DNA of 63,942 nt, the filler included. It is 7 parts of 7 records of this genome, joined end to end, with 100 filler letters (N's around TTAATTAATTAA, not from the genome) between each part and the next. Parts side by side here need not be neighbours in the genome. Positions count along the whole stretch, not along the records: positions 31,779 to 52,029 come from SRR2962707_4576; 6 more parts are not named here. The stretch is one strand, 5' to 3'. Shown here one piece after another: positions 1 through 63,942 of this stretch. A program made the position numbers and the translations under genes. Numbering within the stretch: position 1 is the stretch's first letter; the number at the start of each line of letters is the position of its first letter. The notes beneath the pieces are model-generated. The model was not told the origin of the DNA, did no database searches, and saw only the letters and a list, made by a program, of their open reading frames with translations.

Positions 1-334
1 TTCTTCTTCTTCTTCTTCTTCTTCGGCGTTTGTGCTTCTTTTGCGCTGGGTCGTTTTGGTTGTCGGCTGTGGGTTTGTGTGGGTCTGTGTCTGGGTGGTT
101 TTGGTGGTTTCGTTCGGTCTGTGTCGTTGTCGGTGGGCGCGAGCGTTTTGAAAGCTTTCGTTTGGACGTGCACAGGACTGTTGTTGCCACGTGTGTGGTT
201 CGGTACAGAAGGATTTTTGTTTTTGAGTTTTCACCGAAGCGTAGTGGTGACGTTGCAGCTCCCCCGTTGGGATCTTTCTTCTTCTTTTCTTCTGCTTTTT
301 TTGTTCCTTTTGTTTGGGGAAGGGCACTTCGAAA

Positions 335-3300
335 ATGCTTCGAGGCAACCGCGTGCTTGGGATTCTTCGAGAGTCCAAGAACAAGTGGGAGCAGCGCGCC
401 CCACTCGCGCCCAAACATGTGGAGCGTCTTGTCAAGCAAGGCGTGAAAGTGATCGTGCAACCCTCCACTCGCCGCGCCTTTTACGACGCGGAGTATGCAC
501 GAGCTGGTGCCATCTTGCAGGACGACGTCAGCCCGGCATCGCTCGTGCTTGGCGTAAAGGAAGTCCCCATCAAAGACCTTCTCACAGAAAGAAGTTACAT
601 TTTTTTTTCGCACACCACGAAAGCGCAAGAGTACGTTTTTCTGAGATGCCGTTTACTGCATGCGAGTCCACACGTTGTTTTCTTTGCGAAACCGCTGTGC
701 GCATCACGTGGCGCCGTTCGTGTTTCATTCGTTGTTCTAGTTACAACATGCCGCTTCTGGACGCAGTCCTCGAGAAGAACATCCGCCTCTTTGACTACGA
801 AATGATTACTGAAACGGGCGACCGTCAAAGGTACGTCGTGTCAAGGGTTGATGCACTGCTCGAACGTGCATGCTCTGCATTTTGCCCCACACCTCTTGTT
901 GTTCGTTTTGTAACCGTTCCGTGTGCACAATTGCTGCCGTTGTGTTGCGCAGCCCGCGGCTGGTCGCGTTTGGTCGCTACGCTGGAATTGCCGGTATGAT
1001 TGACATTTGCCGTGGCCTCGGCGAGCGAATGCTGTCGCTTGGTCACACGAACACCTTCATGAAGGTTGCCTCCACATACATGTACGAGAGTCTCGCACAT
1101 GCGGAGGAGGCCGTCCGTCGAAGTGGCGTGGTCCTTGGTCAGAATGGAAGCCCTGCCGACCTTGGCCCACTTGTGTTCACCTTCACAGGGGATGGAAAAG
1201 TCAGCCGCGGTGCGCAGGTGCGCTTGAAGCTTGGCTCATGCTGTTGCATTCCCACTTGCGTACTTGTGACGGACACTTCTGTGGGGTGGTTGCTGAGGTT
1301 GCTTTGGGCTGTAGGAAATTTTTTCTCTGCTCCCGCATGAGTGGGTTTCCAAAGAAGACTTGCCGCATTTGTTGAAAGCCGGTGGCCGCAATGCAGATCT
1401 CAAGAAAGTTTACGGAGTTATCGCAACCCCCGAAGATTTCATCGTGCCACGAAACAACGACCATGTAAGTCTGCGCTGCGAGTAGGCAACTGGCAGATGC
1501 TACGAACTTCAAAGGCCACATCACCAATGCGTCGATTTGTCGATCACATTGTGTGCAGAGCGCGTTTGACAAGCAGCGGTACTACAAGGAGCCTCATGAG
1601 TTCAAGTCAATCTTTCACGAGACGCATCTCCCGTACACATCTGTCTTGATGAACTGCATGTTCTGGACGCAAGCGTAAGTCTCTAGCAGCCGCACTTTTG
1701 CACAACAGGGCCAGTCAGTTCACTCAGTCGCTGTGTTTACATACCTTGTTGTCGTATTAGCTACCCACGCATTGTGACGAACCAGCACCTGCAGGATCTC
1801 GACACTGAGCGGCGTCTTCGGCTGCTTGCAGTGGGGGAGATTACCTGCGACTACATGGGATCGGTGGAGTGCCTTGGAAAATTTTCGACAATCGAAAAAC
1901 CGTTTTATATGTTTGACCCTCAAACAGGACTCATGTGCGTCGCACCATGCTGTTGCTGACTGCGCCAGTGTGCTAAACATCCAGCACTGCCTGTTTTCAC
2001 TCCTCATTGCTCCTGCCAAAGGTCTGACGACTTGGAATCAAATGGCATTCTGATGCAAGGGGTTGACACCCTGCCAGCCGAGCTGCCGAAGGAGGCCACT
2101 GACCATTTTGGAGATCATCTGATGCCACTCCTGCCGAACTTGCTCGACTCGGACGGCAATTTGTCCTTGGAAGAGCAGCAAGCACAACTAAATCCTTCTT
2201 GGTGCGTATTGCGGTCCTATTCCGTGAATACGCTTTGTGTTGCATGGTGGCTGAATCCGGTAAGCCGCGACACTGAATTGAAGTCGCTGCACTCCATGTG
2301 CACCTGCTTCCAGGTTTGGCGCGATGATCACGTCGCAAGGGGAATTGACGCCGTCTTTCCGGTACATCTCAGATTTGCGAGCAAACAATGAGCGCATTGC
2401 TGCCCTGCACAACGAACGTGGCCACGTCGCTGCTGATGGAGAGCGAATCGCTGACGTTTTGGACCCGTCGGGGCACACGGAGCGCATTATGTTGCGCGGT
2501 CACTTGTTTGACAACGCCGTCATCAACAAGTTGTTGGACATTGTGGAGGGCGTAGAAAACTGCGACGTTCAGATGGTAGATTGGTCCCTCGGGACAAACA
2601 GGTCCGAGCACACGACTGCCGTGTTGGACGTCATTGGTGAAGGAGAAGACCCCGAGGAAACCACCTCGTTGGCATTGGTGCGTCTCTGGTGCACCTCTGG
2701 TTTTCTCGTGCGATTCCATGAACGCATGTCATTGACGGAGCCTGTCGAAACACGGTATATTTCAGGCACGCATTGAGGCGCTTGTGGAGGCAATGGCTGT
2801 CATATCGCCAATTGTGTTCCGCAATATTACTGGCCTTGGTCTTGAGTATCATAGCCAACAGGCTGCCGGCTCAGCTGACGCAGTTGCCTTCAATCCTCCA
2901 GTTTCCGGGTGCCAAGGACGGTGCGTTGTGGTGAGGTCGGCTCAAAAATACGACGAGACCATCGGGCATTGTGTGTGCGTGTTCCATACATGGACCTGAC
3001 TTTTTCATTTTCGGCCTTCGTGTGGATAGGAGTGTTCTCATCCTTGGGTCCGGAATGGTCGTTGGCCCTGCTTTGGACGTCATCTTTGACAGTGGAGCTA
3101 ATGTGACGCTCGCATCAAATGACCTCCCTGCTGCCGAGCAGCTTGCTGCCCCGCACTTGCCTGCCGCATTGGATCGCAACCAAGACTTGAAGTGCGTTGT
3201 CTCGCCTTCTCCAAATGTCAGTGTTCTAAAAGAAAACTGGGCTTCGGCAGCAACTCTAATGTTTTTTCTTATGTGCGTGCCTGGTCAGTACCGTCTTCTT

Positions 3301-5152
3301 GGATATGTCGAACGCCGACGCCCTCCCGCAGATGGTCCGCGACCATGATGTTACCATCAGTCTTCTCCCAGCCTCCATGCATGTCAAGGTTGCAGAACTC
3401 TGCATCGAGAACGGAAAGCATTTTGTCTCAGCCAGCTACGAGAGTGAAGCAATGCGGGCTCTCGACGAGCAGGCGCGAAATGCCGGGGTGACACTCCTTA
3501 ACGAGATCGGACTTGACCCAGGAATTGACCACATGAGCGCTATGCAAATTCTCGATGAGGTATGCAGCCGTTGCAGTCACGAAACAAACGACGCCGCGGC
3601 TTCATGTGCTTGCGCCTCCGGTATGGTTTTCCCAAAAGGGCTGATGTGGTCGCATTCATTGTGGTTGCTGACGTAGGCACGTGCGAATGGCGAGACCGTG
3701 ACGTCATTCTCCTCCATTTGCGGCGGCCTTCCAGCCCCAGACGCTGCGGGAAACCCGCTCGGCTACAAGTTCAGTTGGAATCCAGCCGGAGTCCTCCAGG
3801 CATCCCAGAACCCAGCCCGCTTCCTTCACCGTGGCAAGCTTCAACAAGTACGTTCTTACACTGGTGGTTTGCGTCAATCGCTATCGATCGCTTGTGCGTG
3901 AGCGCCACAGTGGAAAACCACAATTTCATCCAATCTTTTTGCGCCATCAGGTTCGGGGCGACGAGCTCATGTTGCACTGCCGACCAGTCAAAGTCGGCAG
4001 CTCGGCTCTGAGCCTTGAGCAGCTCCCCAATCGTGATTCCATGATTTATCGCGACATTTACGGCCTCGAAGACGCCCACACTGTGTATCGTGGAACCATT
4101 CGCTACAGGTGTGTTGAGCAGCTTTGCCTACGTCGACACGCAGTCGCTGCCTGCTTGTGATTCCACCACAATCTGATGTTCACTGTTGTGCTCGATGATG
4201 CACGATCGGGGTGGGGACGTACACAGTGGGTTTGCACCGGTTGTGCATTCGTTGTCCCGGATTGGTCTTTTTGATGTGGACCGTCCCTTGTCCGAAGTTC
4301 TGCCAAACTTCGAAGCGGGACGAGTGCCAACCTGGTCGGACCTCATGCTGTCACTTGTGCAGCCACTGGACGGGATGGGTAGGTCTGCCCCAGCTTGCTT
4401 GCCGGCAGTGGCGCTTTCGCGTCTAACTGATTTTGCTCGCGGCGTGTTGCAACAGGCATTCGTCAAACTCTGCGTGAACGGCTGGAGCCAGAGTTTTTGA
4501 GCGCCGACAGCGAGGCCATTGCGGCCACTTGCGTTGAGGCATTTGAATTCCTTGGGCTGTTCGGAACCGATGCCGCGAACGATTCACTTGCGGAGGCCAT
4601 TGAACGCGGTGCCACACCTCGCGATGCCCTGTGCGACCGATTGCAGGTACGTTTGCAGTGTCAACGTTTGAGCTGCATGGATGGGCTTGCGCGTGGAAGA
4701 TTGATCGGCCTTGATGGTGGTGGTGTTGTTGCTCGTGCAGGAAAAATTGAGCTACGAGGACGGAGAGAGTGACATGGTGCTTCTGCACCATGAATTCCGC
4801 ATTCGCTCGGCTGACGGGAAGCGCATGAGGAAAGTGACATCAACACTGCAAGCGTACGTTTCAAGTATCGTTGGTCATGCATCTAAAGTTTGCAAGTACG
4901 TAGTGCCTGGCAAGTTGGGACAAACCGTGAGGGCATATTGCGCGCAGGTACGGAGCACCGTATCCCGACGGGCCTTCTGCAATGGCAACGACGGTCGGTC
5001 TGCCCGTTGGTCTTGCCGCTTTGATGGTCCTCAACGGAACCATCCAGCAACGCGGTGCCGCACTCCCCATCACAAAGGAGATCTACGACCCCATTCTGGC
5101 GAAGCTTGCCGAGATGGGCGTCGTTTGCACCGAACGAGAATTTCCGCTGTAA
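335..5152 (+). CDS. AASS: Bifunctional lysine-ketoglutarate reductase / saccharopine dehydrogenase (alpha-aminoadipic semialdehyde synthase); multi-exon eukaryotic gene, about 16 short introns
   Basis: Collinear exon fragments: LGILRESKNKWEQRAPLAP, LGVKEV, FFSHTTKAQ, RLVAFGRYAGIAGMID, FTGDGKVSRGAQ, GVDTLPAELPKEATDHFG, LGSGMV, NEIGLDPGIDHMSA, SFSSICGGLPAP..NPLGYKFSWNP, GTIRY, DMVLLHHEF. GT..AG introns lie between them. ATG 335; stop TAA 5150-5152. Exact exon edges are approximate. Confidence 0.93.
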
Positions 5153-5323
5153 ATGAAACCGTGCATGCGAGCGTGCTGCATGGCAGTACAGAGCCAGTCC
5201 CGACGAGTGTTTATAACAAGTTATCGCACGCCTGGTGGCTATTCGAACCAGAACATTGTACCAGCCCTTGCACATTGCGGTTGGAGGCTCGCAAAGACCA
5301 ACACGTTCCAGTACACTTGGGAA

Positions 5324-8300
5324 TCACCGATCCCCCACGGCGTGCAGCCGTGAGAACTGCTCAGCGAGTTCCAATATTTCAGCAGGCGCAGCATCGCTTG
5401 TGCTGGCCGAGGCAGACTATTACAGCAGGCAGGTAGACTCCATTCTATGAGCGGACATGAAGGGCCAAGCAATTGCATTAAAAGCATCGTGACAAACTTA
5501 ATGAAGTGAGCTTTACCGTTTGGTTCAACATCATGTAAAGCGGCGTAATGCTTTTGAGGCGCTCGTTTAGAGTGTTGAAGGCGGTTGATTGAGGAAGCAG
5601 CATCAACACGCCGTACCTGATACGAAAAAAAACGAAAAAATAAAAAATAAATAACGGGACACGGCGGCGTGCGCAACGCATTCGTAAGCGTGTACCATTG
5701 CCTGGCGCACTGATTTCGGTTCACTCAACATTTTTCAATTGCAGGAAAGCCACGTACAAAGTTTTGATCAAAAGCTGGTGCTTGGGGACGTGAGGGTCCA
5801 TAAGTTGAAGGCGCTGGCGGAGGAAGATCGGAGACTCGACCAGCAACACAAGGCGGTCGAGCTGCATCAACACGTCCAGGGTAATGGAAATGCGACAAAA
5901 CTTGGGAATCAGCAAAACTGAAAGATGATACGCCTGTTCCACAGCAGGAGCAGTCGAACAAAATGAGCAAATAAGAGGGCCAAACCTCCAGGCGCGCACC
6001 CCGCGAGAAAGGTAATGACAAGCACACGTCACACGGCAGAAAAATACCTGCGCCAGCAGGCACAGGCTGAGTGCTGCGACTGCGTTGTGGCACCAAGTGA
6101 CATAGAGGATCTTGAACACGTCATAGCTCTCGGTGTCAGCCGGCTCGAATTGACGCTTGGCCACGCCATCAGCCCCTCCGCTGCTATCGCCCACATCGGC
6201 ATTGTGGTTGAAACAGCGTTCTAGTAGAGAGCGCAGGCCGCGCAGCTCAACAGCCGTCAACAAGATGAGGTTGAAAGTCTGGTGCACAATTCACAGCCAA
6301 GCCGCACATTAAAGTGCCGTACAAAGCAACAGTCTTTTTCGAGAAGCACAACGACAAAGCACGAAGTGCGACGAACCTGCACCATGATCTTAGCGAATTC
6401 CACATCTTTGACTTGCAGCAACAACTTCGCCATGGTAATGTAGATGGTTTTGGAATCGAGGCCCGATGACTCAGCGCATAGGGTTCGGATGATAAAGCTG
6501 CCACGATCCTCCAACTATTCAGCACACCCAACACGCATGAACTCAAATCTGCACAGGTCACTGGCGCACGGGAGGCAGACACTAATTTGGAGGCGCGGTG
6601 ATTATTGTCTTACCAAGTCTGGCTTGCGCTGAAACAAGTTAAGGATGCGACGCAGCACGTCATCGAAGTGACTGCGATTGGATGCAATGCCAGCCAGCAC
6701 CTGGAGAGTGGACATGGCAATGCTGTCGTACCTGGCAACGACATATTCGCATCGATTGATCCATGGTTGGTTGAGGGTTGAAACACATGGATACATGTCT
6801 TCACTTTTGCCCCGAAACTTACTCATCACAGAGCAGGTTCATTAAGACAGGCCAAAAATCTCCAAGGACACTCAGTACTTGACCCTCATTCTTTTCCAGC
6901 AGCATAGAGACCCACGAGAGGGACTGCTGTCTGGGGTACCAAAACGACCACAAATGAGACACTGCCAACTTGGGTTGGCAAGCAAGCAGGCGCGCTCGGA
7001 AAAGGTCAACACCGAACTCAACCTGGGTGTGTAGGAACAAACCTCACAATCGGGTCTTTGTTTTGAAGCTCCTTGCGAAGCTTGTGCAGCAAAACCGAAA
7101 AGTCCAGCGGCTCTGGCGTTTTGCGCACCAGGTGAAGCAAGTCCTCGTTAGTTTCCGTTGCGTAGTCCCGAATCTCGTGCTCGCTGTCTGCCACGAGCTG
7201 CAATACAGCGTTCAAGAGAAGGCCATAGAGATCTTGCAGGCGCTCTTGGCCAAGCTTGATGATCTCCTGCAACCAGGTGATGGCCGTCAACTTGTTGAAG
7301 CGGAGCTGGCGGGGAGCACACTGCTCAACAAGAATTTTAATGATCGGTGCCAGCTGCAGCCTAGCCAAACATGAAGCAATCTTGTTCAGTGCTCCACAAG
7401 CCAAGCCGGTGGCAGACAGCAAGGGAAAATCAGCATGGTAACGCACGTCTCAACATTGCAAGTTTTGATTTCTTCCAAAAATTCGCAGAGAGCCTGGTCT
7501 GCCTGCTGGCGGATCTCTTTGATGACGTCCGAGAGCATCGTGAATAAGCCCTTCAAGAAGTTGGGCAGGTAGTCGAGCATGTTGATGAACGGCACGGAGT
7601 CGAGAATGGTGATCCAGCCTACCAGCAGCTGCCGGATGTACCTTGGATTGAAGGATCAAACAAACATCATCAGTCACAAACTCAGGACACCCCCGCTACA
7701 CACAAAATGCGCCGGTAAAGGACCGAAGGCCGAGAGCACAAAGAGAGTTTGAACGAGGCTCCTAGTTTGCCTGCTTGCGACAGCTTGCAGCAACAAGCGC
7801 AGTCATGGAAGAAAAACTCACGGGTTGGTGATTTCAAGCTTCTGTTCGAGCAACGGGATGAAGTCGTCAATGGCAAAGTGGTCACTCTCAGTCACAATTT
7901 CTTTCAGGAGGCGGTCCAGGAGCTGTGCCGCATTTTTGACGTCGACGTCAACATCCGAATACAACTCACAAAGCCTGTTGGATGCACGCAAGCACGGGCC
8001 ACGTAGTCACGTCCGTGCTCATGCCGACTGGGCAATAGCTCGACGGGAATAGCATGCAGGAGAGTCTGCCGGGATCAAATAACGCACCCTGCAAAAATTT
8101 CGTTGAACGAGTGCTTCAAAATCGCCTTTCGGGCGACTTTTGCAATGTTGAACAGCGACTCGCACGCGTAGTAGCGCACACGAGGCTCAGGGTCTGAGAA
8201 GCACTGCGTGACGGGCTCCAGCAGGTACCTTTGTGCCACGAGAGCATAAAATCAACAGCGACGGGAACCCGTCAGCCCTGGCGGTACTGCTTTGTCAGAC

Positions 8301-8430
8301 AGCAGAGATTCGACACGCCCCCAAGGTACGCGCACACAGCAAGGATACGGCTACAGGCACGGCCAAACAGCAAAGACAAAGGCACGCAGCAACGGCACTT
8401 CCCAGCAGCAAAGATACGACCAGGCGGCAC
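5324..8430 (-). CDS. VAC14: VAC14 (PIKfyve/Fab1 complex HEAT-repeat scaffold); multi-exon, 5' end truncated at the contig edge
   Basis: Exon fragments: [103 protein letters not shown]. Probable last exon ends at TGA 5326-5324. Confidence 0.9.
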
Positions 8431-8530
8431 NNNNNNNNNNNNNNNNNNNNNNNNNNNNNNNNNNNNNNNNNNNNTTAATTAATTAANNNNNNNNNNNNNN
8501 NNNNNNNNNNNNNNNNNNNNNNNNNNNNNN
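8431..8530. other. Assembly spacer (N run with TTAATTAATTAA); the same spacer recurs at 15111-15210, 24934-25033, 31679-31778, 52030-52129 and 58361-58460
   Basis: 100-nt N block with a central all-frame stop linker, seen six times. Confidence 0.99.
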
Positions 8531-8640
8531 TCACTCACTCACTCACCCACTCACTCTCACAGACTCTCACTCACTTCTCACTCACTCGCTCACCCACCCA
8601 CTCACCCTCTCACACCAGCCCAGACTCTGGACTCCAGACT
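8531..8640 (+). repeat. (TCAC/ACTC)n-rich low-complexity tract at contig start
   Basis: tcactcactcactcacccactcactctcac... Confidence 0.8.
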
Positions 8641-9059
8641 CTTGCTCGCTTCGCCTCCTCAAATAAAGGCCCCGACTCCCGTGCTTGCGTTTCCTTTTCT
8701 TTTGGCTTTCCTCTTGGGTTTTCTTTCGGTTTTTTCTTCTGGGTCTGGTTGCCTTTGTTTGGTTGCTGAGGGAGTTTTGAATATTCTGTTTTGCGTTTGT
8801 GTTTGTGGCGCTGTGGCTTTGGGTGCTCGCTCCTTTCGAAAAAGTGTTTTCCACTCTCGAAAGTGTGGTTGTGACGAGATTGGGGAGAAGAAGTTCGTGC
8901 GTTTTCGGGACTTGCACGAGGTTTAATTTCCTTGTGGTGCGTGTGGGTTCGTGCTATTTTTCGAAAGTTTGGGGAGCAGAAATCCATGCTTCTTAGGAGC
9001 GTACAGGGTGCACGAGGCGTCGGTTCCAGGCGCCGCTTAGCTAACGGCAGAGGGCAACA

Positions 9060-9737
9060 ATGAGCGAAGCTCTAACCATTGAAGGAACTTTCCAGAGACT
9101 CACAGAAGCTGTGGAGCGCGCGAGAGAGGAGGTTCGGGTGCTCAGAGAACGCAAACGAAAAGCTGAAGCTCGATTTGACAAACTTCAGCGCGAACTTCAA
9201 CTGCTGCTTGTTCAAAAGCTGCAGCTTGATGCCGAGGCGAGTAGCTTGAGGGCAGAAAGGGCTGTGCGTGAGGAAACGATTAGAGCGCTTGGTGAAACGC
9301 TACGGTCAACGGAAAAAAAACTGCGGAAATCAGTCGTTGCACGGGAACTTGCAGCTCTTGAAGCTCGAGCAATGCATGCAGAAACAAAGGAGTCTTTGGT
9401 GGCTCTCGAGCGCCACGCACAGGACGTGGCGAAGACTCGCCGGGAGCTCAACGCTGTTTATGCATCGGCGTTTCAAACTTTCACAACCCAATGGCGTGAC
9501 ATGGAAAAGTGGGGCAAAAGTGAGGCGAGCAAGTTGCGAAAGGCCCTCGCAAAGGCCAAGCAGGCATCCACGAGACAGGACATGGGTGCGCGGCTTGCCG
9601 CCGAGACCTCGACGAGTCGAGATCAACTCTCCCGTGCTCTGGAGGAGCTCCACAACGTCAGTATTTCACGACGAAATCAGCGAGTTGGATGCCACACTGC
9701 TGAACCAGCGCCACGAAAACGCCGCTGGGGCGAATGA
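9060..9737 (+). CDS. Intronless coiled-coil protein of unknown function (225 aa)
   Basis: ATG-started ORF rich in E/R/L/A with heptad character; basic C-terminus RKRRWGE. Confidence 0.6.
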   Translation: MSEALTIEGTFQRLTEAVERAREEVRVLRERKRKAEARFDKLQRELQLLLVQKLQLDAEASSLRAERAVREETIRALGETLRSTEKKLRKSVVARELAALEARAMHAETKESLVALERHAQDVAKTRRELNAVYASAFQTFTTQWRDMEKWGKSEASKLRKALAKAKQASTRQDMGARLAAETSTSRDQLSRALEELHNVSISRRNQRVGCHTAEPAPRKRRWGE

Positions 9738-10779
9738 GTCCAGCAAAACCGCCATCACTCTACAACGTCCACACGCGCCGATACGTACATACATACATGA
9801 ATGGCTGTGCAGCATACAGTCGGGCTTCAGGTTGACGCGGCCATGACCAAGTGTTGTTTTGTTCCTCGGTTTAAACAGCGTCTGCAAACGAGATTTTTTT
9901 TTACGACCATTGCTCTTGGCCTTTTTTTTTTTTTGCCTTTCTTTGTTGCTTTTGTTGAACTCGTGATGGAGGTTTTGATGATGACCATGCGATGCCATTC
10001 AGGCATCCAGCACCAAGAACGTGCACCCTGTCTTGTTGCTCCTGCGCTCAGCACAGTGAAAAACGAAACCTGTTATTCACCGGTACAAAAAAGCGTGAGT
10101 GACCCAGCCAGTGTTTGTGCGTTGCTTCGAAAAAAGTATGTTTTGACTTTTACTTTGGATACCAGTTGTATTCATATGAAAAATGTAGGGGCTGGATGGC
10201 TCGCTCCGCTCTGCACTACTCAGCACTCAGCTCAGCACAAGATCTACCTCCTCCTCTTCCTCCTTCGTTTCCGTTTATGCGTCACGAGTCGCATCCTTGT
10301 CACCAACCAGGCCGAGCAGATCGAGTCTCCGCCCTCACTCACTGTCTTCTTGTGCGTGTGTGTGGAGAACGAGATCTCCAGCTGAGCTTGCTCGTCCTCT
10401 TACTCACTCCTCTCACTCGCAAGCACCGCTCTCGTCGTCGCCGAGTGAGTGATCCCGCTGCCAATCACCGAGTGCGTTGGCTCCGCCAACCCAAAGCCGT
10501 GAGGACGGAGGGTGGGTGAAGGTGTGGACGGTGTCCTTCCCGCAACGCCGTGCACACACGCACACGCATTCGCGCACGCTCACACACCTGCACCAGATAC
10601 TGACTGTGTGTACCGAGTTTTTTTGTGTCCAAGTTCGCACGCAAAATTGGTGTTTTTGTGTTTTTCCAGCTGTGTGTCAACGAGCCAGCTGGTGTTGGAG
10701 GCTCCCTGTTGTTCCATCGTCGTCGTAGGTGTTGTTGTCGAGGGTCGGTCGTCGCCCTTTGAAAGCGCGCACGAACGAC

Positions 10780-12687
10780 ATGGACGCCCTCAACTGCACA
10801 TGGGAGACCTTTTACAACGTCTCTGATGTCAACGTCACAACTTGCTCTGCCAAACAGTTCACCCCGGACCAAACATTTGCCTTGGACACGACCACTATGG
10901 TGTGCGGTGCCCTTTCGTGCTTCGGGGCTGCTTTCATTATCATTACGTTCTCGGTTTTTAAGGAGTTGCACGTCCCGTCGCTCAAGCTCGTCATGTACGT
11001 TCGTCTCTCCGCTCACGCAAACTGAGGCTCCAGCATCGACTTGTTCGTGCGAGTGGGACACAACGCTGATCATTCATTTTGTGCTTGCCCTTTCAAACTG
11101 CTCTGCTCGCGTCACAGGTACCTTTCCGTCACGGACTTCTTGACAAGCATCACCTATATCTTGAGCAGTGTGCCAAACCATGACCCCGATACTTGTGAAC
11201 GGTACCCAATGTGCTTCGTTCAAGCAGGCCTCACTGAGTTTGCGGAAATGGCATCGTTTTTCTGGGTTGGGTGCATTGCATTCAACATCTATGCAATAGC
11301 CGTGTTGCGAATGAATGAACGTCGTGTCAATCTGCAGCATATGTACTACCACATTTTTTCTTGGGGTGTTCCTGTCATCTTGACAATCATCGGATACGTC
11401 GGTGACTACTATGGTACGTGCTCGTGTGTTGCTGCACTTCCGGATTCAGGCGTGAAAAGGTACTTTTTAAAGCAGCTAATGTTGTGCTTCAAACCGTGAT
11501 TGCAACTTGCAGGTCCGGCGGGATCCTGGTGCTGGGTTGAGGCGCAACATTTTGTTGCGCGAATTATGCTTCTTTACCTTTGGCTCATTGCGTTGTTAGT
11601 CGTCATCACCTATCTTTACTGCCACGTGGCATTCGCAGTGCGAGGTTGGTTGTTGAAACATGAGTGCCTTCTGCTCATGCTGCACAAATCAGCCTCAATC
11701 GATCCTTGTTAGCTAAACTTTGCGCCGTGGTGTGTGTGTGTGGTGTTTGTCAAGGCTCATCGTTGAGCTTGATAGTGGGCCGCCTGCGCCTCTATGTCTT
11801 CATCTTCTTTGGATGCCATATTTTTGGTTCGTATTCGTCTTTTGTGCGTCGTGCCAGCAACTTGGCTGTCGGTTTTGCTTTTTCGTTCTGAACAAGCTTT
11901 TTCGTGTCGTCGTTGTGCGGCACACAATCATAATGCCAGGTTTGATCAACCGCGTCCAGAATTTCCTTGATCCTTGCCATCCAATATTCTGGCTGAGCTT
12001 CACACAGGCTCTGCTAACATCCCTTCAAGGCCTCGCGAATGCCATCGCGTACGGCCTTAACCGGTGAGTGCTGTTTTTGGCTCGGGTTTCTGTATTGGTT
12101 CGGTGGTGGATCTTAGTTGTTGGTTGCATTTTCGCCTCAATTTTGTAATTTTGTGAACACTTTGTTGTCCTGCGCTCGATGCGCATGTATACACTTTTGG
12201 CTCAACGCTTGGCAGATCGGTGATTAATCAGTACAAACAGTGCATCTTCAAAAGGCGCATCACGTCTGACTTTGAAGAATCTGGTGCGGCCCTGTAGCTG
12301 TGTCTTGCAACGTGCAGCTGTTCTTGACTTCTGGTGGTAGGGCAAGCCAATGGCTAAGCCTGTTTTTATATGTTTTTTTGTAGATTCCCGCCGGGTAAAG
12401 CTTCACAAATCCTTCAAGGCGCACACGCCACCCACCACCGTTTCCGTTTCCATGACAGAGGTACAAGCAGATACGCAGGACATGGAGTAAGTCTTGGGTG
12501 ATGTCGTACTGGGTGTCACATTATTGAGAAATCATTTTTGTCCGTGGGGTGTATTTTCAATTGACTGTTTGCGTTCCTCCATGTTGGCTTTTTCTGTGCA
12601 TGGTGTTTTTTGTGGCTCAGCTATGGGCAAATGGAAGATGGCCACACACCCGACTTTGGCTACAGCTCTGACGATGGGTCTGACTAG
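10780..12687 (+). CDS. 7-TM G-protein-coupled receptor, cAMP-receptor/GCR1-like; multi-exon
   Basis: ALSCFGAAFIIITF..FKELH..SLKLVMYLSVTDF, CFVQAGLTEFAEMASFFWVGCIAFNIY, YYHIFSWGVP, GPAGSWCWV, RLRLYVFIFFGC, LINRVQ, SLQGLANAIAYG. GT-AG introns. Confidence 0.85.
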
Positions 12688-12899
12688 ATGCCGCGTATTG
12701 GCTATTCTCACTCTCTTTCTGCTTCTGCTCGCGATATGATCATGGAGTTCAAATTGTTGTGAATAAACTTATGGATACTATTGTTACTTATTCTTTGGAG
12801 GTGTCGGCTCGTTCTCTCAACCGTCATACCGGGTGGTCGATACGGTCACAGCATCATGCGAGGTCCTGAGTGAGGCCAGTGCAGTCAAGTCAAAAACGT

Positions 12900-15110
12900 A
12901 GAGGGTACAACAAAAGCCAATTTGCAACGCAAAGCTCCAGCGCAAAAAAAGTTTCAGCGCTGCACATCCACCAACCAGTAGTGCTTTGTGCGAGTTCGGG
13001 AGGCGAGCATAATAGGCGAGAGCCGCGTTGCACTATACCGGCACAGCAGAGCATCAATCAACTCACAAGTTCGGCCAAGAAGTCGTTTGTCATCATGAAA
13101 ACTCAATTAGACCAGCATACATGCCTTATCTTCCCGAACGTTGAACCAAGGGTTCGTCTTTGCGACGTCTGCGATTGGCTGGACAGTAGCCCCCGCGTCT
13201 ACACCCTGCGTTGCCGCGTGTGCCATCACCGGGCCTGCTGGACTGTCCAGGCAGCCGCGCGAAGTTACGTCGCTCGGCTGAGGGAGACACATCGGGTGAA
13301 GGAACACATCAAAACCAGACAGCCAATAAGTCCACGAGCACGAGATTCGGCAAAGTGAAAGGGAAACTACGAGAGCTGGGGGTGGCAAGAGGGAACCAAG
13401 CAATAGGGAAGCAGAGGATGCATGCACTCAACGCTGGGTTTTTGCAGGGCGTACGTACTGGCTGAGGGTTTTGCGTTTGGCCTTCACACCGCAGCCAACA
13501 AGCCAAAAGACACAGCAACACAAAAAAAAAGAAAAAAGAAAAAAAAAATGAGACACAGCAACGCAAACATCAAATCAGTGAGCATTCCGACGCCAAGTGC
13601 GCTCGTAAGAGATGTGACAATGTCATTGGAAAGGATTTCGAGCAGTCCCACTCACCACTCAAGAAATGCTGAACAACTGACAAGCCGCTGAGACAGTAGC
13701 ATGTGTGGTAGTAGTCCCGAAACATCCCTGTCCACAAGCGTTGTCGCATTTCACAAATTTAATCGAAGACATTGGAGACGTCACACAACCAACAAAAATG
13801 AAAAACGAGAAGCATCTATCTTTCACCGTCACTGGCCTGGTTTGTCTCTTAAGCCCCCATTCTGCACTTGACAGCATTTGAGCAAGTAACGTTGTAGTGC
13901 CACGCTTCGGCAAGGCAGTCGGCGTGCTGCAAAGGATTCGCACACAGCAGCGGTACTGGGCCCACGAGAATCAGTTGCCTGTTTGGAGTCTGTCGACCGC
14001 GCAGCTCGGGCTGCGTGCTCCATGCGATGGAGCTCCAAGTGTGCCAAAGCTGGCACTGCTCCTTGCCAGAAGGAGTAACACCCATCCACAAGCTTATTGA
14101 TGCGCCCTGCACAAATCATGTAAAGCGAATGAGCGAACTGCCGAAAGCACGGGCAGGCAGATTGTCCCGGCGCCCAAACAACAAGTACCTCCTTGATGCT
14201 TACCCTGATATCCACCCTCCAGTCGCATTTGTCGATCAAGAACCCACTGCAGCGTGGCATCAACATCGTAGTGGCCGCGAGCATGCTCTCCAAGGAGCAT
14301 CATGGCGGCAAACCCACAAAACGTGTACCCACCATGCGCCTCAGCGGCCGGAAAAGCCTGCGCGTTACAAGTTGCCAAAACGAACATAAGAAAGAAAAAA
14401 CTTCACTTTGGTACCGCAGCAGCGGCACCAGCAGCAGCGACAGGTCTACCTTACAGCATGAGTGCAAGAATAGCACTGCGACACGCACCCCGTAGCCGCC
14501 TTCAAACGATTGACACGATTGAATGAATTCACTGCAACCGTGAGCAAGCTCTGGCGTCAAAATGTTGAGCATTGCCGCGGTAGCCAGCGCAGTGTACGTT
14601 CCGCGAACGTCAATTTCTCCGTTGTGATGCATGAAAAAGCCGTTGTTTGGCGCTTTGAGCGAGAGCAACCAACGGTAGATACGACCACGATTTGGGATGG
14701 CCTATGCAACACGCACCATCCACAAGGAGCAAAACGCTTTGACGCGGCACACGCACAAAATCAGTTCTGTCCACCCCCAACGACATCAGTTCCAGCTTCA
14801 CGGACCAGAGCCTCAGGCGATCCAATCGTAGCAAGTGCCATGACGGCAGCGTAAGTTGGGGCGAGGTGTGAAAGCTGCTGCGGGCTGTGTCGAATCATAA
14901 ATTCACAAAAAAACAGCAACAGCAGGGCGAGCACATTTAATGCTAACGCAGAAAAAAACATCGCCGCAAGACCAACGCGAATGCAAGCGCAAGTAAAAAA
15001 AAGAACGTACCCGCCCCCAAACCCTCCAGACACGTTCTGGCAGTGCGCAAGAAAGTCTGCGCAGTCATGGAGCTGCAGATACCAACACACACACACACAC
15101 ACACACACAC
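12900..15110 (-). CDS. FNTB: Protein farnesyltransferase beta subunit; multi-exon, 5' truncated, 3' end approximate
   Basis: GGFGGG-PQQLSHLAPTYAAV, GEIDVRGTYTA, CQSFEGG, EAHGGYTFCG, RQMRLEGGYQG, NKLVDGCYSFWQG, GGLRDKPG, DYYHTCYCLSGLS, TNPWFNV. Confidence 0.93.
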
Positions 15111-15244
15111 NNNNNNNNNNNNNNNNNNNNNNNNNNNNNNNNNNNNNNNNNNNNTTAATTAATTAANNNNNNNNNNNNNNNNNNNNNNNNNNNNNNNNNN
15201 NNNNNNNNNNTTTGATTCTGACACAGGGAAACGGGAACACAGAC

Positions 15245-16297
15245 ATGAACATGCCGCTGAAATCTGAAACACTGGATGCGCAAGCTTCAAGCGCCTGCCA
15301 GCACCGCCAGGAAGCGAGACTGCCCACCGCCGCCGAGTTGCGCCAGCAGTTTCCTGCCGATGAGCAACAGGTGCGGGCCATTGCCGGTTACCGTGATCAG
15401 ATCCGCGCCGTGCTGCACGGTCAGGACGACCGCACCCTGATCGTGATGGGCCCCTGCTCCATTCACGACGAGCAGGCTGCCCTGGATTACGCCACCCGCC
15501 TGAAAGCACTGTCAGACGAAGTCAGTGACCGTTTCCTGATTGTCATGCGCGCCTACCTGGAGAAACCCCGTACCACGGTGGGCTGGAAAGGCCTTCTGTA
15601 CGATCCGGAACGCACCGGTCAGGGCGATCTGAAACAGGGCCTGGAGCGTTCTCGCAAGTTGTTGCTGGCGTTGTCCGAGCTCGGCCTGCCGCTCGCCACC
15701 GAAGCCCTGAGCCCGTTCATGATGGATTACCTGGGGGACCTGGTAAGCTGGACCGCGATCGGCGCCCGTACCACCGAATCCCAGATTCATCGGGAAATGG
15801 TCAGCGGCCTGCCCATGCCTACCGGGTTCAAGAACGGCACCGATGGTGGCATTACCGTGGCCAGCCACGCCATGAAGTCGGCCTCGCATCCGCACCACCA
15901 CATGGGGATCTCCCATAGCGGCGCACCGGTGATGATTTCCACCGCCGGCAATCCGGATACTCATCTGGTTCTGCGCGGTGGCCGGGGTGTGACCAACTAC
16001 GATGAACTGAGCATTGCCAAAGCGGTGGCAGAGCTGGAAAAAGCCGGCGTATCAACGGCGGTGATGGTGGACTGCAGCCATGATAACGCCTGCAAGCAGG
16101 CCGAGCGGCAGGTGGATATCGCCCGGGAGGTGATGGCGCAGAAGCGTAACGGCAATCAGCACATCAAGGGCCTGATGCTGGAAAGCTTCCTGGAATTCGG
16201 CCGCCAGGACGATGGCAAAGAGCTGGTCTACGGGTGCTCGATTACCGATCCATGCCTGGGCTGGGAACAGACGGAGACTCTGATCCGCTCACTGTAG
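15245..16297 (+). CDS. Class I DAHP synthase (3-deoxy-7-phosphoheptulonate synthase)
   Basis: GPCSIHD, RAYLEKPRTTVGWKG, AIGARTTESQIHRE, GFKNGTDG, HLVLRGG, VDCSHDN, SITDPC. Confidence 0.96.
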   Translation: MNMPLKSETLDAQASSACQHRQEARLPTAAELRQQFPADEQQVRAIAGYRDQIRAVLHGQDDRTLIVMGPCSIHDEQAALDYATRLKALSDEVSDRFLIVMRAYLEKPRTTVGWKGLLYDPERTGQGDLKQGLERSRKLLLALSELGLPLATEALSPFMMDYLGDLVSWTAIGARTTESQIHREMVSGLPMPTGFKNGTDGGITVASHAMKSASHPHHHMGISHSGAPVMISTAGNPDTHLVLRGGRGVTNYDELSIAKAVAELEKAGVSTAVMVDCSHDNACKQAERQVDIAREVMAQKRNGNQHIKGLMLESFLEFGRQDDGKELVYGCSITDPCLGWEQTETLIRSL

Positions 16298-16919
16298 AGA
16301 GCAGCAGTTGCCCGGCCAGCAATACCAGAATGCCCCCCATGGTCCGGTCGAGCCAGTGTCCGAACCGGTTGAACCCCCGGCGGACACGGGGGTGGGTAAA
16401 GAACACCGCTACCATGGCAAACCACAGGCCGGTGGCCAGGGCCATATAGATGCCGTATCCGGCCTGCAGCAGAACCGGCGTGCCTGGATTGATGATGACG
16501 GAGAACAGGGACACGAAAAACAGGGTGGCCTTGGGATTGAGGGCGTTTGTTAAAAACCCGAGCCGGAACGCCGCCCAGCCAGTCTGGGCCTGCCCGCCGT
16601 TCGCTTGCACGTGAATGGCTCCGGGTTTGGCCCGCAGGCAGTGCCAGGCGATATAGAGCAGATACACGGCCCCAATCACTTTCAGCACGGTAAACAGCAT
16701 TACCGATTGCTGGATGATCAGCCCGATACCCAGCAGCGAATAGCCCACATGCAGCAGAATGCCGATGCCAATGCCCATGGCGGTCAGCAGGGCATTGCGC
16801 CGGGCCTGGGTCAGTGCCTGGCGCAGCATGACTGCAAAATCCGGCCCGGGGCTGGCCACCGCCAAAAGGTGCACCAGGGCAACGGTCAGAAACTCCAGCC
16901 AGTAATTCTGCACATTCAT
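16242..16919 (-). CDS. LysE/RhtB family amino-acid exporter
   Basis: SPGPDF, GAVYLLYIAW, GFLTNALNPKATLFF; hydrophobic. Its 3' end overlaps the convergent DAHP synthase. Confidence 0.93.
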   Translation of the reverse strand: MNVQNYWLEFLTVALVHLLAVASPGPDFAVMLRQALTQARRNALLTAMGIGIGILLHVGYSLLGIGLIIQQSVMLFTVLKVIGAVYLLYIAWHCLRAKPGAIHVQANGGQAQTGWAAFRLGFLTNALNPKATLFFVSLFSVIINPGTPVLLQAGYGIYMALATGLWFAMVAVFFTHPRVRRGFNRFGHWLDRTMGGILVLLAGQLLLSTVSGSESPSVPSPGMDR

Positions 16920-17094
16920 TCTCCCGCGTGTTTGCAATTGTGCTTGGGTTGTTGCGCCTGCAGCCAGTAACCACAGGGATTTTTTCTGTGATTCCCCTGT
17001 CAGCGGATAATAAGCTTTCTATACTTTACCGAAAGGCTCCTTAAGTTTAATAGCCCAAACCACCTGAAATTTCAGTCAGTCTCCAGGAGGCAGG

Positions 17095-18534
17095 ATGGAC
17101 AAGCGAGAAGTGGATGTAGCGGTTATCGGTGCGGGTACGGCGGGAATGGTCGCCTATCAGCGCGCCCGCAGGGCCACGGACAGGATTGTGTTGATTGAGG
17201 GTGATCAATACGGCACCACCTGTGCCCGGGTAGGGTGCATGCCCAGCAAGTTGCTGATTGCCGCCGCGGAAAGGGCCCATCAGGTGAGGCAGGCGGAAGC
17301 GTTCGGTGTGCTTCCGGGCGATGTGCGCATTGATGGTCCGGCTGTGATGGCGCGAGTGCGTGAAGAGCGCGATCGCTTTGTGGCACCGGTGGTGCGGTCC
17401 ATGGAATCGCTGCCGCAGGAACACCGGTTGATGGGGCATGCCCGATTTGTTGACAGTCATCGTCTTGTTGTGGGTGATCATACCGAGGTCACCGCGGGCC
17501 GGATTGTTATTGCCACCGGCTCCCGCCCCAACATCCCGGGCATTCTGAAAGAAGCGAAAGACCGACTGGTGGTCAACGATGACGTGTTCGACTGGCGGGA
17601 TCTGCCGTCTTCGGTGGCGGTGTTCGGCCCGGGAGTGATTGGCGTCGAATTAGGTCAGGCATTGAGCCGGCTGGGTGTAAAGGTCCGCATGTTTGGCGTC
17701 AGCGGCGGCATTGGCGGTATTCAGGATGAGAACGTGCGGGAGTATGCGCTGGACACCTTCCGTGAAGAGTTTGCCATCAGTCCGAAAGCCGATACCCGGC
17801 GTGTTGAACGCATCGAGGAAGGTGTTCGCATCAGCTGGAGCGAGGGCGGCGAGGAGCATCAGCAAACCTTTGATTATCTGTTGGCAGCTACCGGGCGGCG
17901 ACCCAACATTGATCACCTGGACATCCAGAATGCCGGCATCGAACTGGACGAACGCGGCATGCCGGAGTTTGACCCCTTCACCCTGCGCTGCGGTGACAGC
18001 CATATCTTCATTGCCGGTGACGTTAACAACGACCGCCCCCTGCTGCACGAGGCGGCAGACGAAGGCCGGATTGCCGGCGACAATGCCGGGGCCTGGCCGG
18101 AAGTCCGCACCGGCCGCAGAAAAACTCCCATGTCGGTGGTGTTCACTGAGCCCCAGATTGCCTCGGTGGGGTTGAACATTCGTCAGGTGGATGAGCGTTG
18201 CCAGGGCTGTTTTGCGGTTGGTGAGGTGTCGTTTGAGGATCAGGGGCGCAGCAAGGTTATTGGCAAGAATCGGGGTCTGCTCCGGGTCTACGGCGAGCAC
18301 GGCAGCGGCCTGTTCATGGGCGCCCAGATGTTCGGGCCTGCTGCAGAGCACCTTGCCCACTTGCTGGCGTGGTGCGTTCAAAAGCGAATGACCGTGAGCG
18401 AAATGCTGGAGATGCCGTTCTACCATCCGGTGATTGAGGAGGGGCTGCGAACCGCAATTAAAGACCTGAGCAAGAAACTCCGGATAGGCCCTGCGCCAGG
18501 GGAGGGTTGCATGGATTGCGGGCCGGGTGTGTAG
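17095..18534 (+). CDS. Dihydrolipoyl-dehydrogenase-like flavoprotein disulfide reductase
   Basis: GAGTAG FAD motif, TTCARVGCMPSK redox disulfide, GPGVIG, C-terminal FYHPVIEE. Confidence 0.92.
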   Translation: MDKREVDVAVIGAGTAGMVAYQRARRATDRIVLIEGDQYGTTCARVGCMPSKLLIAAAERAHQVRQAEAFGVLPGDVRIDGPAVMARVREERDRFVAPVVRSMESLPQEHRLMGHARFVDSHRLVVGDHTEVTAGRIVIATGSRPNIPGILKEAKDRLVVNDDVFDWRDLPSSVAVFGPGVIGVELGQALSRLGVKVRMFGVSGGIGGIQDENVREYALDTFREEFAISPKADTRRVERIEEGVRISWSEGGEEHQQTFDYLLAATGRRPNIDHLDIQNAGIELDERGMPEFDPFTLRCGDSHIFIAGDVNNDRPLLHEAADEGRIAGDNAGAWPEVRTGRRKTPMSVVFTEPQIASVGLNIRQVDERCQGCFAVGEVSFEDQGRSKVIGKNRGLLRVYGEHGSGLFMGAQMFGPAAEHLAHLLAWCVQKRMTVSEMLEMPFYHPVIEEGLRTAIKDLSKKLRIGPAPGEGCMDCGPGV

Positions 18535-18567
18535 CTTTACCCTCCGTCTTTGACAGAGGGCAAGCCA

Positions 18568-18834
18568 TTAAAGCATATTTTGCCCTAAATTCATGGCATT
18601 GGCGGTTGTATTTCGCTGATGCCGTGCCCATATCTTTTCATGGAAGAAGTAAGCAACGGTGTTAATGGCCGGTTCGACCATCGCGATCAGGCTGCCGATC
18701 AGAATGTCTCCGGTCAGCAGGAACGCGACGGTAAAAGCCACCGTAAAGTGGGTAATCGCGAAGGTGATCGTTTTCAGAAACGACTGGTCGCCCTTCGAGC
18801 TGTGATTGTGAACAAACAGTTTCAGGGTACTCAT
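18568..18834 (-). CDS. Small membrane protein, DUF2061-like
   Basis: KTITFAITHFTVAFTV...IAMVEP..NTVAYFFHEKIW. Confidence 0.8.
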   Translation of the reverse strand: MSTLKLFVHNHSSKGDQSFLKTITFAITHFTVAFTVAFLLTGDILIGSLIAMVEPAINTVAYFFHEKIWARHQRNTTANAMNLGQNML

Positions 18835-18920
18835 GGAATCAACTCCGCGTGATGAATGCCTATAAATCCATTTAAGGACAAACGAGAATTGTTTCCAAAT
18901 AGAAAGTGACATTTTTCTCG

Positions 18921-18980
18921 ATAGGGCTCGGCTATGGGTTTAAGGTTGATGGCATAAGTTTCTGCTATGAGCGGTATTGA
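18921..18980. promoter_or_regulatory. Putative OxyR-type (ATAG-N7-CTAT) sites in the DUF2061/dps divergent region
   Basis: ATAG-gggctcgg-type spacing gives ATAG 18921-24 with CTAT 18932-35; ATAA 18954-57, CTAT 18965-68 and ATTG 18976-79 are also at N7 spacing. dps is a classic OxyR target. Confidence 0.5.
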
Positions 18981-19061
18981 ATAACCAAACTTTCGTTCTG
19001 ACACTGAGCTGTCATACAGTATCGGTCAGATGCAACCCCAAAACGAATCAGGAGGTTCAAC

Positions 19062-19535
19062 ATGGGCAAGAATTTTATTGGTCTCGACACAGACAAAACC
19101 CAGAAGCTGGCAGACGCACTGAACGAACTGCTCTCCAACTACCAGATTTTCTACATGAATGTGCGTGGCTATCACTGGAACATCAAGGGTGACAATTTCT
19201 TTGAGCTGCACGCCAAATTTGAAGAACTCTACGATGACCTGCTGCTCAAGATTGATGAAATTGCCGAGCGCGTTCTCACCCTGGGCCATCGTCCTGCGCA
19301 CGCCTACAGTACCTACATTGAAAAGTCCGAAGTGCCGGAGCGCAAGGACGTATCTGATGGCAAAGAAGCGGTGGGTAACATCGTTGAGAGTTTCGGTAAG
19401 CTCATCGCCAAGCAGCGTGGCCTGCTGAACCTGGCCGGTGAAGCAGAAGATGAAGGTACCGTGGCACTGATGAGTGACTACATCTCTCAGCAGGAAAAAA
19501 CGGTATGGATGTACCGGAGCTACCTGGGCCAGTAA
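19062..19535 (+). CDS. dps: Dps DNA-protection ferritin-like protein
   Basis: RGYHWNIKGDNFFELHAKFEELY...IDEIAER; GGAGG RBS. Confidence 0.96.
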   Translation: MGKNFIGLDTDKTQKLADALNELLSNYQIFYMNVRGYHWNIKGDNFFELHAKFEELYDDLLLKIDEIAERVLTLGHRPAHAYSTYIEKSEVPERKDVSDGKEAVGNIVESFGKLIAKQRGLLNLAGEAEDEGTVALMSDYISQQEKTVWMYRSYLGQ

Positions 19536-19584
19536 GTTCCGGCTGATGCCCCGACATTCCCCGGCCCGGTATTGGGCCGGGGAG

Positions 19585-19635
19585 CTGTCACAGAAACGTC
19601 ACTGCCCTGTCACTTTCCTTTCCCGCGTTCGTCAC
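19585..19635 (+). promoter_or_regulatory. Pho box (PhoB direct repeats)
   Basis: CTGTCAC-agaa-ACGTCAC-tgcc-CTGTCAC at 11-bp period (19585, 19596, 19607), plus an in-phase TCGTCAC at 19629. Confidence 0.7.
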
Positions 19636-19691
19636 GTCTATCGCCTAGCCTTCTTTGCTCTTTCATCATCAAATAAGCAAAGGAGCCCGCT

Positions 19692-21560
19692 GTGCCCAAG
19701 ACATCGCACCCATTCCAACTGTCATTGCTCGCTCTCGCTGTGAGCGCCGTGCTGGTTTCCGGCTGTAATTCCTCGGACAACGATGATGACCTGGCAACGG
19801 AAGCTCAGGTCACTGGCCTGACGCTTGAATTCGCCGGTCGATACAGCACCGGGCAGTTTGATGAGTCTGCCGCGGAAATCACGGCGTTTGACCCTGCCAG
19901 TCGCAGGGCATTTGTGGTTAATGCCTTGTCCGGAGCTGTGGATGTGCTGGATATGAGCGACCCGGTCAATCCAGCGAAAATCGACACGCTGACGGTTGCT
20001 GACATTGCCGCTGATGCGGTGGTTAACAGTGTGGCTGTGGCAAGCGGGCTCGTTGCGGTTGCTGTTGAATCGAATCCGAAAACTGCCCCCGGTTATGTCG
20101 CGGTATTTGGAGCTGCAGACCTGCAGTTGCGTGACAGTATCCAGGTAGGTGCGCAGCCGGATATGGTTACCTTTACGCCGGATGGGCAATATGTCCTGGC
20201 AGCAAACGAAGGCGAGCCAAGCGATGATTACCAGATCGATCCGGAAGGGTCGATCAGTGTAGTTGATGTTTCCAATCCGGAGAATCTCACGGTACGAACA
20301 GCCGATTTTCTGGCCTTCAACAGCCAGGAAGGCGCCCTGAAGGCATCGGGTGTTCGCATATACGGCCCGGGGGCCACCGTGGCCCAGGATCTGGAACCGG
20401 AATATATCACCGTCAGTGCCGACAGCCGCACTGCCTGGGTCTCCTTGCAGGAAAACAACGCCCTGGCGAAGCTGGATGTCGGCGCGGCAACGGTCACCGG
20501 TATCTTACCCCTGGGGTTCAAGGATTACGGTGTTGAGGGGCAGGGTATTGATGCCTCGGACGATGACGGCGTCATCAATATCCAGAGATGGCCGGGTGTG
20601 GTGGGTATCTATCATCCTGATGCCATCGACAGTTACCAGGCAAATGGTGAAACCTTTATCGTGACGGCCAATGAGGGGGATGCCAGGGCCTGGGGTGAAG
20701 ATAACGCCGACTACTGGAATGGCGACAGTTCCAGGGGGTTTGTCGAAGAGTTGCGGGTGAAACACCTGGTGCATCCGGATGGTTTTGCCCGCCGGATTGG
20801 TGACGACATGCCACCGCAACTGACTGCGCTGGCCGAAGGTGCGCTGTTGAATCCATCCGTCTTCGATTACTGCGGTGCCACAGCCGGTGCAGCCAATGCC
20901 TGTCGCGATGATGACCAGTTGGGAAGACTCAACATCAGTTGGGTGCAGGGTTACCGGGTTGATGAAAATGGTGCTCCTGTCATGTTCAACGCGTCGGGTG
21001 CAGAAGACCCGGACGGCACGCTTCTGATGTACGACCAGCTGTACTCCTACGGCACGCGTTCTCTGGCGATCTGGAATGAGGACGGTGAGCTGGTATGGGA
21101 CTCCGGCGATGCGATCGAGCAGTTCCTGGCCAGTGAGGACTGTCGTCTGGGTACGGCTCGTTCTATTCCCTGCTCAGACCACTTCAACTCCGCCCATGAC
21201 GAGGGCATGGCGTTCGATTCCCGGTCGGACGCCAAAGGTCCGGAACCTGAAGCCGTGACTGTGGCGACGTTCGGCAATAAAACCTTTGCTTTTCTGGGCC
21301 TTGAGCGCATGGGCGGTATTCTGGTCTACGACGTAACGGACCCTGCCAGTCCGGTTCAGGTGGATTACCTGAATACCCGTGACGACTGGACCACTGTCGA
21401 CACGGCTTCAGTACTCGAAACCGCAGGGGATCTGGGCGTGGAGAGCATCACTGTGGTGGCCGCCGATGACTCACCTACTGGTGAGCCGTTACTCATCACC
21501 GGCAACGAAGTCAGCGGCACCACGGCGATCTACCGTGTGAAACTCGAACTGACTGATTAA
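19692..21560 (+). CDS. Choice-of-anchor I family lipoprotein (alkaline-phosphatase-associated beta-propeller)
   Basis: Lipobox LVSGC; AAEITAFDP, VGAQPDMVTFTPDG, ANEGEP, DLEPEYI, LQENNA, TANEGDAR, RSDAKGPEPE, GLERMGG, NEVSGT. Confidence 0.9.
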   Translation: MPKTSHPFQLSLLALAVSAVLVSGCNSSDNDDDLATEAQVTGLTLEFAGRYSTGQFDESAAEITAFDPASRRAFVVNALSGAVDVLDMSDPVNPAKIDTLTVADIAADAVVNSVAVASGLVAVAVESNPKTAPGYVAVFGAADLQLRDSIQVGAQPDMVTFTPDGQYVLAANEGEPSDDYQIDPEGSISVVDVSNPENLTVRTADFLAFNSQEGALKASGVRIYGPGATVAQDLEPEYITVSADSRTAWVSLQENNALAKLDVGAATVTGILPLGFKDYGVEGQGIDASDDDGVINIQRWPGVVGIYHPDAIDSYQANGETFIVTANEGDARAWGEDNADYWNGDSSRGFVEELRVKHLVHPDGFARRIGDDMPPQLTALAEGALLNPSVFDYCGATAGAANACRDDDQLGRLNISWVQGYRVDENGAPVMFNASGAEDPDGTLLMYDQLYSYGTRSLAIWNEDGELVWDSGDAIEQFLASEDCRLGTARSIPCSDHFNSAHDEGMAFDSRSDAKGPEPEAVTVATFGNKTFAFLGLERMGGILVYDVTDPASPVQVDYLNTRDDWTTVDTASVLETAGDLGVESITVVAADDSPTGEPLLITGNEVSGTTAIYRVKLELTD

Positions 21561-21575
21561 TTCAGTTTCCGGAAT

Positions 21576-21609
21576 AAAAAAAGCCCCGTCTTCATGGCGG
21601 GGCTTTTTT
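21576..21609. terminator. Bidirectional intrinsic terminator
   Basis: AAAAAAAGCCCCGTC-TTCAT-GGCGGGGCTTTTTT. Confidence 0.9.
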
Positions 21610-21738
21610 GTGTCCGGGCCAAAAAAGTGTCCACAGGATCGTGTCATATAACCGAAACATATTATTAACAGTCCGTTAATAAATTCCCGCCATAGTGTCG
21701 TCTCAAGATTGCTGCCAACCACCGATTGGAAATAAAGC

Positions 21739-22365
21739 GTGACGAGACTTGCCTGGACGACCTGTTTACTTGCCGCCTTGATGCCGTTGCCGGCTCTGGC
21801 AGAGGTTCAGCTCACTTTGGGGGCCTGTGTGAACGTGCAGGCTGTTCAGGGTAGCGAACAGACCGCCGGCTCTGGCCAGTCACTGACTCTTGCTGATGGT
21901 ACCCAGCAGTTGGTGGTGGAGTGCACCACCGAAACTGGTCGTGAAGAGGTGCTGGAAACCAGCGACGCCTTCGTTGTCCGTTTCGACGCTGCTGATACCG
22001 CACTGGCCCTGAGCGCTCCGGAAATCGAGTCGCGCAATCAAATGGACGCTTTCAATCAACAGGGTAACTGGCAGTTGACTGATCGCCAGGGCCGTGAGGT
22101 GGCGTTTACCGCCGATGTGCTCGAGAAAGAGGGCTTTCAGCTGGTGCGGGACTATGCCCGTGAGCTGGCGGCCTATAACCGTTCCGGCGCCAAAGCGGCA
22201 GTAGCTGCTCCGGGGCTGATAACCAACCAGGACGGGTTGTTGCTGGATTCGCACGTCGATCCGGATCAGGAAATGGTCAGCAGGATGCTGCGCTACTGGT
22301 ATCTGAAAGCTGACGAACAAACTCGAAAAGAGTGGGACAGCTGGGTTGATTCCAGCAACCAATAA
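21739..22365 (+). CDS. Exported protein, YccT/DUF2057-like
   Basis: Signal peptide; GFQLVRDYARELAAYN and MLRYWYLKADEQTRKEW. Confidence 0.75.
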   Translation: MTRLAWTTCLLAALMPLPALAEVQLTLGACVNVQAVQGSEQTAGSGQSLTLADGTQQLVVECTTETGREEVLETSDAFVVRFDAADTALALSAPEIESRNQMDAFNQQGNWQLTDRQGREVAFTADVLEKEGFQLVRDYARELAAYNRSGAKAAVAAPGLITNQDGLLLDSHVDPDQEMVSRMLRYWYLKADEQTRKEWDSWVDSSNQ

Positions 22366-22398
22366 ACACCAAACCAAACTGAACGTGGAGTTCCAAAA

Positions 22399-23343
22399 AT
22401 GAAGAAGCTTCTTCTGGCTGTTGCTGTGTCTACTGTTGCCGCAGGTTCTGTGAATGCTGCGACTGTTTACGAGAAAGATGGTTTTACCTACAAACTGAAC
22501 GGTGACTTCCAGATTCAGTTCCGTCAGGCCACTGGCTTTGATGAGCGTGCCGAGGTTGAGTACGACGATATGGAGCTGAAAAACTACGTAGCCTACGATC
22601 TGGGCAATGACCTGACTGCATTTGGTCGTCTGGATGTGGGTTACAAAAAAGCGGCGGAAGGCAGTCAGGACGCCAGCAACCTGGAAGAGGCTTATGTCGG
22701 TCTGAAGTACGGCGTTGCCTCCTTCTCTTTCGGTAAGCAGGACTTCGCCGGTGACGAATTCGGTATTGAAGAAGCCTACGAAGTCGAGACCATTGATGAA
22801 GACCGGTTTGATGGCGTAGAAACAGCAGGTGACGATACGATTCGTGTCAACATCGAGCTGGAAAACGTCTATATCGCCGCTTCTCACGAAATGGATGCTG
22901 CGGATCAGGACGGTGAATACTACGATCTCTTCGTTGCTACTGAACTGGCAGGTCTGGAACTGGCAGCGGCTTACCAGCAGTCCCGAGCGGCTGGCGCGTC
23001 TGAATCTGCGGACACCTGGGGTGTGAGCGCTTCCTACGATTTCGGCTTCATGAACCTGGCCGCTGATTATAGCTCCACCGACGAAGACGACTTCGAAACC
23101 ACCCAGTACAACCTGGCGGCTGTGTTTGCTGTTGCTGCCACCACCGACGTCGCACTCGGTATGGGCAACAAGGAAGAAGATGACGCGGACGACATTACCG
23201 AATGGTACGCCAACGTAACCTACAAGTTCCCGGCTGCCAAGAACGTCAGCGTGTTCGCCGAAATCGCCCAGAGCGACCTTGAAGATGCGTCTGGCGACGA
23301 CGCCGACATGGGCTTCCTGGCCGGTATGCGCGTGAAGTTCTAA
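22399..23343 (+). CDS. Gram-negative porin
   Basis: Signal peptide MKKLLLAVAV..AATVYEKDG; EAYVGL; C-terminal GMRVKF. Confidence 0.92.
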   Translation: MKKLLLAVAVSTVAAGSVNAATVYEKDGFTYKLNGDFQIQFRQATGFDERAEVEYDDMELKNYVAYDLGNDLTAFGRLDVGYKKAAEGSQDASNLEEAYVGLKYGVASFSFGKQDFAGDEFGIEEAYEVETIDEDRFDGVETAGDDTIRVNIELENVYIAASHEMDAADQDGEYYDLFVATELAGLELAAAYQQSRAAGASESADTWGVSASYDFGFMNLAADYSSTDEDDFETTQYNLAAVFAVAATTDVALGMGNKEEDDADDITEWYANVTYKFPAAKNVSVFAEIAQSDLEDASGDDADMGFLAGMRVKF

Positions 23344-23403
23344 GCTCGCTCGTTACATGCGCCAGCCTGGTATCGAGCTACAGGTCAGTGCAGACGTGAA
23401 ATC

Positions 23404-23431
23404 AAGGCCGGGCCTCAGCGCCCGGCCTTGG
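23404..23431. terminator. Hairpin between convergent genes
   Basis: CAAGGCCGGGC-ctcagc-GCCCGGCCTTG-type inverted repeat. Confidence 0.6.
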
Positions 23432-23436
23432 TGTAT

Positions 23437-24561
23437 CTAAACCGCGACCTCCAGTGGCGGCACCTCCTGATGCAAGAACCACTTCTCCGTGACCACCTTG
23501 CGGGTAAACCAGTGTGAGCGCATCAAGGTGCTGGCGATGGGCTGTTTCAGCCAGTCCGGCACCTCAAAGCCGGGCTCCTGGTCCGTGGCCCGGGTTCCGA
23601 AGCGTTCGGCAATGCGTTCACCATAGCTTTGCAGCGAGAGCGCGGAATAATCCGTGGCGGCCTTGATAACATTGGCCGCCATCAGTGCCGATTCGATGGC
23701 GGGACGAATACCCTCGCCACTCTGGGTATAGGCCAGGCCGGCCGCATCGCCAATCAGCAACACGCCGTCATCCACCAGTGGTCGGTTGGCATGGGCATAC
23801 AGCAGATAGGCGTGACCTTTGAAGCGGCCTGGCAGGTCTGAAGGAATGCGGCCCGACTGTTTCATTTCCTCGACAAAAGCTTCCAGATGATCAGATAACC
23901 GGTGGTTGTCCTCACGGCCCAGGCCGATGTTCAGATAGCTGCCTTTCCGGAAAACCCAGGCGTAGCCCTTGAGATCCCGGCAGAACCAGAGCTCTGGCGT
24001 GTCGCCGCGGGCTTCGCAGGCGCGGGCCTGCTCTGGCGTCATCTCGAACTCCACTTCTTTGGCGGCCACCACGGTTTCATGCTTGCCCGGGCCGTCGCCC
24101 AACAGCCGTGCCACCGGGCAGAAATGACCCCCGGCACCCACCAGCAGCGGCGCCTGCCATTGATCGTTGATCACCCAGTTGCCGTTGTTCCGGTTGATGG
24201 ACTTTACCGCCGTTGCCAGTTGCTTTTCACACTCGGCACGGTCCAGCAGGTAGTCGTCGAATTCGCAGCGACGAATACCGTAGCTGACAATATCCCCGTG
24301 GTCGTTCTCCACCGCACTTTGCCCCATCATGCCGATCCGGAACCGGCGAATGGGTTGCAGTGTCCGGCCGACGGAATACTTCCCCGGATCAATGTCCAGG
24401 CTGGCCATCACTGCCGGCGTAACCCAGCCGGCGCAGGTCTTGTCCCGGGGGAAGGCTTGTTTGTCGATGATCAGTACCCGTTTGCCGGAGTTCTCCAGAG
24501 CCCGGGCCAGGGTTGAGCCGGCAGGGCCGGCCCCCACGATAATGATGTCGTAGTATTCCAT
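23437..24561 (-). CDS. Geranylgeranyl-reductase-family FAD oxidoreductase (probable TmpA-type methylene fatty-acid reductase)
   Basis: IVGAGPAGS, FPRDKTCAG, GYAWVF, LIGDAAG...GEGIRPA; overlaps the stop of the upstream cfa-like gene (TGATG). Confidence 0.8.
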   Translation of the reverse strand: MEYYDIIIVGAGPAGSTLARALENSGKRVLIIDKQAFPRDKTCAGWVTPAVMASLDIDPGKYSVGRTLQPIRRFRIGMMGQSAVENDHGDIVSYGIRRCEFDDYLLDRAECEKQLATAVKSINRNNGNWVINDQWQAPLLVGAGGHFCPVARLLGDGPGKHETVVAAKEVEFEMTPEQARACEARGDTPELWFCRDLKGYAWVFRKGSYLNIGLGREDNHRLSDHLEAFVEEMKQSGRIPSDLPGRFKGHAYLLYAHANRPLVDDGVLLIGDAAGLAYTQSGEGIRPAIESALMAANVIKAATDYSALSLQSYGERIAERFGTRATDQEPGFEVPDWLKQPIASTLMRSHWFTRKVVTEKWFLHQEVPPLEVAV

Positions 24562-24933
24562 CAGACCCCCTCTGGCGTGGCTGGAAACGTATAGAGTTCC
24601 TGCCGGCTCTGGGGCAGCTGGTTATTGTCGCCGTGGGTGAACACCACCTGGAACAACTGCAAAGAACCGGCCCGGAACGCGGCGATGGAACCAGCCAGAT
24701 ACAGTCGCCAGGCCCGGGTGAAATGTTCGTCGTACATCTCGGTGACCTGGTCCTGGTTGGCGGTGAAATTGTCCATCCAGTGGGTTAGGGTCTGAGCGTA
24801 ATGCAGCCGCAGGTTTTCCACATCCAGTACCGAGAAATCGCTGTGCTCGCAGATTTCCATGAACTCGCCAATGCTGGGCGGATAGGCGCCGGGGAAAATC
24901 CGCTTCTCGATCCAGGCGTTCATCAGCATGGGC
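24561..24933 (-). CDS. Cyclopropane-fatty-acid-synthase-like SAM methyltransferase, C-terminal fragment (probable TmpB type)
   Basis: WIEKRIFPGAYPP, VENLRLHYAQTL..W, RAWRLYL. Confidence 0.88.
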
Positions 24934-25033
24934 NNNNNNNNNNNNNNNNNNNNNNNNNNNNNNNNNNNNNNNNNNNNTTAATTAATTAANNNNNNNNNNN
25001 NNNNNNNNNNNNNNNNNNNNNNNNNNNNNNNNN

Positions 25034-25554
25034 AACGTCCCCATCAGGCGGCCCTCGTCATAGGCGTCTTCCAGCCCGTCCAGGAACATGTGGTCCTTGA
25101 CCTGATCGCCGTGGCCGAGGCGATACCCCTGCCGCGCTCTCGGCAGAATGTAAGGCGCGTTGGTCATGCTCTCCATGCCGCCGGCGACCATCACGTCATG
25201 CGCACCGGCGAGGATGTTGTCATGTGCCAGCATCGTCGCCTTCATCGCCGAGCCGCACATCTTGGACAGCGTCGTGCAGCCGGTCGACCACGGCAGCCCC
25301 GCCGCGTGTGCCGCCTGTCTCGCCGGCGCCTGTTTCAGACCGGCGAACAGGCACAGTCCCATAACGACGTCTTCGATATCTTCCGGCTTCACACCGGCGC
25401 GTTCGACCGCGGCACGGATCGCCGCACCGCCAAGTTCGGGTGCCGACATACCGGAAAGTGCGCCCTGAAAACCGCCCATCGGGGTGCGGGCGGCACCGGT
25501 GATCACTATCGGGTCCTTATCGGCCTTATTTGCGCTTAAAGTCATTAACGTCAC
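25034..25554 (-). CDS. Acetyl-CoA C-acyltransferase (thiolase), N-terminal part
   Basis: [37 protein letters not shown]. Confidence 0.95.
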
Positions 25555-25613
25555 TCCTCAAATCCGAAATACCTGCAAGTTCATGCAGGTTTTTGCAGGG
25601 TTGTCCGTATGTC

Positions 25614-26114
25614 TCAGTTGATCAGGTTCCAGACCGTGACACCCCAGATCAGCAAATAAAAAGCCACCACGACCCGTGCCGTGATGCCCCATTTTTTCTC
25701 TTCCGCATGAACCGCCGACCGCCAAACAGTGATCGTGGACCAGGTCCCGAACAGGATCATCAGCCCCCCGATCGCATACATGATGAAGCGTGCCGCGGTC
25801 ATGGATTCACTGACCCGTTCGGGATCGATGGTCAGTCCCGCGACGACACCGATGACCAGTGTGCCGACCGACAGCGCGAGCACAATTCCGTGTCCGAAAA
25901 AGAATCCGCCCCAAAAGGCGATCCACAACGGCAGCCTGCCCTGCAGCCCGCGGAGCCAGAACGGACCTTCCGGGTGCGGACCTTCGAAACCGTGCGAGCT
26001 GTTGTTGCCGGGTGTCAGCGAGGGCGGCTTCATACCCAGGCGTTTCGATGTCCCGTAGATATCTACGAACACCGGACCGCCGCCATGATCGCCGCCGCCG
26101 ACGTTATCACCCAT
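25614..26114 (-). CDS. Hypothetical membrane protein
   Basis: G.LPLWIAFW, three hydrophobic segments, VWRSA; sits in the operon after ivd. Confidence 0.7.
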   Translation of the reverse strand: MGDNVGGGDHGGGPVFVDIYGTSKRLGMKPPSLTPGNNSSHGFEGPHPEGPFWLRGLQGRLPLWIAFWGGFFFGHGIVLALSVGTLVIGVVAGLTIDPERVSESMTAARFIMYAIGGLMILFGTWSTITVWRSAVHAEEKKWGITARVVVAFYLLIWGVTVWNLIN

Positions 26115-26115
26115 G

Positions 26116-27288
26116 TCAGGAGGTTTCCTCGAACAGTTCCCGGCCGATCAGCCAGCGGCGAATTTCCGAGGTGCCGGCGCCGATCTCGTACAGCTTGGCA
26201 TCGCGCAGAAAACGCCCAGTCGGGCTCTCGTTGATATAGCCCATGCCGCCCAGACACTGGATCGCTTCGAGCGCCATCCACGTCGCTTTTTCGGCAGCAT
26301 AGAGAATGGCACCCGCGGCATCCTTGCGGCTTGTCTGCCCCTTGTCGCAGGCCCTGGCCACCGCATAGACGTAAGCCTTGGCGGCGTTCATGGTTGTGTA
26401 CATGTCGGCGATCTTGCCCTGCATAAGCTGGAATTCGCCGATGGATTTGCCGAACTGCTTGCGGTCATGCAGGTACGGCACCACCACGTCCATGCAGGAC
26501 TGCATGATACCCAGCGGACCGGCGGCCAGAACCGCACGTTCATAATCCAGACCGCTCATCAGGACGTTGACGCCCCTGCCTTCGCCGCCGAGGACATTCT
26601 CTGCCGGGACTTCGACATCCTCGAACACCAGTTCACAGGTGTTGGACCCGCGCATCCCCAGCTTGTCGAGTTTCTGTGCCTGTGAAAAACCGCCGAAACC
26701 GCGCTCGACGATGAATGCCGTAATACCGCGCGGACCGGCATCCATATCGGTCTTGGCATAAATCACATAGGTGTCTGCATCAGGACCGTTGGTAATCCAC
26801 ATTTTATTGCCGTTGAGGACATACCGGTCGCCTTTCTTGTCGGCACGGAGACGCATCGACACCACGTCTGACCCGGCGCCGGGTTCGCTCATCGCCAGGG
26901 CACCGACGTGTTCGCCGCTGATCAGCTTGTGCAGATAGCGGTCTTTCTGTTCCTGGGTGCCGTTGCGGCGGATCTGGTTGACGCAGAGATTGGAATGCGC
27001 ACCGTAGCTCAACCCCACGGAGGCCGAGGCACGGCTGATTTCTTCCATCGCCACGCAGTGTTCCAGGTACCCCATCGCGGCACCGCCGTACTCTTCCTCG
27101 ACCGTGATCCCCAGAAGTCCCATGTCGCCCATCTTGCGCCAGAGGTCCTTGGGGAAATCGTTGTCCCGGTCGATGTCATCGGCACGCGGGGCGATTTCAT
27201 CGGCAGCAAATCCGCTGACCGACTGGCGCAGCATGTCGGCGTCATCACCAAGACAGAAATTCAGTGTCGGATATTCATTGGGAATCAT
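26116..27288 (-). CDS. ivd: Isovaleryl-CoA dehydrogenase
   Basis: [67 protein letters not shown]. Confidence 0.97.
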
Positions 27289-27342
27289 GGTCTGTTTCCG
27301 CCCCGTTTGCTCGTGTTCTAGAAGTAGGTACGAAGTGCCGGA

Positions 27343-27371
27343 ATTCTAGTTTACGTTTACGTTAACGTCAA
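27343..27371 (-). promoter_or_regulatory. ivd promoter overlapped by tandem LiuR operators
   Basis: Minus strand TTGACG-N17-TAGAAT; TTTACGTTTACGTTAACGTCAA (27350-27371) holds two overlapping TTTACGT-NN-ACGTAAA-like palindromes. Confidence 0.85.
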
Positions 27372-27373
27372 TT

Positions 27374-28222
27374 TTATGTGCCGCCCAAGTATATGGCCAA
27401 AGCGACCGCTATTGCGAACACACCAAGGGCGGCACTGAAATAGACAGCAAACCCGGATTGCACAGAATCGAGTATCATCCTGAGCAAGGCAAAAAACAGC
27501 CCTGAAAAAATTGAATAACCAATGAGCGAAGCCCAGCTCCGCCACACCGTCACATCAAACCCCATACCATGAAGCACAAGAAATCCCAGCCAATAGGCGG
27601 CATAAGCAATGGGAATGGCGAATAGCATCGAAGCCATAAACCGGTGCGTTTCCGTGTCTCGGAGGCGGCCGATACCCGTATGCGCCAATGACCAGATACC
27701 GGCATTGGCGGCGTATAGAATGACGGCGATGACGATCCCCCCAAGCGCCCCTTCCATGGGTGACCCTTTGATGATGTGCGAGGTCAGCGACCAGACGGCG
27801 TAATATGGCAACGCGACCATCGCGAGGATGGCACCAAATCCGGAAAGAATGGCACGGATCAATGCAGCAGATTTCACTTCCGCCAGCAAAAGATGCGCCA
27901 TCACCGATAACACGATCGACACGTAACATGTGATCAAGAAGGGCGAGCCCCCTTGAAGCACATTCGCCAGGGCTGCAAAAGGCAGGACAATAAACAAAAC
28001 GACCGGTGCAACCGGACCGAACACATTGTCCCGGTCATAGTCCTGAACAGCACGCTTCACGGCCAGATTGAAAGACTCCCGGATATGAGCCGCCGGCAAA
28101 GCCTTATCGTGCGTCGTGGTCAACCGCTCCTGAAGAAGCAAGCCGGCAAAGACGACAAATGCCGCGCCATATATCGTTAGGATGACGGATAACAAAATCA
28201 TTGCTGCGCCGAAACTTCTCAC
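27374..28222 (-). CDS. Hypothetical multi-pass membrane protein
   Basis: 282-aa ORF with many hydrophobic segments. Confidence 0.65.
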   Translation of the reverse strand: MRSFGAAMILLSVILTIYGAAFVVFAGLLLQERLTTTHDKALPAAHIRESFNLAVKRAVQDYDRDNVFGPVAPVVLFIVLPFAALANVLQGGSPFLITCYVSIVLSVMAHLLLAEVKSAALIRAILSGFGAILAMVALPYYAVWSLTSHIIKGSPMEGALGGIVIAVILYAANAGIWSLAHTGIGRLRDTETHRFMASMLFAIPIAYAAYWLGFLVLHGMGFDVTVWRSWASLIGYSIFSGLFFALLRMILDSVQSGFAVYFSAALGVFAIAVALAIYLGGT

Positions 28223-28316
28223 TCCCCATCTTCAATTCGAGGTCTCTGTAACGGTTTCCCATGCGGCGGCAGAATGGACAACCATTTTTGCAGTTGTATC
28301 CTTTGGGTCTAAGCGG

Positions 28317-28913
28317 TTACCAGATTGCAACCTCGACCCGCCGGTTCAACGGTTCTGCAATGTTATCTGCAGTTTTGACGATCAGGTCGGTCTCACCGTG
28401 TGAGCGCAAATCGACCAAATTCTCCTGCAAGCCGGCATCGACGAGCACCTGCTTGATCGCCGTTGCACGATTCAACGCCAAGCGATAGTTACCATCGGCG
28501 TTACCGACGGTATCGGTATGTCCGATGACCGTCGCACGCGCCAGTTTGCGCTTGTTGAACGATGCGATTATCTGCTCAAGGCTGTTGCGGGATTCTGCCG
28601 TCAGCGTCGATGTTCCGGTTTCGAAATACAACATAAAGCTCTGCGGTGCCTGAGGCGCGGCATCCAGTGCACGTTGAAACAACGAATTGATTTCATCACG
28701 AGTGAGCTGACGCGGTGCCGATGGTCCGCGTGAACTGCTGGACAGTGTGACGGCAGTGTTAGCTGTGGAAATAGTCTGCGTACCGGCATTGTTGGCGACG
28801 ACAATGCTACCAACCTTGCCATCCTCGTCCTCGACAAGAACGATGGTGTCTTCAGGCACACCCAGAATAATGCTTCCAATAAGCCAAACCAGAAGAAGTG
28901 AAATCGGTTCCAT
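28317..28913 (-). CDS. OmpA-family protein
   Basis: LYFETGTS, GHTDTVG..N..L.LNRA, SHGE, NRRVEV. Confidence 0.92.
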   Translation of the reverse strand: MEPISLLLVWLIGSIILGVPEDTIVLVEDEDGKVGSIVVANNAGTQTISTANTAVTLSSSSRGPSAPRQLTRDEINSLFQRALDAAPQAPQSFMLYFETGTSTLTAESRNSLEQIIASFNKRKLARATVIGHTDTVGNADGNYRLALNRATAIKQVLVDAGLQENLVDLRSHGETDLIVKTADNIAEPLNRRVEVAIW

Positions 28914-28925
28914 CAGGCGTGCTCC

Positions 28926-29381
28926 CTATTTTGCAACTTTGATCAGCACACGCGTGCCGCGTATGCCAATCGTCGAGAAGCGCGTTCTGAGATTGACCTT
29001 TTCCGGTGCCAGCTTGGCTATACGCCCGGACAAATAGGTAGCCGTACCGCTGAGGAATTTTGCCGCAAAGCCAAGCTTATTTTCCTGAGGTTCAAATACG
29101 AACCAGTCCAGTTCTACCTCGCTTTCCGGTCCAAGTGACAACACGGTGCCATCCTTGAGAGTGATGCCGATGGCGCCCGTAAGATCGGTGATAATCACAT
29201 CCCCCTCGTACACCGCACCGCCGGCATCGGCATTAGCCGCGACACCATTCCTGCGGATCGAAGCACCTGCATCCAAGGATTTTATCTGCCCGATAGCGCC
29301 CTGCGGCAACTCTGCATGAGCACGGTCATTTGCAGCCAGCACCAACACGAGTGCGAGAGATAAAAAGAAGCTTCTCATCAT
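28926..29381 (-). CDS. Secreted FecR-domain protein
   Basis: Signal peptide; GDVIIT, DGTVLSLGPES, TIGIRGT. Confidence 0.85.
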   Translation of the reverse strand: MMRSFFLSLALVLVLAANDRAHAELPQGAIGQIKSLDAGASIRRNGVAANADAGGAVYEGDVIITDLTGAIGITLKDGTVLSLGPESEVELDWFVFEPQENKLGFAAKFLSGTATYLSGRIAKLAPEKVNLRTRFSTIGIRGTRVLIKVAK

Positions 29382-29464
29382 GACTTCCCCTGATTAATCA
29401 ACATGACGGCCTATTGATTAACATTAGAAAAGTCTAAAGCACATTGTTGTACTGTTATAAATTG

Positions 29465-29920
29465 TTACCCGGTAATACCGCTTTTTCCAACGATGCGCAT
29501 AAGCGTCTGCTGCATCAGGGCACAAAGCTTTGTTTCGCCATTCTTGCGGACAAAGACCTCCCCCTTGGTGACGGTCAGGGTACGTCCGGGCTTGATGACT
29601 TCACCCCGGGCCATCAGCAGATCGCCATCCGCCGGCGACATCAGGTTGAGTTTGAATTCAACCGTCAACACGCCGTCGTCGGCGGCAAACAGGGTTGAGC
29701 CCGCATAACCACCCGCCGAGTCCACAACCGCTGCCACCCCACCGGCATGATAGAAACCATGCTGCTGGGTCAGGTCCTCGGAAAACGGCATTTCGATTTC
29801 AACCAGTCCCGGCTCGACACGGGTCATGACCGCACCAAGATGCGTCATCAACCCCTGACGGCCGAAACTGTGACGGACCCTTTCGGCGTAATCCGGATCG
29901 GCGACATCGAATGCCGCCAC
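29465..29920 (-). CDS. PaaI-family thioesterase
   Basis: LTQQHGFYHAG...DSAGGYA, TVEFKLNL, KPGRTL. Confidence 0.92.
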   Translation of the reverse strand: MAAFDVADPDYAERVRHSFGRQGLMTHLGAVMTRVEPGLVEIEMPFSEDLTQQHGFYHAGGVAAVVDSAGGYAGSTLFAADDGVLTVEFKLNLMSPADGDLLMARGEVIKPGRTLTVTKGEVFVRKNGETKLCALMQQTLMRIVGKSGITG

Positions 29921-29922
29921 GA

Positions 29923-30741
29923 TCAGGCGCCGATCCTGAGCGGCGAAACCAGACCTTCCAGCGTCGCCATGACGGAAAGCGGTGTCAGCTTGCCGGTCGC
30001 CGGATTCTCTTCCGTCGGGACACCGGCAATGGTGAATTCAAAACGTGTCGAGTCACTGTCCAGCTTGACCGTATGCGTATTCCGGTCAACCGCGGGATCG
30101 GCCCAGATTTCATACATGGTGTCATCCGGCCCCGCACCGGCGAGGCTGAGCGCCACTGCGACATTGACGTTGGCCGGGAACTTCTGCGCGGCATCGCGAA
30201 CGGACCCCTTGTAGAGACAAAGCGGTTCTTTCAGATCCGACAGATCAATCCCCTGCTCGATCACGAACGGCGCCTTGACCAGCCCCTTGGGCGGTTTGCG
30301 CGTGGCCATGACCAGCGAATGGATGGTGCCGTGACGCGCGGCGTTGACCGCATCGAACGCCATCAATGCACCCGTCGGCACAATGATTCTGGCTCCGGTC
30401 TGTTTGGCTTTTTCGATCAGGTCCGGACGTTCCAGCAACTGCGTCACCGTCACCGCAATCAGAATTTTTCCCTGCTCAATCGCCGGCTCGGCGAGATCGA
30501 AATAACGCGACGGCGGCAATCCTTCGACAATGATATCGGCCATCCCGACCAGGTCTTCCAGATCGACAATCGGCGGCTTGACCTTGAAGTCGGCGATCTT
30601 TTTCTGCGCCCCTTCCTTGTCGTTGGCGGATACGGCAACCAGCTCAAATCCATCGACCCCATTCGCCAGCCAGCGCGCTACAGGCAGACACACCGCACCA
30701 AGTCCGGCGACGGCAACTTTATAATTCTTCTTGGAGGTCAT
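29923..30741 (-). CDS. L-aspartate dehydrogenase family protein (NadX-like)
   Basis: VAGLGAV Rossmann motif, TRKPP, FPANVNVA, ADP...NTH, ENPATGKL; ATG 30741 after an AAGGA RBS. Confidence 0.88.
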   Translation of the reverse strand: MTSKKNYKVAVAGLGAVCLPVARWLANGVDGFELVAVSANDKEGAQKKIADFKVKPPIVDLEDLVGMADIIVEGLPPSRYFDLAEPAIEQGKILIAVTVTQLLERPDLIEKAKQTGARIIVPTGALMAFDAVNAARHGTIHSLVMATRKPPKGLVKAPFVIEQGIDLSDLKEPLCLYKGSVRDAAQKFPANVNVAVALSLAGAGPDDTMYEIWADPAVDRNTHTVKLDSDSTRFEFTIAGVPTEENPATGKLTPLSVMATLEGLVSPLRIGA

Positions 30742-30766
30742 GGGGTTCCTTTCAGGGTGGTTTTGT

Positions 30767-31150
30767 TTATTTATTCTGTTTCTGCGACAACAACTGCACG
30801 CACTGTTTCTCAAGCCGGTTCATTTCCGACAACGAGTCCTCGATATCCTTTTTCTGACTTTCAAGCACGCTTTTACGTTCACGTATCACGTCGACAAACT
30901 GCTTAAGCTGAGTGACTTCCGTGGGGTCGGCATCATAAAGATCAATCAGCCCGGCAATCTCGTCCAGGGACAAGCCCAGCCTTTTGCCGCGCATGATCAG
31001 GCGCAGCCGCACACGATCACGCGGGCTGTATATCCGCCGCTGACCTTCACGTGTTGGCGATATCAGGCCCTTGTCCTCGTAGAACCGGACGGTACGGGTC
31101 GTGACGCCGAATTCCTTCGCCAGTTCGGCAATGCCATAGGTTTCACTCAT
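30767..31150 (-). CDS. liuR: MerR-family regulator LiuR
   Basis: YGIAELAKEFGVTTRTVRFYEDKGL.P.R.G..RIYSPRDRVRL.LI.RGKRLG; clustered with ivd; operator upstream. Confidence 0.88.
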   Translation of the reverse strand: MSETYGIAELAKEFGVTTRTVRFYEDKGLISPTREGQRRIYSPRDRVRLRLIMRGKRLGLSLDEIAGLIDLYDADPTEVTQLKQFVDVIRERKSVLESQKKDIEDSLSEMNRLEKQCVQLLSQKQNK

Positions 31151-31156
31151 TCCGGA

Positions 31157-31186
31157 ATGCTAGGCGAGCTTTACGTTTACGTAAAG
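31157..31186 (-). promoter_or_regulatory. liuR promoter with LiuR operator (probable leaderless mRNA)
   Basis: Palindrome CTTTACGT-TT-ACGTAAAG at 31169-31186; minus strand TTTACG-N17-TAGCAT, then 6 nt to the ATG. Confidence 0.8.
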
Positions 31187-31290
31187 TAGCGATAGTGCGC
31201 CCCTTCGAGACGCGGCCCGACAATGCTATGGACACCTCATCCTGAGAAGGCCTGAAGAGCTGTCTCAATGGACCGGTAACAACTTTTACC

Positions 31291-31678
31291 TCAGAGTAGG
31301 ATCAGCGCCGCGAGCCCGAGGAAGGCAAAAAAGCCGACGACATCCGTGACCGTGGTCAGGAAGACGCTCGACGCAATCGCCGGGTCAGCACCAAAGCGTT
31401 CAAGCATGATCGGAATTGTGGTCCCGGCAAGTCCGGCAATGATCATATTGATGACCATCGCACTGGCGATAACGATGCCGAGGGTGGGGTTTCCGAACCA
31501 GAGCCAGGCGACGAGACCACTCAACACGGCGAAGGCGACGCCATTGAAGCAGCCGACAATAACTTCCTTGGTGATGACACGGGATGCGTTGGCCGCGGTC
31601 AGTTCCTTGGTCGCCAGGGCCCGCACGGTCACGGTCAGCGTCTGCGTGCCGGCATTGCCGCCCATGGAAGCGACAATC
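31291..31678 (-). CDS. mgtE: Magnesium transporter MgtE, C-terminal fragment
   Basis: MGGNAGTQT, DPAIASSVFLTTVTDVVGF. Confidence 0.95.
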
Positions 31679-31778
31679 NNNNNNNNNNNNNNNNNNNNNN
31701 NNNNNNNNNNNNNNNNNNNNNNTTAATTAATTAANNNNNNNNNNNNNNNNNNNNNNNNNNNNNNNNNNNNNNNNNNNN

Positions 31779-32756
31779 ATCCTGCGCCATTAGGCCAATT
31801 TCCGTCGGGCCGCCTGCCCTGTATCGATACAAATAGACCGGCAGACCATTATCCAATGTCCCGACACGCTCGATGTCGGTCTTGACCCGGCTGTCGGAGA
31901 ATTTCGTAATTGCCGCGCCACCCAAGGCACCGCCAAGACCGAACAGCCCGCCCTGCGTTGCCTGGTTACTAGCAAGCTGTTGATTGAAGGCGTTCTGCCG
32001 CGCCTGGAATGCCAACGCAGTTGGGCCTGTGATATCCGCTGGTGCAATGCCTGCTGTCGGGACAGGTGAGAATTGCGGCAGATTAACTCCCGAAGACGTT
32101 CCGAGAAGCGCCGACAGTTCATTGAGCGGCTGGTTGCGTTGTGTGAGGTTTTCCTGAATGGCCCTCTCCCGTGCAGCGCTCTCAAGGCCGAACAATCGGG
32201 ATTGCTCCGCACCGCCGGCGGCAACGGTGGCCAGCCTTGCATCGTTCTTTGCCTGGTTGAACTGCTCGAAGGCGTCGTTGAACCCCTCGCCTCCCTGGCT
32301 GAAGCCCTGATTGGCAAGCCGCGTGCGTAGCCGCTCTTCCTCGCGGTCGAACTGAGGCTGCAGGCGTTGAAAAAGAGAATCCTCTATCCGCTGGCGTGCC
32401 GCGTCGTCTGCCTCCGGCGGGGCGCCGAATTGCGAGAAGTCCAGTTCCGTCCCGAAGTTCGTTCCAATCCGCCCCAACTGATCGCTGCCGATGCCCAGCA
32501 GTTGGTTTGATATCTGGTTTTCCTGATCGAGCTTTGCCTGCTCGGCGGGGGAAAGTTCGGTGACACGGCGGAACCGCTCTATGCCGTCTTGCACTTCACC
32601 CGTCGATTCAAACCGCGACGTGCCGAACGGAGTAACCTCGTCTACTTGATTAAGCCGCGTCGTCGCGATGGCCGCCTCTTTGTTTGCGGCGCCCTGAGCA
32701 GCAGCGGTAGCGGCGGGATCGGGTGCCGCGGGTGCGCTCGGAGATTTCTTGCCCAT
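31779..32756 (-). CDS. Virion/ejection protein with C-terminal peptidase S74 chaperone domain (3' truncated)
   Basis: MGKKSPSAPAAPDP, Q/A-rich helical body, Gly-rich hydrophobic patch, FSDSRVKTDI..VG.L.NGL.VY.YRY..G..AQ. Confidence 0.8.
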
Positions 32757-33247
32757 TATGCGTGCGCCTCAGCCATTACAACGCCCCTTCCATCCTCCCA
32801 ATTCGGCAAATACTGCTTTTTGTATTCTTTCCAGAGCATTGAACAGATCACTCCATGAACACCGGGGCCGAACTGATGCCTCAAAGTCGCTTCTTTCTTA
32901 AACCCAATGCGCTGATTGAATTTGATGACCCGCTCCGAAGTGTGCGGCGTCGCGGTCCAAACCTTGTTGACCTTGTATTGAATGAAGGGAAACGAAAGCA
33001 GGTCTCGGAATGTCCCGCGTGTAGCCCACCGGGGATTACAGGCTGCCATGGTTATCTGGACCGTGGCGTGCCGCTCGATATACTCATGGAAAACACACAC
33101 GGCCATTAAGCGATCATGCTGCTCAGGCCCGGTTGCAACCCCTACGGCCTTAAACGGCCCGAAATCTTCGACACCATCGAATGTGTCAATTTGGCTAGCG
33201 GCCCATTCCCCCAGAAATTCGTCCTTGCCGTATATCAAATGCGCCAT
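32756..33247 (-). CDS. Phage GNAT-like acetyltransferase (DUF2824-like)
   Basis: RWATRG..LLSFPFIQ, KFNQRIGFKKEATLR; typical position after the nozzle gene. Confidence 0.75.
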   Translation of the reverse strand: MAHLIYGKDEFLGEWAASQIDTFDGVEDFGPFKAVGVATGPEQHDRLMAVCVFHEYIERHATVQITMAACNPRWATRGTFRDLLSFPFIQYKVNKVWTATPHTSERVIKFNQRIGFKKEATLRHQFGPGVHGVICSMLWKEYKKQYLPNWEDGRGVVMAEAHA

Positions 33248-33249
33248 CG

Positions 33250-34791
33250 CTACCTCGGTGAAGCCTGCTCGAACATCCAGTCGGTGGAATTCCACCGAAT
33301 CTGTCCACGGCTGGAAATGCCTACCCGGATGGAGGCCGCAAACCCTAAGCCGGAGACCGACTGCCAATCCTTCTGAATCGTTACCCCGGCCCCCCAGGAC
33401 GCTACGTCCCAATCTTCCTCGTCCCAGGCGGCCCCCTCGTCCTGCGTGAAGGTCGGAACCGCCGATGGTGTGCGGTCCTCAAAGTCCATGTTCGCTTCAA
33501 CCGCGATATTGGCCGAGCCGATGGTTTCCAGAATGAGTCGGGTGCTTTTCAGAGCCTTCCGGGAACCTCTGCGGCCCAGATACGAAAAGGCCGTCTTGGC
33601 CACGGCGTCGATGGCCTCTCCGTTATCTTCTTCGCCCGTGTCGGCCTGGAACACGGCGTCCGTGCCGCCGAAATACAGCGCGTTATTGAAGATTTCCCAG
33701 CAATAGCCGTTCATGCCGGTAAAGCGGCACCACTTCCGTGTCGTGGTGTTCATCACGTATTGATGCGCCGTCGTGCCCTCGACGATGGGTATATTGACGA
33801 TAGCCATATCACCTGCCGGGTAGACAATCGGCTGCCACCCGAACTTGGCGCGGTGATTTCTTACGGAGTCCGAATAAGCGCCGTTGATCTTGTCCGATAC
33901 GGCGACTTCGTTGGAGTCGACCACAGAGACCGCCCGGGCCATGGGGATAACCCCGTCTTCCGTCAGGATGAGAAGATCACCGCCCCAATCGACCATGCAG
34001 CGCCGCCCGATAGGAGCGCCAACAAAGAAAACGCCTACCAAGGACCACGCCGTAGCGTCTCCAGGGTCGGTCCCCTGAAATACAATTGCCTCGCCCTCGG
34101 AGGTGACGAATACGGCGAAATCGTCGATACCGTCGCCACCGTCGCGGGTCCAGGATCCCATCGCCATGAGATGGCCGCCACGCTGCGCCAACGCGTCCAA
34201 CCGGAACCGGGCGATTGCCCCTGAAATAGTCTCGACCGGGAAATACCAAAACGACAGCGTGTCCTTTTCGATAAAGAACAGGCGCTGCTTAAAGGCGTTC
34301 ACATGAATTAGGTCCGACGCGGTAAGTCCGGTCGCGGTAATGCTCGGTGTGGTCCAGGTCGAACCGTCGTAATATCTCGGCGCATCGGCCCCATTCACGA
34401 TATAAAGGAAGTTTCCGGCACTGTTGCCGAACATCGTGTGCTGCCAACGATCGCTCGTAAGGCTTGAGATATCTGCAGAGCCCACTGCCCCGGAATTGGT
34501 GGTCTCGAATACATCCGCACCGACCGCTGCAAAGAGTTTTTGGCTTGCCGGGCCTCGGTACGCCATCAGGCTTTCTATTGCGCCGGACATCCCCGTTGCA
34601 TGGGAAGCATGACCGTTGCGAACGCTGACCCAAGATTCCTCGGGAAAGATGTTGTCGAGGATAACGGCTTCGTCGTCCCGAAGGTCCGTAATGGAATCCT
34701 TGGCGTTCCAACCCCCGACCGGAGCAGGTGTGGATGTGGAACTGAATCGCGCCCTTGCAATCCGCCGCCGGCCCTTTTGCGCCCTGATCAT
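33250..34791 (-). CDS. Tail nozzle / tail tubular protein B-like
   Basis: PAPVGGWNA, LDNIFP, beta-propeller-like body, FKQRLFF, W..DGGDG.DD, QYVMNT.T..WC.FTG. Confidence 0.75.
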   Translation of the reverse strand: MIRAQKGRRRIARARFSSTSTPAPVGGWNAKDSITDLRDDEAVILDNIFPEESWVSVRNGHASHATGMSGAIESLMAYRGPASQKLFAAVGADVFETTNSGAVGSADISSLTSDRWQHTMFGNSAGNFLYIVNGADAPRYYDGSTWTTPSITATGLTASDLIHVNAFKQRLFFIEKDTLSFWYFPVETISGAIARFRLDALAQRGGHLMAMGSWTRDGGDGIDDFAVFVTSEGEAIVFQGTDPGDATAWSLVGVFFVGAPIGRRCMVDWGGDLLILTEDGVIPMARAVSVVDSNEVAVSDKINGAYSDSVRNHRAKFGWQPIVYPAGDMAIVNIPIVEGTTAHQYVMNTTTRKWCRFTGMNGYCWEIFNNALYFGGTDAVFQADTGEEDNGEAIDAVAKTAFSYLGRRGSRKALKSTRLILETIGSANIAVEANMDFEDRTPSAVPTFTQDEGAAWDEEDWDVASWGAGVTIQKDWQSVSGLGFAASIRVGISSRGQIRWNSTDWMFEQASPR

Positions 34792-35552
34792 TCGCTGTCG
34801 GATTCCTGACCGAGACGGATAGCCAGTGCGTTACGGCCTTCTTCGATGTCCCGGAGACGCTGCGCCTCCCGTGCCGCGGCGTTTCTGCGCTCGACCTCTT
34901 CCGGTCCGAGCTTCTTGCGGAATGCGGCGTTCTTCTTGCTCTGTTTTGCGGATTCGGTGAGCCCAAAAATAAATGGGATGGCGAACAATGCGAGAGGTAA
35001 GGCCGCAGCCCCTAACCCAGCAGCCGCACCGCCGCCGCCTGCGGCTCCGCTACCGCCACCAAACAGTCCGCCGAACAAACCACCGCCCCCGGCAGCGCCT
35101 GCGCCAGAACCCGCCCCAGCGCCGATAAAGGTGCCGCTGGCACCTCCTGCGGCGGGCGTGGCGAAGGAACTTCCTGCCAATGCAGCGTCCGCGGTCAAGG
35201 CGGTAGAGGCACCGGAACCCGCCCCAATGAAAGTTCCAGAGGCGGGACCGGCAACCGGCGTTGCAAATGAACTGCCGGCCAATGCGGAGTCGGCGGTTAA
35301 GCCCCCGGCAGCGCCGCCGCCCTGAAACTGCTTCGCAATGTTTAAGCCGTCACTGAGACTAAATCCGTTTTGGTTCTGGCCCTGCCTGTCGGGCTCGTTA
35401 TTGAATGCATCCAACAGGGCAAGCGTGTCTTGAGTTCTCGGAAAAGTGCCCTGCTGGTCGAAGCGGTTGCGGTTGCGCAGAGCTTCTGTCAGGTCGTCCT
35501 CTCTTACCGTCCGCGCTTCCGAAGGCGACCGCCGCCGCGATAAGGATGGCAT
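34788..35552 (-). CDS. Gly/Ala-rich phage protein with internal duplication and a hydrophobic segment
   Basis: Translationally coupled to both neighbours; two copies of LTAD.ALAGSSFATP.AG.ASGTFIGAG. Confidence 0.7.
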   Translation of the reverse strand: MPSLSRRRSPSEARTVREDDLTEALRNRNRFDQQGTFPRTQDTLALLDAFNNEPDRQGQNQNGFSLSDGLNIAKQFQGGGAAGGLTADSALAGSSFATPVAGPASGTFIGAGSGASTALTADAALAGSSFATPAAGGASGTFIGAGAGSGAGAAGGGGLFGGLFGGGSGAAGGGGAAAGLGAAALPLALFAIPFIFGLTESAKQSKKNAAFRKKLGPEEVERRNAAAREAQRLRDIEEGRNALAIRLGQESDSE

Positions 35553-36277
35553 TACGAGCCAATCCCCGTTTCGGGCAAGTTGTCCTCGTCGAGAAGCCTG
35601 AGACTGGACCGGTGAACGAGATTCAGGGCCGGAGACGGGCGGTCCTGCCCCTTCTCCCTATCGAACATTAATTGCAGTTCATCGGCCTCGGAGGCGAAGT
35701 CCAAGCCGTTCTGGCGCTTGTACCGAACGACGGTATCCAGGATCAGAAGGTCGCTGTTGAGAATTGCAACGTCGGTATCCGCAGCCCAAGCTGTCTGCCC
35801 AGCATCCCCCGAATCCGCACACCACTGATCCGAGATATATTCGAAGACCAGAGTTTCAGCCGAAGACGGGACAGGGTGTATGAACACCGACCGGCCTGTC
35901 CCGGTAGACGCCCTCTGGATGCGGAAATACGTCGTCACCACGCCTTCCCCGAAGACACCGGACTTGAAGGACTGCCATTGCTGCGGATTGACCGGGCCGG
36001 ACATGGGACGATTGGTTGACCGGTTCCATTCCGTCTCGCCCAGCAGCCGGGAGTAGTCTGACGGCAAGGAATACTCTTCGGTTCCGTTAACGGTGGTGAT
36101 GGTGTGAAGCTTCTGCAGAACCGTCCAATCGGCTTCCTTCGCCAACTGCCTGCCGCCCCTGTTCGATAGGGCAAGCAAGCGGCGCACGTCCTCGTCAAGG
36201 TTATTGATGACGGTATCCGGGCGGCGCACACCGGTTTCGTCGGCGGCGTCCTGGATGATCTGCAGGAGCGTTGTCAT
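35552..36277 (-). CDS. Head-tail adaptor / tail tubular protein A-like
   Basis: MTTLLQIIQDA, Y.LPSDY, GPVNPQQW, IHPVP, FEYIS. Confidence 0.75.
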   Translation of the reverse strand: MTTLLQIIQDAADETGVRRPDTVINNLDEDVRRLLALSNRGGRQLAKEADWTVLQKLHTITTVNGTEEYSLPSDYSRLLGETEWNRSTNRPMSGPVNPQQWQSFKSGVFGEGVVTTYFRIQRASTGTGRSVFIHPVPSSAETLVFEYISDQWCADSGDAGQTAWAADTDVAILNSDLLILDTVVRYKRQNGLDFASEADELQLMFDREKGQDRPSPALNLVHRSSLRLLDEDNLPETGIGS

Positions 36278-36279
36278 AC

Positions 36280-36507
36280 TTAGGCCGTGATGATGGCTAC
36301 AACGTCGGTCGCGAGGTTTGCCGACAGCCCAAGGGCCATCAGACGGTCAACGCTCGCTTCGTCGGCCTCGATGGCCTTCGCCATCTCGACCGGGGCGCCA
36401 AGGCGCATAAGTTCCTCGGTGTAGCCAGCGCCCGAACCGTCAGCGACAACGGCTTTAGCCAATTCCGCCGACATGCCGAACGCCATAAGGCTATTTACGT
36501 CTGCCAT
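36280..36507 (-). CDS. Small protein of three LMxxG helical repeats
   Basis: AAGGA RBS; LMAFGMSAELAKAV / LMRLGAPVEMAKAI / LMALGLSANLATDV. Confidence 0.7.
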   Translation of the reverse strand: MADVNSLMAFGMSAELAKAVVADGSGAGYTEELMRLGAPVEMAKAIEADEASVDRLMALGLSANLATDVVAIITA

Positions 36508-36535
36508 TTACGTTTCCTTGTGGTAAAATGAAAAG

Positions 36536-36793
36536 ATGGAAAACTTGCCGAGCAAGGGCGACATCGTTACGTGCCTCCAAGGGCACCAGATTTATGAAAT
36601 CGCCCGCGATATCCCGGAAAAAGCCGTAGTCAAAGCTGAAGATTTCCGCCCAATTGCCGGTGCGCCAAAGCCCAAAAACGGCAGCAAGATTGGCAACTGT
36701 CATATTTGCGGATCACACTTCTTCCGCCACAAAAGCGGAATGCTGCAGTTCCACTTCACCGAAGGCTGGAAGCCAACTAATCAGCCTTCTTAG
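36536..36793 (+). CDS. Small Cys/His-containing protein, antisense to the structural operon
   Basis: Fills the gap between two minus-strand genes; CLQGH and CHICG motifs; extended -10 directly upstream. Confidence 0.65.
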   Translation: MENLPSKGDIVTCLQGHQIYEIARDIPEKAVVKAEDFRPIAGAPKPKNGSKIGNCHICGSHFFRHKSGMLQFHFTEGWKPTNQPS

Positions 36794-37487
36794 TCCGCCC
36801 GGGTTTGCGCTTCCCGGCGGGTTCTGTAGTGGGTTCTGCCGCAGGTGCGGCCTCGACCGGCTTCGCGGCCATCTGCGCGCGGAGCTCCGCTAACTGCGCT
36901 TCCAAGCCCAAACGTTGCTGGGCTTCGGCCTCCAGCCGGTCTTCAAGCTGCCGCTGCCCTTCCAGAAGCAACTCCTTTTCGTGCTCCTGCTTGGCTAAGG
37001 CATCCGAATCCTTCTTGGAATCGAGCCATTTGATTGCGTTGTTCTTGGTGGTCCTGCCCATCGGGATCTGATGCAAGTTGGCGTCCGGGCATTCGCTCAG
37101 TTGCTCGACCGTGAAGATGTTCAGGGACTTCAAATGAGCGATCACCGCGGGCGTCATGTAGGGCCACATCTCAAGCGGCGTGCCGACGGACGAAACCTCC
37201 ATCCCGGCCTTCCAAGCTTGATAATGCTCCCGGTATTTCATCCGCAGTTCATCCGTCACCTTATGACGCGGGGAAGCCTTCGGGTCGCCCGGCGTCAGGA
37301 TGGTGACGTATTCAACGTTCTCGAATGCACCGTCAGGCAGTCGCCGCGGCACGATCTCGAATTGAGGCACGCCGTAGGACGGACGGACGTTGTTTTGCTG
37401 AAAAGTCGGCTGGGGAACACCTTGCTCCGCCGGTCCTTCCGGCAAGGGTGGGATGCCCTCAGTGGTCATATACGCAAAATCGTTCAT
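36777..37487 (-). CDS. Hypothetical phage protein (helix-hairpin-helix-like plus coiled coil)
   Basis: GTPLEMWP...LKSLNIFTVEQL; GAAGGA RBS; basic tail. Confidence 0.8.
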   Translation of the reverse strand: MNDFAYMTTEGIPPLPEGPAEQGVPQPTFQQNNVRPSYGVPQFEIVPRRLPDGAFENVEYVTILTPGDPKASPRHKVTDELRMKYREHYQAWKAGMEVSSVGTPLEMWPYMTPAVIAHLKSLNIFTVEQLSECPDANLHQIPMGRTTKNNAIKWLDSKKDSDALAKQEHEKELLLEGQRQLEDRLEAEAQQRLGLEAQLAELRAQMAAKPVEAAPAAEPTTEPAGKRKPGRTKKAD

Positions 37488-37505
37488 GTCTGTTCCTTCA
37501 AATGG

Positions 37506-37527
37506 AAAACGGGGGCCGAAGCCCCCG
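37506..37527 (-). terminator. Intrinsic terminator after the capsid/decoration genes
   Basis: Minus strand CGGGGGC-TTCG-GCCCCCG-TTTT. Confidence 0.85.
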
Positions 37528-37551
37528 CTATCCGGTTAAGTGCCGTCAGGA

Positions 37552-38037
37552 CTAGGCAGCAAGTGCGTCATCCATAAACGGGCGCGAGATTTCGAAGTCC
37601 GCCACGCCGCCGGATACTGCCGACGCGCCCTTGGCGTTCTTCACGCGGTCGCCTGCCACAATGGCGTCGTCCACGCTTCCCGCAGTAGCGGTCGCATAGA
37701 CGTTGGCGTTATCGACGAAACCGGCCAGGGCCAGCCCAACCGCCTTGCCGCTGATCTGGTACCAGCCGTACTGGCTGGCAACATTCGCGGACATGGCGAC
37801 CGCAACAGGGCCGATGGCGTTCGCCGCAAGCAACGCGGTGGAACCATCATCCATGTTGTAGGTCACCCATTCGCCGATCGCCGTGGACGCTAGGCCCAGG
37901 AGATAGATGAACTCACCGCTGCCCCGGTCCTCGTCCACCGCACGAACGATGGTGCCGAGAGGATGACGCTGAGTGGTCGAAGTGGCATTGATAGCTTGAT
38001 GGCCAATCATGCCTTCGGTCTGTACTTTCCAAGTCAT
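37552..38037 (-). CDS. Probable capsid decoration/cement protein
   Basis: Immediately after the capsid gene; G/A/V-rich beta composition, EFIY, YGWYQISG. Confidence 0.65.
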   Translation of the reverse strand: MTWKVQTEGMIGHQAINATSTTQRHPLGTIVRAVDEDRGSGEFIYLLGLASTAIGEWVTYNMDDGSTALLAANAIGPVAVAMSANVASQYGWYQISGKAVGLALAGFVDNANVYATATAGSVDDAIVAGDRVKNAKGASAVSGGVADFEISRPFMDDALAA

Positions 38038-38055
38038 GTGCTGGTTTCCTTTCGC

Positions 38056-38828
38056 TTAGGCTACGATCGCGCCCTGGAACTTCCGTCCCGAGACAGTCAT
38101 GTTGCCGGCCCATGCAATCAGTTTGACCAGCGCGTCCTGGTTGGTTGCGTACCGGTCAGGATTGAGCGGCACCATGTTCCGCTGCGAATGCGGGCGATAG
38201 TGCAGGAACTCAGTGTTCAGGAAGTACATGTGCGCGGCCGGCACCGAGCCGTTCAACCCGCCGTCGGGAACCACATCGGCATTCTTGAACTTCAGGTTTT
38301 CAAAGCCGGCGGATGCAAGCTTCTCATTCGTGAAGCGCTGATTTGCCTGCAGCGATTCCTGATAGAAGTTGAAATAGGTGTTGTCGGCCACGATGAGGTC
38401 CGGCTGATTCCGATTGCGCGAGCAATCGAGATGCAACTGGTTCATCGCCGTCTGGATGGTCGATGCCCCCGCCGTCAACGCATTGGCGGAAAAGTCGTAG
38501 ACTTGATTCTGCCAGAACGTATAGGTGGACGAATCGATACCGCCTACGGTGCCGGTGCCCGCATCCGATACGAGCAATTGAAGCCCGCCGACCTGCTTGC
38601 CGCCGGTGCCGGTGCCGTCCGAATAGATGCCGTCCGAAAGGTTGTTGACCATCTCGGACTCGCCCGCCTCGATGCGGGATGCCATCAGGTCGATAACCTG
38701 CTCGCGGCCGGCGTTCTGCAACATCTCCAGCCCGTTCATGCTGATAGCAACCGCCGCCTGCTTGATGTTGAACTCGGCGGACGTCAGCATGTCGTCTTGG
38801 CTGATATTGATGTTGTCGTAACCGCTGT
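38056..38828 (-). CDS. Major capsid protein, exon 2
   Basis: (Y)SGYDNINIS...GLEMLQNAG.EQVIDL...IYSDGTG.GGKQVGGL...AGFENLKF...MYFLNT...NQDA..KLIAWAGN. No credible start of its own; joins exon 1 in frame. Confidence 0.92.
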
Positions 38829-39849
38829 CACTTTTGTTATCGCGACGGCTCTTTATCCATCGCTTCTGCATGTCACCATGCAGGTCGGACTATATCTTCA
38901 CCCCCGCTTGAGGGTGCCGGGCGCTCGTGGGCGGGTTATCGTTTCCTCACCGCCTAGTCTCTACACCTTCCGCGCCCCTGGGGCCTCTCGGCCTTACGTG
39001 CGCGGCTTGGCTCGGGATTGACTGTATAAATGGAACTTTCCATGATACAGTGTTCCCCCGAATTCACCCAGTTTGTCTGGACTTAGCATGAAAACTTCCA
39101 ATGTGACTTGTCCACAATGTGGCAAAGACTTTTATCGGAAACCTTCGTATCTAAAAAAGGTCAACGTCGCTTTCTGTTCCGGTCGCTGTTACGGGGATGC
39201 CTTAAAGTCAGGCGCGTTCCCGCGAGAGATGCCAAAGCGCCCCAAAACGGGGCAAATGCTTTCCTGTGTCGTCTGTGGACAAGAGTTTTACCGCTCCGGC
39301 AGCTATATCGCCCGCGGCGTAAAGCAAACCTGCGGGGCTTCCGAGTGCAAAAGCGAGTATTTCTCCGGCGCCAACAATGCCTTCTGGGGCAAGAACCATT
39401 CCGACGAAACTAAGGCGAAGATATCTAAAGATCGCCGCGCAAAGCCCCGAAAGAAGCCGGGGCCGCCGAAGGGCTATAAACACACACCAGAAGCTCGCGC
39501 CAAGATATCGACCGCACTGCGCAGACGGTGGCTTGAAAGCCGAGACAAGATGCTCGAAGCCGTCCGTAAGGGCGGAGCCTCAAAACGGGGAATAAGTGAA
39601 GAGCCGCGTTACCGCAGCAATTTCACCCCCCTTCAAAGGCGCGAGTGGAAAGACAAGGAATGCGCATGGTGCGGAACAACCGAAGAGTTGACCCTAGACC
39701 ACATCATTCCCGTTATGGACGGCGGCTCGAAAAAGAGAACCAACGCCCAAACCTTGTGCATCTCCTGTAATAGGTGGAAACTTATTTACGTTGACCGGCC
39801 CCGCTACCTAGCGGGGCGTGCTGAGTCCTCAGTACCTATGCGGCATTCA
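38829..39849 (-). mobile_element. Group I self-splicing intron (1021 nt) in the major capsid gene
   Basis: P1 CAGUACU/GGUACUG with a U.G at the splice site; P2 GGACUCAGCA/UGCUAAGUCC; P3 CUGGGUG/CGCCCGG; P4 UUCGGG/CCCGAG; P5; P6a CCGCGC/GCGCGG; R GUGUAGAGACUA; P7.1; P8 CACCCUC/GGGGGUG; S AAGAUAUAGUCC; P9 with a GUGA loop; P9.1; P9.0; terminal G at 38829. Confidence 0.93.
39018..39046 (+). promoter_or_regulatory. Putative sigma70 promoter for the antisense endonuclease, embedded in intron P5
   Basis: TTGACT (39018-23), 17 nt, CATGAT (39041-46); about 40 nt upstream of ATG 39088. Confidence 0.6.
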
Positions 39850-39876
39850 AGTACTGGAAGTTCCCCGGGCCGCTGA
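39088..39876 (+). CDS. Intron-encoded HNH homing endonuclease with two zinc-finger modules and NUMOD3 motifs (antisense to the intron)
   Basis: CPQCGKDFY..FCSGRC, CVVCGQEFY..TCGASEC; NAFWGKNHSDETKAKIS and GYKHTPEARAKIS; CAWCG....LTLDHIIPVMDGG....NAQTLCISCN. Confidence 0.9.
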   Translation: MKTSNVTCPQCGKDFYRKPSYLKKVNVAFCSGRCYGDALKSGAFPREMPKRPKTGQMLSCVVCGQEFYRSGSYIARGVKQTCGASECKSEYFSGANNAFWGKNHSDETKAKISKDRRAKPRKKPGPPKGYKHTPEARAKISTALRRRWLESRDKMLEAVRKGGASKRGISEEPRYRSNFTPLQRREWKDKECAWCGTTEELTLDHIIPVMDGGSKKRTNAQTLCISCNRWKLIYVDRPRYLAGRAESSVPMRHSSTGSSPGR

Positions 39877-40048
39877 AGGTGATTTCCTCAACGATCGTCC
39901 GTCCGCCGGAGAAAGGACGCGAACGTCCGCGTTCCCGGAGCCGGAACAAAAGTGCGGTGTTGTTGGTCAGGTTGTCTGCCAACTGGCCACTACGATTCCG
40001 AAGAGTCGTGGTGACAATATCGTCAAAGTTTGAGTTAGGAGTGACCAT
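39850..40048 (-). CDS. Major capsid protein, exon 1
   Basis: MVTPNSNFDDIVTTTLRNRSGQLADNLTNNTALL.RL..RG..RPFSGGRTIVEE...GNFQY. 199 nt + 773 nt = 972 nt, i.e. 323 aa. Confidence 0.92.
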
Positions 40049-40061
40049 GTTAAGCCCTCGG

Positions 40062-41279
40062 TTAGATTACGGGAGTGCCCTCCGCTTCGCTGAAAGCGGC
40101 GGAAAGCTGGTCGCGTAAATCGTTTCCAACGGGCTGAGGTTCCGTCTTCGCAGCGGGCGTTCCCGATACGGACGAACCTGCCTTCTTGGCGGCATCTGCT
40201 TTTTCCTTCTGATCGCGCGCATTTTTTCGCTCGGCCGCCGCCTTGTTTGCGGCCTCGATTTTTGCGCGGACTTCCGGGTTGGCATGGGTTGCCATGTCAT
40301 ACGCGGTTTGGAGTGTCAGACTCTCGTCTGATTTCATAAGCGCGCCCATCAGCGGGCGGACTTGCTGAAAATATGGATGGGCAAGCTTGCCTTCATCCGT
40401 TGTCTCGGCAGCGAAAGCCGTGATTTGCTCGTCAATCTGGCTTGCGCTGGTTTGCTGTTCCTGCTGCTGGCGAACTTGAAAGTTCGTCGCAAGCTGGGTG
40501 TTTTGCTCCTTGAGCGCCTGAATCTCTGACTGCAGCCCAGCGGTCATTTTCTGGAACTGCTGGACCAACGGATCGTCGGCGAATTCTTCCGGGATGATCG
40601 GTTCTGCTGCTTGGGGAATAAGCGAGGCGATGTCTATCCCGCGCTGCTGCGCGAAGTACTGGATGAATTCGACGGGCTTTTCGGTTGCGAAGTCCGACAA
40701 GGCCAGCAATTGGCGTACTGCAGTAACCTCGTCCATGCCATTACGCAGCCATTCGGCGCGACGGGGTTCAATCGCCTCGTCAAAGGCTTTCAGGCGGCTG
40801 ACGGTCTTTTCCGCTTCCTGCTGGGCGGTGGTGAACTGCTCGGATTCTTCCAGAACAATCTTTTGTGCCTCAACCGGGAGAGCGCGGAACGCCTCTTGCT
40901 TCTCCAGCGTCCATTCAGGGCGCGGGTCCAGCGGTTCCGGTTCGGCCGGTGTCGCTTCTGTTGCCTCCGGCTCCGCCGCCGGCTCGCCTTCCGGGGCCGC
41001 CTCAACGGTTTCCTCGGGCTTGCCGTCCTTGGCAACGAATCGCCCCTTCTCGTCCCGCTCGCGGCCTTCCTTGCCTTCGGGCTCGGCCTCCTGGGTTTCG
41101 CTGGATTCTTCGCCTTGAACACTCTCCGGCTGCTCTGCCGGCGCTTCCGCTTCTGCTTCCGGGGCCTCTGCGGCCTCCATTGCTTCGCGGACGGAATCGG
41201 CCACGCTCTCCGGGCCGGGATCAGCCGCTACGACTTCCTCCAGCTCCCCAAGAGTAGGGCCTTCTTCTCGTTCTGCCAT
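40062..41279 (-). CDS. Capsid scaffolding protein
   Basis: Acidic E/A/P-rich N-terminus with RDEKGRF, coiled coil, AYDMA..ANPEVR; directly upstream of the capsid gene. Confidence 0.8.
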   Translation of the reverse strand: MAEREEGPTLGELEEVVAADPGPESVADSVREAMEAAEAPEAEAEAPAEQPESVQGEESSETQEAEPEGKEGRERDEKGRFVAKDGKPEETVEAAPEGEPAAEPEATEATPAEPEPLDPRPEWTLEKQEAFRALPVEAQKIVLEESEQFTTAQQEAEKTVSRLKAFDEAIEPRRAEWLRNGMDEVTAVRQLLALSDFATEKPVEFIQYFAQQRGIDIASLIPQAAEPIIPEEFADDPLVQQFQKMTAGLQSEIQALKEQNTQLATNFQVRQQQEQQTSASQIDEQITAFAAETTDEGKLAHPYFQQVRPLMGALMKSDESLTLQTAYDMATHANPEVRAKIEAANKAAAERKNARDQKEKADAAKKAGSSVSGTPAAKTEPQPVGNDLRDQLSAAFSEAEGTPVI

Positions 41280-41290
41280 GTATCACCCAT

Positions 41291-41315
41291 GAAAAAAGCC
41301 ACCCAAAAGGCGGCC
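41291..41315 (-). terminator. Intrinsic terminator just upstream of the scaffold gene
   Basis: Minus strand GGCCGCC-TTTTG-GGTGGCT-TTTTT. Confidence 0.7.
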
Positions 41316-41340
41316 AAGAAAAGAACTCGTTATGTAAAAA

Positions 41341-41505
41341 TTAGGTAGAGCGGACGTTCTCCAGCTCTTTCATTTGCTTCTTTGCCAAGTTGACTGCTTT
41401 GCGCATTCGGGAGCGGTCCTTTTTTATTTCCGCCGCTCGTACCAATGTGCGCACATCTTCTTCCGCGCGGAACCGTTCCTGATCCGCCTTCGTGAAACCC
41501 GGCAT
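41341..41505 (-). CDS. Small basic phage protein (54 aa; not in the ORF track)
   Basis: GGAG RBS; MPGFTKADQERFRAEEDVRTLVRAAEIKKDRSRMRKAVNLAKKQMKELENVRST. Confidence 0.7.
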   Translation of the reverse strand: MPGFTKADQERFRAEEDVRTLVRAAEIKKDRSRMRKAVNLAKKQMKELENVRST

Positions 41506-41506
41506 A

Positions 41507-41644
41507 TCAATCTCCGTAATTTGTCCAACGCCAATACAGGGAGCCGCACCTGGGGCATTCCTTGTGAACTGCCATTTGCCCCGGCCGATCGTTCCAGCGG
41601 GAACCGCATTTACAGCACTCGTTCAAGGCAACGCGGCCCGTCAC
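41507..41644 (-). CDS. Small zinc-ribbon protein (45 aa; not in the ORF track)
   Basis: GTG overlaps the upstream TGA; ECCKCGSRW...ECPRCGSLYW. Confidence 0.6.
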   Translation of the reverse strand: MTGRVALNECCKCGSRWNDRPGQMAVHKECPRCGSLYWRWTNYGD

Positions 41645-41925
41645 CAGCCCGCCTCATCCATTGCGCGCTTGATATCCGCATGCGGCTTAGGCATCGGTTT
41701 GTGTTTGGTCTTCACCCGCTCGTTGCCGACCTCGATAACGCCGTGTTGGCGCATGTGGTCCCGACGGAAGGAACGACTGGATATCACCTCGCCGGTAATT
41801 GGGGATTGAAAAGGCTCGATATCGTTCATAACGCCTTGATTGCGGCGGGCGTCGGTTTTCAGCGGGGGCGCCAAGTGCTTCTCGACCAATTCCCCATCCC
41901 TAAGGACGTAGGTAGTTTTCATCAA
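41641..41925 (-). CDS. Hypothetical phage protein
   Basis: DIEPFQSPITGEVISSRS..RDHMRQHG.IEVGNE; coupled to its neighbours. Confidence 0.75.
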   Translation of the reverse strand: MMKTTYVLRDGELVEKHLAPPLKTDARRNQGVMNDIEPFQSPITGEVISSRSFRRDHMRQHGVIEVGNERVKTKHKPMPKPHADIKRAMDEAGW

Positions 41926-42170
41926 TGCACGCTCCCAAGAGAATTACCGATGCTGGATGCCTCGGCCGGGTTGTCCAAATAATGCCGGAACACGCCATGT
42001 ATTCCGTCCAGCGCCGTTTTGTCGTCCGGCGCATCGACGGCCACGGAAAATGCTATGTGCGATACTTGCGATAGGACATGCCCGTGGGGGCTCATCCGAA
42101 CGGTGTTATCGACTATGGCAAACCAGAATTCGTCCGGTCGCTTCGGGTCTACGCCTTCAATTTCAATCAT
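41922..42170 (-). CDS. Hypothetical phage protein
   Basis: ATGA overlaps at both ends. Confidence 0.6.
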   Translation of the reverse strand: MIEIEGVDPKRPDEFWFAIVDNTVRMSPHGHVLSQVSHIAFSVAVDAPDDKTALDGIHGVFRHYLDNPAEASSIGNSLGSVH

Positions 42171-44629
42171 GCCGCCAACAGCAGAATCGCAATGGCCTCG
42201 TCTTCCGCGCGTTGCGCTGCCTCTTTGGACACCTCCGCCGCCAGCGCCTCTATTCGGCTCTGGATCCTCGCTATGCGGTCGTCTATCGCCTGTACCGTGA
42301 CAAGCGCTTCGGCTTGGGCCTGTGCAACCGCCTGCGGTTGTTGTGCTTGTGCTTGGCGGCGCTGCTTCGGTGTGGCGCGGGATTTCTTTCTGCGCACAGG
42401 CGGCGCTACAGCGGACTTCTCTGCGGCCTCGCGTTCCTCGACAAGCTCCTGAACCTGACGGCGCAACTCTTCCAACTCGCGGCGCTTGCGCGTGAAGTTG
42501 CGGCTAACGGCAGGGCCGCCACTACCTCCGCCGCCACCGCTCGCCTGCGGCACGTCTAAGTAGACAGTCGCCTGACCTTCGGTAAGGGTCAGAACATCCG
42601 TGTTCGTGGCGACATTGACATCGCCCGCGAACTGTATCGCCGCCTGTCCCTCGGTGAGTGTAAGGGCGTCGGTGTTCGTCTGAACGTCCACGTCTAGCGC
42701 GACACCCGCCGTACCCTCTGTAAGGGTCAGGGCATCCGTAGCGGTCTGTACGTTTATGCCCAGGCTAACCGTGGCCTGATTTTCCGTCAGCGTTAAAGCG
42801 TCTGTGGTTGCCACCACATCGACATCCAGCGAAACCGCGGCCGTATTCTCCGTTAACGTGAGAAAATCGGTCGTGGCGGTAACGTTGGTATCGCTACCAG
42901 TCTGGACGGCGGCTATGTTTTCAGTGAGTGTCAGCGCATCCGTCGATGTCGCTACATTCACGTCCAGCGCGACGGTGGCCGTCCCTTCCGTAAGGGTCAG
43001 GGATTCGGTGCTGCCAAATACCTCGACATCGTTCGATATCGTGGCTTGGTTTTCGGTCAACGTGAGTGCGTCGGTAGATGTCTGAACATCCACATCCAAC
43101 GTTATCGCCGCGGTTCCCTCAGTCAGCGTGAGAGCATCCGTTGTCGCGGACACGTTGACATCCGACACCAGAGAAATTGACGCCTGATTCTCAGTCAGGG
43201 TCAGCGCATCGGTTGACGTAGAAACATCCACATCCAGCGCAACGGATGCGGTGTTTTCAGTTAGCGTCAGAGCATCAGTGGATGCCTGAACATTCGTATC
43301 CGGCGAGGCCACAAACGGCTTGATCGCGTACTGAACCGCAACCCATTGTTCACTCGCAGCAAGCGTAAATGCCGCATTGCCACTGGAACCAGCCGTCTCG
43401 ACAACCTTGACGGCCAATTCCTGCATGTTACCGAAGCTGGACGAAATCGGACAACGCCCGGTATCCCGTTCCCAACCAGTAGGCTCCGTACCAGCAGCGT
43501 CCTCGTCATCGTCATCCGCGCCGAACGTCGCAACGACAAGCGAATTATCCGTCAGCGTCGTTATAGCATTCGCGGTCGGGGCGGAATTGGTGCCTGTGCT
43601 CGATGTCCCGACCACCTCGATAAAGTCGGTAGTGTCGCAAAGCTCCTGCCAGTAACAACGCGCCTCGGCAACGATAGTGTCGCTGCTATCGAAGTTCAGC
43701 GTAACGCTTGCATCGCCCTGATCCGTCGTAACATCGCCAGCAGCGGCATACTTGGACAAGACGATATGACGGACTGCCGTACCGTTGGCTGAATTGTCCT
43801 CAACCGTCCAACCTGAGGGCGTGCTGGATAAATCCCCATTCTCGACAGTGACATGTATCGTAAGCGGATCATCCTCAGCGACATTCGGAGGAAGATCAAC
43901 GACAAGCGATGTGGCACCGCCAGACGTGGAAAACGCATTCGACTTGAGGCGCGGGAACGTAATCGTGTCCACGCCTGAAATAGCATAATGCAGCCCAAGG
44001 TGCTGGTCGCCACTGGTCGCGCCGGTGAACGTCGCCGCCGCAACCGTTCCTGCTGTCGCGTTATCCTTCTCGCCGACATGCAACGACGGGTCAGCAGTCC
44101 CACCATCCAATATATGGACCAGCGTATACCCGGACGGCAACGTGGTGTTATCGCCACCGTCATCGTCACAAAGACACTCAGCAATAACGAGAGCATCGTC
44201 TTCAATCAGCTCAAGCGGCGGACAGACAACCGACGTAAACCCGTCATCCGGCGATCGGGAGTTAATCGCCAAAAATGGATCGACTAATCCCGTGGGAACG
44301 CCCGAAATGCGCTTAATTGAAATTGCCGCATCCGTGCTGATCTCGGTCGTAAATGTATAGTTGCCGCTTTCCGAAGCCGCCTTCTTGTGGAAGACCCCCA
44401 CCATACCAGTGGACAGCGTGTTGCCGTCCATAATCTTGATGATGGCCTTACGCGTCCAACCTGAAGGCCCGTTGATAAGGGCATTCGTGCCGTTGCCGTA
44501 GTTACCGTTAATGGTAACGGTGGCGATCAGCCGGTCGTCATCGGTAATCCCGCTTGGGGCCGTCGCGACATGCGAGGTGCTGGTATTTGTCGCTGTTGCC
44601 GCAGCCGACTCAAGGACAGGGACGGCCAT
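42167..44629 (-). CDS. Repeat-containing virion fibre-like protein (820 aa)
   Basis: Two related N-terminal beta domains (..PSGWT..), 11 TDALTLTE repeats, Gly linker, coiled coil, acidic-hydrophobic C-terminus EDEAIAILLLAA. Confidence 0.8.
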   Translation of the reverse strand: MAVPVLESAAATATNTSTSHVATAPSGITDDDRLIATVTINGNYGNGTNALINGPSGWTRKAIIKIMDGNTLSTGMVGVFHKKAASESGNYTFTTEISTDAAISIKRISGVPTGLVDPFLAINSRSPDDGFTSVVCPPLELIEDDALVIAECLCDDDGGDNTTLPSGYTLVHILDGGTADPSLHVGEKDNATAGTVAAATFTGATSGDQHLGLHYAISGVDTITFPRLKSNAFSTSGGATSLVVDLPPNVAEDDPLTIHVTVENGDLSSTPSGWTVEDNSANGTAVRHIVLSKYAAAGDVTTDQGDASVTLNFDSSDTIVAEARCYWQELCDTTDFIEVVGTSSTGTNSAPTANAITTLTDNSLVVATFGADDDDEDAAGTEPTGWERDTGRCPISSSFGNMQELAVKVVETAGSSGNAAFTLAASEQWVAVQYAIKPFVASPDTNVQASTDALTLTENTASVALDVDVSTSTDALTLTENQASISLVSDVNVSATTDALTLTEGTAAITLDVDVQTSTDALTLTENQATISNDVEVFGSTESLTLTEGTATVALDVNVATSTDALTLTENIAAVQTGSDTNVTATTDFLTLTENTAAVSLDVDVVATTDALTLTENQATVSLGINVQTATDALTLTEGTAGVALDVDVQTNTDALTLTEGQAAIQFAGDVNVATNTDVLTLTEGQATVYLDVPQASGGGGGSGGPAVSRNFTRKRRELEELRRQVQELVEEREAAEKSAVAPPVRRKKSRATPKQRRQAQAQQPQAVAQAQAEALVTVQAIDDRIARIQSRIEALAAEVSKEAAQRAEDEAIAILLLAA
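42555..43300 (-). repeat. 11 tandem coding repeats of 22-24 aa
   Basis: Consensus DV(N/D)VxTxTDALTLTE(N/G)(T/Q)AxVxL. Confidence 0.9.
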
Positions 44630-44639
44630 TCAAGGCGTC

Positions 44640-45086
44640 CTACGCAGCCTTGGTGATCGTGGCGAGACCTCCCCCAGGCCATGTAATCGTCAACGCGCCC
44701 GCAGACATGTCCACCGGGCCGCCAAGCTCTACATAGCAGTATGCCGGGTCGCCGGCCTGCGTATCGTTGTAAACCAGCCCCCAATGTGCGTCCGTGTCGT
44801 TGGATCCGTTCTGCGCCCAGCTCGGGTTGGTTGCGCTGTCGAGGGTTACGGTGCCGCCCGCCTCAGAAACAAAGTCCCCCCAAGTCCCGATAGATATACC
44901 GCCCGCAGTGTATGACCCTGCTGCGCCGACTTCCGTGTAGTCTCCTAAGGCGGGGGTCGCATCGGCCGCAGTCGGGGCGGTGGTGTTGTCCAGAACCGCG
45001 CACTTCATGACATCGGCGGCTTCCCAACCGCCGTCCATCGAATACGCCATCGCTTCCTCAAAGACCGTAATATCGCCTGTCGCCAT
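44640..45086 (-). CDS. Small beta-rich phage structural protein (148 aa)
   Basis: EVGAAGSYTAGG, LVYNDT, YVELGG, G.LTITW; precedes the repeat protein. Confidence 0.75.
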   Translation of the reverse strand: MATGDITVFEEAMAYSMDGGWEAADVMKCAVLDNTTAPTAADATPALGDYTEVGAAGSYTAGGISIGTWGDFVSEAGGTVTLDSATNPSWAQNGSNDTDAHWGLVYNDTQAGDPAYCYVELGGPVDMSAGALTITWPGGGLATITKAA

Positions 45087-45089
45087 GCC

Positions 45090-47663
45090 TTACTCCGAAA
45101 TGGATTGAACTGTTTCGACACCGACGGGACGTCCACTCCCGTCCTTCACAATGCGCTTGGGCGCACTCAACATGCGGACAGCCTCCGCAATGGATTCCGA
45201 TGTGCTCGCCACGCTTTCGAGCACCGAATTCATTGTCTCGGCCTGCCCCGTCGCCATAGACGCGATGGTCTCCGCCGTTTGGGCTAGTTCTTCCTTGGCA
45301 TCGAACTGCACAACCGTTTGCGGGCCTGCCTTTTCCGCTGCCTGTTCCGCCTTCAACGCGATATTCGCTGCTGCGTTTTCTCGGTCGAACTCAAGCCTCG
45401 CGGCATCGCGGGCGTTCTGGGCCTCGATCTTGGCCATTTCTACCGCCTGCTTCGACTGGATTTCGGCGAGACGTAATTCATGCTGTCGAGCGCGGTCCTG
45501 CTCATCGAATTGCAGTTTGAGTTGTTCGCGTTCCTCATCAGCCGCCTGTTTCTCGGCTTCCCGCTGCTCTTTCTGCTGATCAAGCGCAAGTTTCCCCGCC
45601 TCCGCTTGTGCGGCTTGGGCCTCCACCTGCTGTTGGGCCGCAAGGGCCGGATCCGGCTGCTGCCCGCCTTCTGGGTTGTTCAAGTCCTCGATGGCTTCTT
45701 CGAACACGGCCTCCATCTGCCGCCCGGCTCTAAAGCCGCGAACGCCGAACAGCATCATCTCCGCCATGAGGGGCTTCAATTCGGGTGCCTGCTGTGCGGC
45801 TGCAACGGCTTGCTGAATGAAACCGCCGGCAGCTTGAAGGAATTCAACGCGGGACTGCTTCTCGGCCTGCTGGTCCTCGAACACCGTCGAACCGGTCTCG
45901 ATGTCGATACGGAAGGTTCGCAGCCGGTCCTCCCTGAGCATTTCCAACGCCTGCTCGAAAACCTGTAATGCGTTGGGCGGAACCTCGATCGAGGCCGGGT
46001 CCGGGAGTTCTTGCGCTTGCTCTTGGGCCGCCTGCACCACTTCCTGAGGGTCAGAACCTTGAGCAACGGCCTGCTGAGCCTGAGCCGCGGCCTGCTTCCT
46101 TTGCTCTAACGCCGCTTGCTGTGCCGCAACCGCCTTCTCATGCTCGGCGTTGAGCGTCTTGGCCTCTACCGTCCGCATCCAGCCGGACATCTCAAGCAAT
46201 GTTCTATCGTCGAAATGCTCAATGAGAATTTCGGCCTTGATGCGGAGAAGGTCGCGGATGAAGCGGTTTATTTCCTCTTGCCGGTCCTGCAGCCGTAGTG
46301 TGGCGAACTGGCCCTTAAGCTGCGACTGACCCAACTTCTCCCGGGGGTCCACCTGTCCCCGCACGATGTCCGATATGCCGGATATCTCGAACAGATCGTT
46401 CTTGATCTGCTGCCGGGATTGCGACAGCGATACAAGGACATCGGCAACCTCCTTGATGGGGAGGAAGTCGATTGCGCCTTCAAGCCCACCTTTCCCGGCA
46501 AAGGCGGCCCAGCTATCGACCGGGATGAGGTTATTGTCTGACCCCTCAATAATCCGCTCCAATTCAGGAACGGAACTGTCATAGACACCCGCTATTCTGA
46601 GCGCCTTGGTGAGCAAGTAGATGCGCTGCGTCAGCTCATCGAGTTCGATCGCCTGCGCCTGATACTGTGCATAGTCCGGCACCGGGACAAGCGTATCGGT
46701 CGTCATGTTGGCATAGAGCGGACGCGGACACGGGAAGAAGCCTTCAAGCCCTAACGGGTCGTCCTTCTCGTCCAGCGGCCCTTCGGTGAAGCCCTCGGAT
46801 ATCCAGAGCGCCTTCTTGCTGGTCCGGTCCCAAATCTCGTACACCTCGGCGCGCTTGAAGACGCTGCTGTGCTTCTGCGCCACCTCGTCCTTAACGCCAT
46901 GGATCTGTTTGGTCAGCCCGACCTTGTTGCCGATTTCCTCGCCGAACCGCTCTACCAACTGGTCCCGGGTCAATAATTCACGCTTCCAAACAGCCGGGAC
47001 TTTCTCCCAGCGCGGCGCCGGCGTATGTCCGAAGTCACCCCAGGCGATGTGGTCGCACACCACGTCTTCCCGGACCAAGGGCCGGAACGGCTCGCCCTCG
47101 ATAAAGGCTTCCCCGTCATCATCGAACTGAGGCTCCCCCTCAACCGGACTGCCGTCAAGGTCGGTGAATGTGTCTTCCTCGGTCTTCTGCAGAAATATCC
47201 GCTCGGTTTTCTCCTCACCGAACACCGGCACATAGCGCACCCACGCCTGCCCGCGGGCCGTAAGAAGGTAGTCGTCGCGAGCAGCAAATATGGTGGCGTT
47301 GAAGTCGTATACGTCCATGGTGAAGGACAGAGCGCGCTCTACGACAAGCGATGCGGCACCCGCCACCGGGTCGCGATCCTTGAACCTCCGGCTTACGTCC
47401 GGGTTGGGCGTGCGGGAGAACAACGCAGGGCCAAGAGTCTGGACATTTGCCCAAAGGATATTGAACCGGCGTTTCTTGGTGCGGTCGCCAATGCTGGTTT
47501 CTTCGTCGCGATACCGCTTGACGATAGCTTTGGACCGCTTCTCCCAACTGTCGAACTGCCCCTCGTATGCCTTTATTTCGGCAAGCCAGCGGGACACCTT
47601 TCCTGCGGCGTCAGCCCCAAAGTCCTTCGGTGTTTCAGCGGATGGTGCCGAGGTCTCAGCCAC
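45090..47663 (-). CDS. Portal protein
   Basis: Follows terL; FNILWANVQTL.P, G.AWVRY, VYEIWD, DDPLGLEGFFPCPRP, EISGISDIVRG, long C-terminal coiled coil. Confidence 0.85.
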   Translation of the reverse strand: MAETSAPSAETPKDFGADAAGKVSRWLAEIKAYEGQFDSWEKRSKAIVKRYRDEETSIGDRTKKRRFNILWANVQTLGPALFSRTPNPDVSRRFKDRDPVAGAASLVVERALSFTMDVYDFNATIFAARDDYLLTARGQAWVRYVPVFGEEKTERIFLQKTEEDTFTDLDGSPVEGEPQFDDDGEAFIEGEPFRPLVREDVVCDHIAWGDFGHTPAPRWEKVPAVWKRELLTRDQLVERFGEEIGNKVGLTKQIHGVKDEVAQKHSSVFKRAEVYEIWDRTSKKALWISEGFTEGPLDEKDDPLGLEGFFPCPRPLYANMTTDTLVPVPDYAQYQAQAIELDELTQRIYLLTKALRIAGVYDSSVPELERIIEGSDNNLIPVDSWAAFAGKGGLEGAIDFLPIKEVADVLVSLSQSRQQIKNDLFEISGISDIVRGQVDPREKLGQSQLKGQFATLRLQDRQEEINRFIRDLLRIKAEILIEHFDDRTLLEMSGWMRTVEAKTLNAEHEKAVAAQQAALEQRKQAAAQAQQAVAQGSDPQEVVQAAQEQAQELPDPASIEVPPNALQVFEQALEMLREDRLRTFRIDIETGSTVFEDQQAEKQSRVEFLQAAGGFIQQAVAAAQQAPELKPLMAEMMLFGVRGFRAGRQMEAVFEEAIEDLNNPEGGQQPDPALAAQQQVEAQAAQAEAGKLALDQQKEQREAEKQAADEEREQLKLQFDEQDRARQHELRLAEIQSKQAVEMAKIEAQNARDAARLEFDRENAAANIALKAEQAAEKAGPQTVVQFDAKEELAQTAETIASMATGQAETMNSVLESVASTSESIAEAVRMLSAPKRIVKDGSGRPVGVETVQSISE

Positions 47664-47684
47664 TAATAACCAATCTCGTATTCA

Positions 47685-49091
47685 TCACACCATCCCTACA
47701 TTGTCGTTCCGTTGCTGGTCCCGCCACAGCCGGTCCAGCGTGACGTTATCGATGCCGTCAATTGGCTTGGGCTTCTCTTCAACTTCTTCCTTCGGCACAC
47801 GCAAGGCGATGGCGAGCATTCGAAATGCATCCGCATAGTGCGATTCCCATGAGTGCAGAGGTGTCTTTTTGAAGACCTTGCGGTCGTCGTCCCATTCCCT
47901 GCGATACCCGCGCAAAGCTTCGATGCCGTCAGCGCATTCGGACTTGTCGAACCAACAAAGCGGGAGGGTCTTGCGCACGGCTTGTATGCCGTCCGTCTTG
48001 CTCAGGTTGGGGACGAGTTTCATACGAACCCCGTAGCCCCAAGCCTGCTCTAGTATGCTTTTCCCGCCGCTCGCGAGGGTCTTGGGCGCAGCATCCCATG
48101 GCACCCAATGGCAGGCTTTCATGGGGTCGCCGTAAGACCAACTTCGCTCCTTGGCCTTGTCGTGTATGCGGTCACAGTAGAACTCAACGTCCTGACCATG
48201 GTTGGCTTCACAAGCGAGAATTCGAACCTCGCCGGCGACAACCTGGAACCACCATATCGTCGTGTCGTCCGTGTAACCCAAATCCCACGCCGTTTGGACA
48301 GGAACGAGCGGTTCGTAGGCCAGCCCCTCTACAAAGCGGCCCTTCTGTTCAAGGAAGGCCATGACCTTGGCGTAATAAGCGCCCGGCAATGCAGCATCAA
48401 AGGAACAGAAATACTCCTGCTCATACAAAGCGCCGCCATCGTCCTCGCCGTACTCCGCAACCATTTCAAGCCGGATATTCGCCAACTGATCTGGCGAAAA
48501 CACGGGGCTATCATTCGCTGTGATGATTTCACCAAACCAATCCGGCTGCTTCCTTGCCAACTCCAGCAGGCGGTGCGCGTGGTTCCGGCCACGGGGAGTG
48601 GTAATGAACGTGGCCCACCCGCCGTTTTCTTCCAGAATCGGCCGCAGGTAGGCCCATGCATGCGGATCCGCTAACGCATATTCGGAGAACGTCACCCCGA
48701 TAGGCGGCGTGCCCATGAGGCTATTGTAGTTATCCGAGCCGACTACCTGCCATGTGGCCCCGCTCTTGAAGCGGATAAACATATCGGTGTCGCGGGTGTT
48801 CTCGCGTATCTCATGCGGAAACGCTTCGTCAATTCTGCGCTTGCCGGTTCTCGGATTGATGGCGTCCCAAATCGCCTTTCGGGCATTCGCCGCCTGCGGG
48901 AGCATGTGCCAGTAACCACCAACCCGCTCGTGCGCCTTAATGGCCGCGGTATGAAGCGCTATCTCGTCCTTGCCCCACCGACGATGCGCTATCTCTACCG
49001 CACGCTTACCGCCCCGCTCCAGATACCCCCATAACGGCATTTGGTCGGGGCGCGGCCGCCAGTTATTCGCCGGCAGCCGGATCGTCGACAA
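47685..49091 (-). CDS. terL: Terminase large subunit
   Basis: Walker A HRRWGKD, Walker B VTFSEY, motif III TTPRG, QEYFCSF, nuclease WDLG..D.T, SHYADAFR. Confidence 0.95.
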   Translation of the reverse strand: MSTIRLPANNWRPRPDQMPLWGYLERGGKRAVEIAHRRWGKDEIALHTAAIKAHERVGGYWHMLPQAANARKAIWDAINPRTGKRRIDEAFPHEIRENTRDTDMFIRFKSGATWQVVGSDNYNSLMGTPPIGVTFSEYALADPHAWAYLRPILEENGGWATFITTPRGRNHAHRLLELARKQPDWFGEIITANDSPVFSPDQLANIRLEMVAEYGEDDGGALYEQEYFCSFDAALPGAYYAKVMAFLEQKGRFVEGLAYEPLVPVQTAWDLGYTDDTTIWWFQVVAGEVRILACEANHGQDVEFYCDRIHDKAKERSWSYGDPMKACHWVPWDAAPKTLASGGKSILEQAWGYGVRMKLVPNLSKTDGIQAVRKTLPLCWFDKSECADGIEALRGYRREWDDDRKVFKKTPLHSWESHYADAFRMLAIALRVPKEEVEEKPKPIDGIDNVTLDRLWRDQQRNDNVGMV

Positions 49092-49614
49092 ATTTTACCA
49101 GTTGCACGCTTAAGGGGCCGCCGTCTTTACCGGCGTGCTCAACCTTGGTCGGGAACATGCCAAGATGCTTCCCGATATCCACCAAGGCCGCGCGCTTATC
49201 GTAAAGCTTGAATTTAGTTTTTTGCAACGAATGTGGGTTTTCCCTGTCTTCCGAGTAATCAAGACGAACGTCTTGCGTAATCTCGCTTATGGCCTTGGTG
49301 CCGCCTTCGGGAATATCCGAGAAATCAAGGATCACGCGCTCGCCGTCCTCAGTGAACGTCAGGTAATCACCCATATCCGAGAACCCGAGGACAGCGAGTT
49401 CCTTCAAAACCATGTCCTGCGTGATTTCCGTGCGCTTAGAGCGTTCCGCCTGTGCTTCTGCGATAGCGTCCGCAATTTCAGGTTTCTTCAGGTTCTCGTG
49501 GCCCATCGCACCGGCGGTTTTTTCACTGTAGCCAGCTCGGATTGCCGCTTGGGTCGCGTTCAGGTCAATTAAATATTCTTCGACGAAGCGTTGCTGCTTG
49601 GCGTTCAGCGCCAC
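49063..49614 (-). CDS. terS: Terminase small subunit
   Basis: LNAKQQRFVEEYLIDLNATQAAIRAGYS, KLYDK..AL..IGKHLGMF. Confidence 0.95.
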   Translation of the reverse strand: MALNAKQQRFVEEYLIDLNATQAAIRAGYSEKTAGAMGHENLKKPEIADAIAEAQAERSKRTEITQDMVLKELAVLGFSDMGDYLTFTEDGERVILDFSDIPEGGTKAISEITQDVRLDYSEDRENPHSLQKTKFKLYDKRAALVDIGKHLGMFPTKVEHAGKDGGPLSVQLVKFVDDPAAGE

Positions 49615-50015
49615 TACAGCACCGTGTCTTCAGTGCGCCTGCGGGACTGTGCTGGCTCGATGGCGAAGCCTGATGTCTTCTCGTTCTCTGCTTTGTGCGG
49701 CACCAATTCAACCGACAGAACAGTACCGTCACCGTCTGTCTGGACCACAACACGCTCCCATGCACCGGGCTCGTCAAAATCAATCTGCGGGAATTTATTG
49801 CGCACACCTTCCCTTAAAATAAATTCCCCAAGACTAATCCGCTTGTTCGCATTGTTAGCCATGTTGCTCTGGGCGTCCTTGTCGAATGCTTCATCGACGG
49901 TACGCTGAATAGCCTCGGCACCACGCTTTGCCTCATTCGGGCGGATGTGTGCCGTGCTGTTGCTATCGGCTGCGGACTTGAGGGTTTCGTGTAGGGCTTT
50001 CAGGTCTTCGTTCAT
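49614..50015 (-). CDS. Hypothetical phage protein
   Basis: 133-aa ORF coupled to terS. Confidence 0.6.
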   Translation of the reverse strand: MNEDLKALHETLKSAADSNSTAHIRPNEAKRGAEAIQRTVDEAFDKDAQSNMANNANKRISLGEFILREGVRNKFPQIDFDEPGAWERVVVQTDGDGTVLSVELVPHKAENEKTSGFAIEPAQSRRRTEDTVL

Positions 50016-50055
50016 GACGGGTCTCTACTGTGTGTGATAAAAGTCGGCCATTTTT

Positions 50056-50106
50056 TACACTAAATGTGAATTTACCTGTTGACATTCACACTGAGTGTGG
50101 TAATGT
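50056..50106 (+). promoter_or_regulatory. Rightward sigma70 promoter with two palindromic operators
   Basis: TTGACA 50079-84; TG-G-TAATGT with the -10 at 50101-06; operators TACACT-A-AATGTG (50056-68) and CACACT-G-AGTGTG (50087-99). Confidence 0.75.
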
Positions 50107-50226
50107 CGACTCATGGTCAACGGAAGGACGTCTTCCAGAGACAGGGCGACACAAGAGCAGCCCCCGCAACAGGAAAGCGCGGAACAGGACAGACCTTGAA
50201 TGAGCCCACTGACTGGAGACGAAACG

Positions 50227-50466
50227 ATGACTAGCAAGGCTTTCAAGGCGATGGCGCAACGGATTACGAACGCAGAAAACAGCTTTATCGAAAACGTACA
50301 GCGCGAGACGGGATGCAGCACAGAGGATGCGCTTGCGGTCCTCGCCTACTACATCAAACACAAGATCGCGAAGATCGATCCTGTAGGCGGACAAGTTCAC
50401 GTCAAACACGGCGCTTTTTACGAATCCGACGTTCTACACCGGGCCATCGAAGCCGCCCGCACTTAG
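50227..50466 (+). CDS. Hypothetical phage protein
   Basis: GGAG RBS; first gene after the promoter. Confidence 0.7.
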   Translation: MTSKAFKAMAQRITNAENSFIENVQRETGCSTEDALAVLAYYIKHKIAKIDPVGGQVHVKHGAFYESDVLHRAIEAART

Positions 50467-50512
50467 CGGGCTTTTTCAAGGACTGTTTGCTAACCACGGA
50501 AGGAGTGAAACG

Positions 50513-50680
50513 ATGGCCCTGAAACAGACAGAAACACAGATCGAAGCCTTCTTGATCGAGAAGGGGATTTGCGGATGGTACGTCATGGATTGGGATTTGG
50601 AAGGATACCGCCGCGATGTCGCAGGCCCCTTCAAACACCGTCGGCAAGCCGTCAATAAAGCAATTGACCTGTCATACTAA
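50513..50680 (+). CDS. Hypothetical phage protein (55 aa; not in the ORF track)
   Basis: AAGGAG RBS; MALKQTETQIEAFLIEKGICGWYV...GPFKHRRQAVNKAIDLSY. Confidence 0.7.
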   Translation: MALKQTETQIEAFLIEKGICGWYVMDWDLEGYRRDVAGPFKHRRQAVNKAIDLSY

Positions 50681-50756
50681 TAGAGCGGACCGGGTGAGCG
50701 CTGCCACGCTTGCCCGGCCCCACATCAGCCCGAAACCCTGACAAGGAAACGAGACA

Positions 50757-51335
50757 ATGCGCACACAGCATAAACGAGAATATTACATCCCCAAAGGCGC
50801 GACCAAGGTAGAAGACAAGCAGTCAGACGCGGTTGTCTATATCTACGCCAATAAGAGCGGCGAACCTTGCGGCGTGGCCTTTCATGGCCGTGCGCAAAAG
50901 CCTGATTGGCAATATCGCTTCCGAAGCTTGGCAGAACGCGAAAAGACCGTGCGCGACTTGTTCGACTCACGGCAAGCACATTGCGAATACAGGGCCAAGC
51001 AAACCAAAAAGGGCCGCGAGTTACAGGTTGGCCACATCCTCTATACGTCCTGGGGATACGACCAAACCAACACCGAGTATTTCGAAGTTACCAAGCTTGT
51101 TGGTAAATCCATGGTTGAGCTGCGCCAGATTAATTGCGTATCGACTGAGGACGGCAGCCCGCAAGCCAAAGTTATTCCGCAATCAGGCGATTATGTGACG
51201 AGCCACAGCCCATTTGCTAATGAAGTCTTGCGCAAGCGCGTTAGCGGCACATCCGTAAAGATTGACAGCTGCCGGACCGCTTACCTTTGGGATGGCCGCC
51301 CCAAGACCGTTACCGGCGCATATTACGGCCACTAA
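50757..51335 (+). CDS. Hypothetical phage/plasmid-type protein
   Basis: AAGGA RBS; GHILYTSWGYDQTNTEYFEV. Confidence 0.75.
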   Translation: MRTQHKREYYIPKGATKVEDKQSDAVVYIYANKSGEPCGVAFHGRAQKPDWQYRFRSLAEREKTVRDLFDSRQAHCEYRAKQTKKGRELQVGHILYTSWGYDQTNTEYFEVTKLVGKSMVELRQINCVSTEDGSPQAKVIPQSGDYVTSHSPFANEVLRKRVSGTSVKIDSCRTAYLWDGRPKTVTGAYYGH

Positions 51336-51344
51336 GGAGAACCC

Positions 51345-51554
51345 ATGACCCCTGAACAATTCAAAGCATGGCGCCAGCGCTTCGGCATGTCTCAACGTGA
51401 AGCCGGTGAAGCGCTGGGCCTGTCCCTCAACACCGTTTACCTCTACGAAAAGGGCGAAAGAGACGGCGGCCGCAAGGTCGAAATCCCCAAAACCGTCAGA
51501 CTTGCAATGGCCGCAATCGCCCTTGGACTATCAGACTACGACGGGCCGGAATGA
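51345..51554 (+). CDS. XRE/Cro-like helix-turn-helix regulator
   Basis: MTPEQFKAWRQRFGMSQREAGEALGLSLNTVYLYEKG..IPKTVRLA. Confidence 0.9.
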   Translation: MTPEQFKAWRQRFGMSQREAGEALGLSLNTVYLYEKGERDGGRKVEIPKTVRLAMAAIALGLSDYDGPE

Positions 51555-51904
51555 GAGTCGTTCTGGCCCTTCTTCTTTTCTCTTCCCTAGCTTTCGCGTC
51601 CGACCGTATCGAGGGCGTTGCGCGCGTGTCCGACGGTGACACCATCCGCATTCAAGAGCACCGTATCCGACTTTGGGGAATCGATGCTCCAGAGCGCCGC
51701 TCGCGGTCAGGAGAAGCCGCTCGGCTATGGCTGATGCGGTTCCTGTCAGATAAGCGCGTGTCATGCTTCCAGAAGGACACAGACCGATACAAGCGTATCG
51801 TCGCGCAGTGCTTCGTCGGTAAGAAGGATATCGCGCGGGAACTCGTCCGGGCCGGTCACGCAAAAGACTGGCCGAAATATTCTGGTGGTTACTATGCCCG
51901 GTAA
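51551..51904 (+). CDS. Thermonuclease (SNase-like) with signal peptide
   Basis: VSDGDTI, IRLWGIDAPE, DRYKRIVAQC, LVRAGHA. Confidence 0.9.
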   Translation: MRVVLALLLFSSLAFASDRIEGVARVSDGDTIRIQEHRIRLWGIDAPERRSRSGEAARLWLMRFLSDKRVSCFQKDTDRYKRIVAQCFVGKKDIARELVRAGHAKDWPKYSGGYYAR

Positions 51905-52239
51905 CACGAAACCCGCCGCGGTTTTCTCCGGGCGGGCGCAACTTTAATCACTGAATTAATCCCGTTTAGCAAATTTCGAAGAGTTACGCAAGTCATACTG
52001 CCGACAATGCTTCGAGCCCAATTTTCAGCNNNNNNNNNNNNNNNNNNNNNNNNNNNNNNNNNNNNNNNNNNNNTTAATTAATTAANNNNNNNNNNNNNNN
52101 NNNNNNNNNNNNNNNNNNNNNNNNNNNNNCGTCGTCGTCGTCGTCGTCGTCGTTGTTTTCGTGTCTTTTATTATTTTTTCGCGTGTCTTTCTTGCTTGTG
52201 CAGCACAGGTCTAAGTGAGCGCAGGGGTCAGCCAACTAC

Positions 52240-54599
52240 ATGAGCTCGACCACCAGCAGCGACGCGGACGACGACACGATGAGCGCTGGCAGCAGCTCCT
52301 TCGACGACGAGCGTACCGAGTGTCCGAGCCGGTGTGCTGCTGCAACCACTCCCACAGTGTCGCACTCGCACTCAAACTCTCTTCTTCCTGCAGTTCGTCC
52401 CACCGACGCGAGGAACGACTCTCAGGAAGAGCACCGGCACCGACGAAGGCAACACGAACTTAACCACACTGCTACCTGTGGTGGCGGTGACTCTGTTATT
52501 GTCCCGTCGCGGCACTCACTCCCAGCTGCTCACTGCCAGACACCGCTGGGCAACAGTGGCGTGGCAGATTCATCACGGAGCGCGGCTAGAGCCGTGGGCA
52601 GAGTCGCTGCCTGCGCCAATGCCATCGACGCTGCAAATAAGACGCGTGTGTCCACTGCCAAGAAGCGGTGGAACATTGCGTGCCTGTTCGCGGTGCGCTG
52701 CCTGTGCAGCGCTGCCGGGTCGTTCGTGATGGTCTCTTCGAGCGAGATGCTTCTACGCGTATTTCAGGGCAACACAGCTCGCTCCCAGCGTGTGATGTCG
52801 GCGCTATCGACTGCATCTATTGTAGCAACCTTTCTCACTGGGCCCTTAAGCGGAGCGCTCATTGATAGCTGGGGCCGCCGGGCATGCGTGTGGGTATCGT
52901 TGCTTTGTGCGGGACTTCTGCGTGTGTGGGTGTCTTTACGCCCTTCGGTTGCTCGCTATGTTGTCTATCGCATCGCCCTTTCAGTGCTACTTCAACCTCT
53001 CTTTCCAGCCCTTCGCGCCGCTCTCAGCGATATCGTGCCGCGGTCGAGCGATAAGTACCTGCAATTGAGTATGCAGATGGAGACTGCATCAACGGTCGTT
53101 CGCATCGTTGGATTGTATGTTGTCGGCAAGCTGGGGGACCCACGAACGGGAATGTTGGCGGCGGCGGCATGCTCGCTATCAGCAGCCTTGGTGGCGTTTG
53201 CCGGACTGCGCGAGACCTTGACGCCGGCAAAAGCACGACCAGTCAACTGGACTGCTCTTGGCAACCCGCTGGGGTCGGTGGCAGACGTGCTGGAAAAGTG
53301 TCCACCGATGAAGCCCCTTGTGGCACTGTACGTGCTGTTGTCCATTCCTGCCAACAACGGCTGCCTTGGCATGTATCGTCGGGCCCGCTTCCGAGACTGG
53401 GACATGGCAGACGAATCCTGGCTGTCCATCCAGGGCGAGCTTTGGGGGTGCGTGGTGCAAATAAGCGCATTTAACTGAAATGGCAGTTTGGAGTTTGCTT
53501 GTTGCATTGCGCCATGGTGGTTCTTTGGCTTGATTTATTGCTCATGATCCGTATCGTTTGCCGCGGCCTGTGGTACGCTGGTGCAATATCGGTACCGGTA
53601 TCCATGTCTGTTCAAACACTGTAACAGGCTTGGTGCACGGCTTTTCGCTCCTGGAATGATGCATTGGTTGGGTTTGAAAGGAACAACACAGCTCGGCCAG
53701 CGACTTGGTATTCTTTGCAATCTCATCAATATTTCAGCACGTCGCAAATGGCACCTGGGAATGACGCAATTGCTCGCGGTTCGTACTTTCAATGATCAAA
53801 AGGTTGCAAATGAAACTGTACAAACACGAGTGCACAGCGTTTCTGGTTGAAACTATTTCCAGGGGCTCAAACCTTGGGGTAATGTGTGTACTAGGCGTTT
53901 CGCTTCAGTTTGATGGCATTGGACCGAGAGATTGCACTACAAACCGAGGGCTCGAATCTCGGTGAAGGTACCAGCCATGGATTTTTGCGAACAAGCGAAT
54001 GGTGGATGTGATCCGGGCTCCATTCGTGGTGTCATTGTTTGTGGCGCTGGTTTTGTTGCGGTCTTTGCAGGTCAAAAAGAAGCACTTTTGACGAATATCT
54101 GTACTTTTCCTGACATCATTGTTCGTCCTGATCTCATTTTTGACGTCTTTTGGGTTCGTTCGTTCCGTGCACCGCGTGACACTCACGCTCTGTGCATCTG
54201 CACGACGGCTTGCTTGCTCAGGCTTCGAATGGATTCGCGCAGCTTTTTGCGGCAACGGAACGCGTTGGGCGCCCCGAACTCGTCTTCATCCTTGCTGCGG
54301 CGCTCCAAGCATGTAATAGCGAGGGCCTTATCCCTCTGTTGTGGCCGCTGCCACACGCGCACCACGGAATGCAAGATACCGTTTCGAAGCCTGCACCAAC
54401 CTCAACCGATGGTGCGGTCGGAAAAAGTACATATCGCAACATGAACAGCTCACGCGAGCAGCTGGGAATCAATGAACGACAGTGTTTTGCGAGTGACGAA
54501 CGACTCACAAGTGCTTGTGAAAAGCAAGATGCAGAAACAGATGACGACAGTAGCGATAATGACGCGCCCGTCCTGCAAAAACCTCCCAATCGCGTTTGA
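52240..54599 (+). CDS. MFS transporter (TetA/HIAT-like), eukaryotic; long first exon, downstream exons approximate
   Basis: Motif A GALIDSWGRR, AALSDIV, LRETL, NPLGS; further hydrophobic exons downstream. Confidence 0.75.
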
Positions 54600-54738
54600 G
54601 AGCGTAAAATAAAAAAAAAAAACTAATTACAATAATGACACAGTTGCGCGAAGCTGCAATTTCTGTGAAGATCAGAGGTGGCAAGTGTGATTTTCTTCGT
54701 CCACTGCAATAGCGCGGCACACGGGCTTGGCCTTTAAA

Positions 54739-57700
54739 TTAAATATGGGCCGTGCGTTTCACGACGATGGGGGTGTAGTCAAGCGCATCCCCTCCATCAA
54801 GAATCAACTGTCCATGGGCCTTTTTCTTTCGTTTCTTTTTTCGTTTTTTCTTGTCTCGGTCCTTCATCGATTTTGCCTTTGTCAGTCGTTTTCGTTGCTG
54901 GGGGGACTGGCTCCGTTTGCGTCTGGTCCGCATTGCCACATCGTGATCGTCATCATCAAGAACATTGCGACCACTGGCGTCATTGGTCGGGGCAGTTTCT
55001 ATATTTGCCGTGGCTGGTGGCTCTTCTCGTGCGAGGGTGACGCGCTGCTTGCTGGAAACCTGCTTCGCTGCAGCCTTAGTTTTCTTGTGTATCGTAACAG
55101 TAGTGTCGTCGTCCAATGACGAATCCACCGCACAAACGCTGGACTCGGGCCTTTGTGGCGAGTCATCTGGCTCATGGGACTTGGACCGTGTTCGATGATG
55201 CGGGTTTTCTTGAAGCATTGTGCCCATGACTGCATCTTCGAGCTCGGCGTCAACGGTAGTATCCGCAGGTAGCGCTGCTTGCTGGCTAGCGCTGGATGAC
55301 ATTGCAGTGGTTTCGGCTGGCGTTGACGATGGAGATGTTTTTGCCCTGCGCTTGGGTGCACGTTTTGTTCCTCCTCGAGTGGATCGTCGCCTTGTTTTTT
55401 GGGTACCCATATTGGAGGGAAGGGCGTTAAACTCTTTCTCCAACTCAGTGGCTTTTGAGTTGCGCTTGACTGTTTTTTCACGAGCGCGGCGCACTTGTTT
55501 GGCTTTCATGCGCGCCTTGCGGCGACTGATCTGTAGTGTATCTTTGCCAAGGACGGCTTTCTCGACCACTATGTTGGTTTCGTCGTCAAATTCCTCCTTG
55601 TGCACGTCAATGCCTTTGGAGTTTAAGCTATCTGCACGAGAATTCCTGCTGATTGGCGAAAGCTCGATGCCGAGGGAAGACGAGTCTTGCAAAAGCTCGC
55701 TGGCAAACAAATCATCCTCAGCTTTAGCACTTGCAGCCGCCCTTTGGCGACGTTCAGCTTCTTCGTACTCGCGAATGGCTTGCTCCGAGTCCAATCGCTG
55801 CTGGCTCGGCACACCTTGCCGAGGGCCCTCCGATTTTGATTCAATGCTTCCATCGCCTGACTTCGACCAATTTCCTGACGGCAAATCACTCTGCTGTATT
55901 TTATTTTTCTTGCGGCATTTGTGGCGACACGCGCACGCCACCCACACCACGACTATGAGCAAAACCACCAATGAAATACCAACAGCAATAATCCAAGGCA
56001 CGTCTTTGTCGGTGATGGGCGAGTCACCCTCTCCCGAAGCGACTGAATCGTGTTCGCTAGTGACCATCATCTGCGTTGTCAACATTGCTGTGCGTCTGGT
56101 AGTGCTGCTTTCACCAAAAACGGTATTGATAGCTCCCAGCAAATCAATAACAGAGTCACCGTCAATCAAGTCTGTGACTTGTACTTCCACAAAAACGTTA
56201 ACCACTGGTGGGGATGAACCTGTGATTTCGAGACCAAGATCCGGACCAAGTTCAGTGAGATCCCCAATACCCGGCGGCGCACTGGTCCCACCTGCGGTCC
56301 CCAAATCGTCCTTGACGCCACCAACAAATGCCGAGTCGATTGACAAAGTGTGTGCTTCGCAATCTTCTGTCACCTTCAACGATTTGACTCCGCAGCTTCC
56401 CGACTCACTGCAAGCTCCATCGCACACAGCAGAGGTTAAAAGGTTGCCAACCCATTCTGTTGCACCCTGACCGCAGACGTAGGTGCTTCCGTTTGAAACG
56501 TTCCCAATCGTCAAATTAAATGAAACATTTGCGCCTTTTCGAAGCAGCACGGAAATATTGGCCGTCCGGAATGTTACGCTTCCACAACCATCGTTAGTGG
56601 TTGCTTCAAGCGCTATGCTGGTGTTGGGTGCGACAGCAGTGCCAGCTGTGCTGTTCACTTTATTCAGGCTTGAGCACATGTCTTGGTTGTTAGTAAGGTG
56701 CGTGCAAAGTGCCAAGGCGGTGTTCGAAAAATTTGATTGGGGGTTGATGTTTAGCACTGTCACACCCGAATTGCTTGCCGTGGTTGCGATCGTGAGAGGT
56801 GCGAATTCGGTACTTGCAGTCACCGTTGTAGGAGCAATGAATCCTTGAAGACGCAACTCGAAAACAAATGTCGAAACGTCATACAGATGCCGCAAATGAT
56901 TCGGCGCCACCGTTGTTGAGGGAGTGCGCAATAACGTGGTGGCTGGGACTGGCTTCGATGAAATTTTGGTCGTCAGCACAGCATTACTGGTTGATACCGT
57001 TGGCTGAAGGACGTGCCCGGTGGTAGTGACAGGTGCCGCACTTGAAATGTTAAAAGGAAATTCAAAGAAAGGCCGACGGCAAGTGAATAGTGCATCGCTG
57101 AGGTCCGAAAACACGGAGTCGCGCACATAGTTTCCATATGGTCCGTCAAAATACAGCAAAATTTCAAGATGAGGTACACATGTCGCCATAACAGCACACG
57201 GCAAGAAATTATCCCCAGCCTGGTCCCTTAAAAAGCCAAGGACTCTCTGCTTGAATAAAGCCCCGTTGGAAGCACCCGATTCCGAGGCGCTCACGCAAGC
57301 GGTGTGTGCTTGGTCACGATAGTCATACAGAACTACAGCAGCCGCGTCTTGGTCGTCTGTACAAGTAGCAACGGCAGCATGCGTTGTAGAACTCGGCATA
57401 TAGGAACCGCACACAAGGTCGCTGTCTCCATCATTGCCTGAATCGGCAGGACATGAGTCCACGTTTCCGCAAATATTGTCGGAATCGGCGTCATTGTCAG
57501 CATCCGTTGGACAAGAGTCAAGATCAGCACAGATACTGTCGCTGTCGATGTCGTTCTCAGAGTCTTCGGAGCAGGAGTCAAGATCCCCACACAAATTGTC
57601 ACTGTCTCTGTCATTGTGTGAATCGAACGAACAACTATCCTCGTCGGCACACAGCGTGTCACTGTCAGCATCATTTTGCCCATCCGCAACGCATGAATCG

Positions 57701-58360
57701 ACATCAGCGCAGACGCTATCAGAATCCACATCGTTGTAAAAGTCATTTGGGCAAGAGTCTGTGTTTTCGCAAACCGTGTCGGAATCCCAATCGTTGTTCG
57801 CGTCGTCAGGACAGCTGTCGTCATCGCGGCAACGATTATCACCATCAACATCGTTCGTGGCGTCATTGGGGCACGAATCCAAGTCACAGCATACCATGTC
57901 TGAGTCAGCGTCATTGGCTCCATCAAACTGACAGGAATCAACATCGCCACATATTGTGTCCGAGTCAGTGTCATTTTCTGCATCGTTGCAACAAGAATCA
58001 GCGCCGCAGCACAACATGTCTGAGTCGGCATCATTGAACATGTCACCGATACAGGAATCTGCGTCATCGCAAATGGAATCCGAGTCGGGATCATTTGCAG
58101 CGTCGTATGGGCACGAATCCATGTGTGCGCAGATTCCATCTGAATCTGCGTCGTTTTCTGCGTCGTGACGACATAATTGCCGATCGCCACAGACGGCATC
58201 AGAGTCAGCATCATTCTCTGCATCGTGTGCGCAGGAGTCGTTTTCACCACAGAGGGTATCTGAATCAGCATCGTTCATGATATCTTGGGAACATGAATCC
58301 ACATCACCACAAATGACGTCCGAGTCGACGTCATTACTCTCGTCATAGGGACAAGAATCA
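54739..58360 (-). CDS. Single-pass membrane protein with thrombospondin type-3-like Asp/Cys repeats (5' truncated)
   Basis: 20-aa repeats DSCxxDxxNDxDSDxxC, Thr-rich stalk, TM segment PWIIAVGISLVVLLIVVVWVAC, long charged tail. Confidence 0.85.
57405..58360 (-). repeat. About 15-16 tandem 60-nt coding repeats (TSP3-like)
   Basis: DSC-x2-D-x2-ND-x-DSD-x2-C periodicity running to the contig edge. Confidence 0.9.
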
Positions 58361-58582
58361 NNNNNNNNNNNNNNNNNNNNNNNNNNNNNNNNNNNNNNNN
58401 NNNNTTAATTAATTAANNNNNNNNNNNNNNNNNNNNNNNNNNNNNNNNNNNNNNNNNNNNTTTTTTTTTTTTTTTTTTTTTTCTGATTTTCTTTTGACGG
58501 CAATTGAACGAGGCACCGACCGACTGGAAGGAATGCTGGACGCGGTGGTGTTACGCTTCTTGGTGGAGAGCTGTGCGTGAGA

Positions 58583-61500
58583 ATGGCCGTTCGCCGCGTT
58601 TCGATATGTGCTGGCGCGTTGGCTTGTCTTGCCCGATCGTGGGCAGCGGCTGCACGAAGCCCCTCTCCGTTCGCACTTGAAGTGGCGGCTCGCCTGCAGC
58701 CCGTGCTCGACGAACTTGCAGAGTACTACAACACGTCGTTTGCTGTCGGGGTTGCCGGTGCTTCCGATCCCGCGGGATTCAGCGTGGTGGCTGGAAATGA
58801 TGTTTCTGGCAGCAAAGTGACGACGGATTCCGTGTACCCCGTTGGATCAGCAACAAAGTTGTACACCGCCACGGCAGTTTTGGAGGCACAGGAACGTGGT
58901 CTTGTGGACCTTGATACACCTGCCGTCGTTTATTTGGACCCGTTCTTGCAGCGCACCAACGGCACTACTTTTTCACGTCTGTGGGGTACTGACGAGGTCA
59001 ATAACATTACGGTCAGGCAGTTACTGAGCATGAGATCGGGGATCGACGACTACGATGACGCCGCACTGCACAGCTTCGAGGACGACCCCGCTACTTTTGC
59101 AATTGACCAAACTCCGTTTGACTACCTGCATCGCTGGGCCAAAAAGGGAATCCTTTTCCCCCCAGGCGATGGTGGTGCATACTCCAGCATCAATTACGTT
59201 CTTGCAGGCCTTGTTGTGGCATCCGTTCACAATGCCTCGACGTGGCTCGACTTGGACCAGCGAAGCTTTCTTCCCGCACCGCTACAGGCGAGTTGATCGT
59301 TGGCGCCGGCCTTTTTTGAATATCAAGCGTGTTGACGGATGAACGCAATTTGCTGACTGCGTTTCAGCAACCATTTCCTTTTACTTTCGAACTGTTGAAC
59401 TGAACCCAACATAGAAACCGCTGGAAAATTTGACTTTTCCTCTGTTGGGACCTTGCGCTTCGTTCGCCAATGTCGTGCATCAATTTACTGCAAACTTGAC
59501 TGAAAGCTCGTCTCAGGTGCGTAACACAACGACCATTGTGTGGTACAGGAGACAGGTTTTATTGTTGCACATTACTCACCGAAAACCAGGATTGCGCTTA
59601 AACTATTGTGTGCAACAACCGTCGCAAGGCGTGGATGAACATCGCGTACGAGGACCTCATTGACGGAAGCTGCCTGAATGGATGGACGATGGGCAATCTG
59701 GCGGCAACGCCGCAAGCGCTCGCGGGGGCACTGTACAATATCTTTGGAACAAAGCCGATAGCGCCCATTTTAAGTTCAGAGTCAATCGCACAAATGATGT
59801 CGTTTAGCCCGGTCCGTGCAGTTCAACCCCAGTGTGGCGATATGATCGTGTTTGCGTGCCTGTCGACGCTTACGTTGCTTGTTGCCACGCTGACTTGTAG
59901 CTAACGGTTGGGTGGTCTGTTGGCTTGGAGTACGGTCTTGGCTTAATGAACAACACAATGTGGCCCTCGCCAGGGCTCCCGGTCGGCTTTGATGTTTTCT
60001 TGGGTGCGTTGACCAAGTTGCATTCAACGTGGCTCGCAAGAAATACAAAGTGTAGACCAGTTTCAGGACCAAAATTCATTTTTTGAGTGGACGCGCACGT
60101 AGGACATGCTGGACAGGACTATGGAAGCGGCGCACCTTTACATCACTATCATCCTGCCAGTGATATTGCAATAGCGGTTGCACTTAGCTCTGAGACGGGG
60201 CAGAACTGTTCGCTTTCTCCTGTAACTGTGCGTTGTGCACTGTGTTTCATTGCAATGAGGCACGCGTCTTTTTTATGGTCCTTGAAATATCCGGTCGACA
60301 CCGTTGCAGGCAAACTTTGGGGCTGCAAGCGTTGTCCCATGTCTAGTTTGGAACACGGTGATCTCGGTGTACACGGCAGGCAATGTATCCATTCAGTGCC
60401 CTGGTGCTCCACCCGGCAACGAAGAAACCAAATACGTTGTTCAACCCAAAGCACGACAAACTGCCCTGCACTGCGCCACTGAAGACAACGGGATTTGCAT
60501 TGGTGCATCCACGCACTTGTCTCAAACCGAGTGTTACGCGTGAGTTCAAGATATTTGTCGACGGAGTGTGGGCGACCTGTATTGCCTTGGATACAGCTTA
60601 GAGTGGTGTTGCGTGCCAGGTGGAAGGTCCTTCATGCTGTGACGAATGGACCCGCCTGGAAGCAGTGCTTTGACAAATGGAGTGACCCTTGCGGTTGTTC
60701 CCTCGTCCAATGCGATTCATCTGGCCTGCATGTACAGCAGATGCACCTAGCCAGCAACGGACTGTTTGGACCGCTTCCAAAGGGTGTTGTGTCGCAGTTT
60801 GTGGCATTGCAGGCGCTGCATGTGAACAGCAACGAATTGTACGTGCGCAACACTTCTGTGATACCCTTCCCGCTCCTGCTTGTTCTCTTCTTCTCCTGTT
60901 GCGATTCTTTCTGTTTGTCACCTCGACGACGTGATGACGCAACACAACCACATCATGGTTTGGTAGGTTCGGGAACGTTCCTGCAGACTTGACAATGCCC
61001 GAGCTTCGTCTCCTAAACTTGTCTGGTGCGTGAGTAAAACAAAGACAACCACCGACTATGTCTTCAGGATTGTGCAGGTTGCGATGCCTTACTCTGGTTT
61101 TGCGTCCCCCAGGAAACTTCTTTGGGGGTGCCCTCCCCCCGTTGCCATTCGAACAATTTTCGCAAGGCTGCGAATTGCTCAGCCCAAGTCGCAGCAACGA
61201 ATTCTCTTGTCCGCTTCCTGGATCGGTGTTTGACCTCTGTGACCCCAGAGATGTTGCGACGTGCTTTGATCTGTCAAACTTGACGTCGGGCGAATGTTTC
61301 GCAGGAATGAATTCCCTTTACGCATCACCCGCTGTCCAGGCTTCAGATGCAGCTTTCAACGCAGAGGCCGTCGCTTTGACCAACGCTGCGGGAGCGCAGA
61401 GCTGCGGCGCAGTCATGACTACGCGCGAATGCAACATCACTGTCGATTGGTCACAGCACCAGGTTCGTTGACTCAATCTTGTTGTTGCAGGTGATGTGTT

Positions 61501-61823
61501 GAAAAGTGCGTGCTAACCGTGTTGCAATAATTGGCTAGGCGGTGCTCCGTGACGCAGCTGCTGCCGTTCAAAGCGTGGACGCAGCCGGTTCGTTTTGCTT
61601 ACTTGACGAACAATTCGTGGGCAACATGTTTGCTGTCGGAGATGTGCAATACCAAATTTCCGATGGAAGTTCGATCGCCTTCCCCGGGGCCTGCAATGCC
61701 ACAGAGCGCAACACAATTATTGCTTACCAAGCCCGCCCAACGCAGTGCTTGCCACGAGGCTTGGTCAATTGTGCCTATCAGCTGTCTCCCAACGCTGCCA
61801 CGACCTGTTCCATGCGCGGTTGA
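58583..61823 (+). CDS. Secreted beta-lactamase-family serine hydrolase with downstream LRR/Cys-rich exons; multi-exon (may be two genes)
   Basis: Signal peptide; GSATK (SxxK), ITVRQLLSMRSG, FPPG....YSSINY, GHAGQDYG; later LRR-like HLASNGLFGPLP, LHVNSNEL, GNFFGGALP. Confidence 0.7.
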
Positions 61824-61950
61824 CTTGTGTTGATAACGAAAAAAAAAAAAACTTATTACACACCGACATAGTAACGTAATTTTGTGTTTTGTATTGTTTT
61901 TTTGGAATGCCGAGTTGCGCACGCTGCCGCTTCCGCCATTCAGGTGAGCA

Positions 61951-63644
61951 CTATTCCACCCAATGGTACACACGCACCCAGTCGATCAGGTACTCCTGAG
62001 GGAATATGTCGACGTCTGTGGGTAAAACGCGTTCCATTACACACGACGTGAATGCCAAAAAAAGCGGGTCTGTGAATAAGCCAGCTGTCGTTGCATTGGA
62101 CATGTCGGAGACCTGGAGTATTGTCCCACACAATTAATCTGGAGTTGTCGAATCAAGGCCGAAGTGGCAAAATCAGAGTCACTTTGCAAACCTACCAGCT
62201 CGTTGTCAATGTACATAACCATACGGTCCACTAGCCAGTCCAGAGTAAACACGTGCCAGTCCGAAGTGAGATCTAAATACTTCTGGTACCTGCAGTGTGC
62301 ACATACAAACACAATTGAGGCCCGGTCGTTGAAAAGCATGATGCTCGACCTTGGCCAGAAAAATCATTCGCAAAAGACTTACTGCACATGTGACGTCTCT
62401 TTCTTGCAAGAAGTTGAGCTTCGGCCGGAGAAGGGATGAAGATTTCCAGCAGCACGAGACGTATAATCGCCGGGCGTCGATGACCCGGCGTATTGCTCGA
62501 CGAGGTCAATTTCTTGTGGACATCCTGATATATTGGGTGCAGGCCCTGGGCGCCCAGGAATAACGTGACTCTAACATCACAGACATGTTACAACACTCAT
62601 TGAGATGCCTGTTGCCAACAACGCACGTCACGACACGACGATGTTTCATTGACCAAGTGTCTAACGGACCTGAGAGACATCAGTGATTAGCCAAATGGAT
62701 GAGTGAAGTGTGTAGCCTGGGGAGCGGTTGACGTCGGGAAGCTTGACACGAGCCGAGAACCGACCCCGATGCTGCGACAAACCTCCTGCAGACGAGTTGA
62801 TTGCGCCACTGGCGACGAAATAATCAACTCCGTCAACGGTTTGGTTGCGTGCGACGGTTTGCAGCACCAACGTGCCATTGCGTAAAAACACATTATCCGC
62901 AGAATAAACGCCACCGCGATGAATCTACTCACCGCAGGAAACGAAATACAATGGAATAATCAAACATTGAGTCAAAGCAAGCTTCCAACAATTTGTCCAT
63001 TCGCGCTCGTCATGAACGTCAGCTCCCGACCTGCTCAAGAACATTCCACAGACTCGCGTTGAGCGTTGGGCCATCGAAGTCATCCTCGACAACTAACTGA
63101 GCCTCGGGAGCCGGAGGTGCTGGCTTCGGACTAGGTGCTGGTGCAGGCGCCGGTTGAGGTGTTGGGGCTGGTCCAAGGCTCGGTGACCGCGTTAAGGTTG
63201 GCGGCGGGTCTTCGCCTTCCTCGTCAAACCAAGAAACCGCAGACCCCAGTGACGGAGGCGCTGCAGTCGGTCGCTCTGCTCTATAAAAGCAATGCTTTCC
63301 TGCACAAACGCGCAGGAAACAATCGAGCAAGGATGAATCGTGCATGATTCGATTGAAGCGAAGACGGTGCCAACGGCGACAGCGACTACTCAGCAGCAGT
63401 CATTCGCACCCGGGTCTCCAAGGCTCCAAAAGCCCTCGAACCTGTACAGCTTGTGCGTGTCGTCCATTTCGAACATTCGAGCGCCGCCAAACGGCGACGG
63501 GGACAGCTGGTAGCAACCATTGAAGTCGAAGGAGCCGGCCCCTTCGACTTCGAATCCGGAACAGTTGTTGGAAGAAGCAGCAGAACCTGTCCGCGTCGAG
63601 GCAACCGCGACGGCGAGCAGCAACGGTAGAGCAGCCAGCTGCAT
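61951..63644 (-). CDS. Secreted glycoside hydrolase family 16; multi-exon
   Basis: Signal peptide; Pro linker; EDDFDGPTLNASLW, GRFSARVKLP, catalytic EIDLVE, WHVFTLDW...YIDN, IDWVRVY. Confidence 0.88.
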
Positions 63645-63879
63645 TTTATTTACGGCAGATGTGATCCAGGGTATTATTAAAATTGATGGTTACCTCGTGT
63701 GCTTCGGCTGGTGCGCCGTGGACGGGGACGGGGCACAGCAGCGGGGAGGGGGCAAGAGAGAGGACAACGGCCGCAACAGAAAGAAATGAAAAACATGAAA
63801 CAAACGTTTCTCGCTGTCTCTCTCTCTCTCTCTCTCCGACTCCCGCTCTCTGTTTTGCCTTTCGCGTTCGCAAGGGACA

Positions 63880-63942
63880 CGAACTCACGAGTTCGTGAGT
63901 TCGTGTGAGTTGGTGAGTTCGTGTGAGTTCGTGTGAGTTCGT
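63880..63942 (+). repeat. (GAGTTCGTGT)-type minisatellite at contig end
   Basis: gagttcgtgagttcgtgtgagttggtgagttcgtgtgagttcgtgtgagttcgt. Confidence 0.85.

Follow-up and report, generated by a model that had tools for sequence, protein, structure and literature searches.

Splicing of an intron out of a phage capsid gene has been demonstrated for the Cluster J mycobacteriophage LittleE, by RT-PCR and by N-terminal protein sequencing over the junction (Pope et al. 2013, PMC3706429). As in the locus described here, the LittleE intron interrupts the gene for the major capsid subunit, follows a U, ends in G and encodes an endonuclease on its bottom (antisense) strand, according to the sections of that report on the intron (PMC3706429). 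The same sections give an intron of ~820 bp, typed as 'most likely group I', with an ORF that is LAGLIDADG-like in the text and HNH in the figure legend, whereas the ORF in our locus is HNH-NUMOD3 (PMC3706429). LittleE is also a siphovirus among the actinobacteriophages whose capsid belongs to an unrelated family, and we liken the two introns by layout, not by sequence. A group I intron is likewise described in the major head gene of Lactococcus phage Tuc2009, which differs in having a low-GC Gram-positive host (Tourasse and Kolsto 2008, PMC2504315; cited in PMC3706429). The layout of a capsid intron with an antisense endonuclease is already published, and the present locus is one more example. 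An earlier, sequence-only reading of this DNA had implied a degree of novelty for a capsid-gene intron that is too high given LittleE and Tuc2009, and given the frequency of head genes as intron hosts in the census reported below.

Other systems share single features with the locus. In the account of the Bacillus cereus-group prophages, TMP-IVS1 and TMP-IVS2 are homologous group I introns that interrupt a single structural gene at separate but nearby positions, their P1 and internal guide altered to suit each site (PMC2504315). This pair parallels the two capsid sites, 9 nt apart, that we describe below, but its host is a tape measure gene and its intron lineage is a different one. In PhiPA3 gp210, as presented by Birkholz et al. 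(2024, PMC11620839), an HNH gene likewise lies inside a putative group I intron of a conserved essential phage gene and serves as a model for competitive benefit, although PhiPA3 is a jumbo phage and the interrupted gene encodes an RNA polymerase. Endonuclease genes opposite to the ribozyme strand are described for the nuclear L2066 group I introns, which are unlike ours in lying in eukaryotic rDNA and in encoding His-Cys box endonucleases whose mRNAs bear spliceosomal introns (PMC9548176). Group I introns of phages also interrupt T4 td and nrdB and the SPO1 DNA-polymerase gene (PMC3706429). These resemble the present intron in being of the self-splicing type, in lying at a conserved position within a gene essential to the phage and in carrying a homing endonuclease, but they reside in DNA-metabolism genes. 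The T4 and SPO1 introns have a P7.1-type extra helix and place their endonuclease ORFs in peripheral loops on the sense strand, in contrast to the antisense ORF found here; the SPO1 enzyme is the HNH endonuclease I-HmuI.

The stretch of DNA that we analysed (the window) is 63,942 nt long. On its minus strand the major capsid gene is split into exon 1 (39850..40048; 199 nt, comprising 66 codons and the first base of Tyr67, and ending in U) and exon 2 (38056..38828; 773 nt, stop codon included). The exon 1 ORF matches positions 4-67 of PHROG 9953 (major head protein; E 4e-15) and the exon 2 ORF matches positions 67-328 of the 329 in this profile (E 2.2e-83), the two alignments abutting at position 67 and together spanning 4-328. 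Joining the exons yields a 972-nt frame with a single terminal stop and 323 aa, in which the intron interrupts the Tyr67 codon (TAC U|AC). Re-reading of the sequence and alignment over the junction reproduced exactly the exon boundaries, the 1021-nt insert and the 972-nt, 323-aa product of the sequence-only reading.

We compared the product with its best 120 homologues, which are 66-77 % identical to it. Their modal length is 323 aa (46 proteins, with a further 46 at 321 aa), and they run through the junction as GPGNFQYYSGYD with no gap, in line with the earlier expectation that intron-less homologues read continuously through NFQYYSGYD. The spliced product has zero gap columns over residues 61-75; 116/120 homologues are uninterrupted there, and the four with gaps include P0016, P0024 and P0044, which are N-terminally truncated. 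Because the protein alignment is gapless and Tyr67 is conserved, the splice junction is fixed to the base. The capsid gene follows the terminase, portal and scaffold-like genes in an intact head module, and the homologues carried by Mx8, Mx9 and Brucella phages bear annotations of major capsid or virion protein. On its full-length profile match and its position in the head module, the predicted product is the PHROG 9953 major capsid protein, with a putative HK97-type fold. Other forms of gene interruption were discarded: an intein is ruled out by an insert that is out of frame and stop-bearing, a group II intron by the lack of any Rfam match to one, and a programmed frameshift by a gap of 1021 nt.

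The insert (38829..39849, minus strand; 1021 nt) begins with UGAAUG, and its last base is G38829. A search with the group I covariance model, as the sequence-only reading had proposed, placed the ribozyme core P2-P9 at 38866..39133 on the minus strand, with a match to Rfam RF00028 that covers all 253 model positions and scores 85.7 bits, the gathering threshold being 50 (E 2e-20). This was the sole gathering-level Rfam match in the window. P1 (39830..39856, minus strand) pairs the exon sequence CAGUACU (39856-39850) with the internal guide GGUACUG (39836-39830), leaving a U39850.G39836 wobble at the 5' splice site in both the MFE and centroid folds; folded by itself, this stretch is no more stable than its shuffles (z -0.83). 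An in-frame UAG stop (39838-39836) lies within and adjoining the guide. A candidate P10 of 4-5 bp would join CCGC in the P1 loop (39843-39840) to GCGG of exon 2 (38825-38822), with an offset of 3 nt on both sides. Beyond P1, a perfect 9-bp hairpin (39798..39817, minus strand), found as an inverted repeat and by folding, forms a peripheral helix, possibly P2, and lies opposite the stretch that encodes the C-terminal tail of the HNH protein.

The P7 strands are GACUA (38959-38955) and UAGUC (38892-38888), and between P7 and P3' lies a P7.1 hairpin, GGCGG...CCGCC. Extra P7.1/P7.2 helices at this place are the criterion for the phage-type subgroup IA, to which the intron may belong. P9 (38883-38866) is capped by a GUGA loop and is followed by P9.1 (GCGAUGG/CCGUCGC; 38842..38863, minus strand), the two together giving a fold z of -3.2. 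A 12-nt tail then leads to the terminal G38829, directly before exon 2. The pairings claimed earlier for P2 to P9.1 stand, with P2-P9 recovered by RF00028 and P9/P9.1 by folding, as do the U.G pair of P1 and the terminal G. We rejected as a conserved element a long-range 9-bp helix (39159-39167/39788-39796) that would close the ORF loop. The intron has 15 inverted pairs of this sort, and both arms of the helix coincide with coding sequence of the HNH gene: the conserved YVDRP codons on one side and, on the other, an N-terminal segment that is absent in the two relatives described next.

Two viral contigs, L086 and L087, have the same layout, with related introns and antisense HNH genes whose products are 59 % and 56 % identical, respectively, to the window protein. 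Their introns occupy site B, 9 nt downstream of site A in the window, and their spliced capsids are stop-free (327 aa in L086 and 343 aa in L087). Over the last 300 nt the introns are 72-74 % identical, as against 63-69 % for the exon DNA. When the three cores were aligned with RNAalifold, 17 of the 61 predicted pairs had changed on both sides with pairing kept, the covarying helices being P4, P5, P6a, P7.1, P8, P9 and P9.1; P7 was invariant. With only three sequences this covariation is supportive of the predicted fold and not statistical proof. The L086 intron scored only 54 bits against Rfam and the L087 intron returned no match, even at E <= 0.01; loci L005, L007, L008 and L028 gave no gathering-level Rfam match, and the Clostridium phage locus L084 no Rfam match. 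A blastn search of the intron against the 80 capsid loci from the first viral contig scan found nothing. An exact 20-mer from the intron 3' end was found in no viral contig; its occurrences in one genome and two metagenome contigs extended over 20-23 nt only and were set aside as chance matches.

On the plus strand, opposite to the capsid gene and intron, lies an HNH-NUMOD3 homing-endonuclease gene (39088..39876; 262 aa from ATG, with a TTG at 39073), whose strand the sequence-only reading had left unstated. Its start (~15 codons) overlaps the ribozyme P2, and its last 9 codons and stop cross P1 into exon 1. The protein combines two Cys-rich repeats and two NUMOD3 motifs with an HNH domain at its C-terminus. 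Pfam searches (endonuclease families PF01844/PF14279; NUMOD3, PF07460) returned NUMOD3 (3e-10; both motifs above the cut-off), HNH_5 (3e-10; 40.3 bits, cut-off 27.5) and HNH (2.9e-8; 34.2 bits, cut-off 21.4). The protein has 63 homologues, the best at 78 % identity. In a nine-sequence alignment (A1), C192, C195, D204, H205, N219, C224, C227 and N228 are invariant; we take the cysteines to be zinc ligands, and the D-H pair and N to be catalytic residues. To judge from its sequence, the HNH domain of the window copy is intact. AT skew becomes positive over 39300-39700. A promoter-like site, TTGACT-17-CATGAT (39018..39046, plus strand), lies 42 nt 5' of the HNH ATG, but the consensus scan that found it expected 0.7 such sites, making the single site no commoner than chance. 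Read on the opposite strand, the -35 hexamer of this site corresponds to AGUCAA, a conserved stretch of the ribozyme core, and a homologous copy of the site is present in L087. The Shine-Dalgarno-like sequence upstream of the ATG is weak (GGA).

Evidence on mobility comes from a different capsid gene that has the same intron. The intron-bearing form, P0016, has an uninterrupted counterpart, P0121, which matches the exon-2 part of P0016 at 255/256 positions (99 %). This presence/absence polymorphism of the intron suggests mobility. P0016 and the HNH relative P0137 are each encoded on a 59,109-bp contig. P0137 shares with the window protein the C-terminal tail encoded opposite P1 and the 5' splice site, and within alignment A1 the tail of the window protein that reaches exon 1 is conserved in P0137 alone. 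The HNH ORF lies within the intron, whose site is empty in P0121, the near-identical counterpart of P0016, and in 116/120 capsid homologues.

The insert in the capsid gene is a group I intron, and we propose, with considerable confidence, that it is mobile and is spliced to give the 323-aa capsid protein, with the antisense HNH protein as the presumed driver of homing. The late capsid transcript would fold into P1-P9.1. External guanosine would attack after U39850, the freed exon 1 would then attack after G38829, and the ligated mRNA would encode the 323-aa protein. The HNH gene, situated between P1 and P2, would need a promoter of its own, opposing capsid transcription. Its product would presumably cut the intron-less capsid alleles of co-infecting relatives, whose repair would copy the intron in. 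From the anatomy we infer that the capsid depends on ribozyme splicing. If the intron is spliced, several hundred capsid subunits per virion would hinge on efficient ribozyme splicing of the late mRNA.

It is also conceivable, though unlikely, that the intron splices while the HNH protein no longer drives homing, being silent or degenerating, or having a different function, for instance in excluding rival phages or in packaging DNA, with mainly vertical descent of the intron. P0137 is devoid of a ~60-aa NUMOD3 segment, the promoter evidence is weak, with the site missing in L086, and the cargo varies within the lineage, some members carrying an HNH gene in antisense or sense orientation, others a LAGLIDADG gene or no endonuclease gene at all. 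An intron-borne HNH protein can also act in interference competition, as set out in the PhiPA3 work (Birkholz et al. 2024, PMC11620839). Against this, the Cys, D-H and N residues are present and both NUMOD3 motifs exceed the Pfam cut-off, the P0016 capsid has a near-identical intron-less allele, and the same intron and HNH gene recur in capsids that are only 55-77 % identical.

A decayed, non-splicing remnant, in which case the capsid gene of a defective phage or prophage would be a pseudogene, is very improbable. Neither terminal repeats nor tRNA genes mark the window as a complete phage, but the covariance-model match spans the entire model and clears the threshold by a wide margin, the two intact exons form one stop-free frame when joined, compensatory changes keep the pairing in two diverged relatives, and the HNH ORF and the whole head module are intact. 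Weaker still, to a degree that we consider hardly credible, is production of the capsid as separate 70-aa and 271-aa polypeptides that assemble without RNA splicing: both ORFs exist and 271-aa versions are deposited, but the 15-aa leader of the 271-aa ORF is translated P9/P9.1 RNA whose conservation follows RNA pairing, in L086 this leader is out of frame with exon 2, and the split would fall inside the YSGY motif, unbroken in nearly all of the homologues.

Alongside the analysis of the window, we ran a pattern census on viral contigs. Head genes were the commonest intron host in the 110-site sample from this census, and all 13 loci with the narrow signature (13/13) lay in head genes. There were four intron insertion sites in one capsid family, and the same lineage occurred in at least six head-gene families. 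In the capsid gene of Vibrio phage 1.232.O, exon 2 was not found, the downstream 72-aa ORF having no PHROG match. The census suggests that introns of this lineage reside chiefly in head genes, and that these genes belong to unrelated families. A literature search of the titles and abstract openings of openly accessible papers returned no description of a capsid-specialised intron lineage.

Given this distribution, we tentatively put forward a wider reading, which taken jointly is rather doubtful: that a lineage recognisable by its shared P7-P9-P9.1 sequence is specialised on head genes. Such a lineage may move among unrelated capsid families and among neighbouring codons of one motif, with the internal guide re-tuned at each move and the endonuclease cargo swapped between antisense HNH, sense HNH, LAGLIDADG and none. 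The recurrent antisense orientation and the candidate promoter would make endonuclease expression independent of late capsid transcription. A bias towards capsid genes might arise through selection for targeting the competitor's least dispensable gene, or through reverse splicing into the most abundant late mRNA. With the pattern seen in the census, capsid genes would lend themselves to work on how group I introns shift between sites and on why endonuclease genes come to lie in antisense.

The split also affects how such genes are recorded. Unspliced, the locus reads as a 70-aa ORF (exon 1), a 271-aa ORF that starts at an ATG inside the intron, and the HNH ORF, much as the sequence-only reading had anticipated in stating that gene callers would report two fragments plus an HNH. 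Given these split calls and the deposited 271-aa forms, proteomics and the classification of phages by their capsids would overlook the protein or record it in truncated form. The deposited P0016 and P0024 (271 aa each) begin with a common intron-derived leader, MQKRWIKSRRDN, and then continue with SGYD.

The sequence-only reading had placed a group I intron in a phage major capsid gene at 38056-40048 (minus strand), and the analysis confirms both the feature and that reading. Two capsid ORFs, of 70 aa (40048..39836) and 271 aa (38871..38056), are separated by a stretch with no long sense-strand ORF. Residues 3-66 of the first correspond to positions 4-67 of PHROG 9953, a major head protein family (E 4e-15), and residues 14-271 of the second to positions 67-328 of 329 (E 2.2e-83), so that the two abut on the profile at position 67. 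Neither ORF matched a Pfam family. Joining 40048..39850 to 38828..38056 by script gave the claimed gene of 972 nt and 323 aa, whose sole stop is terminal. The spliced product reads ...GPGNFQYYSGYD..., identical in this stretch to full-length homologues. Of 8000 candidates scored in a search with exon 2, 7602 proteins had E <= 0.001; lengths of 323 and 321 aa account for 46 each of the 120 best homologues. As the alignment with intron-less homologues was expected to show, these 120 produce no gap column across residues 61-75 of the product, and the 4 homologues with gaps there include the N-terminally truncated database entries P0016, P0024 and P0044. Because the flanking bases differ at both sites and Tyr67 is conserved, the junction can be placed to the nucleotide, after U39850 and after G38829.

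The intervening 1021 nt (39849..38829) carry the anatomy of a group I ribozyme. An Rfam scan of the entire window, on both strands and at gathering thresholds, gave RF00028 as its only match (39133..38866, minus strand; 85.7 bits against a threshold of 50, E 2e-20), and it spans the full model, positions 1-253 of 253. In P1, CAGUACU, the final seven bases of the exon, pairs with GGUACUG (39836-39830), which sets U39850.G39836 at the 5′ splice site, and the helix is prolonged by two more pairs into the intron. The exon-1 reading frame ends at UAG 39838-39836, within the P1 loop/guide region. Since the P1 stretch folds no better than shuffled sequences (z -0.83), P1 is assigned by position and rule rather than by energy. 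Downstream of the Rfam core, P9 (with a GUGA loop) and P9.1 fold with a z of -3.2 and are followed by a 12-nt tail with G38829 as the terminal base. P10, as read from the sequence, is weak (4-5 bp with a 3-nt offset). A hairpin is present between P7 and P3′; an extra helix at this place is typical of subgroup IA.

The gene lies in a minus-strand head module. Upstream of it are, in order, the large terminase (47685-49091), the portal (45090-47663), an 820-aa ORF (42167-44629) and an acidic, scaffold-like ORF of 405 aa, and a virion structural protein gene (PHROG 29386) follows it. The 820-aa ORF and a 1187-aa ORF at 54739-58302 (minus strand) matched no PHROG family at E <= 1e-5, and neither terminal repeats nor tRNA genes were found in the window. 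Among named phages, the nearest capsid relatives (29-51 % identity) come from Myxococcus phages Mx9 and Mx8 and from phages of Bradyrhizobium, Stenotrophomonas and Brucella.

The long ORF of the insert (39073/39088..39876, plus strand) is antisense to the capsid gene; its product has a pair of NUMOD3 motifs and, at the C terminus, an HNH domain (Pfam NUMOD3 3e-10, HNH_5 3e-10, HNH 2.9e-8). AT skew is strongly positive over 39300-39700 and negative in the flanking minus-strand genes, a switch that fits genuine plus-strand coding. Homologues numbered 63 among 359 candidates, the closest being P0122 (78 % identity), and in a nine-sequence alignment the Cys, Asp-His and Asn residues of the HNH region, which we take to be zinc ligands and catalytic residues, are invariant. 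The first ~15 codons of the gene overlap ribozyme P2, and the last cross P1 and reach 27 nt into exon 1. A sigma-70-like site (TTGACT-17-CATGAT) precedes the ATG by 42 nt; its -35 hexamer is antisense to AGUCAA, a conserved stretch of the ribozyme core. A homologue of this site is present in one related viral locus, L087, and was looked for and absent in another, L086; near the HNH gene such sites are no commoner than chance (1 found, 0.7 expected). Given this count and the absence in L086, the site is a putative promoter.

By its sequence the intron appears to be both mobile and intact, with predicted splicing and, from the antisense HNH-NUMOD3 gene, predicted endonuclease activity. The capsid homologues P0016 and P0024, exactly 271 aa each and 71-73 % identical to exon 2, start with the leader of the window's 271-aa ORF, MQKRWIKSRRDN, followed by SGYD. 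As this leader is P9/P9.1 translated, diverged capsid genes carry the same intron at an identical position. P0121, an uninterrupted capsid protein of 313 aa that reads ...GPGNFQYYSGYDTLGV..., shares a 90 % cluster with P0016 and is identical to its exon-2 part at 255 of 256 residues; judged from these proteins, the pair is an intron presence/absence polymorphism. The HNH relative P0137 comes from a contig of 59,109 bp, as does P0016. It ends ...SVPMRQSSTG..., where the window's HNH protein has ...SVPMRHSSTG...; such a tail results from reading P1 and the 5′ splice site on the opposite strand, so both share the antisense layout. P0137 is without a ~60-aa NUMOD3 segment, retains the HNH domain and may be the product of a decaying endonuclease gene.

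Of 40 loci that the HNH alignment retrieved from viral contigs, two were close: L086 (59 %) and L087 (56 %). In both the order is scaffold gene, capsid exon 1, antisense HNH gene, ribozyme core and capsid exon 2. Their introns, of 843 and 870 nt respectively, are preceded by U and end in G, and the spliced capsids (327 and 343 aa) are stop-free and align without gaps. Insertion is 9 nt downstream of the window's point, in the second Tyr codon of YSGY (after the U of GGG UAY), and the P1 guides differ from the window's: GGGUUGA/UCAGCCC in L086 (z -2.6) and GGGUUA/UGGCCC in L087 (z 0.1). Prophage tape-measure genes offer a parallel: PMC2504315 describes homologous introns there whose P1 is adapted to neighbouring sites. 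Rfam scored L086 at 54 bits and gave no match for L087, even at E <= 0.01. The three cores nonetheless align with a mean column identity of 75 %, and of the 61 pairs predicted by RNAalifold, 17 survive changes on both sides. P7 (GACUA/UAGUC) is invariant. P3, read by eye since MAFFT mis-aligned it, is CUGGG/CCCGG in the window, UGGGG/CCCCA in L086 and CGGGG/CCCUG in L087. Among the three, identity is 72-74 % over the final 300 nt of the introns and 63-69 % in exon DNA; the window's capsid protein is 55-56 % identical to those of L086 and L087.

Further insertion sites occur within PHROG 9953. Among 80 capsid loci from the first viral scan, 69 have a contiguous gene, 7 have no exon-1 match and 4 carry an insert at a third site, some 20 codons further downstream, between AEFN and KQAAVAV. 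One of the four, L028 (646-899, plus strand), has a 318-nt insert without an ORF and an RF00028 score of 49.4 bits (E 3.5e-10), slightly below the gathering score; in another, L007 (3122-4000, plus strand), the insert measures 945 nt and includes a LAGLIDADG-like ORF in the sense direction (PF14528, 2.3e-5), and L005 and L008 have gaps of the same length. A fourth site, between codons 13 and 14, is occupied in L132 (2154-2986, minus strand) by an intron with a group I match of 93.9 bits, and the spliced N-terminus aligns without gaps to homologues.

The most interesting lead is an apparent intron lineage specialised on head genes of unrelated families. We scanned viral contigs with a narrow pattern of 47 positions, spanning P7(3′)-P9-P9.1 and common to the window, L086 and L087. 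It found 13 loci (L126-L138), two on the L086 and L087 contigs, and all 13 lie in head genes. In the seven distinct new contexts the downstream exon was a head gene every time: major head protein genes of PHROG 3437 (L126), 283 (L128), 1328 (L129 and, at a second position, L133), 267 (L135) and 9953 (the fourth site, L132), and a head decoration protein gene of PHROG 122 (L130). A full-length Rfam group I match coincides with the pattern in 5 of these 7 loci (52.7-93.9 bits); L126 has none, and that of L135 sits upstream of its endonuclease ORF. Cargo varies, with an antisense HNH gene in L126, a sense HNH gene in L133, a sense LAGLIDADG gene in L135, an antisense 193-aa Cys-rich ORF of no Pfam family in L132, and no ORF seen in the introns of L128 and L129.

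In L128, two RF00028 matches ~60 nt apart (7812-8040 and 8101-8375, minus strand; 52.7 and 50.4 bits) both lie upstream of one major head gene exon, and may represent two introns in tandem. In L135 (7989-9115, minus strand) the full RF00028 match (50.4 bits) precedes the LAGLIDADG_2 ORF and a second P7-P9-P9.1 signature follows it, which may reflect either a single intron whose 3′ part is duplicated or a pair of introns.

A relaxed pattern of 28 positions, covering P7(3′)-P9 only, matched at least 116 stretches of viral contigs (L139-L248), making at least 124 sites in 123 loci with those found earlier. Among the sites so listed, 110 with a downstream frame of at least 60 aa formed 56 clusters, 14 sites with shorter frames being dropped, and 25 multi-member clusters held 79 sites. 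Head genes, with 44 of these 79 sites in 10 clusters, are the commonest host in this first-come sample. Primase/helicase, thymidylate synthase, tape measure, large terminase, DNA polymerases, NrdD and RNR small subunit genes account for 20 sites (8 clusters), an endonuclease as downstream frame for 9 (4 clusters), and frames of no family for 6 (3 clusters). The 31 singletons are mixed; the best 25 of their 81 matched families include HNH genes, RNR and RNA polymerase as well as two major head families. When the ribozyme segments flanking the pattern were compared across the 18 classified clusters, the most similar foreign intron belonged to the same category in 13, including 9 of the 10 head-gene clusters, and label shuffles reached 13 in 455 of 20,000 trials; as the sample is of contigs first met, which are not independent, and large clusters act as hubs, this test is suggestive. 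Titles and abstract openings, searched outside subscription journals and supplements, contained no capsid-specialised intron lineage.

A capsid-gene intron with an antisense endonuclease is of a kind already known, to which the window adds a further member. For phage LittleE, Pope et al. 2013 (PMC3706429) describe a spliced capsid-gene intron of ~820 bp, established by RT-PCR and N-terminal sequencing and called 'most likely a group I', whose endonuclease ORF is encoded on the bottom strand. The same paper cites an intron in the capsid gene of Tuc2009, whose major head protein is among the intron matches of Tourasse and Kolsto 2008 (PMC2504315). Antisense endonuclease genes are known from nuclear rDNA introns too (PMC9548176), and Birkholz et al. 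2024 (PMC11620839) state that endonuclease-bearing introns occupy conserved regions of essential genes and can be put to use in interference competition.

In Vibrio phage 1.232.O, an unannotated full-length RF00028 match of 83.1 bits (MG592596.1 ~7531-7801; L085:2268-2538, plus strand) begins where the annotated major capsid CDS ends and is followed by a sense HNH gene. That CDS spans only positions 36-260 of 356 of PHROG 1357, and a second exon was sought at the L085 locus and not found. Clostridium phage phiCP13O has an unannotated gap of ~1.07 kb (L084:1505-2572, plus strand; JF767208.1 ~16098-17165) between two 'minor tail protein' CDSs, gp23 and gp24. The gap holds no Rfam match at gathering level; over its last 72 nt it matches the 3′ end of the window's intron at 79 % identity, a similarity that stops at the first base of gp24. 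The two CDSs are probably halves of a split tape measure gene.

Follow-up and report, generated by a model that had tools for sequence, protein, structure and literature searches.

How a homing endonuclease could be expressed from a gene that lies antisense inside a phage group I intron is the question raised by this locus. In textbook phage introns, the endonuclease gene is in the sense orientation and is transcribed together with its host gene, and the genes of the classic phage intron HNH endonucleases I-HmuI and I-PfoP3I have the same sense as their introns. In the window analyzed here (the whole stretch of 63,942 nucleotides, filler included), the major head protein gene of a phage is split by a group I intron, and a 262-aa endonuclease ORF runs through this intron on the opposite strand. 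Since the ORF is on the plus strand and the capsid mRNA has the sense of the minus strand, neither the capsid mRNA nor the excised intron can act as messenger for the endonuclease. The explanation that we favor, and consider quite probable, is that the locus is a mobile group I intron in the major head protein gene whose homing endonuclease is encoded on the opposite strand under its own sigma-70-type promoter. The features on which the analysis is based are listed in Table 1.

Table 1. Features of the intron, its host gene and the antisense endonuclease gene, in coordinates of the window
Feature	Coordinates	Strand	Basis or description
Group I intron, 1,021 nt	38829..39849	-	Rfam RF00028 (85.7 bits); capsid homologues; P1; terminal G38829
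P1	39830..39856	-	Exon CAGUACU (39856-39850) with internal guide GGUACUG (39836-39830), 7 bp
P2 5' strand, GGACUCAGCA	39819..39828	-	9 of 10 pairs with 39088-39079
P2 3' strand, UGCUAAGUCC	39079..39088	-	Complementary to the 5' leader of the endonuclease gene and to the A of the ATG
G+C-rich hairpin, 8-bp stem, 4-nt loop	39797..39817	-	Just inside P2; sequence and fold
Ribozyme core P3-P9.1	38842..39071	-	Rfam alignment and constrained fold
Major head protein exon 1	39850..40048	-	66 codons plus T of the interrupted Tyr codon; match to PHROG 9953
Major head protein exon 2	38056..38828	-	AC of the split Tyr codon, 256 codons and stop
Homing endonuclease gene, 262 aa	39088..39876	+	Antisense to the intron; translation, Pfam, PHROG
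Two CxxC-x18-C-x3/4-C zinc-ribbon-like modules (residues 8-34 and 60-87)	39109..39348	+	Translation
NUMOD3 motif, best stretch (residues 91-113)	39358..39426	+	Pfam PF07460, 2.8e-10, 2 stretches
HNH catalytic domain (residues 192-231; CxxC, DH, N, CxxCN)	39661..39780	+	Pfam HNH_5, HNH
Endonuclease last 9 codons and stop	39850..39876	+	Overlaps capsid exon 1 on the other strand
Candidate sigma-70-like promoter TTGACT-17-CATGAT	39018..39046	+	Complement of J5/4 and P5; promoter scan

Both exons belong to PHROG 9953 (major head protein): residues 3-66 of exon 1 align with profile positions 4-67 (E 4e-15) and exon 2 with positions 67-328 (E 2.2e-83), the two meeting at profile position 67. The intron is inserted within a Tyr codon of the major head protein, and ligation of T/AC restores both this codon and the reading frame. 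We set the end of exon 1 by comparison with colinear intron-less homologues. Of the 85 homologous capsid loci that were fetched with exon 2 and yielded both exons, 81 run colinearly and without interruption across the junction NFQY/Y/SGYD, with exactly one codon between Tyr66 and Ser, which bears out the splice junction proposed by the first-pass annotation. Thus the intron shows a presence/absence polymorphism, as these 81 homologues have no intron of any kind at this site; homologous introns in other capsid homologues lie at the same site or at a site 9 nt away. We rejected a capsid-sense frame open across the intron, since exon 1 in the window runs into a stop after 4 codons; the minus-strand ORFs within the intron of the window are at most 91 aa long. 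Long minus-strand frames are present in four other loci (L092, L098, L108 and L152). The neighboring genes that could be identified (terminase, portal, virion protein, tail and amidase) are all on the minus strand.

The intron matches RF00028 on the minus strand at 39133..38866 over the full model (positions 1-253) with 85.7 bits against a gathering score of 50 (E 5e-22), the P1/P2 columns of this match being aligned inside the ORF and not corresponding to the true P1 and P2. The true P1 has a U.G pair at the 5' splice site (U39850.G39836), seen in the sequence as well as in the minimum-free-energy fold, and the last base of the intron is a G, as expected of the omega G. P7 is formed by GACUA (38959-38955) and UAGUC (38892-38888). 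When all 1,051 nt are folded without constraints, the minimum-free-energy structure contains P1, a P2 that encloses the ORF, and P3-P9.1. For the core helices in 26 family members, 85.2% of the alignment cells are paired, compared with 69.3% in shuffles (0 of 500 reach the observed value) and 37-39% when the structure is slid along the alignment; here the alignment was not fitted to the structure, the structure was taken from the window's own sequence, and P1 and P2, whose columns are mostly gaps in alignment A2, were excluded from the scored core. Over these 26 sequences, the paired cells amount to 95% for P3, 100% for P4, 91.5% for proximal P5, 98.6% for P6, 100% for P7 (which is invariant), 100% for P8, 99.5% for P9 and 81.5% for P9.1, and both sides have changed in 56 of the 88 core pairs. 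Two other Rfam matches inside the region, to c-di-GMP-I (20.2 bits; threshold 35) and to IMES-2 (16.4 bits; threshold 54.7), were taken as chance matches. Searches of phage records with the intron of the window returned short conserved-core matches only.

P2, with 9 of 10 pairs formed, encloses 730 nt, and the ATG of the endonuclease (39088-39090) begins at the final base of its 3' strand. The first-pass annotation had described this helix, with about 730 nt inside and the ATG at its edge, as well as a 262-aa protein with two CxxC modules, two NUMOD3 motifs and a C-terminal HNH domain, and all of these were recovered by folding, translation and Pfam searches, the unconstrained fold keeping the ORF inside P2 rather than outside it. 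The P2-equivalent long-range helix covaries across the intron family: the duplex between the intron 5' end and the start-codon region has a mean energy of -13.4 kcal/mol for cognate pairs of segments and of -10.1 kcal/mol for non-cognate ones, a difference that none of 20,000 permutations reached. This test was restricted to short segments, as long ones were noisy owing to spurious pairing of P3-like G/C runs. We found no difference between the ribozyme strand and the mRNA strand that would indicate on which of them P2 is selected (-13.4 vs -12.4 kcal/mol, Wilcoxon p 0.13); the more stable helix is on the ribozyme strand in 12 members and on the mRNA strand in 10, and the two are equal in 4. 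In the window, the mirror helix computed for the endonuclease mRNA has 12 bp and -20.0 kcal/mol. The G+C-rich hairpin just inside P2, which encodes RPRYLAGR when read on the plus strand, was not seen at the same place in the aligned relatives.

The endonuclease ORF has 762 of its 789 nt within the intron; it passes through the P2 5' strand and P1, and the final 27 nt, up to its stop, overlap exon 1. Its start is confirmed by the N-termini of two relatives (P0003 and P0018). At the other end, residues 249-259 have pLDDT values below 50 and the tail is unconserved except in P0018; the last ~15 residues look like unconserved read-through. In the zinc modules, C60, C63 and C87 do not vary and C82 hardly does (alignment A1), and residues 83-120 show a weak match to the DNA-binding domain of I-TevI (1i3j, E 0.0044). 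The C-terminal domain scores above the Pfam cut-offs for both HNH_5 (PF14279, 38.8 vs 27.5 bits, 8.6e-10) and HNH (PF01844, 34.2 vs 21.4 bits, 2.8e-8), and the protein also matches PHROG 1271, an HNH endonuclease family (2e-18). Across 17 sequences of the family, residues C192, C195, D204, H205, N219, C224, C227 and N228 never change, and we take them to be those that mediate catalysis and zinc binding in the beta-beta-alpha-metal motif. Among solved proteins, the nearest relative of the HNH domain is the nicking enzyme Gme HNH (PDB 4h9d, E 2e-6). The predicted model has pLDDT values of 84-94 over the HNH domain, and the top Foldseek matches are all HNH proteins (4h9d, Cas9 HNH and McrA), though the best of them has an E-value of 9e-3 and a TM-score to the target of 0.48; the support from the fold search is therefore limited to the HNH domain, and is weak there. 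Among 50,697 phage records, we found no close relative of the endonuclease; the best matches cover no more than 37% of the protein, at 34-39% identity. Public sources label members of the family "McrA restriction endonuclease". The endonuclease family is under purifying selection, with pN of 0.15-0.35 against pS of 0.66-0.89 in 15 pairs, and dN/dS of 0.07-0.19 in the three pairs with unsaturated dS.

When used as a single query against viral contigs, the endonuclease identified two distant loci only, and the family was recovered by alignment-based searches. We examined 115 metagenomic loci fetched with the endonuclease alignment, each oriented so that the endonuclease is on the plus strand. 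With the ribozyme part as query, BLASTN detected homologues at 52 of these loci. All 65 matches are on the minus strand, and the ones adjacent to the endonuclease gene terminate directly upstream of its start. At the gathering level, RF00028 was detected in 11 of 20 loci, always on the minus strand; ten of these 11 matches abut the endonuclease start, and the eleventh is an ORF-less intron in locus L102. Searching with Rfam in E-value mode added six matches, which come from five of 11 loci and are likewise confined to the minus strand; no match at the gathering level was obtained in L007, L009, L030, L022 and L006. At the 20 loci whose flanks were inspected, these flanks consist of exons from the same capsid family. 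Hence the antisense layout of the endonuclease gene is conserved across the intron family, which also includes ORF-less relatives.

A scan of 38300-40500 (2.2 kb) found a single promoter-like site, located 41 nt upstream of the ATG. Its candidate -35 element, TTGACT, is the complement of J5/4, and its candidate -10 element is the complement of the extended P5 hairpin. A TTGACT-17-TAnnnT-like site is found at the same place in 17 of the 26 endonuclease-bearing members, which are related and hence do not represent 17 independent events, compared with 5% of dinucleotide shuffles and none of the seven ORF-less cores; the remaining nine members fail the rule with near misses only. Part of the -35 element, complementary to CAA in J5/4, belongs to the ribozyme and occurs in ORF-less relatives as well. 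The 17-nt spacing and the distance of 40-58 nt to the ATG are kept across diverged members. The -10 hexamers vary (TATAGT, TATTAT, TATCAT, TACAAT and others) but retain A2 and T6. An SD-like purine motif precedes the ATG in most members, while in the window both the -10 element (CATGAT, 4 of 6) and the SD motif (GGA) are weak. The P5 segment has a median length of 36 nt in endonuclease-bearing members versus 14 nt in ORF-less ones, as measured by a regular expression that gave no value for one member and, owing to a premature anchor, cut short the endonuclease-bearing members L102, L104, L105 and L155 and the ORF-less core L104b; by eye, P5 is 33-36 nt long in the former four and ~15 nt in L104b. 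Terminator-like sites were uninformative (5 found vs 2.6 +/- 1.7 expected). Because the site in the complement of P5 is conserved in endonuclease-bearing members and is found in none of the ORF-less relatives, a promoter of its own, embedded in the ribozyme sequence, is most likely for the endonuclease gene, and independent expression of the endonuclease is thus supported indirectly by the sequence comparisons.

We weighed three other readings of the locus against this one. That the orientation is a one-off accident of a contig, resulting from an assembly inversion or from a recent insertion of no biological meaning, might be suggested by the rarity of this layout in textbook phage introns; however, the same layout occurs in the 52 loci, which come from independent collections and show saturated synonymous divergence, and P2 closes around the ORF in the window as well as in relatives, so that we give this idea almost no credence. 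It is improbable, though far less so, that the antisense ORF has become a passenger, silent or in decay, i.e., the unexpressed remnant of a free-standing gene that fell into an intron persisting by vertical descent only. The weak -10 and SD elements of the window would fit such a remnant, as would the loss of a stop that in many relatives is retained at the 5' splice site, with the ORF reading 27 nt into the exon, and the absence of the middle NUMOD3 segment from the relative P0018. Yet the ORF is intact and has every HNH and zinc residue that is invariant in the family, pN is far below saturated pS throughout the family, and the promoter-like and SD-like elements are conserved.

Somewhat less improbable than a passenger, but still unlikely in our judgment, is an endonuclease that is expressed, though not from the site embedded in P5: its mRNA might come from a phage-specific promoter, from read-through of upstream plus-strand transcription, or as a leaderless transcript from the ATG. 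The nine members that fail the sigma-70 rule point in this direction, and other kinds of antisense promoters have been documented in phages, for example in LUZ19, in the portion of that report consulted (PMC10914365). Against such a source of expression stand the constant spacing of the -35/-10 pair, its distance to the ATG and its recurrence at the same structural place in diverged members, together with the fact that the site and the P5 extension are both missing from ORF-less relatives. We retain the promoter built into the ribozyme as the preferred reading.

The first-pass annotation combined the anatomy of the intron with the reasoning that the ORF cannot be translated from capsid RNA, both of which stand, and with the suggestion that the arrangement is possibly undescribed, which is not supported, as antisense endonuclease genes are found in the capsid intron of mycobacteriophage LittleE and in nuclear rDNA introns. 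According to the part of Pope et al. (2013) that deals with LittleE (PMC3706429), a homing endonuclease gene is located on the bottom strand in a capsid intron whose splicing was demonstrated by RT-PCR; the GenBank annotation (JF937101) likewise has a joined capsid CDS on the plus strand with gene 14 inside it on the minus strand. LittleE thus resembles the window in having a phage major capsid gene, a group I-type intron, and an endonuclease gene on the opposite strand. However, gp14 is described in that part of the paper as a LAGLIDADG/I-CreI-like protein with an HNH-like C-terminus, whereas the enzyme in the window is of the zinc-module/NUMOD3/HNH type, and the LittleE gene (L091:3065-3598) follows the ribozyme core detected by Rfam (L091:2859-3062) on its 3' side, whereas the gene in the window fills P2 at the 5' end. 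The same part of the paper describes one phage with such an intron ORF and contains no promoter analysis. The intron in the window shares the layout of the LittleE element but is not a relative of it.

In nuclear rDNA group I introns, the antisense genes of I-DirII (Dir.S956-2) and I-DsqI (Dsq.L2066) are, in the portions of the reports consulted, likewise located in a peripheral helix and expressed from their own promoter on the other strand (PMC3073962, PMC9548176). Unlike the window, these systems are described there as eukaryotic, with a Pol II promoter, spliceosomal introns, polyadenylation, His-Cys box enzymes and an rRNA host, and the insertion in Dsq.L2066 is in P9.2 (PMC9548176), whereas the gene in the window is in P2. 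With respect to the enzyme, I-HmuI (SPO1) and I-PfoP3I (Pf-WMP3) are intron-encoded HNH enzymes in phage protein-coding genes, as in the window, and I-PfoP3I is reported, in the part of the source consulted, to nick one strand near its insertion site (PMC3428280). In the literature covered, which consisted of main texts largely from outside the subscription journals, we found no account of this endonuclease/intron family or of a promoter inside P5, and the terms 'antisense', 'opposite' and 'orientation' have no occurrences in a review of bacterial group I introns (PMC3984707). The locus differs from the known systems in the endonuclease family, the position in P2, and the conservation across a whole intron family.

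In the mechanism that we propose, the minus-strand capsid pre-mRNA would fold into P1, the long-range P2 and the 3' core P3-P9.1, and self-splicing of the intron would leave an mRNA for a head protein of 323 aa. Nearly the whole 5' three-quarters of the intron, from the P2 loop through the 5' strand of P2 to the guide sequence, is coding sequence for the modular HNH endonuclease when read on the plus strand, and transcription of the endonuclease gene would most likely start from the sigma-70-type promoter formed by the complements of J5/4 (-35) and extended P5 (-10). By analogy with phage intron HNH enzymes, we infer that the endonuclease may act on the intron-free capsid alleles carried by co-infecting relatives, nicking or cutting them close to the site coding for ...FQYYSGY..., and repair of the nicked or cut allele would copy the intron in. 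A more far-reaching proposal, which we regard as tentative and rather doubtful, is that ribozyme and endonuclease gene form one co-adapted two-strand mobile element, and that this is a general design rule for capsid introns. In such an element, the same bases of P5 would be used for RNA folding on one strand and for starting transcription on the other; in P2, the complement of the ribosome-binding site and start codon would pair with the complement of C-terminal codons, so that the endonuclease mRNA could fold into the mirror helix and thereby hide its own start; and convergent transcription might allow mutual restraint between late expression of the capsid and expression of the endonuclease.

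With this locus, an arrangement published so far for a single cultured phage gains a well-documented family, and no new category is established. Such loci are easily mis-annotated, with the capsid gene called as two fragments. If the two-strand element is real, it would provide a design rule for a widespread and so far unannotated class of phage capsid introns. If the embedded promoter holds, the timing of the homing enzyme could be set independently of late capsid expression, and a single stretch of DNA would be constrained by RNA structure, by a promoter and by a protein frame on the opposite strand.

Two minus-strand open reading frames (ORFs) matching successive parts of the major head protein family PHROG 9953 are the halves, exon 1 and exon 2, of a single major head protein gene. 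Of the 88 loci retrieved using the exon 2 protein, 85 yielded both exons, and in 81 of these the capsid gene is uninterrupted and colinear with that of the window, a single codon separating Tyr66 from the first Ser of exon 2. Since these 81 uninterrupted homologues fix the splice junction as ...CAG TAC T / AC AGC GGT... (slash, junction), as the first-pass annotation had proposed, the limits of the intron follow; it is preceded by U and its terminal base is G. The other four loci (L007, L009, L010 and L030) carry another insertion, roughly 21 codons downstream. In L009, L007 and L010, which are closer capsid relatives, it is about 880 nt long, with a sense-strand ORF bearing LAGLIDADG-like motifs in L009; the L030 insertion, at the same position, spans about 250 nt and has no ORF. 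Rfam assigned none of these four insertions to a family at the gathering level.

Features of the intron, its host gene and related loci (L-numbers, loci fetched with the exon 2 protein or the endonuclease alignment; positions without an L-number are in the window)
Feature	Position or loci	Strand	Remark
Exon 1 ORF	40048-39836	minus	70 aa; PHROG 9953 positions 4-67
Intron	39849-38829	minus	1,021 nt
P1		minus	CAGUACU paired with GGUACUG, read from sequence
P2	GGACUCAGCA 39828-39819 / UGCUAAGUCC 39088-39079	minus	9 of 10 pairs, 730 nt enclosed
Endonuclease ORF	39088-39876	plus	262 aa
Mirror of P2	39074-39088 with 39816-39829	plus	perfect 12-bp helix, -20.0 kcal/mol
RF00028 match	39133..38866	minus	85.7 bits; gathering score 50
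Promoter-like candidate	39018-39046	plus	TTGACT-17-CATGAT, 41 nt upstream of ATG
Exon 2 ORF	38871-38056	minus	271 aa; PHROG 9953 positions 67-328
Insertion site A	window, L098, L102, L106, L136, L138, L141, L142, L144, L149, L169		before Ser-Gly
Insertion site B	L092, L094-L097, L103, L104, L132, L133, L147, L152, L156		after Tyr-Ser-Gly
Multiple cores	L102/L160 at 1373-1559, 2736-2893, 3688-3856; also L157/L158; L142
Second core of L162	L162:482-693	minus	Rfam, 42.2 bits
Downstream insertion	L009:2122-2980
ORF in that insertion	L009:2239-2952	sense
Long stop-free frames	L092:1927-3600, L098:2050-3609, L108:1840-3633, L152:1900-3585	minus

The match to RF00028 (group I intron) is the sole Rfam family match across the 64-kb window. 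An unconstrained fold of the full 1,051 nt recovered P1, P2 and the core helices and put the endonuclease ORF within P2, bearing out the first-pass annotation in the P2 pairing, in the roughly 730 nt enclosed and in the ATG at the edge of the stem, with its A as the final base of the P2 3' strand. From the ATG the ORF crosses the P2 loop, then the P2 5' strand and the guide sequence, and extends 27 nt into exon 1. On a MAFFT alignment of 26 non-identical members, made without consulting the structure, the core helices of the window show 85.2% pairing, a value attained by none of 500 column shuffles (69.3%) and falling to 37-39% with the partners slid, and both sides change in 56 of the 88 pairs. 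As the P1 and P2 columns are gappy in this alignment, P2 was scored instead by duplex energy, taking the best duplex between the intron's 5'-terminal 50 nt and 18 nt spanning the start codon and leader. The mean is -13.4 kcal/mol for cognate and -10.1 kcal/mol for non-cognate strands, and none of 20,000 random pairings reaches the observed mean. Because cognate duplexes are more stable though their sequences differ among members (CCUUGCUGCC/GGCAGUAAGG, CAUCUAUAG/CUAUAGGUG, UUGGAGGC/GCCUCCA), a P2-like helix closing around the endonuclease gene is a family feature. The mirror of P2 on the endonuclease mRNA strand, which spans the leader and AUG, is stronger than the ribozyme-strand P2 (-13.2 kcal/mol) in the window; among the 26 members neither strand is favoured.

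Translation and Pfam likewise agree with the earlier description of the protein: it has two CxxC-x18-C-x3/4-C modules, two NUMOD3 stretches (2.8e-10) and a C-terminal HNH domain (HNH_5, 8.6e-10; HNH, 2.8e-8). It matches PHROG 1271 (HNH endonuclease) at 2e-18, among solved structures the Geobacter Gme HNH nicking endonuclease 4h9d is nearest in sequence (2e-6), and residues 83-120 weakly match the I-TevI DNA-binding domain (0.0044). An AlphaFold model based on 17 aligned sequences is confident in the HNH domain (pLDDT 84-94), with the final 15 or so residues disordered; Foldseek ranks 4h9d, Cas9 HNH domains and McrA highest, at E-values of 9e-3 or weaker. Fifteen pairwise comparisons gave 0.15-0.35 nonsynonymous and 0.66-0.89 synonymous changes per site, the latter near saturation, with dN/dS of 0.07-0.19 in the three pairs where dS was computable. 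These comparisons point to a working gene.

Among 5.8 billion proteins we found 63 relatives of the endonuclease, the nearest 78% identical, most being forms of about 200 aa with one zinc module. In the 17-sequence alignment, residues following the HNH motif (consensus YVDRPLxLAxLA) are conserved; their codons are the complement of the intron's 5' end. The sole informative public name for members of the endonuclease family (P0006, P0027, P0033, P0040, P0043, P0060 and P0063) is '5-methylcytosine-specific restriction endonuclease McrA', which is misleading for an intron-borne homing enzyme; a few are named just 'hypothetical protein'.

With the same alignment we retrieved 40 viral and 80 metagenomic loci, all oriented so that the endonuclease reads on the plus strand, and 115 of them have a tblastn match to the endonuclease. 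Using the window's ribozyme part as blastn query, ribozyme homologues were found in 52 of these 115, and all 65 matches lie on the minus strand, those adjoining the endonuclease stopping just upstream of its start; the antisense orientation first noticed in the window thus recurs. The 63 loci without a match are mostly distant matches to the HNH motif only or contigs cut near the start, and two such loci (L141 and L144) have no blastn ribozyme match, yet align across the whole core. RF00028 was detected at the gathering level in 11 of 20 loci tested, always on the minus strand; ten of these cores abut the endonuclease, and that of L102 belongs to a second, ORF-less intron. Rfam in E-value mode was applied to 11 further loci and added six matches in five of them, every one on the minus strand; it gave none in L141, L110, L111, L112, L097 and L147. 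The flanks in the 20 inspected loci are exons of the window's capsid family (...TTTLRNR..KLADN...GG..IV.EL.Y..N.T[FY]... and ...L[ND]I.PSDVF.AA.[FY]...). The antisense layout is a family trait and not an accident.

Homologous capsid genes (L092-L169, compared with 39850/38828 in the window) have this intron family inserted at either of two sites, 9 nt from each other, both splitting a Tyr codon as T/AY. Some capsid genes have two or three cores of the family, only one with an endonuclease, and an ORF-less intron in L157 seems to terminate some 20 nt upstream of site A. This short piece of capsid gene resembles a hot spot for introns. The second core of L162 is followed by a plus-strand ORF starting MNIHYMAGIFDGEGY that looks LAGLIDADG-like and would add to the same locus an antisense endonuclease gene from a different family. 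In many relatives (L097, L132, L133, L147, L095, L152 and L103) the endonuclease stop (TAA/TGA) straddles the 5' splice site, being the complement of the final U of the exon and the two bases that open the intron; there is no such stop in the window, L092, L096, L104, L155 and L156, where the ORF continues antisense into the exon. Four loci have long stop-free minus-strand frames that start within the endonuclease antisense, cross the ribozyme and reach into exon 2; there is none in the window, and these frames may be a G+C-rich antisense artefact.

Since the identifiable neighbours (terminase, portal, head, virion protein, tail and amidase) are all on the minus strand, the endonuclease needs its own start. 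A promoter scan of 38300-40500 gave a single promoter-like site, whose -35 is the complement of the P5 end and J5/4 (AGUCAA) and whose -10 lies within the complement of the P5 hairpin. Applied to the 26 endonuclease-bearing members, the identical rule finds a site at the corresponding position in 17, compared with 5% of dinucleotide shuffles, and the remaining nine have near misses. Fourteen of the 17 sites have a 17-nt spacer, the distance to the ATG is 40-58 nt in the 15 members with a recorded distance, and the -10 hexamers differ while keeping A2 and T6. Seven further, ORF-less cores of this intron family elsewhere in these capsid genes have no promoter-like site (0 of 7). Median P5 length is 14 nt in ORF-less cores versus 36 nt in endonuclease-bearing members, as read by a regular expression that gave no value for one member and read four endonuclease-bearing members and one ORF-less core too short. 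Most members have a Shine-Dalgarno-like purine run 5-9 nt before the ATG, GGAGG in L098, L141, L144 and L165 and only GGA in the window. We infer from this comparison that the P5 extension probably doubles as the endonuclease promoter, a reading tempered by the kinship of the members, by a -35 that is in part a ribozyme feature and by a sigma-70-like rule that may not be the host's.

The first-pass annotation thought this arrangement possibly undescribed; however, an antisense layout is already reported by Pope et al. 2013 (PMC3706429) for the capsid intron of mycobacteriophage LittleE, and PMC3073962 and PMC9548176 characterise nuclear rDNA introns whose His-Cys box genes are antisense and have their own promoter. 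A 2014 review of bacterial group I introns (PMC3984707) does not mention orientation, and our literature search found nothing on this endonuclease and intron family or on a P5-internal promoter. In the LittleE GenBank record the capsid CDS, annotated as a join, and gene 14, the endonuclease gene, are on opposite strands. Because a weak Rfam core (30.7 bits) is found immediately 5' of gene 14, that gene lies 3' of the core and not in P2, whereas the window's endonuclease gene is in P2. The reading that the endonuclease is uncoupled from capsid translation we judge to be right. Compared with LittleE, what is new is an endonuclease of a different family that lies in P2 and occupies the intron's whole 5' part, a layout that a large uncultured intron family keeps at its two neighbouring sites, and comparative evidence for a candidate promoter embedded in P5.
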